Assembly (NCBI GenBank): GCA_044343885.1
Contig: JBIJDW010000002.1
Location: forward strand, 1-37,250
Origin: Kiritimatiellia bacterium
GTDB lineage: Bacteria > Verrucomicrobiota > Kiritimatiellia > RFP12 > JAAYNR01
Direction: 5' to 3'
DNA length: 37,250 bases
In this document: in pieces, positions 1-37,250 of the stretch
Layout: the number at the start of each line of letters is the position of its first letter
Position numbering within the stretch: position 1 is the first letter of the stretch
Notes under the pieces: generated by a model
Database searches by the model: none
Seen by the model: the letters and a program-made list of their open reading frames with translations, nothing else
Told to the model about the DNA's origin: nothing
Program-made: the position numbers and the translations under genes

Positions 1-409
1 GCAGGAAGGCGCGGCCGATGAGCGCGGGGTTGAAGGGGTTGTAGCCGAGACCGCCGAAGGTCTGCTTGGCGACGGCGATGGCGACGACCGAGCCGGCGAC
101 CGCCATCCAGGTCGGCAATGCGGGCGGCAGGTTGAAGGCCAGCAGCACACCGGTGACGGCGGCGCTGAGGTCGGAGAGGGTATTGTTACGCCGCATGGCT
201 TTGCGGCAGAGCCATTCGGTAGCGAGGCAGGCGGCGACACAGGCCACGGTGAGCCGGATCGCGTCCCAGCCGAAGAACCAACAGGCGGCGGCAAAGGTGG
301 GCACAAGTGCAATCAGGACATCGGCCATGATTCGGCTGACCGACGCGCCCGAGTGGGCGTGGGGCGAGGAACTGACGAGCATGAGGTCGGCGGTGGATTG
401 AGGTTTCAT
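1..409 (-). CDS. rnfD: Rnf electron-transport complex subunit D, N-terminal part (gene continues past window start)
   Basis: Absent from the ORF track because it runs off the window edge. The reverse-strand ATG at 409-407 reads MKPQSTADLMLVSSSPHAHSGASVSRIMADVLIALVPTFAAACWFFGW...AKQTFGGLGYNPFNPALIGRAFL. This is colinear with the RnfD/RsxD N-terminus (SSPH, FFGW and GGLG-NPFNPA motifs). It follows rnfC in rnfABCD order. Confidence 0.85.
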   Translation of the reverse strand, partial: MKPQSTADLMLVSSSPHAHSGASVSRIMADVLIALVPTFAAACWFFGWDAIRLTVACVAACLATEWLCRKAMRRNNTLSDLSAAVTGVLLAFNLPPALPTWMAVAGSVVAIAVAKQTFGGLGYNPFNPALIGRAFL

Positions 410-454
410 AAGATGTGTCGGGTGTCGGGTGTCGGGATAAACGGGAGGAATTCC

Positions 455-1801
455 TTACTTTTTGGTGGCGGCGCGGCGGCGGGCGAGGATGACCGCCTTG
501 GCGCGGCGCATGTGTTGGACCAGCGGGCGGTGGGCGGGACAGACGAAGGCGCAGGAGCCGCATTCAAAACAGTCCATCACGAAGTTGTGCTCGGCCGCGT
601 CGATATCGTCCGCCTCGATGCATTGGCTGAGCTCGGCGGGCATCAAGCGCATCGGGCACGCATCCATGCAACGTCCGCAGGCGATGCACGGCTGAGAGGT
701 GAACCCGGGGACACGGCTGGAGGAAAGGAGAAGCAGACCCGAGGACGTCTTGCTCATCGCGACATCCAGCGAAGCTTGGGCGAAACCCATCATCGGACCG
801 CCCGAAATGATTTTTGCGACGTGCCCCCGTGCGCCGCCGCACGCATCGACCAGCGCCGCGAACGGGGTGCCGATCGGCGCGAGGAGATTGGCCGGCGCGG
901 TGATCGCGTCGCCGCTGACGGTAATGACGCGGCTGACAAGTGGGCGGCCGTTGAGCACGGCGTCCCAGACGGCGAGGGTGGTGGCGACATTCTCAACCAC
1001 GCAGCCGACATCCATCGGCAGTCCGCCGGTGGGGACGACTCGGCCAGTCACCGAATAGATCTGCTGTTTTTCGCTTCCCTGCGGATAGCTGGTTTTGAGG
1101 ACACAGACGGCCGCGTCACCCAGATCGCCGGGCCGCGCCGACTCCAGAGTTTGGATGGCGTCGGGCTTGTTGTCCTCAACAGCGATGCGCACGGTCTTGG
1201 CGCCGAGGATGTGGCGGATGATCGAGGCACCCTGCCAGAGGGCTGCGGCGCGTTCGAGCATGAGACGGTGGTCGCCGGTGAGGTAGGGTTCGCATTCAGC
1301 GCCGTTGATGATCACCGTGTCGATGGGCTTGTCGGCGGGCGGAGAGAGTTTGACTTGCGTCGGAAAACCGGCGCCGCCCATGCCGACGACGCCTGCCGCG
1401 CCGACGCGCTCGGCGAGCGACTTCCGATCCCGGCTGATCCAATCGGACAGGGGGGGGAGAGGCGACTCCCACGCATCACGTCCGTCGGGCTCCAAAATAA
1501 TGGCAAGGGCAGGGCGTCCGAGTGGGGTCGGTGCGGGCTCGATGCGCAAAATCTTGCCCGACGTCGGGGCGTGGATCGGAGCGGAGATAACACCGGCCGC
1601 GTCGGCGAGGCGCTGTCCGCCCGAGACCGTGTCTCCCGCCTTGACGATGGCGACGGCTGGCGCGCCGAGGTGCTGTGAGAGGGAGATCACCAGTTGCGAC
1701 GGACAGGGGAGCGGTCGGATCGCCGCGCCGCGGGTCAGATCCTTGTTGTAGTCCGGGTGAATGCCGCCGCTGAAGCAAAAGGGGGACACACTGGTTTTCA
1801 T
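455..1801 (-). CDS. rnfC: Rnf electron-transport complex subunit C
   Basis: 448-aa ORF with an ATG start. It carries a GMGGAGFPTQVKL nucleotide-binding-like motif. Two ferredoxin-type clusters, CIACGRCMDACP and CFECGSCAFVCP, lie near the C-terminus. It sits between rnfB and rnfD. Confidence 0.9.
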   Translation of the reverse strand: MKTSVSPFCFSGGIHPDYNKDLTRGAAIRPLPCPSQLVISLSQHLGAPAVAIVKAGDTVSGGQRLADAAGVISAPIHAPTSGKILRIEPAPTPLGRPALAIILEPDGRDAWESPLPPLSDWISRDRKSLAERVGAAGVVGMGGAGFPTQVKLSPPADKPIDTVIINGAECEPYLTGDHRLMLERAAALWQGASIIRHILGAKTVRIAVEDNKPDAIQTLESARPGDLGDAAVCVLKTSYPQGSEKQQIYSVTGRVVPTGGLPMDVGCVVENVATTLAVWDAVLNGRPLVSRVITVSGDAITAPANLLAPIGTPFAALVDACGGARGHVAKIISGGPMMGFAQASLDVAMSKTSSGLLLLSSSRVPGFTSQPCIACGRCMDACPMRLMPAELSQCIEADDIDAAEHNFVMDCFECGSCAFVCPAHRPLVQHMRRAKAVILARRRAATKK

Positions 1802-1805
1802 GGGA

Positions 1806-2594
1806 TTAGCCGATCTTTTTGATGCAGTGTCCGGGGCATTTTTCGACCAGCAGGTCGTTGATCAGTGGTTTGGAGTAGTCGACTTTGGCGAGAAAACCGT
1901 CCATGGCGATGGCGCCGTCGGAGAGCTTGACGCAGAGGGTGCATCCGATGCAGCCGACACCGCAGACCTTTTTCACGACGGGGCCCTTGTCCTTGGAACT
2001 GCACAGCACATGGATCTTGGCCGCAGCCGGGACGAGCGTGATGAGGCCGCGCGGGCAGGCGGGCACGCATTTTCCGCAACTGATGCAGGTTGCGGGATTC
2101 ACGGATGCCAGTCCGTCGGAAACGGTGATGGCGCCGACCGGGCACACGCGGGCGCACGCGCCGTACCCGAGGCATCCGTATGAACAGGCCTTGTCACCGC
2201 CGCCGGTCGCGGCGGCGGCGGCGCAATCGGCAATGCCATTGTAGGCGAAGCGACGGAGCGACTCGGAATCGTTGCCGCCGCACCGGATCCGGGCGACTTT
2301 GCGTTCGACCACTTCGACGGTCCGGCCGAAGATGGCGGCGATCCGGCCGAGCGCGGTGCTGTTGCAAATGGGGCAGAGGTTGGCCGCGACGCCTGTGGTG
2401 ACCAGCGCCTTGGCATAGTCGGCACAACCGGCGAAACCGCAGCCGCCGCAGTTGGCGCCGGGGAGTTCGCCGGTCACCTGCTCGATGCGCGGATCCTCCT
2501 CGACGCTGAGATAGCGGGCGGCAAAGGCGAGCGCCGTGCCGCAGAGGGCGCCGATGCCGCCGATCCAAAGAATGGAGAACACCCAGTAACTCAT
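1806..2594 (-). CDS. rnfB: Rnf electron-transport complex subunit B (polyferredoxin type)
   Basis: 262-aa ORF with an N-terminal TM helix (YWVFSILWIGGIGALCGTALAFAA). It has the RnfB cluster motif GANCGGCGFAGCADYA. Further 4Fe-4S motifs are CISCGKCVPACP and CIGCTLCVKL. Confidence 0.9.
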   Translation of the reverse strand: MSYWVFSILWIGGIGALCGTALAFAARYLSVEEDPRIEQVTGELPGANCGGCGFAGCADYAKALVTTGVAANLCPICNSTALGRIAAIFGRTVEVVERKVARIRCGGNDSESLRRFAYNGIADCAAAAATGGGDKACSYGCLGYGACARVCPVGAITVSDGLASVNPATCISCGKCVPACPRGLITLVPAAAKIHVLCSSKDKGPVVKKVCGVGCIGCTLCVKLSDGAIAMDGFLAKVDYSKPLINDLLVEKCPGHCIKKIG

Positions 2595-2622
2595 TGTGCA
2601 AACCCTCTGATGCGGTGGGTTG

Positions 2623-3198
2623 TCATTTGACCAGCCCGGTAAACCCCATAAAAGCCAAACTCAACAGCCCGGCGGTGACCAAGGCCAGCGCGACACCGCG
2701 GAACGCGCGCGGCGGATCGGCGCGCTCGATCTTCTCGCGAAGCCCCGTGAACAGCAGCAAAGCAAAGGAAAAGCCCACGGCCGCTGCCAGCGAAAAGACC
2801 ACCGATCGGGTGAAACCAGAGGCTGCTTTAACGTTCATGACCGCGACACCGAGCACGGCACAGTTGGTGGTAATCAGCGGCAGGAATATTCCCAAGGCGC
2901 GGTGCAGCGCGGGGAGAAAGCGCTTCATGACCATGTCCACGAGCTGTACAAACGCAGCAATCAGGAGGATAAAGACGATCGTCTGCAGGTACTCCAGGCC
3001 GAAGGGCTCGAGGACCCAGGCCTGCACGCACCACACGACGGCGGCGGCCATGCCCATCACAAAAATCACGGCACCGGACATCCCCATCGCGGTCGGTATG
3101 CGCTTCGACACGCCCAGAAAGGGGCAGATTCCGAGAAACCGGTTGAGCACGAAATTATTGACCAGAACCGCGCCGACAATCATTAAGACATAGTCCAT
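2623..3198 (-). CDS. rnfA: Rnf electron-transport complex subunit A
   Basis: 191-aa polytopic membrane ORF, near-colinear with RsxA/RnfA. Shared motifs are VLVNNFVLNRFLGICPFLGVSK, GIFLPLITTNCAVLGVA and ALVTAGLLSLAFMGFTGLV. An AAGGAA SD lies 6 nt upstream of the ATG. Confidence 0.95.
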   Translation of the reverse strand: MDYVLMIVGAVLVNNFVLNRFLGICPFLGVSKRIPTAMGMSGAVIFVMGMAAAVVWCVQAWVLEPFGLEYLQTIVFILLIAAFVQLVDMVMKRFLPALHRALGIFLPLITTNCAVLGVAVMNVKAASGFTRSVVFSLAAAVGFSFALLLFTGLREKIERADPPRAFRGVALALVTAGLLSLAFMGFTGLVK

Positions 3199-3213
3199 AC
3201 CGAGTTCCTTCGC

Positions 3214-4296
3214 TTATGTCGCCGCCTGGAGCGCGCCGAGATCGGCTGAGGTGATGGCGGCGCGATTGCGCGTGATCTTGGCGGCGTCCCAGTTCCACCA
3301 GGCGAGATCCAGAAGCGCGGTGATGACTTCCTCGGTGAAGCGGGTGCGGATGAGCGTTGCGGGCACGCCGCCGACCACAGCGTACGGCGGCACATCCTGC
3401 GTGACGACCGCCCGCGCGGTGATGATGGCCCCGTCGCCGATACGCACACCCGGCATGATCACAGCCTGATAGCCGATCCACACGTCATTGCCGATGACCG
3501 TGTCGCCCTTAGGCGGGGGGGTATCCGCTCCGGAAGACGGCGCCTCCCATCCTTGGCCGAACAGACTGAACGGATAGGTGGAGAAACCGTCGGTTTTGTG
3601 AGTGGCGCCGTTCATGATGAAACGGACGCCGCTGGCGATGGCGGTGAAACGACCGATGATCAGTTTGTCTCCATTTTCAGGATAATGATACAGGACACGC
3701 CTTTCGAAGGGTTCGTGCCCTTCGCTGTCATCCGTATAGGTATAGTCGCCAACGATGATATTCGGGTTCTTGACGGTGTTGGCGATGTAGGTGAGACGCT
3801 TGTCGCCGGTGGGCAGGGGATGAATCTGACTCGGCGCGGGCCCGGTCGGCGCCGGGAGCTCGGGCATTTCCGGCGGATTGGGAATATCCGTCAGCGGAAT
3901 ATGCTTGTCAGCACACCACGCGACAATGGCTTCGCGCTCGGAGCGGGCGCGGTAGGCATGCCAAAAATCGAGCAATCCCGCGTCGACGGTCCACTGCCGG
4001 AAACGCCGATACGCGCCGCGCCGGCTGAAAAAGCTTCTGATCTGCTCATAATCATCCGGACGGAATTCTCGAACAAAACGCTCGACGAGTGCGCGGCCCA
4101 GATCCAGTTGCTTTTCCCCGGGAATGATGATGCAGGCTTCCCAGTTGACATCCGCGGGAATCAGGGCTTGATCCTCCTCTAACTCAGAACCCTTTAGGTA
4201 AATGGCGTTTCGTGAAGGGTCAAAATAGGCACTTCCCCGGCCAAAAGACAAATCGGAAAAAGAGATGGCGTCTTCAATTTCTTGATAATTGGGCAT
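3214..4296 (-). CDS. Fusion protein: UPF0158-like N-terminal domain plus Vat-type xenobiotic (streptogramin A) O-acetyltransferase, hexapeptide-repeat family
   Basis: The C-terminal ~215 aa are colinear with Vat/XAT enzymes: [101 protein letters not shown]. The N-terminal ~150 aa ([11 protein letters not shown]...LLDFWHAY...AIVAWC) resemble UPF0158. The ORF track starts at a GTG (4311). I prefer the ATG at 4296, which has AGGAG 7 nt upstream. Confidence 0.8.
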
Positions 4297-4399
4297 AGAC
4301 ATTCTCCTCACAACGGCTTACACGATGGCGAACATGACGTAAACCGTGGCAAACCAGGATCCGATTAAGCGAATCAAAATGCTGTCATGTGATTGGCGT

Positions 4400-4429
4400 A
4401 TAATAGCAAGCCACGGCTAGATTTGGCAA
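4400..4429 (-). promoter_or_regulatory. Candidate sigma-70-type promoter (TTGCCA-N18-TATTAT) upstream of the vat-like/rnf gene string
   Basis: On the reverse strand, TTGCCA (4429-4424) is followed by an 18-nt spacer and TATTAT (4405-4400). This lies about 100 nt upstream of the 4296 start, in the only sizeable intergenic gap in this region. Confidence 0.25.
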
Positions 4430-4442
4430 GCTGCAAGACAAG

Positions 4443-5234
4443 TCAAACAAACAGCGGCAGCAGGTGATCACGGACGCGGCTTTGAATGAGACCGTTGGAA
4501 GCGAGGACGGCCATGCGGTAGGAGCCGTATTCGCGGAGAATTTCGCACATCCCGCCTGCCCGCTCGACGATCAACCCCGCCGCCGCGATGTCCCAGATGT
4601 AGATGCCCGGTTCGAAATAGGCTTCGGCCTTGCCGGAGGCGACGAGGCACATGTCGAGCGCAGCGGAGCCGGTTATGCGTGCCCGCTGGGCCAATGCGGC
4701 GACGGCGCGCATGAATTGGAAGGAGTGTTCACCGAGATCGGCCTTGTCGGCCCCGGTATGAATGAGCGACATCTGCGGCTCGGAGATCGTTGACACGCGC
4801 AGAACCGAGCCATTGCACAGGGCCGGGCCGTCGGAGGTGGCTTCGAAGAGCCATCCGAACTCAGGGGCGAAGACCGCGCCCGCCACGGAACGGCCATTCA
4901 CTTGCGCGGCGACCGAGCAGCACCACCAAGGCGAGCCGTGGAAGAAATTGACCGTGCCATCAATCGGATCAATCACCCAGCGCACGGGTGCGTCGGGCAG
5001 GGGTTGATCGCAGGTCTCCTCGCCGAGAATGGGATAGTCGGGGCATGCGGCGAGAATCGCGGCCGTCGCCACCTCCTGCGCTTCGACATCCAGGCGGTGT
5101 TTCACATCGCTTCGCGTCAGCGAGTCGGCCTCGCCCCGGCGGTTGAGATTTGCCAGCACGTGCTCGCCCGCCGCACGGGCCGCCTGGCGGGCGATGGCAA
5201 GAAGAGCCGATGGCGTGGGTGTTTGGATTGGCAT
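4443..5234 (-). CDS. Inositol monophosphatase family protein (SuhB/CysQ/HisN-like)
   Basis: 263-aa ORF carrying family motifs: ILGEE (metal site), WVIDPIDGTVNFFHG and WDIAAAGLIVERAGG. Confidence 0.85.
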   Translation of the reverse strand: MPIQTPTPSALLAIARQAARAAGEHVLANLNRRGEADSLTRSDVKHRLDVEAQEVATAAILAACPDYPILGEETCDQPLPDAPVRWVIDPIDGTVNFFHGSPWWCCSVAAQVNGRSVAGAVFAPEFGWLFEATSDGPALCNGSVLRVSTISEPQMSLIHTGADKADLGEHSFQFMRAVAALAQRARITGSAALDMCLVASGKAEAYFEPGIYIWDIAAAGLIVERAGGMCEILREYGSYRMAVLASNGLIQSRVRDHLLPLFV

Positions 5235-5256
5235 GGCTGATTCCCAATGGTGAATG

Positions 5257-8200
5257 TCACGCAGGATCGGTGACCGGTGTCTGATGAGCCATGAGCGAGT
5301 GTGGAACGAGGGTGTTGCTTTGGCGGATCGTGTCGAAGATGGCTTCGGCGAGGATTGGAAAGGCGGTGTTTTGGAACGCCGGGTCGTCCATGTAGCGGGT
5401 GACGATCCTGTCGTTTTCGCTGAGGCGTTGAATCATGAGTGATTCGATAAGCGGCTTGATGCCCAGCAGGAACTTGTCGAGCGGGTTCGCTATGGCCGTC
5501 TGGATCACCTGCTGGGTGGCTGACGCCTTCTCGCGGATCTGCTCGAAGAACAAGCGGTCTTCCTCGGTAAAACTCGTGCCAAAGCGGTCGTTGAGCACTT
5601 TGACGATCTCGGACAAGGGCGCTTTCTCCTCCTTGGCTTTTCCGGTGCCCACGTCCGTCGGGCTTTTCACGCCTTGCGGATCGCCTTCACGGATTTCGAT
5701 CTCGCCTGAGGAAATCCGCTGCAAGCGGTAGTACTGAAGCCCGACCTCGTCGCCGATCTTCACCCTTTCTGTATCGCGGTCGAGGGGGAGATGTGGCAGC
5801 AGATACCGCCCGAAGCTGTAGAGCATCTCCAGGTCGGGATCGCCATAAGAAATAATCTGGCTCATGAAGGAGTAGATGTTGACGTACCCGCTCAGCTTTT
5901 CGCGGAACTCACTACGCTTGGCCTCGTCATTCATCGCCTTGAATCGGTCGACCGCGGGCTGAAGGTGCAACTGCATGCCGGCATGATCCTGCGCGCTCTG
6001 GCGGGCTACGGGCTTGTAGAAGACGCGTGCGAACGCCTCGACCTCGCTCTGGTAGTAGACCTGCGCGGCATCGAGGTCATGCTTGAGCTTTTCCAACTGC
6101 TGCGGGTCTGAACCTTCCTGAAGGCTTGTCGCGTCGTAGTAGGGCTTGAAGGCTTTGTAGACGTCCTCGGCTTTGTTGACGAAATCCAAGATAAACGGGT
6201 TCTCCTTGCCGGGAATCTTACGGTTGAGCCGAGACAGGGTCTGCACCGCCTGTACGCCGTCGAGCCGCTTGTCCACATACATGGCGCAGAGCAGAGGCTG
6301 GTCGAAGCCCGTCTGGTATTTGTTGGCCACGAGCAACACCTGATAATCCGGCGAGGCGAACCGCTCCGGAATCTGCTTCTCGCTGATGGACTTACCGCTC
6401 ACGCAGTCGGTGTTCATACCCGGTTCGGTGAATTCCTCGCCCGGAAGCTTCGGATCTTTGACCGTGCCGCTGAAGGCGACCAGCGGGCGGATGTCGGTGA
6501 TCTTATTGTCGGCGAGGTAGCGCTCGAAAGCACGCATGTAGCGCACGGCGTGGAGACGGGAAGAGGTGACTACCATGGCTTTGGCCCGTCCGCCGAGCTG
6601 GCCCAACACTTTATGGCGGAAGTGCTCCACCATCACCTCAGTCTTCTGTTCAATATTGTGCGGGTGCAGACTCATGAATTTGGCCAGCGCTCTCGCCGCC
6701 TTTTTCTTCGGGAGGTTCGGATCATCCTCGATGGCCTTGACCAGTCGGTAATAGGTGGCATAGGTGGTATAGTTTTTTACTACATCAAGGATGAAGCCCT
6801 CGTCGATGGCCTGCCGCATGGAGTAGAGATGAAACGCCGCTGGCTTTCCATCGTCACCCGTGCGGCCGAACAGCTCCAGCGTCTTGCCCTTAGGGGTGGC
6901 GGTGAAGGCGAAAAAGCTCAGGTTCGGCTGCCGCCCGCGCGACTGCATGACCTGGTTCAGGCGGTCTTCCCAGTCCGGATCTTCCTCGACGTTCTCCGCG
7001 TTTGCGGTTGTGCCGAGAATGGACTTCAGCTCGCGCGCCGTCTCGCCGGTCTGACTGGAGTGCGCCTCGTCGACGATGACAGCATACCTGCGCTTGGCGA
7101 TTTCGGCCTCCCATTTCGCGGCGTCGGCCTTCTGCTCGGCGGTCGCCGCCTCCTGACTCTCCGCGCCGGCGGCGTGGAGCAGGCCGCGCAGGACAAACGG
7201 AAACTTCTGCAGGGTCGTGATGACGATCTTAGTGCCGTCGATCAGCGCGGCGGCGAGCTGCTTGGAGTCCTGATCGATGGCTTTGACCACGCCCTGCGCG
7301 TGTTCAATCTGGTAAATCGCGTCCTGTAACTGCCGGTCAAGCACCTGGCGGTCGGTGATGACCACCACGCAGTCGAAGACCTTGGCGTCCTGCTCGTCGT
7401 GCAGGCTGGCGAGCCGGTGCGAGAGCCAGGAGATGCTGTTGGTCTTGCCGCTGCCGGCCGAGTGCTGAATGAGGTAGTTGCGTCCGGGACCTTCCTCGCG
7501 GGACGCCAAAACCAGTTTGCGGACCGAGTCGAGCTGGTGGTATCGAGGGAAGATCATCGTCTCTTTTGTCACGACGCGCTGCCCGCCGCGGCCGTCGTCC
7601 ACCTTCTCATCCTTCTTCTCGATAAACATGAAGTGGCCGAGGATGTCGAGGAAGCTCTCGAACTGGAGCACATCCTCCCAGAAATAGCCGGTGCGGTATC
7701 CGGAGTCGTGCTGCGGGTTGCCGGAGCCACAGATGATCTTGCCGGGGTTGCTGCCACGGTTGAACGGCAGGAAATGGGTCTTCTCGCCAGCCAGACGGGT
7801 GGCCATGTGGACCTCTTCTGAATCGGCGGCGAAATGCACCAGCGCCCGCTTCTTGAACTCGAAAAGCGGCGCGCGGGGGTCGCGGTCCTGCCTGAACTGG
7901 CGCACGGCGTGGCGCCAGTTCTGGCCCGTGCCGGGATTCTTCAGCTCGATGGTGGCGACAGGCAGGCCGTTCACCGCGAGCGCCATGTCCAGCGTGCGGT
8001 TGTCGGCGGGATGGCAGGGCACCTGCCGGGTGACGGTGAGGCGGTTTTTGCTGAAGAGGGCGATGGTATCGAAATTCGCGCCGTGGGCGGGTTTGAAGTA
8101 GGCGACGCGGAAGAGCTTGCCGTAAAACTTGAAGCCGTGCCGCAGCACGTGGAGCGCGCCCTTGGCGTCCAGTTCCTTGACCAGAGTGGTCAGCAGCAAC

Positions 8201-8403
8201 GCCTCCAGCCCGGCCGCGTGCAGCGTCCGCATCTCGGCCCAGAGCTTGGGCTGGGTGTCAGCAATAAACGCGAATACCTGCGCCGGGAAAAGCGCCCGTT
8301 CCTTGTCCCACTCCGCGTTGCTGCCTGACTTCCAGCCGCCGTGCGTCAGCAGGATTTCCTCAACGTAGGTCTCAAAGGCGTGTTCGGTGGTTTGGGATGA
8401 CAT
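5257..8403 (-). CDS. hsdR: Type I restriction enzyme, R (endonuclease/translocase) subunit
   Basis: 1048-aa ORF. The N-terminal PD-(D/E)xK region is DMALAVNGLPVATIELKNP. SF2 motif I is LIQHSAGSGKTNS and motif II is VIVDEAHSSQ (DEAH). It has a long helical C-terminal domain and shares a locus with hsdM and hsdS. Confidence 0.9.
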   Translation of the reverse strand: MSSQTTEHAFETYVEEILLTHGGWKSGSNAEWDKERALFPAQVFAFIADTQPKLWAEMRTLHAAGLEALLLTTLVKELDAKGALHVLRHGFKFYGKLFRVAYFKPAHGANFDTIALFSKNRLTVTRQVPCHPADNRTLDMALAVNGLPVATIELKNPGTGQNWRHAVRQFRQDRDPRAPLFEFKKRALVHFAADSEEVHMATRLAGEKTHFLPFNRGSNPGKIICGSGNPQHDSGYRTGYFWEDVLQFESFLDILGHFMFIEKKDEKVDDGRGGQRVVTKETMIFPRYHQLDSVRKLVLASREEGPGRNYLIQHSAGSGKTNSISWLSHRLASLHDEQDAKVFDCVVVITDRQVLDRQLQDAIYQIEHAQGVVKAIDQDSKQLAAALIDGTKIVITTLQKFPFVLRGLLHAAGAESQEAATAEQKADAAKWEAEIAKRRYAVIVDEAHSSQTGETARELKSILGTTANAENVEEDPDWEDRLNQVMQSRGRQPNLSFFAFTATPKGKTLELFGRTGDDGKPAAFHLYSMRQAIDEGFILDVVKNYTTYATYYRLVKAIEDDPNLPKKKAARALAKFMSLHPHNIEQKTEVMVEHFRHKVLGQLGGRAKAMVVTSSRLHAVRYMRAFERYLADNKITDIRPLVAFSGTVKDPKLPGEEFTEPGMNTDCVSGKSISEKQIPERFASPDYQVLLVANKYQTGFDQPLLCAMYVDKRLDGVQAVQTLSRLNRKIPGKENPFILDFVNKAEDVYKAFKPYYDATSLQEGSDPQQLEKLKHDLDAAQVYYQSEVEAFARVFYKPVARQSAQDHAGMQLHLQPAVDRFKAMNDEAKRSEFREKLSGYVNIYSFMSQIISYGDPDLEMLYSFGRYLLPHLPLDRDTERVKIGDEVGLQYYRLQRISSGEIEIREGDPQGVKSPTDVGTGKAKEEKAPLSEIVKVLNDRFGTSFTEEDRLFFEQIREKASATQQVIQTAIANPLDKFLLGIKPLIESLMIQRLSENDRIVTRYMDDPAFQNTAFPILAEAIFDTIRQSNTLVPHSLMAHQTPVTDPA
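8227..8403. repeat. Direct repeat copy A (5' end of intact hsdR), paired with 10412-10591
   Basis: My hand alignment to 10412-10591 gives about 90 percent identity, roughly 15 mismatches plus one 3-nt indel. Both copies are in the same orientation. Confidence 0.85.
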
Positions 8404-8406
8404 GGT

Positions 8407-10272
8407 TCAGAGTAGGTGGTTATTTTGGAAGTTTTCGTTCAAAACGTAACCTCTGGCATCGGCACTTGGTCTCATTATCAACTCGCCCTTCTCCAGTTTG
8501 TTAAAGGCATATCGCACCTTACGGTAAAAGGCGTCAAATTCTTTGATGTCCTGTAAAGCACCCTTTTCCTCGAACCATAGAGAGAAAGCCGCTGTTTTTG
8601 CCGTGACCGCCTTGTTCTTAGAGTAATGCCCATGGCGGTAGAGAACGTTCAGGCATCTACGTGATAGAAGTTCGAGTGTGGTTAGCAGCGTATCTCCATA
8701 AAGCGCTTGAAGTTCTTCCCGATAACCGTCCTGCATGAGAATTCGGTCCGCCAAAAAGACAGAATGGACACTCGTGCTTCGGTTGTGTTTGAAGATCAGA
8801 CCTGCCCGCTCAAGCGACAACAGTTGCTCGAAATGATTGTTGTCTGGCGTGAGCATGATGGTGTAGAGGTGCGAACGATTAGCCCGTTCCGATTTGATCA
8901 AATAACTCAGAACGAATCGTTGTTCATCAGTAAGGGCTCCGCCCAACTTCTCCTCAATGTGCGCATCAAAACTTGCCAAATGATGTTTCATGCTGTCGCC
9001 GTAGAGAGGCCCCGCATTCACGAAGAGACAGACTTCGTCTGAGTAGAAGCGATAAGTCGGCAAATCGATCTTGTTTTCTAGGCAAAGATTGACCAGTGTG
9101 GCCATGCCGATGCCCTTGCCTTCCCACTTACGATACACGCGAAGCACATCGGCCAGTTTGGGATTGCGAGCTTTTGCCTCCGGTATGATTCGGCGCAGAG
9201 GAGCCGGATCGTCTGGAAAATCGATAAGCAGGTTCTTGCGGAAACAGCCGGGGTTCCGAATGGAGATATATCGGCCGGGCTTAATGGAAATAATCGCTTG
9301 TTTGTTAATCGAATAGTCGCGGTGAGCGAGCGCATTGTTGACGGTTTCCCGAAGCACTTCTTCAGGATATTGGGGTGTTTCAATACCCCCATCTTTCGCC
9401 GAAACGCCCACTTGGATGTTTCGCAGTATGTAGGTGAGACTGCTCTGCATGAGCGGCAGAATGTTGCCAATGTAGTCCTGCTTGTCCTGCGCAACAACCT
9501 GAGGGATATCTACGTACCCGTGGACATGGCACCGGAACCCCAGACGGTCTTCAGGATGACGTCCGCACACCAACAGGCCGAGCGTGGTCGCCTTTCCGTC
9601 CCTTACAAAGCACTTGCGCTCAAGAAAACTTCGGGCGGCTGGCAGATCGGCTTTTATGGTCTCAACTTTGGTCGGGCGGTTCAGTTGCTGGATGTAATCA
9701 TTGAGAGGATCGAGATCGAGATCATCCATCGTCGTATCATCGATCGTCTGGGTCTCGCGTGCATGAGACATCTCTTCGCGATATTCTTCCTGGCTTTCGA
9801 TTTCGGTGTCGCTTAGCTTGTGGTCGCCGGTCAATTGACGTTTCCACGCCTTACCCTCGTAAAAAACATACTTCTGGTCTGCGGGGAGTTCATCGACATA
9901 AATAACGGCTACCTGCCCTTGCTTGAAGGGGAGTATCTTCATTTGAGGAAATGACTCGCGGAGGTCGAGCGGATTGCCGACACGGTCCGTGAAGATGCGG
10001 GCAAACTCTTTCAGCTTCGCTTCGGCATCCTCACGCCAACCGCTGAAAATCCAACGCCGGTCAGGCCCCTGCCCCTCCTCTTTGAAACCGAGCAAAAGGA
10101 TGCCGCCACGCGTGTTTAAGAACGCATTCACGCTCTTGTACCGTTCTCGCCAAGACGCGCCGTCTCCTGGAACGGGCTTGATTTCAAGCGCGTCCGTTTC
10201 CAAAGGCTCGTATCGGGTCTCGGCTATCAGAACAGTCAAACGCGCCAGAATGTTGTCAACTGGGTCAGGCAT
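8407..10272 (-). CDS. AlbA_2/Schlafen-like plus HATPase_c_4 (RecG-like C-terminal) putative DNA-binding/ATP-binding protein
   Basis: 621-aa ORF. The N-terminal segment is typical of AlbA_2 (ETDALEIKPVP, NAFLNTRGGILLLGFKEEG, YEGKAWKRQ). The central motif VNNALAHRDYS is typical of HATPase_c_4. The C-terminus looks wHTH-like. The gene is visibly AT-richer than hsdR and ends 3 nt before the hsdR ATG. Confidence 0.65.
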   Translation of the reverse strand: MPDPVDNILARLTVLIAETRYEPLETDALEIKPVPGDGASWRERYKSVNAFLNTRGGILLLGFKEEGQGPDRRWIFSGWREDAEAKLKEFARIFTDRVGNPLDLRESFPQMKILPFKQGQVAVIYVDELPADQKYVFYEGKAWKRQLTGDHKLSDTEIESQEEYREEMSHARETQTIDDTTMDDLDLDPLNDYIQQLNRPTKVETIKADLPAARSFLERKCFVRDGKATTLGLLVCGRHPEDRLGFRCHVHGYVDIPQVVAQDKQDYIGNILPLMQSSLTYILRNIQVGVSAKDGGIETPQYPEEVLRETVNNALAHRDYSINKQAIISIKPGRYISIRNPGCFRKNLLIDFPDDPAPLRRIIPEAKARNPKLADVLRVYRKWEGKGIGMATLVNLCLENKIDLPTYRFYSDEVCLFVNAGPLYGDSMKHHLASFDAHIEEKLGGALTDEQRFVLSYLIKSERANRSHLYTIMLTPDNNHFEQLLSLERAGLIFKHNRSTSVHSVFLADRILMQDGYREELQALYGDTLLTTLELLSRRCLNVLYRHGHYSKNKAVTAKTAAFSLWFEEKGALQDIKEFDAFYRKVRYAFNKLEKGELIMRPSADARGYVLNENFQNNHLL

Positions 10273-10285
10273 TGGCCTATTGCTC

Positions 10286-10591
10286 CTACAGTGCTGCAGT
10301 GACGTTAATCTTGCCCGTAACGGCTGCGGTAATCAAGGCTATTCGGTCTTCCTGCAACCGCTCCACCGCCTCCTTCCCCACCAGCGCGGCCAGCTTGTGG
10401 CCATGCTGGCCCCGCATTTCGGTCCAGATCTTCGGCTGGGTGTCAGCAATAAACGCGAACACCTGCGCCGGGAAGAGCGCCCGTTCCTTGTCCCAATCCG
10501 CGTTGCTGCCTGACTTCCAGCCGCCGCGCGTCAGCAGGATTTCCTCAACGTAGGTTTCGAAGTCGTCTTCGGTGGTTTGGCTGTAACTCAT
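10286..10591 (-). pseudogene. Chimeric remnant: hsdR 5' fragment fused in frame to an hsdS 3' fragment
   Basis: The first ~58 aa (MSYSQTTEDDFETYVEEILLTRGGWKSGSNADWDKERALFPAQVFAFIADTQPKIWTEMR) parallel the hsdR N-terminus (MSSQTTEHAFETYVEEILLTHGGWKSGSNAEWDKERALFPAQVFAFIADTQPKLWAEMR). The last ~35 aa (LAALVGKEAVERLQEDRIALITAAVTGKINV) parallel the hsdS C-terminus (LDALVGKVEEAVERLQEYRTALITAAVTGKIDV). At 101 aa it cannot function as either subunit. Confidence 0.8.
10412..10591. repeat. Direct repeat copy B (hsdR-5'-like), paired with 8227-8403
   Basis: See copy A. Together the two copies bracket the AlbA_2-like gene and the hsdS-like fragment. Confidence 0.85.
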
Positions 10592-11334
10592 GGCACGGTA
10601 CCTAACAATTGCTGGACAACCTGCCGAATCGCGAAGCAGTATTCAGGAAGCCAGCCGTTCTCGGCCGTCGATGTCCTTGCCACGATCCGCTCGGCGTCGG
10701 CCCGGTTCTCAATACCTTCTATGAACGCGGTGATGGCCTGTGCCCGCCACCCTGTCAAGACCTCATGTCCGAGGTTTAGAACGGCGACTGTATCAACAGC
10801 GGCTTGATCGCTAGCAGTGGCAGGACTGATGCCCCCGCTGAGATCAAAAGCGAAGCGATTCTCGCAATTCTTGTCCGTGGGGAGGATTGGCACAGCGTCA
10901 TTTCCACGGTACGCCGCGCCAAACAGGGAGTTTTTCGTGACCCTTTTCCCGGCCCCGCTGACGAGCAAAGCCGCCACGATGTTCCGGTGATCCAAGTCTT
11001 CGCCCACATCCACACTGTATATCTTCCCTGCCGCTTCCATCTCTTGTCTGCACACAGACTGCGGTTTCAAGTGCTCATTGTGGGCGGAGAACTTCAGCTT
11101 GGCCTGCGGGTCACTCAGCGTGCCAAGACGTGAATCAATACCAGCCCCCGTGTAGGCACAAAGACCGCATTGTTCCGCTGTCAGTTCATTGCAGAGTTGC
11201 CTCCCACGGCTGCCGCCATGCGGACTGGCTGTGGAGGCGAAGGTCTTGTAGTCGAAACCATGGCCAACGTCTGCCTGTGCCGCCATGTAATCGCGTATGG
11301 AAGGCGGCGGCTCTGATTTTGCAGTCCATCTCAT
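10588..11334 (-). CDS. PtuB-like HNH-family protein (TIGR02646-like), partner of the upstream ATPase
   Basis: 248-aa ORF. It has a CxxC knuckle (QCGLCAYTG) followed by HNEHLKPQS, an (D/E)H-x-x-P HNH core. A downstream Asn lies in HRNIVAAL. I could not find the second Cys pair usual in HNH zinc fingers. ATGA overlaps occur with the ATPase stop (11331-11334) and with the remnant start (10588-10591). Confidence 0.4.
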   Translation of the reverse strand: MRWTAKSEPPPSIRDYMAAQADVGHGFDYKTFASTASPHGGSRGRQLCNELTAEQCGLCAYTGAGIDSRLGTLSDPQAKLKFSAHNEHLKPQSVCRQEMEAAGKIYSVDVGEDLDHRNIVAALLVSGAGKRVTKNSLFGAAYRGNDAVPILPTDKNCENRFAFDLSGGISPATASDQAAVDTVAVLNLGHEVLTGWRAQAITAFIEGIENRADAERIVARTSTAENGWLPEYCFAIRQVVQQLLGTVP

Positions 11335-12644
11335 TTGCCGAGCACCTTGATTCGTTCAACCATGGACACCGCCCGCTGAAGTTCATCGCTATTCCCGATT
11401 TCTCCGCGCAACAGGTGTGTCTCACATTCGGCCTCCGCAAGGTTGCGATCGTTAATCAGTTGAAATATTTTAGCCAACCGAGCCTTAACCTGCGCATTGC
11501 ACTTACTTCCACCCATCAGCACTTCCACCACCCAGTTAGAGTCCATGCCGAACGACAACGCGGGTTGAGAGAACACATTGTTGTGCATCATACGGATTTC
11601 ATCCGGCTGGAGTTCGCCGATCAACTGAGGCGAGTGCGAGGTGCAAACAAACTGAATGGCTGGGAATGTGCCCTTCAAATCCGTTGCGATCCGGCGTTGC
11701 CAGATCGGATGGAGATGCACATCCACCTCATCGATCAGCACCAAGCCCGGCGTCAGTTTCAGCACTCGCGGCACTGGATCATCCTCCGCGCCCAACTCAT
11801 CCGGCGGCAGCAGATAGGCATTCTGTGTCACTGCCTTGATGGCCAGGTCCGCGATCAGTGCCAGCATCATCCTCTGCCCGGCGCTCAGATTGTCAAACGG
11901 CTGTGCGTTGCCGCAGATTGACAGGACAATTTGGTCACGGTCTGTGTCGAACCACACGTCATCCGCATCCGGCACGCAGCGGAGCACGGCCCGCCGCACG
12001 ACCTCGAATCCCGGACGCCACTTTCCGCCCCGGTTCCCGCGCTCGGTCGTTTCACGGCTGAACCATTTGTGCAGCTCGGTAAAACGAATGCGTTCGTTGA
12101 AGCAATCGTAGAATGCCGCCCAGCGCATGGCTGGACTATTAGCCTTTGACTTGGGCACCCGCTCGTTGGAGGGCAGCCATGCCCGCCCGGCTCCGTAATA
12201 GGCTAGCACGGGGCAGAGCACATTTTCACCGGCACTGTCCTTTGCATATACCCCTTTGATGATCTGCCGAGCATCCTCGGCATCAGCGTTGGTCGTGTTT
12301 CTCTGATCCGCGCGAATCTGTCGCGTCCAGACAACCTGATCCCTCTCGGCAATGCGCCCGGTCGCCTGGACGATCACGGGACGCCGTTCCTGAAACTGGA
12401 TCCGGTCGCCCTTGGTTAGCGGCTCAAGCCGAATATCGGCAGGGAAAATTTTGCGTCCGCTATTAATCAGGATCGAGTCGGGCGGATCCAATAGCCAGAC
12501 ACCCGCGGCCACCGCCAGCGCATCGAGCACCGTCGTTTTGCCCGCGCCATTCTCGCCGACCAACAAAGTGAATTGCGGGTGCAGGTCAATATCCTGAGCC
12601 GCGAACTTCTTGAAGTTCGCAATGTGTAGGTTATCAAGTCTCAT
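11331..12644 (-). CDS. PtuA-like ABC/SMC-type ATPase (AAA_15/AAA_21 class)
   Basis: The N-terminus is MRLDNLHIANFKKF. It carries Walker A LLVGENGAGKTT, the ABC signature LSAGQRMMLAL, Walker B LVLIDEVDVHLHP and H-loop TSHSP. I prefer the ATG at 12644, which has AAGGAG at 12651-12656, over the TTG at 12683 used by the ORF track. Confidence 0.6.
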   Translation of the reverse strand: MRLDNLHIANFKKFAAQDIDLHPQFTLLVGENGAGKTTVLDALAVAAGVWLLDPPDSILINSGRKIFPADIRLEPLTKGDRIQFQERRPVIVQATGRIAERDQVVWTRQIRADQRNTTNADAEDARQIIKGVYAKDSAGENVLCPVLAYYGAGRAWLPSNERVPKSKANSPAMRWAAFYDCFNERIRFTELHKWFSRETTERGNRGGKWRPGFEVVRRAVLRCVPDADDVWFDTDRDQIVLSICGNAQPFDNLSAGQRMMLALIADLAIKAVTQNAYLLPPDELGAEDDPVPRVLKLTPGLVLIDEVDVHLHPIWQRRIATDLKGTFPAIQFVCTSHSPQLIGELQPDEIRMMHNNVFSQPALSFGMDSNWVVEVLMGGSKCNAQVKARLAKIFQLINDRNLAEAECETHLLRGEIGNSDELQRAVSMVERIKVLGK

Positions 12645-12655
12645 TAAAGGCTCCT

Positions 12656-14071
12656 TTACATCAAGTGTGCCAGTGTATCGCAAGACGATCCACCGTACAC
12701 GTCAATTTTGCCGGTGACGGCGGCGGTGATGAGGGCGGTGCGGTATTCCTGCAACCGCTCCACCGCCTCCTCTACCTTTCCCACCAGCGCGTCCAGCTTC
12801 GCCGTCTCCTTGTCCAGATACGCGGCGATAGCGGCTTGTTCGGGGAGGGGTGGAAGACCGATTTTGATCGAGCCGACGGTATCGGTGTTCAGGTTTAGTT
12901 GAGTTCCCATCTTGCCAAGCCCCTTGTAGGGTTCGCCGCTGGCGAAGATGTAAAACAAAAACTTCGTGTCTTCCTTCCAGCTTGGAAAATAGACGAACCC
13001 GTCGTGGATGCAGCACTTGATTGTAGTGATGCATGGTTTGCCGACGGTGCCTGCGATGCTTAGAAAAAGCGCACCGGGCTTGAGTTTCACGCTCAAGGAG
13101 CTTCCGAGAGGCGACATTCGCTGTTCCGTTTTCTCCAAGAACGGCCCCGCAGCCGTCACATCTGCGATTCTGACCCAAGCATACTTGCCTTCGTCATCGA
13201 AGAACTTCTCATCGTCGATTGGCCGAGGAGATGCACCACGCTTCACGGGTGACTCCCACTTGATGGCTTTAACCTCCCAATGCTTCGGGATGTCGCCGAG
13301 CCAGTCGATGCCGGAGGGTTTGAGGGGTGGGTTGGCGGGGAGCCCCGCCTTCGCGGCAGCTTCGGCGGGCAGGCCCCGAGTCACGGTTCGCGAAATCAGC
13401 GCGGTGCGCTTCTCCTTCAACCGCTCGATCAACTCGCGCTTCTTCGCCACCAACCGATCCACCCGCCCCGTCTCCCGGTCCAGAAACGCCGCGATGGCGC
13501 GTTGCTCGGCTGGGTCTGGTAGTGGAATCCACGCATCACCGATGGAGGCTTTTGGCAGGCCGTAGCGCGTGACGCCACTGGCAGCGACTTGGAACTGCTG
13601 ATTGACGGCGCATGACTGAAACGCCCGGAGCAAGTAATCGCCGATGAGCGCTTTCGGTCGGGAGCGAATGATGGCGAGATGGTAACCACACACCAAGTCG
13701 GGCGCGGTCTTTTTCACCATCGAGGGAACGGCAATGTCGCTCCATTCTTCGGAGTCTTTGGTTATGACGACATCGCCTACTCGCAGGCCGAATCGTCGGA
13801 TTTCATCCGCAGTGGCAGTCGTTTCCATCAACCCCATGTCAGGCGTGATGTGGTCGTGGTAGTAAACGTCGGTGTAGTTGCAGAGCCGCACCGGCAGTTC
13901 ATCCTCGGCAGGAACTTTGTCCACGTTGCTCACCCAACAGGTCGCAGACGTTTTCAGCCGTTTTACCTCCCAATGCTCCGGCACGTCGCCGAGCCATTCG
14001 ACGCCGCTGGGTTTGGTGCGCGGGTAGGCCGGGATTTTCATGGCTGCATGGTTCCTTGCGTCGGGCGGCAT
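12656..14071 (-). CDS. hsdS: Type I restriction-modification specificity subunit
   Basis: 471-aa ORF with two target-recognition halves. Each half is followed by the conserved HsdS helical repeat: EQRAIAAFLDRETGRVDRLVAKKRELIERLKEKRTALISRTVTRGL and EQAAIAAYLDKETAKLDALVGKVEEAVERLQEYRTALITAAVTGKIDV. An alternative ATG start at 14041 has AAGGAA upstream. Confidence 0.9.
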   Translation of the reverse strand: MPPDARNHAAMKIPAYPRTKPSGVEWLGDVPEHWEVKRLKTSATCWVSNVDKVPAEDELPVRLCNYTDVYYHDHITPDMGLMETTATADEIRRFGLRVGDVVITKDSEEWSDIAVPSMVKKTAPDLVCGYHLAIIRSRPKALIGDYLLRAFQSCAVNQQFQVAASGVTRYGLPKASIGDAWIPLPDPAEQRAIAAFLDRETGRVDRLVAKKRELIERLKEKRTALISRTVTRGLPAEAAAKAGLPANPPLKPSGIDWLGDIPKHWEVKAIKWESPVKRGASPRPIDDEKFFDDEGKYAWVRIADVTAAGPFLEKTEQRMSPLGSSLSVKLKPGALFLSIAGTVGKPCITTIKCCIHDGFVYFPSWKEDTKFLFYIFASGEPYKGLGKMGTQLNLNTDTVGSIKIGLPPLPEQAAIAAYLDKETAKLDALVGKVEEAVERLQEYRTALITAAVTGKIDVYGGSSCDTLAHLM

Positions 14072-14137
14072 GTGGAATGCCGGAAGCGTTTAAGACAGTC
14101 ACGGAACCGTTGAAGTTCGCTTGGCGCGTGGGCGGGT

Positions 14138-14416
14138 TCAGAGGCCGCCGTTCTGACGCAATAGTGTTTCATACTCCGCTCGTGACAGTGGACAGTCCAC
14201 CAAATCCAAGAATTGCTTTTTGGTCAGCTTCGCTTGCTTAGACATCAGGGCCAGCAGGCTGTCATCCAAATCCTTGCCGGAGTGGCTGGTTTTTGTCTTG
14301 GCGGTCGATTTCTTTCCATCGGTGTCGTGATAAATGAAATAGGTGTGGTCGCCATCGCGTTTTTGAAACCCCTTGGCCAACAATCCGGATTCGACGTCTT
14401 TACGGGCACGCGACAT
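14138..14416 (-). CDS. Small protein (~92 aa), weakly HicA-like, with a C-terminal extension
   Basis: The ATG at 14416 lies 1 nt after the stop of the 356-aa ORF (TGAtATG). The ORF track's longer form starts at a TTG. GLLAKGFQKRDGDHTYFIY ... TSHSGKDLDDSLLALMSKQAKL is reminiscent of the HicA/YcfA pattern (GF..v...GSHh ... h..kdl..gtl..ilkqagl). The family assignment is tentative. Confidence 0.35.
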   Translation of the reverse strand: MSRARKDVESGLLAKGFQKRDGDHTYFIYHDTDGKKSTAKTKTSHSGKDLDDSLLALMSKQAKLTKKQFLDLVDCPLSRAEYETLLRQNGGL

Positions 14417-14417
14417 A

Positions 14418-15488
14418 TCAACACCCTTCCTGTATGGCCGCACGAAGGTTTTGTTTGATGTCGAGAGCGGCAGGTGACAACGTCTCATCTGCGGCCATTG
14501 CAAATTCTTCCCAAAGAACGGCGATTTGCTCCTGCAGTTCCATTAGGAGGCGTTCCCGCGTGGCTGCAAACACATCGATGCCAAGCCGGTCATTCTGAAG
14601 GCAAAGATATTGGTTGGTTTCGTCTAGGACGGGGGCAAGGGACAACGGAGATACGAACTTCAATATCCGCCCAGCGGATGAAAACTCATGCGTGACAAAT
14701 GGAGAGAGATCCACATCCCTGATTTCCTGAACGTCTGCGATTTCCTTGGGAAGGCCGTTATCGTCTAAAATGACCGACCCTGTGACTTGGATCATATCGC
14801 GTCGGTTCTCGTAAAGCATTTGCTCTATGCACTCATCCGCATACGAGCATTCGAGAATCTTGTTCGTGACGGGGTGAATAATACTGAGTTGGTGTCGGAC
14901 AAAATTGATCTCGTTTAACCGTCCCGTTACCGTCATGGTCAAGGCTGTCGGCTCAGGTGAACAATGCTGACGGATTTCGCTTAGAAAAGGTGAAGTGGTC
15001 TGGTCAAACTCGCCGACCACATCCGATTGGTGACGGGTTTGCAGTTTCCAGTCATCGCCGGGCTTGGGAACCATGCCCCGAAACGCCTCCGCCACGCGGC
15101 TGCGCAGTTGCCGGTCAGGTAGCAATTGACGGAACGTGTCACGGTCTCGTCGGGCCAGCATGCCACTGCATCTTCGAAATAATGACGCGGTCTCGACGAT
15201 CCGTTCGTCCATCATCAACTGTCCGTTTTCTAGCTCACCAAGCGTAGCGGGCAAAGAGTAACTTCCAGATTTAGGCAACTGACAATGAAGCGCGTATTTC
15301 TGCTCGATATCGGAGGGGATTCGCGCCCGTTCACGAACTTCATGCCCTTCAACCTTCAATGCCAGTAGATGGATAACGTTCTGGGCGCTCGCAAGTATGC
15401 CCGCTAGAACAGAGGCTGGCACGGAATGAACTTCCGGTTCAGGCCACACGATGCGAAATTCGAACTCTTCTGTTTGAGTAGGGCTCAT
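14418..15488 (-). CDS. Hypothetical protein, 356 aa, no recognisable catalytic motif
   Basis: Long ATG-initiated ORF, co-oriented and wedged between hsdM and hsdS. The region is AT-richer than its flanks. I found no Walker A, HNH, PD-ExK or TM segment. Only the C-terminal ~60 aa (LGIDVFAATRERLLMELQEQIAVLWEEFA) loosely recall a HicB/UPF0150-type fold. Confidence 0.55.
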   Translation of the reverse strand: MSPTQTEEFEFRIVWPEPEVHSVPASVLAGILASAQNVIHLLALKVEGHEVRERARIPSDIEQKYALHCQLPKSGSYSLPATLGELENGQLMMDERIVETASLFRRCSGMLARRDRDTFRQLLPDRQLRSRVAEAFRGMVPKPGDDWKLQTRHQSDVVGEFDQTTSPFLSEIRQHCSPEPTALTMTVTGRLNEINFVRHQLSIIHPVTNKILECSYADECIEQMLYENRRDMIQVTGSVILDDNGLPKEIADVQEIRDVDLSPFVTHEFSSAGRILKFVSPLSLAPVLDETNQYLCLQNDRLGIDVFAATRERLLMELQEQIAVLWEEFAMAADETLSPAALDIKQNLRAAIQEGC

Positions 15489-15581
15489 GCTGCACGCTCA
15501 TTAAAAAAAGTAACCCGCCGATTTGAGCAGTGCCGGGATTTTGTCACCCCAACCTGATGCTTGGCGGGTATTGTTAAAACC

Positions 15582-15610
15582 AGTATGCTCGATTGAGGCT
15601 GAGCCGTCAA
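15582..15610 (-). promoter_or_regulatory. Candidate internal sigma-70-type promoter (TTGACG-N17-CATACT) for the 356-aa cassette
   Basis: On the reverse strand, TTGACG (15610-15605) is followed by a 17-nt spacer and CATACT (15587-15582). It sits in the 152-nt gap after the hsdM stop, about 94 nt upstream of the ATG at 15488. Confidence 0.25.
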
Positions 15611-15640
15611 CCGGAAAAAAAAGATAACTGGGCGGTGGAA

Positions 15641-17773
15641 TCACGCCGTGACCTCTTTGAGCATTTTCATGATCTCGCCTTCGAGGCGCTTGATGTCGGT
15701 CTCGATGACCTCCAGCGGGCGCGGCGGCTCGTAGCGGTAGAAGTGACGGTTGAGCGGGATTTCGTAGCCGACCTTGGTCTTGGCGGTGTCGATCCATGCG
15801 TCGGGCACATGGGGCAGCACTTCGCGTTTGAAGTAGGCATCGATGCTTTCCTTAAGCGGCACGGTCTCCGTGTCGCGCAGGTCGGCGTCCGGTTCGGGCT
15901 GGCCTTCGCGGTCGCGGCAGATTTCGGCGGTCTCGTCGCGCTCGCCGAGGGCGGCGAGCACGGCCTTGAGTTCCGGGGCGCTGAGGCGCACGTCGCTCTT
16001 CTTGCTGGCGGCCTTGAGGCTGGCGAGAAAGGCCTTGCGGTCACGATACAGCTTGGCAGCAGACATGGGCGGGACGCCCATGCCACTTTGCAGGAACGCC
16101 TTGATTTGCTCCTGACGCTGCCGGCCAGCCTCTATTTCATGTTGGCGGGCGGCGATGTCTTTCTTCGCGCTGATGGCTAGGTTTTTGAAGCCGCTCTCAT
16201 CGTCGAGCCGGGCGAGGCGTTCGGCGCTGGCCTGGAAGTTCAACCGCAGCGGGCGCTCGACGGTGATCTTGTGGTAGCCGAAGTCTTCGTTGTGGAAAAT
16301 CTTGCTGACGACGCGCTGGCGCTCAACGGGCTGGTGGGTGACGGGGTCTTCTTCGGTGAAGGTGCGAGTCTGACCGTCGCGGAATTCGCCGAATATTTTA
16401 GTGAGTTCGCCGATATGGTCGGGGTCTTTCTCCTTGTCGGAGGGGTCGCCGATACGGCGGCGCTTGTTGCCGAGGCTTTTCTCCATCTGCACCCAGAACG
16501 GGCGGGCGTCGATGAGTTGCACCTTGGCTTTACGGGCCTTTTCCTTTCGGTTGGTGAGCACCCAGAGGTAGGTGGAAATACCGGTATTGTAGAAGAGCTG
16601 CTCGGGTAGGGCGACGATGGCCTCCAGCCAGTCATTCTCAATGATCCACTGGCGAATGCTGCTCTCGCCGCCGCCGGCGTCTCCGGTGAAGAGGGGCGAG
16701 CCGTTGAAGACGATGGCGAGGCGGCTGCCGCCGTCCTGCGGGGCACGCATCTTCGAGAGCATGTGCTGGAGGAAGAGGAGCGCGCCGTCATTCACGCGGG
16801 GCGTGCCCGCGCCGAAGCGTCCACTAAAGCCGAGGGTGTCGCGCTCGCTCTCGATGTAGCGTTGTTGCTGTTTCCACTCCACGCCGAAGGGCGGATTGGC
16901 GAGCATGTAGTCGAAGGTGCATTTCTTGCCGTCAGCGGTGCGGTCGAAGCCGTCCTTGGTGAAGGTGTCGTCTCTGATAATGTTGTCCGCGTCCTCGCCC
17001 TTGATGAGCATGTCGGATTTGCAGACGGCCCAAGCCTCGTCGTTCCAGTCCTGGCCGAAGAGCTTGGGCTGGGCGTCGGCATTGAGCTTGCGGATATACT
17101 GTTCGGCGACGGACAACATGCCGCCCGTGCCGCAGGCGGGGTCGTAAATGGTTTTGACGACGTGGCTGCGGGCGAGGTCTTTCTCAGGAGCGAGGAGGAG
17201 GTTGACCATGAGTTTGATCACCTCGCGTGGAGTGAAGTGCTCCCCGGCTTCCTCGTTGGATTGTTCCGCACCGATCCGAATGAGTTCTTCGAAGACGTAG
17301 CCCATCTGGACGTTGTCCACGCGGCCGGGCGCGAGGTCGACTGCGGCGAACTTCTTGATGACCAGATAGAGCAGGTCTTTCTCGGCCATTTTGGCGATCT
17401 GCGTGCCGAAGTCGAACCGCTCCATGATGGCGCGAACATTGGGAGAGAAGCCGTTGATGTAGCTGTTGAGGTTCGGCGCGAGCTGGTTGGGGTCGTCGAG
17501 CAGGCGCGGGATGTCGAACTTTGAGAGGTTGTAGAACGGATGGCCGGTGATCGAGCAAAGCTTGTGGCGGATGATGTTCTCAGGCTTGGCCTTGATGGCA
17601 GCGTGCTCTTTCAGAACGGAGGCCTTGGTGGGGGCGAGGACGCAGTCGAAACGGCGCAGAACGGTGAGGGGGAGGATGACCTTGCGGTATTCGTTGCGCT
17701 TGTAGGGGCCGCGCAGGAGATTGCAGATGCTCCAGATGAAGGAGGCGATTTGAGAATGAGTTTCCGTTGGCAT
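15641..17773 (-). CDS. hsdM: Type I restriction-modification N6-adenine DNA methyltransferase subunit (long form, 710 aa)
   Basis: The N-terminus is HsdM_N-like (IASFIWSICNLLRGPYKRNEY). AdoMet motif I is YDPACGTGGML and catalytic motif IV is MLANPPFGVEW. A ~230-aa C-terminal extension follows the methylase core. Confidence 0.92.
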   Translation of the reverse strand: MPTETHSQIASFIWSICNLLRGPYKRNEYRKVILPLTVLRRFDCVLAPTKASVLKEHAAIKAKPENIIRHKLCSITGHPFYNLSKFDIPRLLDDPNQLAPNLNSYINGFSPNVRAIMERFDFGTQIAKMAEKDLLYLVIKKFAAVDLAPGRVDNVQMGYVFEELIRIGAEQSNEEAGEHFTPREVIKLMVNLLLAPEKDLARSHVVKTIYDPACGTGGMLSVAEQYIRKLNADAQPKLFGQDWNDEAWAVCKSDMLIKGEDADNIIRDDTFTKDGFDRTADGKKCTFDYMLANPPFGVEWKQQQRYIESERDTLGFSGRFGAGTPRVNDGALLFLQHMLSKMRAPQDGGSRLAIVFNGSPLFTGDAGGGESSIRQWIIENDWLEAIVALPEQLFYNTGISTYLWVLTNRKEKARKAKVQLIDARPFWVQMEKSLGNKRRRIGDPSDKEKDPDHIGELTKIFGEFRDGQTRTFTEEDPVTHQPVERQRVVSKIFHNEDFGYHKITVERPLRLNFQASAERLARLDDESGFKNLAISAKKDIAARQHEIEAGRQRQEQIKAFLQSGMGVPPMSAAKLYRDRKAFLASLKAASKKSDVRLSAPELKAVLAALGERDETAEICRDREGQPEPDADLRDTETVPLKESIDAYFKREVLPHVPDAWIDTAKTKVGYEIPLNRHFYRYEPPRPLEVIETDIKRLEGEIMKMLKEVTA

Positions 17774-17781
17774 GTGTCGTA

Positions 17782-17810
17782 AGTATAGGACAAACCCAGT
17801 GGCTTGTCAG
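17782..17810 (-). promoter_or_regulatory. Candidate sigma-70-type promoter for hsdM (CTGACA-N17-TATACT)
   Basis: On the reverse strand, CTGACA (17810-17805) is followed by a 17-nt spacer and TATACT (17787-17782). The -10 ends only 8 nt before the hsdM ATG (17773), which implies a leaderless or near-leaderless transcript. Confidence 0.35.
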
Positions 17811-17811
17811 C

Positions 17812-17953
17812 CAGCAATTCTAATTATGACAGCCGCTATCGGGATCCAAATCGGGATCGGGACCGAAATCGACGAGAAAGCAAGGAATTCGACCCCGATA
17901 GCGATAGCGATTTCGATTTCGACTGTACAGATGTGCCATAATTAGAATTGCTG
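17812..17953. mobile_element. MITE-like non-autonomous element (142 bp) with 17-bp perfect terminal inverted repeats and a 9-bp flanking direct repeat
   Basis: TIR-L cagcaattctaattatg (17812-17828) is the exact reverse complement of TIR-R cataattagaattgctg (17937-17953). Both ends are flanked by cttgtcagc (17803-17811 and 17954-17962). The interior carries ATCGNN hexamer runs on both strands and the complementary pair cgctatcggg/ccccgatagcg. No transposase ORF is present. Confidence 0.5.
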
Positions 17954-18007
17954 CTTGTCAGCAACCGAGTTAGAAAAAGACATCAAGGGAAGGGGAAGGA
18001 CCGAAGG

Positions 18008-19273
18008 CTATTTCGTCACGCTCGTCACGGGTATCCAGGCTTCGCGGTTGGCGGAGCGCACACGCACCCATCCGGGGGTGTGTTCAAGCGGGATGACGAA
18101 GGCTCCGGGATAAAGGTCGAAGAGGGGAAGTGCACGATCAGAGGGCGCGAGGCGGGCGGTGACCGACACGCCCACCTCCAGCACCCGTGCCTCGGCGGCC
18201 TGGCTGACGCGGCGCGATGCGGCGACGCCAAGCGCGAGGATGAGGATGCCAACGATTACGGCGGGGATGCGGCGAATGCGAAAGAGCAGGGCGGTGACAG
18301 CCGCCGCGAGTATGAGCGCGGCTGCCAGGGGGATCAATTGGCGGATCTTGGCGACGGTCTCGGCCAGTGCAAGCTCTGGAGTCCGAGCCAGATCCGCATC
18401 GGCGGGCCGCACGGCGGGCGTGGCGTCGATCCGGCGGATGGCCGGTTCGGTCGTCGCGGCCTGGGCAAAGGTGAGGCGAAAAGGTTCGATCGTCGTTGTG
18501 CGATAGGCGACGGCATCGGGATCGAAATAGACCACGCGGGGCGTGGCTACGACGGCGGCATTGGTGGAGAGTGGAATCACAACCTGGCGGATCGAAAGGC
18601 GCGGCGGACTGTCCACACGCGCGGTCTCTTGCGCGGGATAGGTCTTGAAATGGACTCCAGGATCGGGAGGCACAAGTGCGGCGTCGGCCAGCCAGCCGCT
18701 TCCTGTGAGCGTGTATGAGAGCGTTACGAGATCGCCAGGCGCGACGGTCACAGGTGAGGCTTCACCGGAGAGCGTGAAGCGCCCGATCGCGCCTGAAAAG
18801 TCGGCCGGGCGGTTCTGACGGGGAAGGTCGCGGACGCTGAGTCTGGCCGAAGAGATTCGGCAGGTGACCGGAAAGGAACGCATCTGAGAGAAAACGCCAA
18901 GCGAGACCCGCTCAATGACCTGTCCGCGCAGGAGGGGTGAGACGGTCGTTACAAAGGGACGGGTGGCCCGGCCTTCCGCGGTGTAACGCAAGACATCGGT
19001 TGCGCGGCCCCCTTCTGGCCGGAGGGTCTGACGTCCGGCGGTCACGAAGTTGATAAAACGGGCAAGCGAAGGGTCCGGCAATCCCTCGATGATCGGATTT
19101 TCAAGTTCGATGCCGGGGTTGACCGTGACGTCCAGTGTCAGGGTGAAAGGCTGTCCGACAAAGGGCGTCGGCGGCTCAAAGCGCAGCGTGGCCTGCTGGA
19201 TCTGGCCCAGAACGATGGCGGGAATGAAGAGCAAAAGACTGAGCGCCTGAAGGAGACGGAAGACGGATTTCAT
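18008..19273 (-). CDS. BatD-like membrane protein with C-terminal SH3-like domain (BatD/BatE-type)
   Basis: 421-aa ORF with a signal peptide (MKSVFRLLQALSLLLFIPAIVLG) and a BatD-like beta-rich ectodomain. It has two TM helices. The C-terminal segment GAFVIPLEHTPGWVRVRSANREAWIPVTSV looks like a bacterial SH3. It is the last gene of the Bat-type operon, and its start overlaps the upstream stop (ATGA). Confidence 0.5.
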   Translation of the reverse strand: MKSVFRLLQALSLLLFIPAIVLGQIQQATLRFEPPTPFVGQPFTLTLDVTVNPGIELENPIIEGLPDPSLARFINFVTAGRQTLRPEGGRATDVLRYTAEGRATRPFVTTVSPLLRGQVIERVSLGVFSQMRSFPVTCRISSARLSVRDLPRQNRPADFSGAIGRFTLSGEASPVTVAPGDLVTLSYTLTGSGWLADAALVPPDPGVHFKTYPAQETARVDSPPRLSIRQVVIPLSTNAAVVATPRVVYFDPDAVAYRTTTIEPFRLTFAQAATTEPAIRRIDATPAVRPADADLARTPELALAETVAKIRQLIPLAAALILAAAVTALLFRIRRIPAVIVGILILALGVAASRRVSQAAEARVLEVGVSVTARLAPSDRALPLFDLYPGAFVIPLEHTPGWVRVRSANREAWIPVTSVTK

Positions 19274-21474
19274 GACGCGACCTCCCCGCCGTCGCTGGTG
19301 AAGACGCGCGTTGGCCAGGAACGGCTATCCCGGTATTCCTGAAGCAGGGTGATGGCGGCGCTGGTGCCAAAAATGGCGAAGAGCATCAGCCCCGCCCACA
19401 CGAGAGGACGGGCGGCGACGGGACGAAACAGCCGAATGAGAAGGCCGGCGAAAAGAATCGTCCAACCCACCGCAGCCGCGGCGGCCCGGTGGCGGCAGGG
19501 GAATTCATAGTGCCAGAAGAATGCCGTATGAGTCCAGGGCAGCAAGGCGGGGGGCGCGAGCGAGAGCGGGAGCGCCTGCGGCGCGTCACCGGTGGCCGGC
19601 GGCGGATCCAACTGGCCATACGCGAGGCGGAGGTTGGCGCGGGTGGCGGGGGTCGCGCCGAGACGGCGATCAGCGCGATCCAGCGCCGCAATGGCGTTGG
19701 GGGCGTCCCCGGCCAGCAGCAGCGCCGTGCCGAGATTGTAGAACAGCGCGCCACGGGTCTCGCCATCCAGGACCAGGCGGTTGTAACTCTGGGCCGCTTC
19801 AAGAAAATCAGCAGGTAAACGTGCGGTGGCAAAGCGGGCGTTGGCCCGTTCCCAGCCGAACGCGCTGGAGGTCTCGAAGGCGCGGACGGGGGAGGATATC
19901 GAGATTATCGAGATTATCGCTACTATCGACAGTATCGAGAGGTTGTCGCCCGCCCGCCGCTGACGGACGGCAAGCGCAGCCTCGATGGCGGCGAGGAGGG
20001 TGGACGCCTCCTCAGCCGCAGCCCCGCCGTCGGCGCCAGGACGGTAGATCGCCTCGTCGAGACGTTCGAGAAGGGCGCGAAAGGCATCGGCTTGGCGGGC
20101 CGGGACGCCATGGTCGATGAGCAACCGGGAGGCCTCAGGGGGGGTCAGCGAATGACCGGTGGCTGCGAGACGGTCCGTGAGATAGTCGCGGAGCGCGGCG
20201 GCTGCGACGTCGGGCGCCGTAGCGTTGGCGAGGCGGCGTCTGGCGCGGGAGGCGGCACGGTGACGACGGCGCGCCAGACGCAGCGCGCCGCGCCGCCGCC
20301 AGAGGGACCGGCCCGTGACGGCGAGCAGCAGAACGGCGGGGCCTGACAGAAAAAGAGGGAACAGCAGACGGGCCGGAGGCAGGAGCGGCGAGGGGACGTC
20401 CGCGAGGGTGGCGGCCGCAGGCATGGGAGCGTTGTCTGAACGGAGAAAGAGGCTCACCGAACCCGGCGTGTCTGACGCATCGCTGACCACCTGCGTGGTG
20501 GCCCGCGCCTGAACGGGAATGGGCTGCGTCAAGACGGTCTGATAGGTTTTCAATGCCTTGTTGTAGCAGGCGACGCGGATCGGCGGAAACTCCAGCGTTC
20601 CGGAATGGATGGGGCGGACGCGCCAAGTGAAACGTTTTCCCGATTCAATCGTGGTTGTGGTGACGTTGTCGTCGTAGATTCGGAAATCGCGGGTCAACTC
20701 CTCCTGCATCGCGAGCAGCGGCGGACGGAGATTGGAGAGGCTGACGGCGCCGGTGAGGTCGAGCGTGAGGGTGAGCGGATCGCCGACTTTGCAGACCCCA
20801 GTGTCGAATCCGGCATGGGCCGTCAGGTTGCTGCCGACGGCGCCGATGAACCACGCGGGGCGCCCAGTCTCTGGCGGGGGTGTGACACGGACGGTGACCG
20901 CCGGGGCGACGGCGACTATCTCCTCGAATCGGGCTTTTTGATCCGGAGTGACCCCGGTGATCACCGTGCCGGTGAAGGTCATCGGGCCGAAGGTGTAGTC
21001 GCCCTCGGCCAGTGGCGTGTAATTGAGGGTCAGGGCGTAGACCCAGAAGTTCGTTCCGCCGCGGATTTCACGAACAGGATCCAGGCGGAAACGAATGGGA
21101 TTCCCAAAAAAATTGTCGACATAGTGGTTGATCAGGAAAGACGGCTGTCGTCCGGACGCGGCCTTTGCGCGCGATTCAAGAACAGGCTGGATGTCGGATT
21201 GCTGCAACCCCTTGATGTCCGCGATGTTTAGAAAGTCAGCGTCGATGCGTGGCGGACGATTGATATGGATCGGCTCGATGTCGTGATAGGGTGGCTGAAT
21301 CGGCGCGATGGCGATGGCGAACGTGATGCGGAAGGGATCATCCACCAAGATGCGGTCACGGTCGGAGCTGACCGTGACGGATACCGGCTGGGCGAAGGCG
21401 GTTGAGGACAGCATGATCGATATTATCGACATTATCGACATTATCGAAAAAAGATGTGCTGATATCGCTCTCAT
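19270..21474 (-). CDS. BatD-like protein fused to TPR-containing (BatE/BatC-like) membrane region
   Basis: The ORF track gives 737 aa from the GTG at 21483. An ATG at 21474 gives MRAISAHLFSIMSIMSIISIMLSSTAFA, a signal peptide. The N-terminal ectodomain is BatD-like, with TM segments. A TPR-like stretch is FYNLGTALLLAGDAPNAIAALDRADRR. Its position after the BatB/C gene supports the call. Confidence 0.55.
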   Translation of the reverse strand: MRAISAHLFSIMSIMSIISIMLSSTAFAQPVSVTVSSDRDRILVDDPFRITFAIAIAPIQPPYHDIEPIHINRPPRIDADFLNIADIKGLQQSDIQPVLESRAKAASGRQPSFLINHYVDNFFGNPIRFRLDPVREIRGGTNFWVYALTLNYTPLAEGDYTFGPMTFTGTVITGVTPDQKARFEEIVAVAPAVTVRVTPPPETGRPAWFIGAVGSNLTAHAGFDTGVCKVGDPLTLTLDLTGAVSLSNLRPPLLAMQEELTRDFRIYDDNVTTTTIESGKRFTWRVRPIHSGTLEFPPIRVACYNKALKTYQTVLTQPIPVQARATTQVVSDASDTPGSVSLFLRSDNAPMPAAATLADVPSPLLPPARLLFPLFLSGPAVLLLAVTGRSLWRRRGALRLARRRHRAASRARRRLANATAPDVAAAALRDYLTDRLAATGHSLTPPEASRLLIDHGVPARQADAFRALLERLDEAIYRPGADGGAAAEEASTLLAAIEAALAVRQRRAGDNLSILSIVAIISIISISSPVRAFETSSAFGWERANARFATARLPADFLEAAQSYNRLVLDGETRGALFYNLGTALLLAGDAPNAIAALDRADRRLGATPATRANLRLAYGQLDPPPATGDAPQALPLSLAPPALLPWTHTAFFWHYEFPCRHRAAAAAVGWTILFAGLLIRLFRPVAARPLVWAGLMLFAIFGTSAAITLLQEYRDSRSWPTRVFTSDGGEVAS
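19898..19942. repeat. Tandem 9-bp repeat (ATCGAnnnT x5) inside the BatD-like gene
   Basis: The units are atcgagatt atcgagatt atcgctact atcgacagt atcgagagg. On the coding strand they encode LSILSIVAIISIISI, a hydrophobic segment. Confidence 0.8.
21416..21451. repeat. Tandem 9-bp repeat (ATCGAnATT x3-4) at the 5' end of the BatD-like gene
   Basis: The units are atcgatatt atcgacatt atcgacatt atcgaaaaa. On the coding strand they encode the FSIMSIMSIISIM core of the signal peptide. Confidence 0.8.
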
Positions 21475-21479
21475 ACGCT

Positions 21480-24038
21480 TCACCAGTCCCGTTCAGAAGG
21501 CGACATGGGGAGGTTGCGCATCTGCTCGCGCTTGCGCTCGTCCTGCTCCTTTTCCCGTTCCAGAGCGCGGCGGATCATTTCCTGGACATCTTGGGGCGGC
21601 GGCGGTTTCTGATCCTCAGGCTTGGGGCTTTTTTGCTCTTTCTTCTCGTCTTTGTTCTCGGGCGGTGGCGGCGGATCTTTTGGATCCGACGGCTTGGGTT
21701 CCGTATTCGGCGGCGGCTGGGGCGGCGGTTGTCCGGAAGATCCCGACTGTTGATTTTTCGGGAGCAATTCGAGGATGCGCATGAGTTTCTCGATCGCCTG
21801 CTGCTGGTTGGGACGCGGCGTCTGCGAGCGCAGGGCCTCGGTCTGCAGCCGTTCGGTCTCTTCGGCGAGCCGCTCGATTTCGGCGCGAGTCTCGGGCGTG
21901 AGGGTCGGCGCATTGGTGTCGGTCTGGGCTTGCTGCTGAACCTGATCGGCCCATTCGGGAAAGCGCTCGCGAAAGTGGCGGGTGAGGGCCAGCGACTCGG
22001 GTTGCGGCGGACGGAGCAGCCGCTGCGCGGCCGAGTTGAGTGCGTTGGATTGCGTCGTGATCGCCTCGCCGACCAGCGACGGCGGGGCAGCGAGCTGCTT
22101 CCAGAGGGTGTAGGAAAAAGGCTCGATCTTGGACACATCCTGCAGCGCGGACGGATCCATGTCGCGCAGTTTGCGTGTGGAGTCGCGCAGGGCGTCGCGG
22201 GCAGTTTCGAACATTGTGGACAGGGTGGCGCGTTGCTGGTCGTTGGTAATCGCGCCCGATTCGAGGAGCACGCGCTTGAGCGGTATGAGGAGGTCCCCGG
22301 CCTTCTGTTGACGGGCCGCGAGCGCCTCGGCGGCGACGATCAGACGCGGGGCCTCGTTGGTAAAAACGGCTGGGATTTCGTCAAGCAGCGCCCGCTGTTC
22401 GCGGAAGAGGGTTTCTAGCAGGGCATCCGGCTGCGGATTGGGGTTGGCTTTCAGCACGGATTCGATGTGCGCGTTCTCGCGGGCATCAGGAAGGACGGGG
22501 GCGACACGGGAAAGGTTGCGAATTCGGCGGGGGTCTTCGGGCGTTTCGCGCAAGGCGGTCTGAAGGGCGGATGCGGCGGTCTCGAGGTGGGCGACCCGCA
22601 CGTCGGTGCCTTCCCCCTCCTTGATGGCGCGTGACTGGTCGAGGGCGGCGGACCCAAGGAGTTCGGCCGCACGCGGACCGATGGTTCGCGATTGGGTGAG
22701 AGGACGCAGAAGCGCGGCCGCTTCGTTCGGTTTGCCCGCCTTGATCCACGCGAGCGCGGCGTTGTAGAGCCAGGTGGCGGAGGTTTCTGTGTCGGCGCTG
22801 CGCGCGGCGGCGGTGAAGGTGGATGCCGCCTCTTCGTAGCGCCCTCTGCGATAAAGACTCTGGGCGCGGCGGGCCGTGTCGCGGCCGCCGGGCAGCTTGA
22901 CCGGCTCAATGAGGCTTGCGCCATTGGTCGGTGCTGTGGCGGGTTCGCCTGCGTGTGCGGCGCCTGCGAGGGTGAGCACCGTGAGCAGCGCCAGCGCACG
23001 GGCGAGGGGAAGTGACGCGGCGGTGCGGATGCGGGCACCAGCGAGGCGGCCGCGCGACAGGCAGGCGACGGCGACCAGCGTGAGGATGGCGGGCAGCAGG
23101 AAGAAGAGATAGCGCTCGACGTATTGATTCTCCAGAGTCTCCCGGTTCTCCTTGGCGGAGATATTGCGGAGGTGGCGGCGATAGATCGCGCCCAGGGTGG
23201 TGTGGGCGGTTCCGGCGGTAGCGAGCGGAATGTAGGATCCGCCCGATTCGCGGGCGATCGTAGCGAGGGTTGTGTCCATGAGGCGGGTCTTCACCACCTG
23301 GCCCTGAAAGCGGAGGGAGTCGGCGCCGGAATCGCCGGGGATGCTGGCGCCGGCAGGGTCGCCGATGCCGACCGTGAAGATCGGGATGTGGCGCTTTCCG
23401 GCTTCGCGGGCGGCGGCTGCGGCATCACCCGTGAGTTCCTCACCATCGGAAATCAGGAGAATCGCGTTGTGGTCGTCAGTCATTCCTTCCAGGGCCTCCA
23501 GCGACTTCCTGATCGCATCGGCGAGGTCGGTCTCACCCCGTGGGGCTGATTCGGGCGAGATGCCGTCGATCGCCTGTCGCAGAAAGGAGTAGTCGGTGGT
23601 GAGCGGACAGAGCAAAATGCCTCTGCGGCGAAAGGCGAGTAGCCCTGCGTTGTCGCCCTTGAGATCGGCAATCAGGTCGAGGATGTCGACCTTGGCGCGC
23701 TCGAGGCGGTTGGGGTGGACGTCGCTAGCGAGCATGGAGCGAGAAACATCGAGGGCGATGAGCAGGTTGCTGCCGCGGCTAAAGACCGTTTCGTTGCGAC
23801 GGCCCCACTGGGGACGGGCGGCAGCGACGGTGAGCAGGATCAGGGCGGCGAGCGCGAGGATGATCTGTGCCAGGGTGCGAGCCCGTGAGCGCGGCGGCAG
23901 GAGGCGCGACTGAAGCGCAGGCGCAACGAGATCGGCTAGACGCGCCTCGGCACGGGCGGCGGCCCACCACCAGGCGAGTCCCACCACGGGGATCAGTGAC
24001 AGGAGCAGCAAAAGATAAGGCTGAACGAAGCGGATCAT
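21480..24038 (-). CDS. BatB-BatC-like fusion: TM anchors, VWA domain, TPR region and a long helical C-terminus with a Pro/Lys/Glu-rich tail
   Basis: I prefer the ATG at 24038 (MIRFVQPYLLLLLSLIPVV), which overlaps the batA stop as ATGA. The VWA MIDAS motif is LIALDVSRSM. The TPR-like region is AQSLYRRGRYEEAASTF...WLYNAALAWIKAGKPNEAAALL. The low-complexity tail is GQPPPQPPPNTEPKPSDPKDPPPPPENKDEKKEQKSPKPEDQKPPPP. Confidence 0.7.
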   Translation of the reverse strand: MIRFVQPYLLLLLSLIPVVGLAWWWAAARAEARLADLVAPALQSRLLPPRSRARTLAQIILALAALILLTVAAARPQWGRRNETVFSRGSNLLIALDVSRSMLASDVHPNRLERAKVDILDLIADLKGDNAGLLAFRRRGILLCPLTTDYSFLRQAIDGISPESAPRGETDLADAIRKSLEALEGMTDDHNAILLISDGEELTGDAAAAAREAGKRHIPIFTVGIGDPAGASIPGDSGADSLRFQGQVVKTRLMDTTLATIARESGGSYIPLATAGTAHTTLGAIYRRHLRNISAKENRETLENQYVERYLFFLLPAILTLVAVACLSRGRLAGARIRTAASLPLARALALLTVLTLAGAAHAGEPATAPTNGASLIEPVKLPGGRDTARRAQSLYRRGRYEEAASTFTAAARSADTETSATWLYNAALAWIKAGKPNEAAALLRPLTQSRTIGPRAAELLGSAALDQSRAIKEGEGTDVRVAHLETAASALQTALRETPEDPRRIRNLSRVAPVLPDARENAHIESVLKANPNPQPDALLETLFREQRALLDEIPAVFTNEAPRLIVAAEALAARQQKAGDLLIPLKRVLLESGAITNDQQRATLSTMFETARDALRDSTRKLRDMDPSALQDVSKIEPFSYTLWKQLAAPPSLVGEAITTQSNALNSAAQRLLRPPQPESLALTRHFRERFPEWADQVQQQAQTDTNAPTLTPETRAEIERLAEETERLQTEALRSQTPRPNQQQAIEKLMRILELLPKNQQSGSSGQPPPQPPPNTEPKPSDPKDPPPPPENKDEKKEQKSPKPEDQKPPPPQDVQEMIRRALEREKEQDERKREQMRNLPMSPSERDW

Positions 24039-25081
24039 AACAGCCTCCGGAGGGTGAGCATGCCGAGGGTGAGCGCGGCACAGATGAGCATCGCGCCAGC
24101 GAGGAGAGGCCACACAAACCATTCGTGATACCGCATCAGAATCTGGCGGTCGACGCGGGTGGTCTCCAAACGGCCGATCTCGTCGAGGGCTGTCTTGAGG
24201 CCACCGGGATCACGCACGTTGAAATAGCGGGCGCCCGTGGCGCTGGCGATGGCGCGGAGCTGGGTCTCGTCGAGGCTCACATCGCCCCAGCCGATCACCG
24301 AGCGCCCGAAAACGTCACGCGTGCGGAACGGGGCACGACCGGTGCTGCCCACGCCGATGGTGTAGACACGGATGCCGAGTTTTTTGGCCGCTTCGGCAGC
24401 TTGTTCAGGAGTGATGATACCCGTGTTGGATTCGCCGTCGCTCAACAAGACAACAATTCGGGTTTTAGGCTCGGAGTCGGTGAGACGGGCACAGGCCGTG
24501 GCCAGTCCGTCGCCGATGGCGGTGAGCAGTTCTTCCTGAGAAACCGGGCGGCCCTGGTCGTCCATGTCAGCGGTTGGAACTTTGACCCCGTTCAAGACGT
24601 GCAGCAGCGCGCGATGGTCGGCGGTGAGCGGACTTCGGGTTGAGGCGTAGCCGCCGAAGGTGATGAGGGCGAGCAGGTCGTCGGGACGCTGGCGGATGAA
24701 TTCGGCAAAGGTCTCCTTCACGACATCGAGACGCGTTTTCTCGGTGACGGCACCAAGGGCCGAGCGTGGCGAAAGATCGAGCGCTTCCATCGAGCCGGAT
24801 ATGTCCACGGTCATGGCAATGGCGATCGCGTCGACCGTGCGGCGTTCGCGAGCGATAAACGTCTGGGGACGCGCGGCGGCGATGATGAGACACGCGATCC
24901 CGGCGAGAAACAGGGCTGGCAGGATGCGCGATGCCCATACGCGCCAGCCCGCCGTCCGGATCGGCAGCCGCCGGATCGGCGCAAAAAGTATCCCCGCCCG
25001 CTCGCTGCGGCGGTAGAGACGCCAGAAAGCGAGGAGCCAGGGTATGAATAATAGAAAGGCTATGGGGTAGGCAAAGCGCAT
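24035..25081 (-). CDS. batA: BatA-like VWA-domain membrane protein
   Basis: 348-aa ORF with N-terminal TM helices (MRFAYPIAFLLFIPWLLAFW). The VWA MIDAS motif is IAMTVDISGSM. It has a VVLLSDGESNTG motif and a C-terminal TM. Its position after the DUF58/DUF4381 genes supports the call. Confidence 0.8.
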   Translation of the reverse strand: MRFAYPIAFLLFIPWLLAFWRLYRRSERAGILFAPIRRLPIRTAGWRVWASRILPALFLAGIACLIIAAARPQTFIARERRTVDAIAIAMTVDISGSMEALDLSPRSALGAVTEKTRLDVVKETFAEFIRQRPDDLLALITFGGYASTRSPLTADHRALLHVLNGVKVPTADMDDQGRPVSQEELLTAIGDGLATACARLTDSEPKTRIVVLLSDGESNTGIITPEQAAEAAKKLGIRVYTIGVGSTGRAPFRTRDVFGRSVIGWGDVSLDETQLRAIASATGARYFNVRDPGGLKTALDEIGRLETTRVDRQILMRYHEWFVWPLLAGAMLICAALTLGMLTLRRLL

Positions 25082-26019
25082 GGTGCCATCACAAATGATC
25101 GCGCAGCGGCGACGGCCGCATCGGCCAGGGCCGGCGTGGCCGTCTGACCGGCGAATTTAATCAGGTCGGATGATTCCAGAAAATCCCGGAGCTGTCCGAG
25201 TGTCGCGGCAGCAAAAGCCGGATGCGACACGGCGGCTGTGAGAAACTCCTCGGTGGTTTGTGCGGGGGCGTGGATGCCGTGCGTCCGCTCGATATAACGC
25301 CGGACAACGCCGGTCAGTTCAATATAGAAATCCTTGTAAAGCCCCTTTTCAACGAGCCGGCGGCGAAGGAGCCGCTCCAACTCGGCGAGTGCCCGCTCGC
25401 CGGGGGACAGGCGCGCCTCACGAACGCGGCGTTTGATATGAGTGAGACCCCACAGCGCAGCCGCAAGCAGGGCGGCTGCGGCAATGCCGATGAATACCCA
25501 GCCGGTGACGGTGCGGGCGGAGGGGGCGACGTAAACCGGTTTGGCGTCGAGTTCGAGATCGCCGTCGGTCTTGGGAGCGCGCGGGGCGGCAGGAAAATAA
25601 ACCGCGCGAGTGGCGAAGGAGGTGACAATCGACGGCACGCGGCGTGTGTCGGTGACGGTGACCGCAAACGGCGCAAGCCGGTATTCGCGCTCAAGCTCAG
25701 GGACGAGTCGCCAGCGGAATTCCCGGCGGACCCCGTCCGGTGTGACGACCGGATCACGGGCTAAATCCTCAGCGGTGGAAAACCCGGAGAAACGTCCGCG
25801 CAGATCGGGAAGGGTGACCGTGAGGTGAGCTGGCGCAGTGAGGACGAGCGTCAGCATAAAATCGCGCGATGGATCGACGGCATCGGACTCGGCGGCAAGG
25901 GTGAGCGAGACGTCGCCCCAGGAGAGATCGGCGGTGAAGGCGGCGCGGACGCTCGGCGCGGCAAGCGCGCAGGCAACGGCGACGGCGACGATGCAGAGTC
26001 TGCGTCCGAGCCGAGTCAT
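25060..26019 (-). CDS. DUF4381-like membrane protein (Bat-operon associated)
   Basis: 319-aa ORF with a signal peptide, an ectodomain and one TM (GWVFIGIAAAALLAAALWGL). The cytoplasmic tail is LYKDFYIELTGVVRRYIERTHGIHAPAQTTEEFL, typical of the protein found between DUF58 and BatA. An ATGA overlap links it to the DUF58 stop. Confidence 0.55.
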   Translation of the reverse strand: MTRLGRRLCIVAVAVACALAAPSVRAAFTADLSWGDVSLTLAAESDAVDPSRDFMLTLVLTAPAHLTVTLPDLRGRFSGFSTAEDLARDPVVTPDGVRREFRWRLVPELEREYRLAPFAVTVTDTRRVPSIVTSFATRAVYFPAAPRAPKTDGDLELDAKPVYVAPSARTVTGWVFIGIAAAALLAAALWGLTHIKRRVREARLSPGERALAELERLLRRRLVEKGLYKDFYIELTGVVRRYIERTHGIHAPAQTTEEFLTAAVSHPAFAAATLGQLRDFLESSDLIKFAGQTATPALADAAVAAARSFVMAPCALPTP

Positions 26020-26906
26020 GACGACCTCCTGGCGCGAGAGCGCCGACGCTGGAAGAGGGCGCGAACGTCGTCAATGTAGGGCCGTCCGGTGGACACATCG
26101 AGCGTGTCGATGCCCCAGCGTCGCAGGTTGCGATGCAGCTCGGCATCCACGGTCGACGCCTCGGCGGCGAAGGCATCCCGGACGGCGCGCGACGCGGTAT
26201 CCACGATGACCAGTTCGCCCGTTTCGGGATCCTGCATCTGGACGAGACCGACATTGGGCAACGTCGACTCGCGCGGATCGGAGACGGGGCAGGCGATCAC
26301 GTCATGATGGCGGGCTAGGGCACGCAGGGCGCGGTCGTAGCCGGTGTCCTGAAAGTCGGAGACGACGAAGACCACGGCGCGGCGCTTCTGGACATTGTTG
26401 AGAAAGCGGATGGCGCCAGCGATGTCGGTGCCGTGGCGAGTCTCTCCTGCGGCGAGCACTTCGCGCACGAGCCGCATCACGGCGGTCCGCCCTTTGCGCG
26501 GCGGTATGGATTTGACGATGCGGTCGCTGAAGAGGATGCACCCGATCTTGTCCTGATTGCGGATGGCGGTCATGGCGAGCAGGCTGGTGATTTCGGCGGT
26601 CAGCTCAGACTTGGTGCGGGTGGTGGACCCGAACACCTGCGAACCGGAGACATCCACGAGAAACATAATCGTCAATTCGCGCTCTTCCGAAAACCGTTTG
26701 ATGTGCGGGTGGCCGGTGCGGGCGGTGACGTTCCAGTCGATCGCCCGCACATCGTCGCCGGGAATATACGGACGCACTTCGTCAAACTCGATCCCCCGGC
26801 CCTTAAAGACCGAGTGATAATCGCCCGAAAGCCGGTCATCCAGCAGCCGCGTCGTGAGGATGCGGATGCCGGCGACCTGGGCCATGAGTTGTGCGGTGTC
26901 GAGCAT
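26016..26906 (-). CDS. DUF58 family protein (MoxR-associated VWA-like)
   Basis: 296-aa ORF carrying the classic DUF58 block GDYHSVFKGRGIEFDEVRPYIPGDDVRAIDWNVTAR. The VWA-like motif LVDVSGS follows. It lies immediately downstream of the MoxR ATPase. Confidence 0.85.
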   Translation of the reverse strand: MLDTAQLMAQVAGIRILTTRLLDDRLSGDYHSVFKGRGIEFDEVRPYIPGDDVRAIDWNVTARTGHPHIKRFSEERELTIMFLVDVSGSQVFGSTTRTKSELTAEITSLLAMTAIRNQDKIGCILFSDRIVKSIPPRKGRTAVMRLVREVLAAGETRHGTDIAGAIRFLNNVQKRRAVVFVVSDFQDTGYDRALRALARHHDVIACPVSDPRESTLPNVGLVQMQDPETGELVIVDTASRAVRDAFAAEASTVDAELHRNLRRWGIDTLDVSTGRPYIDDVRALFQRRRSRARRSS

Positions 26907-26935
26907 AGCTAAGAATGGAGACTGGAAACTGAGGA

Positions 26936-27919
26936 TCAGGGCACGGGGAGGGTTGAGAGGATTTTGGCGATGAGGGTGTCGGAGGTTTGTTCCTCGGCCT
27001 CAGCCTCGTAGGTGAGGAGAATGCGATGGCGGAGAATATCGGGGGCGATCTCCTTGACATCGAGTGGCGTGGCATAGGCGCGGCCGTGGAGCATGGCGTG
27101 GGCGCGGGCGGCCAGATTAAGGCACAGGGTGGCGCGCGGCGAAGCGCCCATCTGAATCTGGTTGGCCAGCGAATCAAGCTTGAACGCTTTGGGGTCGCGG
27201 GTCGCGAAGACAATATCGAGAATGTATTCGCCGACCTTCTCGTCGCAGTAAACCTGGTCGAAGACAGCGCGCAGCGTCGCGAGATCCTGGGCGGTGACAA
27301 CCTGTTTGGCCGCGACGGACTGCGCGGAGGTGAATCGGTTCATGATGCGGCGTTCGTCGTCACGCGAGGGATGCGTGAGCAGCACCTTCAGCATGAAGCG
27401 ATCGACCTGAGCCTCGGGCAGGGGATAGGTGCCCTCATGCTCGATCGGATTCTGCGTGGCCATGACGAGGAACGGAGCGGGCAGGGGATAGGTGGTGTCG
27501 CCAATCGTCACCTGATGCTCCTGCATGGCCTCGAGCAGGGCCGACTGCACCTTGGCGGGCGCGCGGTTAATCTCGTCGGCCAGCAACAGGTTGGTAAAAA
27601 CCGGCCCTTTACGCGGTAGAAACGACCCATCTTTGGGATTGTAAATAAGCGTGCCAATCACATCGGCGGGGAGGAGGTCAGGGGTGAAGGAGATGCGTTG
27701 GAACTGGAGTCCCAGCGTATCGGCGAGGGTGCGTATGGTGAGCGTCTTGGCGAGGCCGGGCACACCTTCGAGAAGAATGTGGCCTCCGGTAACCAGGGCG
27801 ATGAGCAGGCGGTCAACAAGACGTTCCTGCCCGACAATAACGGTGGCGACCTCTTGACGGATGCGCGTGACGGCGGCGGATTGATCGGCGATCAGCTTCG
27901 TAGTGGCTTGAATGTCCAT
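26936..27919 (-). CDS. moxR: MoxR-family AAA+ ATPase
   Basis: Walker A is ILLEGVPGLAKT, Walker B is LLLADEINRAPAKVQSALLEAMQE, and VMATQNPIEHEGTYPLPEAQVDRF is also present. I prefer the ATG at 27919 (MDIQATTKLI). The ORF track's 51-aa Pro/Arg-rich extension overlaps the DUF4340 gene. Confidence 0.9.
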   Translation of the reverse strand: MDIQATTKLIADQSAAVTRIRQEVATVIVGQERLVDRLLIALVTGGHILLEGVPGLAKTLTIRTLADTLGLQFQRISFTPDLLPADVIGTLIYNPKDGSFLPRKGPVFTNLLLADEINRAPAKVQSALLEAMQEHQVTIGDTTYPLPAPFLVMATQNPIEHEGTYPLPEAQVDRFMLKVLLTHPSRDDERRIMNRFTSAQSVAAKQVVTAQDLATLRAVFDQVYCDEKVGEYILDIVFATRDPKAFKLDSLANQIQMGASPRATLCLNLAARAHAMLHGRAYATPLDVKEIAPDILRHRILLTYEAEAEEQTSDTLIAKILSTLPVP

Positions 27920-27983
27920 GGTGGGCCTTTCGGGTTTGGATGGGTGGCAGCAATTGAGGGCGAGCACGCGGCCCGCCCGCACA

Positions 27984-29066
27984 TTAGGATTCGGCGGTGG
28001 GCTTTTCAGGAGCGGGTTCAGAAGGGGGATCCTTGGGTGCAGGCGGCGTAGGCGCCTGGATAAAAGAGGCACGGGAACGAGTCATGCTGTCGGCGTTCCA
28101 GGATGAGATCAAAAAGAGCCAGGGGCTAACCGATTGGTTACGCTCGGCCGCCTGTTGCGTCACCGACGCGCGTTCGGCGGCGTTGGTGGAGACCGGTTGC
28201 GCGCTCACGGCGAGCCGGAGATAGCGGTCGCTGCGATTCGGCGCGGCGGCACCGATGCGGGCGGCATAGATCGTGCCGTCAGTGGTGCTCACGGTGAAGG
28301 TGTGGCCCGTGGCCATGCCGGTCTGCACATCGGTAAGCGCGGGGTCGGCGAGATCGGCAAACCGGAGATTGCCCAGAGCGGATTCGACACCGGACACTTT
28401 CGAATCGTCACAGGATTCGCCTGCTGCAAGCCCGGTGAGCGTGAGCGCACCCGACACACGATCCAGGGTCACGGCGCCGTCCGGACCGGAGAGCACGACC
28501 TTGGCGATGTCGGCACCCGGCACGTTCAGCACTTCGGTGTTGACCCATGTCTTGCCATCGGGTTCAAGGGCGCTCAACGAATCTTTGACGAGAAAGACCG
28601 TGTCGTTGGCATTGGCTGAAACCGACCGGCCATCGGGCATGTCCCATCCATATTGCGCGTTGGGCTTGGTGCGGACCTCTCCCAGACGGATAGAAGCGAG
28701 CGGTTTTCCGCGTTCATCCTGGAGATCGACGAGGGTGGCGTTGGTGCTGTCAATCCGCGCGCCCCGTTGGACGGCGCCGATCTTGAGATCGCGCAGGGCG
28801 AGCAGATTCTCGCGAATCTTGGCGACGTCGGCCGGGTAATTGTAGAGAGACGACACGACCCATCCGTCATCGGTATTCGCCAACGTGACAGTCCTGCTCT
28901 GCTGAGCAATCTCGATGCGTCCGATGGCATTGATTGTTAAACCGGGCAGGACGGGCTTTCCGAGTTGCGCGGGGCTCCTCAGTTGACGCGATCGCCCCGT
29001 CCAGGAGGCCAGAAGCCCCAGAACGACGGCTGCGAGGACCAGACCAAACAATTTGTGTTTTTTCAT
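27984..29066 (-). CDS. DUF4340-like protein (GldG-associated)
   Basis: 360-aa ORF with an N-terminal anchor (MKKHKLFGLVLAAVVLGLLA). The repeated beta-rich segments are typical of DUF4340 proteins encoded after GldG-like genes. The C-terminal tail is Pro-rich. Confidence 0.6.
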   Translation of the reverse strand: MKKHKLFGLVLAAVVLGLLASWTGRSRQLRSPAQLGKPVLPGLTINAIGRIEIAQQSRTVTLANTDDGWVVSSLYNYPADVAKIRENLLALRDLKIGAVQRGARIDSTNATLVDLQDERGKPLASIRLGEVRTKPNAQYGWDMPDGRSVSANANDTVFLVKDSLSALEPDGKTWVNTEVLNVPGADIAKVVLSGPDGAVTLDRVSGALTLTGLAAGESCDDSKVSGVESALGNLRFADLADPALTDVQTGMATGHTFTVSTTDGTIYAARIGAAAPNRSDRYLRLAVSAQPVSTNAAERASVTQQAAERNQSVSPWLFLISSWNADSMTRSRASFIQAPTPPAPKDPPSEPAPEKPTAES

Positions 29067-29102
29067 GATGGGTGTGTGTCTCCTGAATTTCGTTAAAACC
29101 GT

Positions 29103-31010
29103 CTAGCCGCGACGGCGGCGGAGAAATAACCGTATGAAGGATGCCCCTACAATCAGCGCGGGTATGAGTGCGATGTTGATCGATTTCACCCGAACACCCA
29201 GGTTTTCAATGTCGGCTCTGAGCGTCCGGCGAAGATCTTTGATCTGGCGATTGGTGACGCGTTCCTCCTCTTGAAATGCGGCAATGGCCTTCTCCTGATC
29301 GGCCGTGAGGATCGTGCGTTGTTTGCCTTGCTTCTGTTTTTGCATCTCGGCCAGGCGGGCGCGCGTCTCATCGAGCTTGAACTGCAACTCCTTCTCGGTC
29401 TCGCTCCATTTCATGAGCGCCTGATATTCCAGCTCGTCAACCACGGTGAAGGGGCGCGTGGAATTGCCGCGCGAGCGAATGGCGATCAGCTCGCTGCGCC
29501 CAGCGAGTTGCTCGACCGTGTTGGCCAGCAAGGCGAGATTATCATTGATCGCCTCGGTATTCTGGTATCCGAATATCGTGGAGGTGCGAACGCTCCAACT
29601 GTCGGTCAGGAAGTCCGAATCGCCAATCAGCACCACGGCGCCCGTTCCGGAAGTCAAGGGGGCTTTTGGCGACGGATCTGCGGGCTTCTTGGCGCCATCA
29701 GGATCGGGGGAATCGGCGGGCGCGCCTTCGGGAAAAGCCGTTTTGAACGTGCCCGCAAGCCGGACGGCCACGGCATGCTTCACGCCGTCGGACTTGAGTT
29801 GGTTGCGCAGCATGGCCGTGCCATATTGGGCGGACATCGCATCGACCAGACAGGCGTTGTCCGATGACGTGATCAACGGCGTAAAGGTGATCCCCTGCGC
29901 AACTTTGTCGGTGAACACGCCGGCAAACGGGAGAATCAGTTGCTTGATTGAGGCGGTAAGAACATCGGATGCGGCGACGTTCTTTTCGGAAAGCGACAAC
30001 ACGACGGGGTTTTCTTCGATGTTTCCCTTGCCGCCATCGAGCCGAGTGATGGCGCGCATGTCGGCCAGCACTTTGCCGGGATCGAATCCGACGCCCCACG
30101 CGTCCAGCAGTTTGCCCAGCGTGGAGGGGCCGGGGCCTCCGGGTCCCTGCATGCCCATCATCATACCCTGTGACTGGGCGGCTCGAAAATCCTGAATGCT
30201 GAAGGGGTCGAGGCAGGCCAGTAGGCGTCCGCCGCGAAGGACAAACTGATCGATGGCGAAGAGGGCCTGATTCGACAGGTTCTTCGGATGAACCAGCACC
30301 AGTGTGGTGATGTCGTCATCAATCCGGCCTGCGTCGGGAGTGACCGCGCGGAGCGTATAGTCGCGTTGCAGTTCGCCGAAGACGGCCCAAGTCGGTTCCG
30401 TCGGACGGTTGCGGCCCATCATCCGTTGCATGGGGTCGTTGCCGGCGCCGAGAACAGGGAACGGACTCATGACGCCAATAACCGGTTTCTCCGGCCATGC
30501 AACACGGGCGATGAGGCGGGAAACATCGTATTCCAGCGTGCGCTCCGTGGCGGGCGAGAAGGCCGGGATCGCATTCTCGCGGTCGCCGCAGACGGCAACC
30601 AGACCCAAATAGAACGGCGGAGCGTAGTGCGAGAGCGTTTGAGGGGCCACGCCAAATTTCTGTGCCCATTCCTCTTCGTCTGAGTCGGATTTGGGGTCAT
30701 AGGTCTCGATGATGATCCGTCCCTTCCCGGCCAATTCGTATTCGCGCAGGAAGTCCTGCACCTGACGCGCGTACATCTTGATCATGTTGGGAACATCGGG
30801 CGAGGACGTGCTGAAGTAGAATTTCAGCGTGACGTCCTGGGCGAGTTTGGAGACCAAGTCGCGTGAGCCGCGGGAGAGGGTGAAGAGCCGCTCCTCCGTG
30901 AGATCGGCGCGGATGCGCAGGTTAGTAATGATCACGCACGCGGCGCCCAGACTGACCAGCAGCAGTGCGAGACCCGCGACGCCTGAAGAGATTCGTTTGA
31001 AAGTATTCAT
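29103..31010 (-). CDS. GldG-like ABC-transporter auxiliary component
   Basis: Large ORF with TM anchors at both ends (GVAGLALLLVSLGAACVII; NIALIPALIVGASFI). The GldG-like N-terminus is LTEERLFTLSRGSRDLVSKLAQDVTLKFYFS. It follows an ABC-2 permease. I prefer the ATG at 31010 over the GTG at 31028 used by the ORF track. Confidence 0.7.
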   Translation of the reverse strand: MNTFKRISSGVAGLALLLVSLGAACVIITNLRIRADLTEERLFTLSRGSRDLVSKLAQDVTLKFYFSTSSPDVPNMIKMYARQVQDFLREYELAGKGRIIIETYDPKSDSDEEEWAQKFGVAPQTLSHYAPPFYLGLVAVCGDRENAIPAFSPATERTLEYDVSRLIARVAWPEKPVIGVMSPFPVLGAGNDPMQRMMGRNRPTEPTWAVFGELQRDYTLRAVTPDAGRIDDDITTLVLVHPKNLSNQALFAIDQFVLRGGRLLACLDPFSIQDFRAAQSQGMMMGMQGPGGPGPSTLGKLLDAWGVGFDPGKVLADMRAITRLDGGKGNIEENPVVLSLSEKNVAASDVLTASIKQLILPFAGVFTDKVAQGITFTPLITSSDNACLVDAMSAQYGTAMLRNQLKSDGVKHAVAVRLAGTFKTAFPEGAPADSPDPDGAKKPADPSPKAPLTSGTGAVVLIGDSDFLTDSWSVRTSTIFGYQNTEAINDNLALLANTVEQLAGRSELIAIRSRGNSTRPFTVVDELEYQALMKWSETEKELQFKLDETRARLAEMQKQKQGKQRTILTADQEKAIAAFQEEERVTNRQIKDLRRTLRADIENLGVRVKSINIALIPALIVGASFIRLFLRRRRG

Positions 31011-31042
31011 GGCAGTTGTCCAATACACGTTTGATGCAGGGG

Positions 31043-31766
31043 TTACGACGCCTTGCGGTTGTCAATGACCAGATGCGCGGCGGCGAGCATGAAGACGATC
31101 ACGCTCAGGTAGTAGGCGATGTCGGCTACGTCGAGGACGCCGCGGCACAGGGCGTTGAAGTGATAGAGAAGGCTGCACGCGGCGATGGCGTTGGCCAGCC
31201 ACGGCGCCCAGGAGGCAAACAGTCCGGTCACCGGCTCAAACCCCGCGAGCGTCAACAGGAGGCAGGCGCTGAGCGCCGCGACAAAACTGATGACCTGGCT
31301 TCGGGTGAGCGCCGAGGCGAAGGCACCGATGGCGACGCTGGCCCCGGCGAGCAGCAACGATCCCACATAGCCGCAGGCAATGGCTCCGAAATCGGGCGAT
31401 CCGAGCCAGCCGACCGTAAGGACAATCGGGAAGGTGCAGGCCAATCCGATAGCCATGAACGCCCAGGCGGCGAGAAACTTGCCGATCAGCGTCTCGGTGA
31501 GCGTCACCGGGAATGTCAGCAGCAACTCCAACGTTCCGGTGCGACGTTCCTCGGCCCACAGTCCCATCGTCGATGCGGGGACGAGCAGCAGGTAGACCCA
31601 CGGGTGCCACATGAAGAAACGCTCCAGTGAGGCCTGGCGATCCTCGTAGAAGGACGAGACGCGGAAGGTCAGAAAATTCACCAGAATCAGGAATGCGACC
31701 AGAAAAACGCACGCCACCGGTGAATGAAAATAAGCCCGGAACTCGCGCCGGAAGAGCGTTTGAATA

Positions 31767-31780
<14 letters not shown>
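31043..31780 (-). CDS. ABC-2 family transporter permease (GldF-like)
   Basis: 245-aa polytopic ORF. The N-terminus IQTLFRREFRAYFHSPVACVFLVAFLIL matches the GldF/ABC-2 pattern. Its start overlaps the ATPase gene end by 14 nt. Confidence 0.75.
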
Positions 31781-32510
<730 letters not shown>

Positions 32511-32557
32511 GATTCTCCTTGTAACGTGGAAACAAAAATTAACAGGGTTCGGAAAAG

Positions 32558-32574
32558 AGCAGAAAGTATGCCAT
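32558..32574 (-). promoter_or_regulatory. Sigma-54 (-24/-12) promoter upstream of the ABC-MoxR-Bat operon
   Basis: The reverse strand reads aTGGCATactttCTGCT. The GG and GC dinucleotides have canonical spacing (consensus TGGCAC-N5-TTGC). It lies about 48 nt upstream of the ABC ATPase ATG and directly downstream of a sigma-54 activator gene. Confidence 0.55.
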
Positions 32575-32582
32575 AGGTTGAT

Positions 32583-33929
32583 TCAGAATGGAAGGTTGTG
32601 TTCTTTGATCTTGCGCTGGATGGTGCGGGTGGAGATGCCGAGTTTCTCCGCAGTGAGGGTGCGATTGCCATCGCAGCGGGTGAGGGTTTGTTCGAGAACA
32701 AGGCGTTCAATGGCTGCGAGTGTGAGGTTCTCGGGATAGCCGGTGGCGACACGGGAAGCGGACTCGCCGGGAAGATTGAGGGCCTTGGCGCTCAAGTTTG
32801 GGCCGGAGGCTAGCAGAACGGCCGACTCGATGACGTTGCGCAGTTGGCGGATATTGCCCGGCCAGTCGTAGGCTTCGAGCCGGGCGTAAAAGGCGGGATC
32901 GATCCCGGTGATGGTATGTCCATGATCGGCCGCAGCACGGGCGATGAAGCGGTCGGCGAGGGGACGGATGTCTTCCCGGCGGCGGCGGAGGGGCGGCAGG
33001 GTGAGGGTGACAACGTTCAGGCGGTACAGCAGGTCTTCGCGGAACGCCCCTTCGGCGACACGTTCGGCCAGGTCCTTGTTGGATGCGGAAACGAGGCGGA
33101 CGTTGACGGCAAAGGGGTCGCGCCCGCCGACGCGGTGGATTTCGCGCTCCTCGATGGCGCGGAGAAGCTTGACCTGGACCGAGGGCGGGGCGTCGCCGAT
33201 TTCATCGAGAAAGAGCGTGCCGCCATCGGCCCGTTCGAAGGCGCCTGCGTGGCGGGCGAAGGCGCCGGTGAAGGCTCCCTTCTCATGGCCAAACAGCTCC
33301 GATTCGAGGAGCGACTCGGCAAAGGCGCCGCAGTTGACCGCGACAAAGGGGGCGTCGGCGCGCCGGCTGTCGGCGTGCAGCGCCCGGGCAACCAGCTCTT
33401 TTCCGGTTCCGGACTCGCCCTGGATCAGCACCGTCGCGGTGGTGTCGGCAATCGCCTCGATCTGGTGGATCACCGCCCGCATGGCGGGTGACTCGGCGAT
33501 CATCGTCGTGGCGGTGTACCGGGCTCGGGCCGAGACGGTGAGCGTGGTGACCTCGCGGCGCAGGCGGCTGGTCTCGGCGGCCCGGCGGAGCTTGGTCTGG
33601 ATGTCGTCGAGATCGAGCGGCTTGATCACGTAGTCATAGGCGCCGGCGCGCATCGCCTTGACGGATGACTCGACTGAGCCGTAGGCCGTCATGACCATCA
33701 CCGGGATGGCGGCGTTGATCCGCTTGATCCGGGTCAGCAGCTCGATGCCGTCGAAATCGGGCAGAACGAGATCGGTGAGCACGAGGTCGGGCGTCTGCTC
33801 GCGGAAGCATTCGAGGCCCTTCGCCGCAGTCCCGGCGAGCACAGTCGCGAATCCGGCGTCTTCAGCGGCGTCGGTCATGGAGCGCGCGCCGTCGGGATCA
33901 TCTTCAACAATCAGAATAACAGGCTTCAT
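32583..33929 (-). CDS. NtrC-family sigma-54-dependent response regulator
   Basis: The receiver domain has MKPVILIVEDDP and VLTDLVLPDFDG. The AAA+ sigma-54 interaction domain has GESGTGKE and ESELFGHEKGAFTGA. The C-terminal Fis-type HTH is TAEKLGISTRTIQRKIKEH. I prefer the ATG at 33929, which forms an ATGA overlap with the kinase stop. The ORF track's 81-aa Arg-rich extension is rejected. Confidence 0.9.
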   Translation of the reverse strand: MKPVILIVEDDPDGARSMTDAAEDAGFATVLAGTAAKGLECFREQTPDLVLTDLVLPDFDGIELLTRIKRINAAIPVMVMTAYGSVESSVKAMRAGAYDYVIKPLDLDDIQTKLRRAAETSRLRREVTTLTVSARARYTATTMIAESPAMRAVIHQIEAIADTTATVLIQGESGTGKELVARALHADSRRADAPFVAVNCGAFAESLLESELFGHEKGAFTGAFARHAGAFERADGGTLFLDEIGDAPPSVQVKLLRAIEEREIHRVGGRDPFAVNVRLVSASNKDLAERVAEGAFREDLLYRLNVVTLTLPPLRRRREDIRPLADRFIARAAADHGHTITGIDPAFYARLEAYDWPGNIRQLRNVIESAVLLASGPNLSAKALNLPGESASRVATGYPENLTLAAIERLVLEQTLTRCDGNRTLTAEKLGISTRTIQRKIKEHNLPF

Positions 33930-35281
33930 GACGTGGTCTCCGTGCCGGCCGGGAGGGTGATCCTGAAGATCGAACCGCCGCCCTCCCGTGGCCGCGCGAT
34001 GATGTCGCCGCCGCACTTGCGCAACGCGGTGCGAGCGAGGAAGAGTCCGAGCCCCGTCCCTTCCGGGCGGGACGAGACAAACATATCGAAGATGCGTTCG
34101 CGGTCGTGCGGCGGCACGCCGGGTCCGCGATCGGCGATGTCGATTCGGACCGACGAACGCTCGACCGCGCAAGCCACCTCGACCGTGCCGCCGCGAGGCG
34201 AGAACTGCACGGCGTTGGTGAGCACGTTGAGCAGGGCGCGACGCAGCGCAAACGGCGCGGCTCGAACGCCCAGCGGCTTGGGCGGGGCATCAATCGTCAC
34301 GCCCGCCGCCTCAAGGCGCGGCGCGAGGGTCTCGACACATTCGCGGATGCAGTCCGACAGCGCGACGGTTTCAAACGCCTCGTGATCAGGTTTGGCCAGA
34401 TAGAGAAACTCCTTGAACACCTGATCCATTCGTTCCACGGTGCGGCCGATGCGGCCCGCCAGCTCGGCCAGACGCTCGGGGCGGGGGCCGCCTTCGCGAT
34501 CGACCTCGCGGACGAGCATCTGAGCATCGAGTTTCACCGAGGACATCGGATTGCGGAAATCGTGGACGATGCCATTGGCCAGGACGCCTGAAAATGCGAG
34601 ATGCTCCTCGCGTCGGCTCCGCGCCTGGCGCGCCAGATCGTGACGGACGACGGCGACGACCAGCAAGAGGCAGAAGCCAAACGCTGCGGCGACGGCGACC
34701 GCCGAGAAACGGAGGAGCTTGCGAATCGAACGCGAGGCGCTCGATTCGGTCGCGTCGACGACCGCGGCGTCAAGTCCGACCTCCACAGTCGCTTCGCTCC
34801 CGTCGGGAAGCAAGACGGATCGCGTGAAGACCATCACCTGAGTCATCGCGCCAGGGCCGGTGAGGATGTTGAGGGTCGAGACGGATGTGCGGGAAGGGGC
34901 GGCCACATGCGGGTGGAGGGACTGATCGGGAATCTGTCGATGATAAACGGTCGCCCCGTCATGGGTGATTGAGACGAATTCCAGCTCGGCTTGAGCCGCG
35001 CGAAGCCCCTCCACATGCGCGCCGAACAGGCGCCATTCGCTGGTGGTCATGTTGGTGCTGTTCGCCAGGGTGCCAGCGTCGGCCAGCAGATCCATCAGCC
35101 GCTCCCCCTGCGCCAGCACCGAGCGGGTCGCATCGACATGAGCCGCGTGTGCCTGAAAGCGGTGGAGCCAAAATAGACCCAACCCGGCCGCCAAAGCGGC
35201 AAACGCCAGAATAGCGGATGCCTGCAACACCAATGAGGGGCGGTGAGGTTTGATCCTTTCGATGTAACGTCTCAGGGCCAT
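33926..35281 (-). CDS. Sensor histidine kinase
   Basis: 451-aa ORF with two TM segments flanking a periplasmic-type domain. The H-box is IVHDFRNPMSS. The N/G boxes are LTNAVQFSP, DRGPGVP and GTGLGLFLA. Confidence 0.85.
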   Translation of the reverse strand: MALRRYIERIKPHRPSLVLQASAILAFAALAAGLGLFWLHRFQAHAAHVDATRSVLAQGERLMDLLADAGTLANSTNMTTSEWRLFGAHVEGLRAAQAELEFVSITHDGATVYHRQIPDQSLHPHVAAPSRTSVSTLNILTGPGAMTQVMVFTRSVLLPDGSEATVEVGLDAAVVDATESSASRSIRKLLRFSAVAVAAAFGFCLLLVVAVVRHDLARQARSRREEHLAFSGVLANGIVHDFRNPMSSVKLDAQMLVREVDREGGPRPERLAELAGRIGRTVERMDQVFKEFLYLAKPDHEAFETVALSDCIRECVETLAPRLEAAGVTIDAPPKPLGVRAAPFALRRALLNVLTNAVQFSPRGGTVEVACAVERSSVRIDIADRGPGVPPHDRERIFDMFVSSRPEGTGLGLFLARTALRKCGGDIIARPREGGGSIFRITLPAGTETTS

Positions 35282-35296
35282 GGGTATCGTGAAGCC

Positions 35297-35312
35297 AGCA
35301 AGGGTTGTGCCG
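35297..35312 (-). promoter_or_regulatory. Candidate sigma-54 promoter upstream of the kinase/regulator operon
   Basis: The reverse strand reads cGGCACaacccTTGCT, with canonical GG-N10-GC spacing. The -12 GC lies only about 17 nt upstream of the kinase ATG (35281), so the leader would be a few nucleotides at most. Confidence 0.4.
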
Positions 35313-35543
35313 TGTCTGAAATCCGCTGGAAAAAGATAATAATAGCCTATTTAGGCAGCTGGATGCGACATTTTGTCGTGTCGCTGTCGGACATTATGTC
35401 TGGTTGGCGGCGAGCAACCGCCATCAGGATCAGGGATGCCTGTACAGGGATGATCGTGATTATTCAGTAAAAGGGGCGGACGGAAGGTCCCTTGTCGAAG
35501 TCGCGCTGGTGCGGCCTTTGTTCGGGACTCGATGCGTCGGTGA

Positions 35544-36044
35544 TCATTCTTTTGCAAGCGTCCATAGTTCACGCACCAGAAAACTCTGAAAGTCCCGAAT
35601 CTGTTCGCGCAACCGCTCATTCGTCAGCATATCCGGACGCGGATCAACGTAATAGACCCCGTCCAGTTTGTTCAATGCAACTGTGTAGCCAAGAAAATGA
35701 TTGGTTTTGAACGTCGAATTGATTCCAAAAATGCTTTCACCGCGTTTAGCTCTCTGTACGTCGTGGAGAAAAATGGCAATCACCGGAATGTCGCGGCCTA
35801 GTAATTTCGTCAAGAGAAATTTATCGAGAAAAACTTTGTCTATACGGTCTTTGCTGGTTGTCTTAACTGAACCGACGACTTCCGCTGTGTGGATATGCTT
35901 CGTTTCGGATGCGATGATGGCTTTGTTGCGCGAGAATACAACATCAAGTTCGGATGGATTTTCGCCTTTCCACGTTTTGTTCGTCGTAACGCAGCCATTT
36001 TTCAATCGGCCAATCCTCAACCAACTCGATTCGATCTGCCGCAT
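35544..36044 (-). CDS. Putative type II restriction endonuclease (small PD-(D/E)xK-like)
   Basis: 166-aa ORF directly downstream of the methyltransferase and overlapping its 3' end by 101 nt. A possible D-x11-E-x-K motif is ELDVVFSRNKAIIASETK. The segment is AT-richer. I recognise no specific family. Confidence 0.4.
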   Translation of the reverse strand: MRQIESSWLRIGRLKNGCVTTNKTWKGENPSELDVVFSRNKAIIASETKHIHTAEVVGSVKTTSKDRIDKVFLDKFLLTKLLGRDIPVIAIFLHDVQRAKRGESIFGINSTFKTNHFLGYTVALNKLDGVYYVDPRPDMLTNERLREQIRDFQSFLVRELWTLAKE

Positions 36045-37005
36045 ACCCGCAGAATTCGATGCTAAAATCGCAGCCCTTCCACTTCCGCTTCAACTGCTCC
36101 GCCACCACCGCCGTCGTGCCAGAACCAAGAAAGGGATCAATCACCACGTCGCCGGGGCTGGATGAGGCCAAAACGATCTTCCGCAATAATTCCTCTGGTT
36201 TCTGTGTCGGGTGCGGTGTTTTCTCGTGCATTCCGTTGCAAGTCGTCGGTATTTCGAGCACATCCTTTGGCTTTGCTCCGCGCGGATGCGGATGCCAGAT
36301 GTGATCTTTGTTTGCAGCCTTGCCGTATTGGCTTGTCTCGGCTTGCGGATGCGCCGGATATTTCAGCGTGTGCTCGCCGTAAGGAATCCGCACATCATCC
36401 ACGTTGAATGTGAAATCTTGGCTCTTGCGAAAATGCAAAATGCTTTCATGCGAACGTCCCCAGTCATCGCCCAAGTTAGCCTTGTTTTTGTAATGCCACA
36501 CGATCCAGCGGCAGCCCTTGAAAAACCGTGATGCTGGCAATCGCAAGTCAGCGAGAATTTCCGAAAATCCGCAGATGTAAAGAGTCCCATCCGGTTTCAA
36601 GACCCGCGCCGCCTGCTCAATCCAACGGATTGACCATGCCACATATTCCTGTTGTGACTCAAACGTGTCCCACTCCGCCTTTTTGATGTTGTAGGGCGGA
36701 TCAGCAAACACAAGGTCAACCGAACTGGATTCCAAACCGCGCAGCCACTCGAAAGAATCACCCAACCAGATTTCACCTTGTTGGTGTAAATAAAACAAGC
36801 GGGGAGAATGGCTTTCAACCGAGGAATCAAGCGGACGCCTTTCACCTTTGTTCAATGGTTGGCCGAAGAATTCCGGGATTTCCGTATTGCGAACAAAATA
36901 AGCGGCAGAAGGCTCTTTCAATGCCAAAGAGGACGCGGAAGTCGTCACTGGGCGCGGTTGCTTTCTTAAGCGAACCTTTGGCTTGGTTGTGTCAGGGGTC
37001 TGCAT
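35944..37005 (-). CDS. Beta-class DNA methyltransferase (N6-adenine or N4-cytosine; PF01555-type)
   Basis: Catalytic motif IV VFADPPYN precedes AdoMet motif I VIDPFLGSGTT, which is the beta permutation. PTQKPEELLRKIV is also present. DPPY favours N6-adenine specificity but does not prove it. Confidence 0.85.
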   Translation of the reverse strand: MQTPDTTKPKVRLRKQPRPVTTSASSLALKEPSAAYFVRNTEIPEFFGQPLNKGERRPLDSSVESHSPRLFYLHQQGEIWLGDSFEWLRGLESSSVDLVFADPPYNIKKAEWDTFESQQEYVAWSIRWIEQAARVLKPDGTLYICGFSEILADLRLPASRFFKGCRWIVWHYKNKANLGDDWGRSHESILHFRKSQDFTFNVDDVRIPYGEHTLKYPAHPQAETSQYGKAANKDHIWHPHPRGAKPKDVLEIPTTCNGMHEKTPHPTQKPEELLRKIVLASSSPGDVVIDPFLGSGTTAVVAEQLKRKWKGCDFSIEFCGYAADRIELVEDWPIEKWLRYDEQNVERRKSIRT

Positions 37006-37056
37006 GGGAAATAATTAACACCCGAAAAGGGTCACGTTGAACGGCCGGATTGAAAA

Positions 37057-37250
37057 TCAGTCCACGGTGATGCCGAGGAGAGACAGGAGGCGGTCGAGGT
37101 CGTCGTTGTCGTAGAAGTCGATCTCGATGCCGCCCTTGGCTCGTTTGCCGTTGGCGTAGGTCTGGCTGGCGGTGAGGCGCACATGAGTGCCGAAGTGGCG
37201 GGTCATGCGGTCCGCCAGATCCCGGAGGTGAGCTTCGGGCATGTCGGGCT
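37057..37250 (-). CDS. parB: ParB/Spo0J chromosome-partitioning protein, C-terminal end (gene continues past window end)
   Basis: The C-terminal sequence RAKGGIEIDFYDNDDLDRLLSLLGI is typical of the ParB dimerisation domain. The reading frame stays open to the window edge. Confidence 0.65.
   Translation of the reverse strand, partial: PDMPEAHLRDLADRMTRHFGTHVRLTASQTYANGKRAKGGIEIDFYDNDDLDRLLSLLGITVD

Follow-up and report, generated by a model that had tools for sequence, protein, structure and literature searches.

A type I restriction-modification operon as a probable scaffold for exchangeable, linker-stacked cargo cassettes

The type I restriction-modification (R-M) operon found in the window (the whole 37,250-nt stretch of DNA analyzed here) is strongly supported as a scaffold for exchangeable cargo, because near-identical metagenome alleles from this chromosomal position retain the hsd frame but differ in the genes located between hsdS and hsdR. 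How such cassettes come to be stacked and exchanged can be read from a gene-fragment scar that this locus shares with related strains. Overall, the locus is probably best explained by the combination of a transferred R-M family, permissive slots, three unrelated, self-contained cassettes of anti-phage type, and stacking based on a linker.

An ORF check of the window recovered the nine co-oriented ORFs running from hsdM to hsdR that had been described in an earlier note on this DNA, with the same coordinates and all on the minus strand (Table 1). The gene identities likewise agree with the placement of cargo at both inter-subunit junctions, with the 356-aa and HicA-fold genes at the hsdM-hsdS (M-S) junction and the PtuA and PtuB genes, the remnant, and the Schlatpase gene, in this order, at the hsdS-hsdR (S-R) junction. 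By sequence, hsdM, hsdS, and hsdR constitute an intact, complete type I R-M set. HsdM (Pfam HsdM_N and N6_Mtase; PADLOC MTase_I, E=1.6e-278) and HsdS (Pfam Methylase_S; PADLOC Specificity_I, E=6.8e-99) match the respective PADLOC models over the full length, and HsdR contains HSDR_N, SWI2_SNF2/ResIII, and T1R_D3-like Pfam domains and matches TIGR00348 with E=1.2e-55, yet at 189 bits, below the 284.55-bit cutoff.

Table 1. Features of the locus, in window coordinates
Feature	Coordinates	Strand	Description
hsdM	15641..17773	-	710 aa, type I methyltransferase subunit
M-S cargo gene 1	14418..15488	-	356-aa protein, unannotated family
M-S cargo gene 2	14138..14416	-	92-aa HicA-fold protein
hsdS	12656..14071	-	471 aa, specificity subunit, two target-recognition domains
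PtuA, S-R cassette 1 gene 1	11331..12644	-	437 aa, Septu ABC-type ATPase
PtuB, S-R cassette 1 gene 2	10588..11334	-	248 aa, HNH-type nuclease
R'::S' remnant (linker)	10286..10591	-	open 101-codon frame
Schlafen/AlbA_2 + GHKL ("Schlatpase") gene, S-R cassette 2	8407..10272	-	621 aa
hsdR	5257..8403	-	1048 aa, restriction/translocase subunit
Inositol-monophosphatase-family gene, flank	4443..5234	-	Pfam Inositol_P, E=1.8e-45
Conserved spacer element	15503..15610	-	promoter-like site, hairpin, U7 run
MITE	17812..17952		141-nt insert, terminal inverted repeats, target duplication
Sigma-70-like promoter match	17782..17810	-	CTGACA-17-TATACT, 10/12, consensus match only

In the linker, about 200 nt copied from the hsdR 5' end are joined to about 100 nt copied from the hsdS 3' end, as reflected in direct repeats D1 (8194-8395 versus 10379-10580, 87%) and D2/D9 (10302-10396 versus 12699-12799, 82-84%). 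To our knowledge, no such hsdR'::hsdS' remnant has been described previously. Its junction sequence recurs between different cassettes in L018/L102-105, where it is frameshifted, and in L098/L099, where it contains stop codons; thus, the linker marks how cassettes became stacked. The linker copies are 81-83% identical to each other and 65-80% identical to the resident hsdR 5' ends. Four arrangements can be distinguished: allele A (the window, L011, L015, and L016), S-PtuAB-linker-Schlatpase-R; allele B (L009-L014), S-ATPase375+191aa-R; allele C (L018 and L102-105), S-575aa ABC ATPase-linker-ATPase375+191aa-R; and allele D (L098/99), S-HigB+M78-linker-Schlatpase-R, which occupies a different chromosomal site. 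Comparison with related genomes, proposed in the earlier note as a way to find the variable modules, showed that the S-R cargo differs among the sister alleles at the same site, whereas hsdM, the M-S pair, and hsdR are 97-99% identical. The inositol-monophosphatase gene adjoining the operon, a chromosomal housekeeping context, also neighbors alleles B and C. Within hsdS, the second recognition domain (about 13271..12854) varies between alleles, and identity is 97% in the 3' conserved region (12853..12701).

On the hsdS side, the allele breakpoints fall inside the 3' end of the gene, and on the hsdR side at its start; their colinearity suggests homologous recombination as the mechanism of cassette exchange. 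No specialized "handle" was apparent at the hsdR 5' end, which is not more conserved than the remainder of the gene. We propose that recombination, with the flanking hsd sequences serving as homology, brings cassettes in and exchanges them, and that the two S-R cassettes were stacked by an old event that fused a 5' fragment of hsdR to a 3' fragment of hsdS. This fusion would now form the linker between them, providing each slot with a left flank resembling hsdS and a right flank resembling hsdR. The overlap of PtuB with the linker in the window mirrors the ATGA overlap of PtuB with the real hsdR start in an unrelated locus, L023.

The same organization extends across the R-M family, which appears to be widely transferred, with HsdR relatives at 70-90% identity spread over many phyla. 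Among 80 such relatives, cargo (>300 nt) was present at the S-R junction in 54 of the 61 loci scored and at the M-S junction in 39 of 56, and 93% of the cargo residues in these 56-61 loci are co-oriented with the hsd genes. Accordingly, the view of the R-M locus as a scaffold for cargo, put forward in the earlier note, is borne out by both the same-site alleles, with their different S-R contents, and the co-oriented cargo that most relatives have at one or both junctions. Clustering of the cargo yielded about 80 groups, of which many have a single member and some probably reflect spurious ORFs. The sampled families include PDC-S15/FRG, M78+DUF4411, AbiD, PDC-M32, DUF1016, RhuM, GmrSD, SoFic, dCTP deaminase, and Schlatpases, and the commonest ones are candidate defense families of the Payne et al. 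2024 catalogue. Nesting of defense cassettes in R-M operons is already published: Payne, Hughes, Fineran & Jackson described frequent embedding in type I R-M, with 96.7% co-orientation and with Septu among the embedded systems, and left the origin of embedding open (bioRxiv 10.1101/2024.01.29.577857). Co-oriented nested cassettes are common to the present locus and the type I R-M, BREX, DISARM, and Hma operons of that guilt-by-embedding set, and the PDC/HEC candidate families of that set recur in the relatives surveyed here; what the locus adds is a shared linker and sister alleles that document cassette stacking and replacement. A comparable two-gene module, TgvAB, resides inside the active type I R-M operon of Vibrio cholerae VPI-2 and works alone when cloned (PMC11411939), but this is a single, GmrSD-like type IV restriction module, whereas the locus analyzed here holds three modules of other families.

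The first S-R cassette shares with type I Septu full-length PADLOC matches to PtuA (E=3.9e-108) and PtuB (E=4.8e-33), overlapping genes, ABC ATPase motifs, and an HNH-type partner, and differs in being embedded within an R-M operon. PtuA matches Pfam AAA_15/AAA_21, and its translation contains Walker A (GENGAGKT), signature (LSAGQR), and Walker B (DEVD) motifs. Its score against the retron-type PtuA equivalog (195) is below the 500-bit cutoff, and PtuB likewise scores below the cutoffs for TIGR02646 and for the PtuB equivalog. Neither a reverse transcriptase nor an msr RNA was detected with the pair. According to the literature, Septu is an autonomous system that cleaves tRNA-Tyr.

The second S-R cassette encodes a protein that matches Pfam SLFN_AlbA_2 above the cutoff (31.1 bits) and HATPase_c_4 below it (20.9 bits), with a NALAHRDY motif present. 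PADLOC v2 has no specific model for this protein, and yielded only weak partial matches to the N-terminal regions of pAgo-associated proteins. The Schlafen-AlbA_2 + GHKL supradomain has been described in a study that also notes type I R-M operons with stand-alone Schlatpase genes and tRNA cleavage by a Schlafen-pAgo fusion (bioRxiv 10.64898/2026.05.29.728809). The two-domain core is common to these proteins and the one encoded here, in which the Argonaute or NACHT part is absent and a C-terminal extension of ~200 aa is found instead. At about 60% identity, relatives fall into more than 1,000 clusters. Seven contexts of the Schlatpase were sampled, and five of the six sampled relatives are solitary amid housekeeping genes.

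Searches with Pfam, PADLOC, and NCBIfam models gave no match for the 356-aa protein of the M-S pair, which belongs to a family of 2,065 representative clusters (E<=1e-3). In the AlphaFold2 model (pLDDT 86), the N-terminal region is helical, the central beta domain resembles an OB-fold, and the C-terminal domain is of alpha/beta type; structural matches are confined to a partial OB-fold. Judging from a profile alignment (residues 11-257; hhalign 93%, E=2.6e-7), the family is distantly related to PDC-M32A of the two-gene candidate system PDC-M32, sharing ~250 N-terminal residues, although PDC-M32B is unrelated to the 92-aa partner; PDC-M32AB fills the same M-S slot in a sister allele. The 92-aa protein (AlphaFold2 pLDDT 88.8) adopts the fold of HicA, with 1WHZ as the best Foldseek match (probability 1.00, TM 0.67) and a TM of 0.69 to HicA chain 6G26_F. 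The Pfam HicA_toxin model is matched over its full length, at sub-threshold scores, in four of five family members, and some sources name the homologues HicA/YcfA. A histidine, H24, is invariant in the family alignment and would be the catalytic residue of this putative RNase toxin. The pair departs from canonical hicAB in its inverted gene order and in its 356-aa partner, in which sequence and structure searches detected no HicB-like domain or signature; we propose that this partner serves the HicA-like protein as antitoxin or sensor. A gene for ~92-101 aa follows the 356-aa family gene in all five independent contexts sampled, with homology of this partner verified for the aligned members. 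The pair, for which PADLOC v2 has no specific model, occurs without nearby R-M genes in L001 and L008 and outside the R-M genes of a mobile defense island in L003.

Homology and fold suggest that the cargo acts on RNA, with the caveat that the HicA Pfam and HATPase_c_4 scores are both below curated cutoffs, and the cargo is likely to have anti-phage activity. All three cassettes are predicted to shut down translation and so to complement DNA restriction, each most likely by its own mechanism. The earlier note instead suggested that the cargo may be functionally coupled to the R-M subunits. In a guardian model of this kind, one or more modules would be coupled physically or functionally to the R-M complex, kept inactive, and set off once the enzyme is disabled by a phage anti-restriction protein, as in PrrC/EcoprrI. 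PrrC and PARIS provide precedents; PtuA, an ABC ATPase, falls in the broad class that includes PrrC and AriA; three predicted RNase modules would suit an abortive back-up defense; and translational coupling to the hsd genes is tight, with the 3-nt adjacency of the Schlatpase gene and hsdR kept in a second locus. The S-R junction here, like the one that houses PrrC, carries an abortive effector of RNase type with an ABC ATPase, but PrrC is almost exclusively embedded and R-M-regulated, and a PADLOC search detected no PrrC homology in the cargo. Every cargo type is also found without an R-M neighbor, the very observation that the earlier note had named as counting against its model, and Septu is reported to be autonomous. 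Furthermore, sister alleles combine the same R-M frame with wholly different cargo, and the number of cargo clusters in one R-M family speaks against specific protein-protein co-adaptation. Obligate functional coupling is thus not supported, and we consider the guardian-like arrangement unlikely.

In the scaffold reading, the cassettes are probably carried on the hsd transcript via tight or overlapping junctions. The earlier description of short or overlapping junctions holds for six of the eight (<=13 nt) and fails for the 152-nt spacer between hsdM and the 356-aa gene and the 66 nt between the 92-aa gene and hsdS, where no obvious Shine-Dalgarno sequence precedes the hsdS start. On rereading of the sequence, the PtuB gene has an ATGA overlap at each end, with PtuA (11331-11334) and with the remnant (10588-10591), and gaps of 3 nt separate the Schlatpase gene from hsdR and 22 nt the hsdR stop from the inositol-monophosphatase ATG (5234), all as reported. 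The gap between hsdS and PtuA contains the reported Shine-Dalgarno sequence (AAGGAG) but measures 11 rather than 12 nt, and the ATG of the 92-aa gene, with GGAAGGG ahead, lies 1 nt past the stop of the 356-aa gene. The stop/start overlaps and the lack of convincing terminators make co-transcription across most junctions plausible.

Alternatively, the junctions could be merely tolerated insertion sites, with modules transcribed and selected independently and an arrangement devoid of regulatory or mechanistic meaning, a hypothesis also raised by Payne et al. (bioRxiv 10.1101/2024.01.29.577857). The co-orientation at this locus is weak evidence because nearly the whole window is minus-strand: of the non-overlapping ORFs in the 37 kb that reach 180 aa, nearly all lie on this strand, and each plus-strand ORF of this size overlaps a longer minus-strand ORF. 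The modules also have distinct G+C contents (0.50-0.53 in the Schlatpase gene and M-S pair, 0.58-0.64 in the hsd genes, and 0.64-0.69 in the flanks), and the spacer after hsdM contains a promoter-like site (TTGACG-17-CATACT, 15610..15582) and a terminator-like hairpin (ACCCGCC...GGCGGGU, 15569..15513) followed by a U7 run (15509..15503), which could stop transcription after hsdM. Nevertheless, the 4-base overlaps and 1-13 nt gaps at six of eight junctions leave no space for promoters, the co-orientation of cargo coding capacity holds across many phyla, and promoter and terminator consensus scans, including the internal terminator matches, were at chance level (6 versus 4.8 expected; 17 versus 15.9 expected), rendering this alternative improbable. 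Under the scaffold reading, the M-S pair may own a control element in the spacer. The spacer element (-48.4 kcal/mol, z=-2.25) is 90.6% conserved in L018/L103, with different cargo downstream, and 85% conserved in L035; comparison with these relatives showed no compensatory changes, and there was no Rfam match. The element may act as a terminator or attenuator, or it may encode a small RNA.

Upstream of hsdM, the MITE-like element that the earlier note took for one boundary of the island is real, with terminal inverted repeats of roughly 19 nt (AGCAATTCTAATTATGGCA / TGTCATAATTAGAATTGCT), confined to a single site in the whole window, and a 10-bp target duplication, GCTGACAAGC, at 17953-17962 and 17802-17811. 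A boundary role is ruled out because allele B contigs keep the island but lack the MITE and have an intact empty site; the element is an incidental insertion. The sigma-70-like match, of a kind that occurs at chance frequency across the region, ends 9 nt upstream of the hsdM ATG. That the island is a decaying recombination wreck, with R-M or cargo no longer functional, as the gene-fragment fusion between PtuB and the Schlatpase gene and the MITE insertion might hint, is highly improbable, given that the other eight ORFs are full length with intact motifs, that several independent metagenomes contain allele A at 99.9-100% identity, and that this promoter-like site is unaltered by the MITE because its -35 hexamer sits in a copy of the target duplication.

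As judged from domain and defense-model scans, the type I restriction-modification (R-M) system of the window is complete. The hsdM product combines an N6-adenine methyltransferase domain with the HsdM N-terminal domain, the conserved central and C-terminal regions of HsdS are present and form an internal repeat, and HsdR contains the N-terminal nuclease domain and the SF2 translocase, although its match to TIGR00348 (E=1.2e-55, 189.3 bits) is below the 284.55-bit cutoff. The wider flanks of the operon are of the housekeeping type, with a Bat/VWA operon upstream and Rnf complex genes downstream, and a gene of the inositol-monophosphatase family begins 22 nt past the hsdR stop, as the earlier note had it. 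The G+C content of the island is below that of the flanks and is lowest in the Schlatpase gene and in the gene pair located between hsdM and hsdS (0.50-0.53). No Rfam match and no tRNA was detected in the window, and thus neither a tRNA-linked integration site nor a known RNA element.

Features of the type I R-M island and of the insertion next to it (window coordinates)
Feature	Position	Strand	Characteristics
MITE	17812-17952		141-nt insertion upstream of hsdM; 10-bp target duplication
hsdM	17773..15641	minus	710 aa; PADLOC MTase_I E=1.6e-278; PF02384 E=1.2e-55; PF12161 E=1.5e-23
Conserved element after hsdM, ~110 nt	15503-15610	minus	Promoter-like site, hairpin, U7 run
356-aa protein gene	15488..14418	minus	No Pfam, NCBIfam or PADLOC match
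92-aa protein gene	14416..14138	minus	Weak HicA match spanning the full model
hsdS	14071..12656	minus	471 aa; two recognition domains; PADLOC Specificity_I aligns to residues 11-460 of 471
PtuA	12644..11331	minus	PADLOC E=3.9e-108, full length; Walker A, signature and Walker B in the translation
PtuB	11334..10588	minus	PADLOC E=4.8e-33, full length; ATGA overlap with PtuA
Linker (hsdR'::hsdS' remnant)	10591..10286	minus	Uninterrupted 101-codon ORF; ATGA overlap couples it translationally to PtuB
Schlatpase (Schlafen-AlbA_2 + GHKL-type ATPase)	10272..8407	minus	621 aa; PF04326, PF13749
hsdR	8403..5257	minus	1048 aa; HSDR_N, SWI2_SNF2, ResIII, T1R_D3-like

The exact 356-aa protein is present on ~20 metagenome contigs, and comparison of related sequences distinguishes three alleles of the locus. 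Allele A comprises metagenome contigs that are 99.9-100% identical to the window. Allele B occupies the same chromosomal site (from BatD to the phosphatase), with flanks that are 97-98.6% identical, but its hsdS encodes a different second recognition domain, and a 375-aa ABC ATPase and a 191-aa protein replace PtuAB, the remnant and Schlatpase at the hsdS-hsdR (S|R) junction. In allele C, represented by a related metagenome-assembled genome (MAG; L018) and four metagenome contigs, the gene order is hsdS, 575-aa ABC ATPase, remnant, the pair of 375-aa ATPase and 191-aa protein, and hsdR; the hsdM-hsdS (M|S) slot lacks the window's pair in L018 and L103, those in which the hsdM region is covered. 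Homology breaks off within the conserved 3' region of hsdS and where hsdR begins. The comparison with related genomes that had been proposed as a check on module variability therefore finds that S|R cargo differs between all three alleles, and the earlier observation is largely correct: the idea of an R-M scaffold for cargo is well supported by sister alleles that swap cargo between conserved hsd flanks, as well as by the many relatives with cargo at one or both junctions. The locus and its sister alleles represent a concrete footprint of embedding, in which cargo is replaced between these flanks and a common linker parts the stacked cassettes. These alleles also provide a natural set for testing whether the embedded systems act independently, additively or in dependence on R-M.

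The phenomenon of embedding itself is already described in the literature. Payne et al. (bioRxiv 10.1101/2024.01.29.577857) reported that embedding in type I R-M operons is frequent, with 96.7% of the cases co-oriented; new immune systems are now being predicted from embedding, with the question of how it arises left open. [quoted passage not shown] The sampled cargo includes PDC-S15/FRG, Peptidase_M78+DUF4411, PDC-S18, AbiD, PDC-M32A/B, DUF1016/PDC-S02, RhuM/PDC-S05, GmrSD/HEC-05/06, SoFic, dCTP deaminase, OLD/PARIS-like ATPases, PDC-S68 and further Schlatpases, the same families as those in the published catalog. The stack in the window is not the largest of the family, given that one relative (L041, 1564-10001) holds 8.4 kb between hsdS and hsdR, with at least five cargo genes, two of them for OLD/PARIS-like ABC ATPases and one for an M78 peptidase. 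What the present locus adds is the linker footprint of stacking, the natural allele set and an unannotated candidate two-gene module.

The linker consists of ~200 nt copied from an hsdR 5' end, with 87% identity to the hsdR gene resident at the locus, and ~100 nt from an hsdS 3' end (82-84%). The composite recurs with the same junction sequence as a frameshifted copy in allele C and, with stop codons, in L098/L099, a chromosomal locus that is unrelated; there it lies between a HigB+M78 cassette and a 95%-identical Schlatpase gene located 3 nt upstream of hsdR. Because the linker copies are closer to one another (81-83% identity) than to the resident hsdR 5' ends (65-80%), the sequences point to a single old hsdR'::hsdS' fusion that spread afterwards. 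At L023, an independent locus, the overlap of PtuB by ATGA is with a real hsdR start, exactly as PtuB of the window overlaps the linker, which identifies the hsdR part of the linker as the leftover of an hsdR gene that once directly followed the cassette. Given that the other linker copies are disrupted, the 101 codons of the window's copy are probably open by chance. A metagenome scan for the linker junction matched allele C contigs only. A second kind of scar flanking stacked cassettes is seen in L062 (5920-9930), where four hsdS 3'-end fragments, without an hsdR-derived part, and a repeated 150-aa gene lie between hsdS and hsdR.

The linker supplies the left flank of the downstream slot, which is hsdS-like, and the right flank of the upstream slot, which is hsdR-like, and this accounts for how each slot can be swapped alone. 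An integron-like cassette array is not supported: the cassettes are bounded by hsd gene sequences, and a Pfam scan of ORFs from the island and portions of its flanks, outside ~25-34 kb, detected no integrase. A specially conserved recombination handle at the hsdR 5' end fares no better, with an identity of 0.70-0.75 there vs 0.67-0.82 elsewhere in the gene. We tentatively raise the possibility that this R-M family is a recombinase-free cassette array, in which the hsdS and hsdR ends serve as homology frames and a portable linker duplicates these frames, enabling stacking and independent slot replacement, so that DNA restriction and several translation-targeting abortive modules would form a co-transferred and probably co-expressed unit.

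Functional coupling of the cargo to R-M, which the earlier note considered possible, is a different matter. The pair of 356-aa and HicA-like (92-aa) proteins is encoded without nearby R-M genes in L001 and L008, adjoins other defense genes in an integrase/primase island in L003, and lies at S|R in a different type I locus in L005-7. In L005/L006 (5048-9935), an extra HsdM_N fragment lies upstream, hsdS is apparently split (109 + 301 aa), and the locus is itself within an integrase/primase island. Among the Schlatpase relatives (61-81% identity), 5 of the 6 sampled are solitary among housekeeping genes, and Septu, an autonomous system, is only rarely embedded. Unlike PrrC-type R-M guardians, which are embedded near-exclusively in type I loci, all three cargo types thus also occur outside R-M loci, the very finding that had been named as refuting dependence on R-M. 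The cargo modules are therefore not obligately tied to R-M, and obligate coupling is not supported.

Direct reading of the junction sequences bore out both ATGA overlaps and the 3-nt gap ahead of hsdR described earlier; the gap before PtuA does contain a Shine-Dalgarno sequence (AAGGAG) but is 11 nt long, not 12. In the M|S pair, 1 nt lies between the stop of the larger gene and the start of the small one, and 13 nt separate the remnant from the Schlatpase gene. Most junctions are indeed short, but those between hsdM and the 356-aa protein gene (152 nt) and between the small gene and hsdS (66 nt) are not. All island genes are co-oriented, as had been stated, and lie on the minus strand, but this co-orientation is weak evidence here because the minus strand is the background state across the 37-kb window: nearly all non-overlapping ORFs of at least 180 aa (window 1-37250) are on this strand, the few plus-strand ones overlap longer minus-strand ORFs, and GC skew is positive over almost the entire window.

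Matches to consensus promoters and terminators occur across the island at chance frequency. The 152-nt spacer after hsdM contains, in this order, a promoter-like TTGACG-17-CATACT, a long hairpin (z=-2.25) and a U7 run. In the sister allele of L018 and L103, 90.6% of this element is conserved despite the different cargo downstream, and it is also retained in L035, where other genes follow. No covariation was detected in the hairpin among four sequences, and the element has no Rfam match. It may act as a terminator or as a leader/attenuator controlling the M|S pair, or may encode a small RNA.

The two genes of the M|S pair were adjacent in every context sampled. The family of the small protein matches Pfam HicA_toxin with 20-24 bits, below the 27-bit cutoff, with the full model covered in 4 of 5 members, and H24 is invariant in the family alignment. 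A structure predicted from an alignment of database homologs (pLDDT 88.8) has as its best structural match the HicA-type 1WHZ (Foldseek probability 1.00, TM 0.67, E=7e-3), with a TM of 0.69 to HicA of a HicAB complex (6G26_F). Searches of PDB sequences with profiles of the small protein returned nothing useful, so that HicA was recovered by structural comparison only. Typical HicAB modules pair a HicA toxin, which has a dsRBD-like fold and a conserved His, and a HicB antitoxin with a partial RNase-H fold and a DNA-binding domain, whereas the 356-aa protein contains no HicB-like antitoxin domain detectable with Pfam at E<=10 in any of the 20 family members, by PDB profile search or by Foldseek, and UPF0150 had no match even at E<=10. 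Instead, its model (pLDDT 86) displays a central OB-like domain, and the Foldseek matches are partial OB-folds only.

The 356-aa protein is distantly related to PDC-M32A, with which it aligns over the N-terminal ~250 residues and only there (hhalign 93%, E=2.6e-7); there is no PADLOC match. PDC-M32 systems consist of A (~376 aa) and B (~123 aa), whereas in the window homology is confined to the larger protein, the 92-aa protein showing no similarity to PDC-M32B. Because the N-terminal regions are homologous while the small partners are unrelated, the sequences suggest that the 356-aa protein and PDC-M32A share a common sensor/scaffold domain with interchangeable effector-binding parts. At this chromosomal site in the related MAG L018 (3813-5311), PDC-M32A/B (376 + 123 aa) take the place of the window's pair in the M|S slot. 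An apparent rarity of the 356-aa family (21 clusters) proved to be an artifact of word-indexed search, as exhaustive profile search retrieved 2,065 representatives, 350 of them at E<=1e-30. We flag this two-gene family, with a ~355-aa protein and a HicA-fold partner (~2,000 representative clusters; no Pfam, NCBIfam or PADLOC model), as a candidate defense or toxin-antitoxin module.

The first S|R cassette is identified as Septu, with PtuA as the ABC-type ATPase and the adjacent PtuB as the HNH nuclease, the latter matching TIGR02646 with 30 bits, below the 52-bit cutoff. The retron type I-A (Ec78/Eco7) reading of PtuAB is rejected: there is no reverse transcriptase among the neighbors and no Rfam match in the window, and the scores against the NCBIfam PtuA and PtuB equivalogs are far under the cutoffs. 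The second cassette encodes a Schlatpase, in which PF04326 scores 31.1 bits, above the 25.3-bit cutoff, and PF13749 scores 20.9 bits, under the 26-bit cutoff, with the NALAHRDY motif present; many homologs carry both domains in precomputed annotations. Septu has been shown to cleave tRNA-Tyr. In Schlafen-pAgo, it is the Schlafen-GHKL module that drives cleavage of tRNA, and such modules have also been described from type I operons (bioRxiv 10.64898/2026.05.29.728809). From sequence and structural models, we infer that DNA restriction may be layered at this locus with three translation-targeting modules.

The claim of a MITE-like element next to the island holds insofar as the insertion is genuine, with a terminal inverted repeat (27 nt at 85%) and a target-site duplication, and the site is empty in sister-allele contigs, including L009, that still carry the island; a single copy was found within the 37-kb window and the fetched loci. 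It does not bound the island, however, given that allele B lacks the MITE but retains the island, and is incidental to it. Near the end of the window, a low-G+C patch (0.50-0.53) contains a gene for a 353-aa DNA methyltransferase of the N6_N4 type (35944-37005, minus strand), which may be part of a second R-M system or an orphan methylase.

Follow-up and report, generated by a model that had tools for sequence, protein, structure and literature searches.

A Class 8 hicBA gene pair separating hsdM from hsdS in the type I restriction-modification locus of a Kiritimatiellia bacterium

The window, a 37,250-nucleotide stretch of contig JBIJDW010000002.1 from the assembly of a Kiritimatiellia bacterium (GCA_044343885.1), carries a type I restriction-modification (R-M) locus on its reverse strand. 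The hsdM and hsdS genes of this locus are separated by 1,569 bp containing two co-oriented open reading frames (ORFs); an earlier note on this DNA had described this gap of about 1.57 kb, and its ORFs and coordinates are exact. The type I locus also has a Septu system (PtuAB) and an AlbA_2 gene embedded in it. Together, the two-gene cassette (designated hicBA below), the type I R-M genes, Septu and AlbA_2 form a composite locus of 12.5 kb with the following features:

5257-8403 (-): hsdR (1,048 aa), distal end of the type I locus; HSDR_N, SWI2_SNF2, ResIII and T1R_D3-like domains
10588-12683 (-): Septu, with PtuA at 11331-12683 and PtuB at 10588-11334; PADLOC PtuA 4e-108 and PtuB 5e-33, NCBIfam PtuA/PtuB
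12656-14071 (-): hsdS (471 aa), downstream flank; Methylase_S 3e-16 (Pfam)
14138-14416 (-): hicA-like gene (92 aa); PF07927, phrog_353 and homology to KNZ68690.1
14345-14347 (-): codon of His24, the presumed HicA catalytic histidine; invariance and hhalign
14414-14420 (-): TGAtATG stop/start junction of hicB and hicA; sequence
14418-15488 (-): hicB-like gene (356 aa), Class 8 large three-domain HicB; ORF and homology to KNZ68689.1
14421-14705 (-): C-terminal domain of HicB (aa 262-356); AF2 of the domain alone, Foldseek
14715-14942 (-): middle domain of HicB (aa 183-258), OB-fold-like; AF2 elements, Foldseek
14949-15488 (-): N-terminal domain of HicB (aa 1-180), alpha/beta; AF2 secondary structure
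15489-15640 (-): AT-rich hsdM-hicB spacer (152 bp, 49% GC), with a promoter-like site and a weak terminator-like hairpin inside
15641-17773 (-): hsdM (710 aa), upstream flank; N6_Mtase 1e-55 and HsdM_N 1.5e-23 (Pfam)

Both ORFs of the cassette are genuine genes rather than chance reading frames. The stop codon of hicB (14420-14418) and the start codon of hicA (14416-14414) meet at the junction ...GGGTGT TGA t ATG TCG..., which is the TGAtATG coupling described in the earlier note, and the peptide stretches quoted there are present as written. The cassette is also AT-richer than its flanks, as had been claimed, with a GC content of 52.1% against 59-61% in the neighboring genes (hsdM, 0.611; hsdS, 0.588) and 0.607 in the whole window. 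The proposal that it has its own promoter fared less well. The TTGACG-N17-CATACT site is present at 15610-15582 (-), but the 2-kb region holds one such site where 1.2 are expected in shuffled sequence; the count is therefore no evidence for a promoter and this argument was dropped. The spacer also contains a weak terminator-like hairpin at 15530-15515, and its count of terminator-like structures is not above the shuffled expectation. Short direct repeats of two kinds bracket the cassette (GCCGGGATTTT at 14028 and 15532; GCTTGGCG[C/G]GT at 14119 and 15559) and were considered as insertion scars. One exact 11-mer repeat is expected about 0.4 times by chance in 1.8 kb and the flanking repeats were therefore treated as chance. 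Alignment of the two intergenic regions flanking the cassette revealed no extended similarity between them.

The 92-aa protein matches the Pfam family HicA_toxin (PF07927) over profile positions 2-58 of 58, with an E-value of 3e-4 and a score of 21.2 bits (27-bit cut-off). The same profile is matched by 17 of 31 homologues of the protein at E ≤ 0.01 (best, 2.4e-6). Furthermore, the protein matches phrog_353 'toxin' (E 4e-4), has 61 relatives in a word-index search and is 49% identical to the Class 8 HicA KNZ68690.1 (BLASTP, E 8e-29). The dsRBD-type core of HicA spans approximately aa 5-64, the Pfam core ending at aa 64, and is followed by a C-terminal extension (aa 65-92) with conserved residues F69, L72, D74, C75, P76 and Y82. 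Three of these (F69, L72 and C75) are invariant among the aligned homologues. His24 is invariant in all 31 aligned homologues and is placed by hhalign at the catalytic histidine in the 'GSNHLKL' motif of E. coli HicA, in keeping with the catalytic histidine that the HicA family conserves in its G-x-H region after helix 1. The family profile reached no HicA chain when searched against PDB chains and returned chance-level matches only (V-ATPase F, MecI). The earlier suggestion that the small protein is HicA-like is borne out by the full-profile, sub-threshold match to PF07927, the alignment of His24 and the Class 8 homology. At the level of sequence, these comparisons identify the protein as a HicA-family member that has kept the presumed catalytic histidine and carries a family-specific C-terminal extension.

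The 356-aa protein had no match in Pfam, NCBIfam, PADLOC or PHROGs, and a search of PDB chains with the profile of the whole HicB family returned nothing. It aligns over its full length with the Class 8 HicB KNZ68689.1 (BLASTP, 28% identity, E 1e-44). The AF2 model (mean pLDDT 86) divides the protein into three domains (aa 1-180, 183-258 and 262-356), whose conservation among 156 representatives of the family decreases in the order OB, C-terminal and N-terminal. The N-terminal domain is without detectable similarity and is the most variable part of the family, with a mean consensus fraction of 0.355. The middle domain is modeled as a five-stranded barrel, its third and fourth strands separated by a helix (E183-195, E200-204, E211-215, H220-227, E232-241 and E247-258) and is the most conserved part of HicB (TVTGRL...C.Y...E...ENRRD.IQVTG; consensus fraction 0.53). 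Its Foldseek matches in the PDB are all OB folds (best E 7e-3, probability up to 1.0), among them SilF, IF1, Stn1/Ten1, RPA, CspA and the anticodon-binding domains of Asp- and Lys-tRNA synthetases. A DNA-binding domain was sought in the 356-aa protein and not found, either as a Pfam match or as a helix-turn-helix (HTH) or ribbon-helix-helix (RHH) element of the AF2 model.

Foldseek searches with the whole model saw the OB domain only and the C-terminal domain was therefore remodeled alone. The isolated domain (AF2 pLDDT 95.7, pTM 0.84) is a beta-sheet with a long helix. Its best Foldseek match in the PDB is 2yzt, a small UPF0150 protein from T. thermophilus (probability 0.96, weak E of 0.57, 36% identity over 45 columns), followed by the putative antitoxin 3k6q (weak E of 1.2). 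In BFVD, the domain matches A0A8S5TBZ2 with an E-value of 8e-6 and a TMq of 0.84. No HicB-type Pfam family matched any of 16 C-terminal domains at E ≤ 10, and a profile of this domain returned chance-level matches only (MtrB, VPA0419) among PDB chains. The hhalign comparison of the HicB family with the single E. coli HicB sequence was uninformative, the similarity being undetectable, and solved HicBs scarcely detect each other by sequence (E. coli vs Y. pestis, E 0.14). In one locus (L041), hicA is intact but the HicB encoded upstream of it is reduced to its final ~101-131 aa, which points to the C-terminal domain as the antitoxin part. The earlier note had read the last ~60 aa of the large protein as HicB-like, and the weak fold matches to 2yzt and 3k6q and the Class 8 homology agree with it. 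The C-terminal domain is presumed to have a HicB-like fold (partial RNase H-like, beta-beta-beta-alpha-beta) and to neutralize HicA.

The pair in the window belongs to Class 8 hicBA, an already catalogued kind of module that was defined computationally (Gerdes, mBio 2024;15:e03293-23, PMC10865869). Published examples are KNZ68689.1/KNZ68690.1 of Thermincola ferriacetica and WP_004069337.1/WP_004069339.1 (PMC10865869). Class 8 HicB proteins have 331-376 aa and three domains (aa 1-171; aa 175-253, OB/LysRS-like; aa 255-342, HicB fold), for the first of which Gerdes found no similarity, whereas Class 8 HicA proteins have ~95 aa and extra C-terminal helices; Gerdes modeled the structure of one of them, WP_004069339.1 (PMC10865869). 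The window pair shares with this class the order hicB then hicA, the close linkage of the genes, a three-domain HicB of a length (356 aa) within the published range and with AF2 boundaries that match those published, a HicA of similar size (92 aa) with the conserved C-terminal extension, the lack of a DNA-binding domain and sequence homology in both proteins (E 1e-44 and 8e-29). The architecture is the same, but in the window copy the two genes are 1 nt apart rather than overlapping, and the pair is located between hsdM and hsdS; recurrent embedding in type I operons is absent from the published account (PMC10865869). The homology of both proteins to a published Class 8 pair confirms the earlier proposal of an atypical HicAB-like module, and so do the position of hicB (14418-15488) upstream of hicA (14138-14416), which reverses the usual order, and the enlargement of the HicB partner to 2.5 times the canonical size. 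The fallback description, a wholly uncharacterized pair, does not hold for the family, which is known, but stands for experiments: PMC10865869 contains none on any Class 8 member and we found no later paper.

Canonical HicAB modules such as E. coli K-12 HicA/HicB (6hpb) and Y. pestis HicA3B3 (4p78) have in common with the window pair a HicA with the dsRBD-type core and an aligned catalytic histidine, and a partner with a HicB-like beta-sheet-plus-helix domain presumed to neutralize it. However, the window pair has the opposite gene order, a partner 2.5 times the size with its HicB-like domain at the C-terminal rather than the N-terminal end, and a HicA with a 28-aa C-terminal extension. Furthermore, the canonical HicB proteins of Classes 3 and 4 carry an HTH or RHH domain for autorepression. 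The window HicB has neither, which implies that there is no classical autorepression and is the reason why we did not class the pair as canonical HicAB.

The HicB family comprises 2,065 cluster representatives at 50% identity (E ≤ 1e-3), with a uniform length of ~350 aa, from Proteobacteria, Verrucomicrobiota, Firmicutes, Bacteroidota and Gemmatimonadota. The survey of homologue co-occurrence proposed in the earlier note found the large and small genes together throughout: hicA follows hicB in 36/36 other loci with the 3' end on the contig. The junction in these loci is mostly an overlap of 8-14 nt, and three of them (L037, L039 and L041) retain no more than a remnant of hicB, either frameshifted or truncated. 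Across phyla, then, hicB and hicA form an obligate pair with coupled translation. The overlap and the antitoxin-first order are typical of type II toxin-antitoxin (TA) modules and argue against a non-toxic HicA-like dsRBD protein that serves as an RNA-binding subunit and forms, with the OB-fold protein, a regulatory or processing complex for RNA or single-stranded DNA. Such a complex would fit the sub-threshold Pfam match of the window HicA, the failure of the family profile to reach a HicA in the PDB, the extra C-terminal helices and 'TKTSH' motif specific to the family, and the nucleic-acid-binding fold of the partner. Yet the presumed catalytic histidine is invariant, the PF07927 profile is covered over its full length and the neighbors of the pair are defense genes and mobile elements, not genes of RNA metabolism. 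We consider this alternative highly improbable.

The genomic context links the pair to R-M systems. In at least eight divergent loci, which scatter over several deep branches in the HicB tree, hicBA lies inside a type I R-M operon. Among 130 neighbors, the most frequent Pfam families (ResIII, 7; Methylase_S, 7; N6_Mtase, 6; HsdM_N, 5; SocA_Panacea, 4; HSDR_N, 4) make R-M families the commonest neighbors of the pair in raw, uncorrected counts. About half of the loci are on short contigs or have housekeeping neighbors. Among curated models of known defense systems, neither cassette protein was matched in PADLOC-DB v2.0.0 at E ≤ 0.1. Two-gene cargo that interrupts a type I operon is also known from TgvAB and other cassettes embedded in type I R-M, BREX or Hma loci (PMC11411939), and the logic of 'guilt-by-embedding' applies to the window cassette too (Payne et al., 2024, bioRxiv 10.1101/2024.01.29.577857). 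However, TgvAB, a type IV restriction system of the GmrSD-like kind, has DNA as its target, whereas the window cassette is a predicted RNase-type TA module. HicA is absent from the main text of Payne et al. (2024; 10.1101/2024.01.29.577857).

Embedding in at least eight divergent and tightly packed type I loci from several deep HicB branches could also mean that Class 8 HicBA is a dedicated type I companion, functionally coupled to the enzyme of its operon. The N-terminal or OB domain of HicB would then sense the state of HsdMSR, its inhibition by anti-restriction proteins of phages, or nucleic acid that is phage-derived or resembles tRNA, and the HicA RNase would be released only once restriction is disabled or bypassed. 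The tight packing is exemplified by two loci (L005 and L030), in which hsdR begins within or ~20 nt from the hicA stop codon. A precedent for such a guardian is the anticodon nuclease PrrC, embedded in the type Ic system EcoprrI (PMC12707154), which shares with the window pair an RNase effector gene within a type I hsd operon and a conceivable back-up role when restriction fails. However, PrrC is an ABC-ATPase-like nuclease with no homology to the window pair, and what masks it is the R-M enzyme itself, not a separate antitoxin; many Class 8 pairs, by contrast, occur without R-M, as in the loci with housekeeping neighbors L001, L042 and L009. The position in the operon varies as well (between hsdM and hsdS in the window, between hsdS and hsdR elsewhere). 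The OB domain does resemble the anticodon-binding domains of Lys- and Asp-tRNA synthetases, but these matches are generic, and IF1, CspA, RPA and SilF score as well or better. A dedicated coupling to the type I enzyme is therefore quite doubtful.

Besides its repeated occurrence within or next to R-M systems, the pair is found on integrative islands, where some relatives neighbor Integrase, AlpA and primase genes. A pattern scan of IMG/VR and a search of GenBank phages found no relatives, and plasmid carriage was limited to a single match on one Geminocystis plasmid; we therefore infer mobility from the islands alone. Some loci have TA-type neighbors (ParE, SocA_Panacea, HepT/MNT), consistent with the tendency of TA modules to gather near mobile elements and near one another. 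Together with the low GC of the cassette, which suggests recent acquisition, this clustering would suit a selfish TA module that kills the cell upon its loss, has no anti-phage role and finds in R-M loci only hot spots for insertion. Type I loci do collect varied embedded cargo (10.1101/2024.01.29.577857), and here they include Septu and AlbA_2. What pure addiction leaves unexplained is why a three-domain antitoxin of 350 aa should be conserved across phyla, most of all in its OB domain, when a HicB of 60-100 aa is enough for neutralization in other classes. We regard it as possible, albeit rather unlikely.

The cassette is probably a Class 8 hicBA type II TA module that was horizontally inserted between hsdM and hsdS. 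[quoted passage not shown] As in the HicAB systems of E. coli, Y. pestis and B. pseudomallei, HicA would be a ribosome-independent RNase whose release stops translation, and the HicB-fold domain would bind HicA and block its active site. No DNA-binding domain is present in either protein. Rather than classical autorepression, it is probably the host operon that sets expression, through read-through from hsdM or a weak local promoter. Single-stranded nucleic acid is the probable ligand of the conserved OB domain. For a surface that acts as trigger or sensor, the best candidate is the fast-evolving N-terminal domain. Once triggered, for instance by a phage product or by the loss of HicB, the module would release HicA, with abortive infection or growth arrest as the outcome; it would thus back the DNA-level defenses, type I and Septu, with a second layer that acts on RNA. 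The module may also stabilize the island.

The window pair is no new kind of system and current understanding stands. It provides a concrete and well-delimited example of Class 8, a family of ~2,000 clusters. Instead of a DNA-binding domain, its antitoxin has an OB fold and a fast-evolving domain, which raises the questions of how such modules are controlled and what sets them off. The recurrent embedding of Class 8 hicBA in type I operons is a modest new lead; given this repeated nesting, it is reasonable to regard the class as a candidate for the expanding list of 'embedded' defense genes.

We assign the two genes lying between hsdM and hsdS to the Class 8 hicBA modules of Gerdes (mBio 2024, PMC10865869), a family that recurs inside type I restriction-modification (R-M) operons. 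In the window, the pair is part of a single long type I R-M locus:

15641-17773, minus strand, hsdM (710 aa)
14418-15488, minus strand, large cassette ORF (356 aa)
14138-14416, minus strand, small cassette ORF (92 aa)
12656-14071, minus strand, hsdS (471 aa)
11331-12683, minus strand, PtuA (450 aa; PADLOC E 4e-108)
10588-11334, minus strand, PtuB (248 aa; PADLOC E 5e-33)
10286-10591, minus strand, chimeric ORF (101 aa)
8407-10272, minus strand, AlbA_2/HATPase_c_4 protein (621 aa)
5257-8403, minus strand, hsdR (1,048 aa)

The earlier note had located the cassette correctly, in what we measured as a 1,569-bp gap; the TGAtATG junction of its two genes is present as described, and the peptides quoted from them match the sequence exactly. 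The cassette is also AT-richer than its flanks, as claimed (52.1% GC versus 61.1% for hsdM and 58.8% for hsdS). The site proposed as its own promoter (TTGACG-N17-CATACT) is present at 15610-15582, but such sites are no more frequent than chance predicts (1 in 2 kb versus 1.2 expected from shuffled sequence). Co-linear short direct repeats flank the cassette, one pair exact (GCCGGGATTTT, 14028-14038 and 15532-15542) and a second reading GCTTGGCG[C/G]GT (14119-14129 and 15559-15569). Alignment of the two flanking intergenic regions revealed no wider similarity, so the repeats are probably fortuitous.

Both ORFs are real genes. The 356-aa protein had no match in Pfam, NCBIfam, PADLOC or PHROGs. 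Word-indexed searches recovered 21 relatives of this protein and 61 of the 92-aa protein, a few of the latter annotated as HicA or bearing PF07927. When 1.84 billion cluster representatives were searched in full with an HMM, the 356-aa family grew to 2,065 members at E<=1e-3 (350 at E<=1e-30), almost all of them 345-370 aa long.

Sequence comparisons identify the 92-aa protein as a HicA, which the earlier note had only guessed. It covers the whole Pfam HicA_toxin profile (positions 2-58 of 58; E 3e-4), scoring 21.2 bits against a cut-off of 27, and matches PHROG 353 'toxin' (E 4e-4). PF07927 was matched by 17 of its 31 homologues (best E 2.4e-6). Furthermore, E. coli K-12 HicA aligns end-to-end with the family (hhalign), pairing His24 with the histidine of its 'GSNHLKL' motif and His45 with 'PRH'. 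Across the family, H24 and the motif TKTSH (41-45) do not vary, nor do F69, L72 and C75 in a 28-aa C-terminal extension. The family identity is shown, together with conservation of the putative catalytic histidine.

Gerdes sorted HicA contexts into 14 classes by computation alone (PMC10865869). Class 8 (hicBA) pairs a HicA of ~95 aa having two extra C-terminal helices with a three-domain HicB of 331-376 aa, neither protein carrying a DNA-binding domain (PMC10865869). Residues 1-171 of this HicB are without similarity, 175-253 are lysyl-tRNA-synthetase-like or OB, and 255-342 adopt the HicB fold (PMC10865869). Compared with the reference sequences in Table S1 of that paper, the large protein shares 28% identity over its full length with Thermincola ferriacetica HicB (E 1e-44), and the small protein 49% with the partner HicA (E 8e-29). 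The homology of both proteins makes the cassette a Class 8 hicBA module, and the atypical HicAB-like module with reversed gene order and enlarged partner proposed in the earlier note fits this class in homology and architecture. The architecture is therefore already published and the cassette a further member of a catalogued class; a literature search found no later paper testing Class 8 hicBA.

An AlphaFold2 model of the large protein (20-sequence alignment; mean pLDDT 86, pTM 0.50) predicts three domains, none of them DNA-binding: an alpha/beta N-domain (aa 1-180), a barrel of five strands, the third and fourth joined through a helix (aa 183-258), and a C-domain (aa 262-356; pLDDT 95.7 when modelled alone). 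In Foldseek searches of the PDB, the barrel matched only OB folds (best E 7e-3, probabilities up to 1.0), among them SilF, IF1, Stn1/Ten1, RPA, CspA and the anticodon-binding domains of Asp- and Lys-tRNA synthetases. For the C-domain, the top PDB structures were a T. thermophilus protein of 67 aa, 2yzt (36% identity in 45 columns, rmsd 2.2 A, probability 0.96, E only 0.57), and 3k6q (E only 1.2), entered in the PDB as antitoxin from a putative TA system. Sequence profiles of the C-domain did not reach HicB families; solved HicBs barely find one another by sequence. The C-domain also shares its fold over all 95 residues with BFVD A0A8S5TBZ2 (E 8e-6, TMq 0.84), an uncharacterised 155-aa protein of Siphoviridae sp. 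ctNZc11 that could, on the models, be a phage-encoded HicB-like anti-toxin. Across 156 full-length representatives, conservation was highest in the OB domain (mean consensus fraction 0.53; median identity to the window protein 41%), followed by the C-domain (0.46; 37%) and the N-domain (0.355; 25%).

By analogy with established HicAB biology, the HicA would be an RNase toxin sequestered by the C-terminal HicB-like domain. The OB domain might bind single-stranded nucleic acid and the variable N-domain might provide the trigger surface. A rival reading of the same architecture is a non-toxic, RNA-binding complex.

Pairing of the two genes is obligate and translationally coupled. We surveyed 4 metagenomic or MAG contexts and 31 GTDB species-representative loci, spanning Beta- and Gammaproteobacteria, Verrucomicrobiota and Longimicrobium. 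On every contig that includes the large gene's 3' end, a gene of the HicA family comes next in the same orientation, usually with an overlap of 8, 11 or 14 nt; the +1 spacing in the window is the exception. Searching from three distant HicA homologues, we found two preceded by a partner of 350 or 354 aa and the third (locus L041) by a 101-aa remnant equivalent to the large protein's final ~131 aa. This natural truncation (ENA ERZ25039533 contig_21068, 3598-4300) retains part of the OB domain, the C-domain and an intact hicA, which fits the C-domain as the neutralising part. The pair there adjoins an MNT/HepT pair and a type I-U CRISPR-Cas locus (GSU0053/GSU0054/Cas3).

Defence and mobile-element genes recur in the neighbourhoods. 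In 28 loci, taking at most 3 genes on either side gave 130 neighbours, and their commonest Pfam families were ResIII (7), Methylase_S (7), N6_Mtase (6) and DEAD (6), then SWI2_SNF2 (5), HsdM_N (5), SocA_Panacea (4) and HSDR_N (4). Further copies occupy islands with integrase, AlpA and primase genes, where SocA_Panacea pairs and type III R-M are neighbours. On the islands of Competibacteraceae and Contendobacter (L003 8001-10397, L020, L021, L024 and L028; integrase, AlpA, PriCT_2/DUF3987 primase), hicBA is directly followed by a SocA_Panacea antitoxin-type gene with a 146-aa partner, then by type III R-M and hsdM. Other copies lie beside ParE or amid housekeeping genes. We found only one plasmid-borne relative and none in IMG/VR or GenBank phages. 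A purely selfish addiction module is a rival explanation of the pair.

Embedding in a type I operon is seen both in the window and in seven other loci (L005, L025, L029, L030, L031, L032 and L040). The pair separates hsdM from hsdS in the window and hsdS from hsdR in the other loci, wherever the contig holds both flanks; in these, hsdR often starts within the hicA stop or ~20 nt away. Identity between their hsd genes and those of the window is only ~40%, and in a neighbour-joining tree of HicB the embedded cases spread over several deep branches. The type I association is thus recurrent rather than one inherited arrangement. As a rival, the cassette could be a guardian coupled to the Hsd complex in the manner of PrrC, for which a precedent is published (PMC12707154).

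The host locus carries other cargo. A complete Septu system (PtuA and PtuB, 10588-12683, minus strand) directly follows hsdS, whose 3' end is overlapped by the PtuA ORF. The chimeric ORF shares 75% identity with the N-terminus of the downstream hsdR over aa 4-79 (hsdR aa 3-78) and 82% with the C-terminus of hsdS over aa 66-97 (hsdS aa 425-458). By sequence it resembles a recombination scar, suggesting that the locus is a mosaic formed from two type I loci with cargo of their own, Septu in one and the AlbA_2 gene in the other. The gene for the AlbA_2 (Schlafen-like) and HATPase_c_4 protein (51% GC) stops 4 nt short of hsdR. In PADLOC the protein weakly resembles pAgo-associated and SIR2-PNTD proteins (E 6e-9 to 4e-6), and it could represent a third defence candidate embedded in the locus. 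The long HsdM is covered by Pfam at aa 9-431 only, its C-terminal ~280 aa matching no family; the 654-aa HsdM of related loci align with it end to end (~40% identity). The 12.5-kb composite defence locus (5257-17773) is bordered by housekeeping-type genes: to its left lie those for inositol monophosphatase and Rnf, to its right BatD/VWA genes (62-70% GC). This setting is consistent with an island inserted into a high-GC chromosome.

In the toxin-antitoxin reading that we favour, release of HicA might cause abortive infection as a back-up to type I and Septu defence. The recurrent embedding of Class 8 pairs in type I operons, undiscussed in PMC10865869, matches the 'guilt-by-embedding' idea (PMC11411939; 10.1101/2024.01.29.577857).
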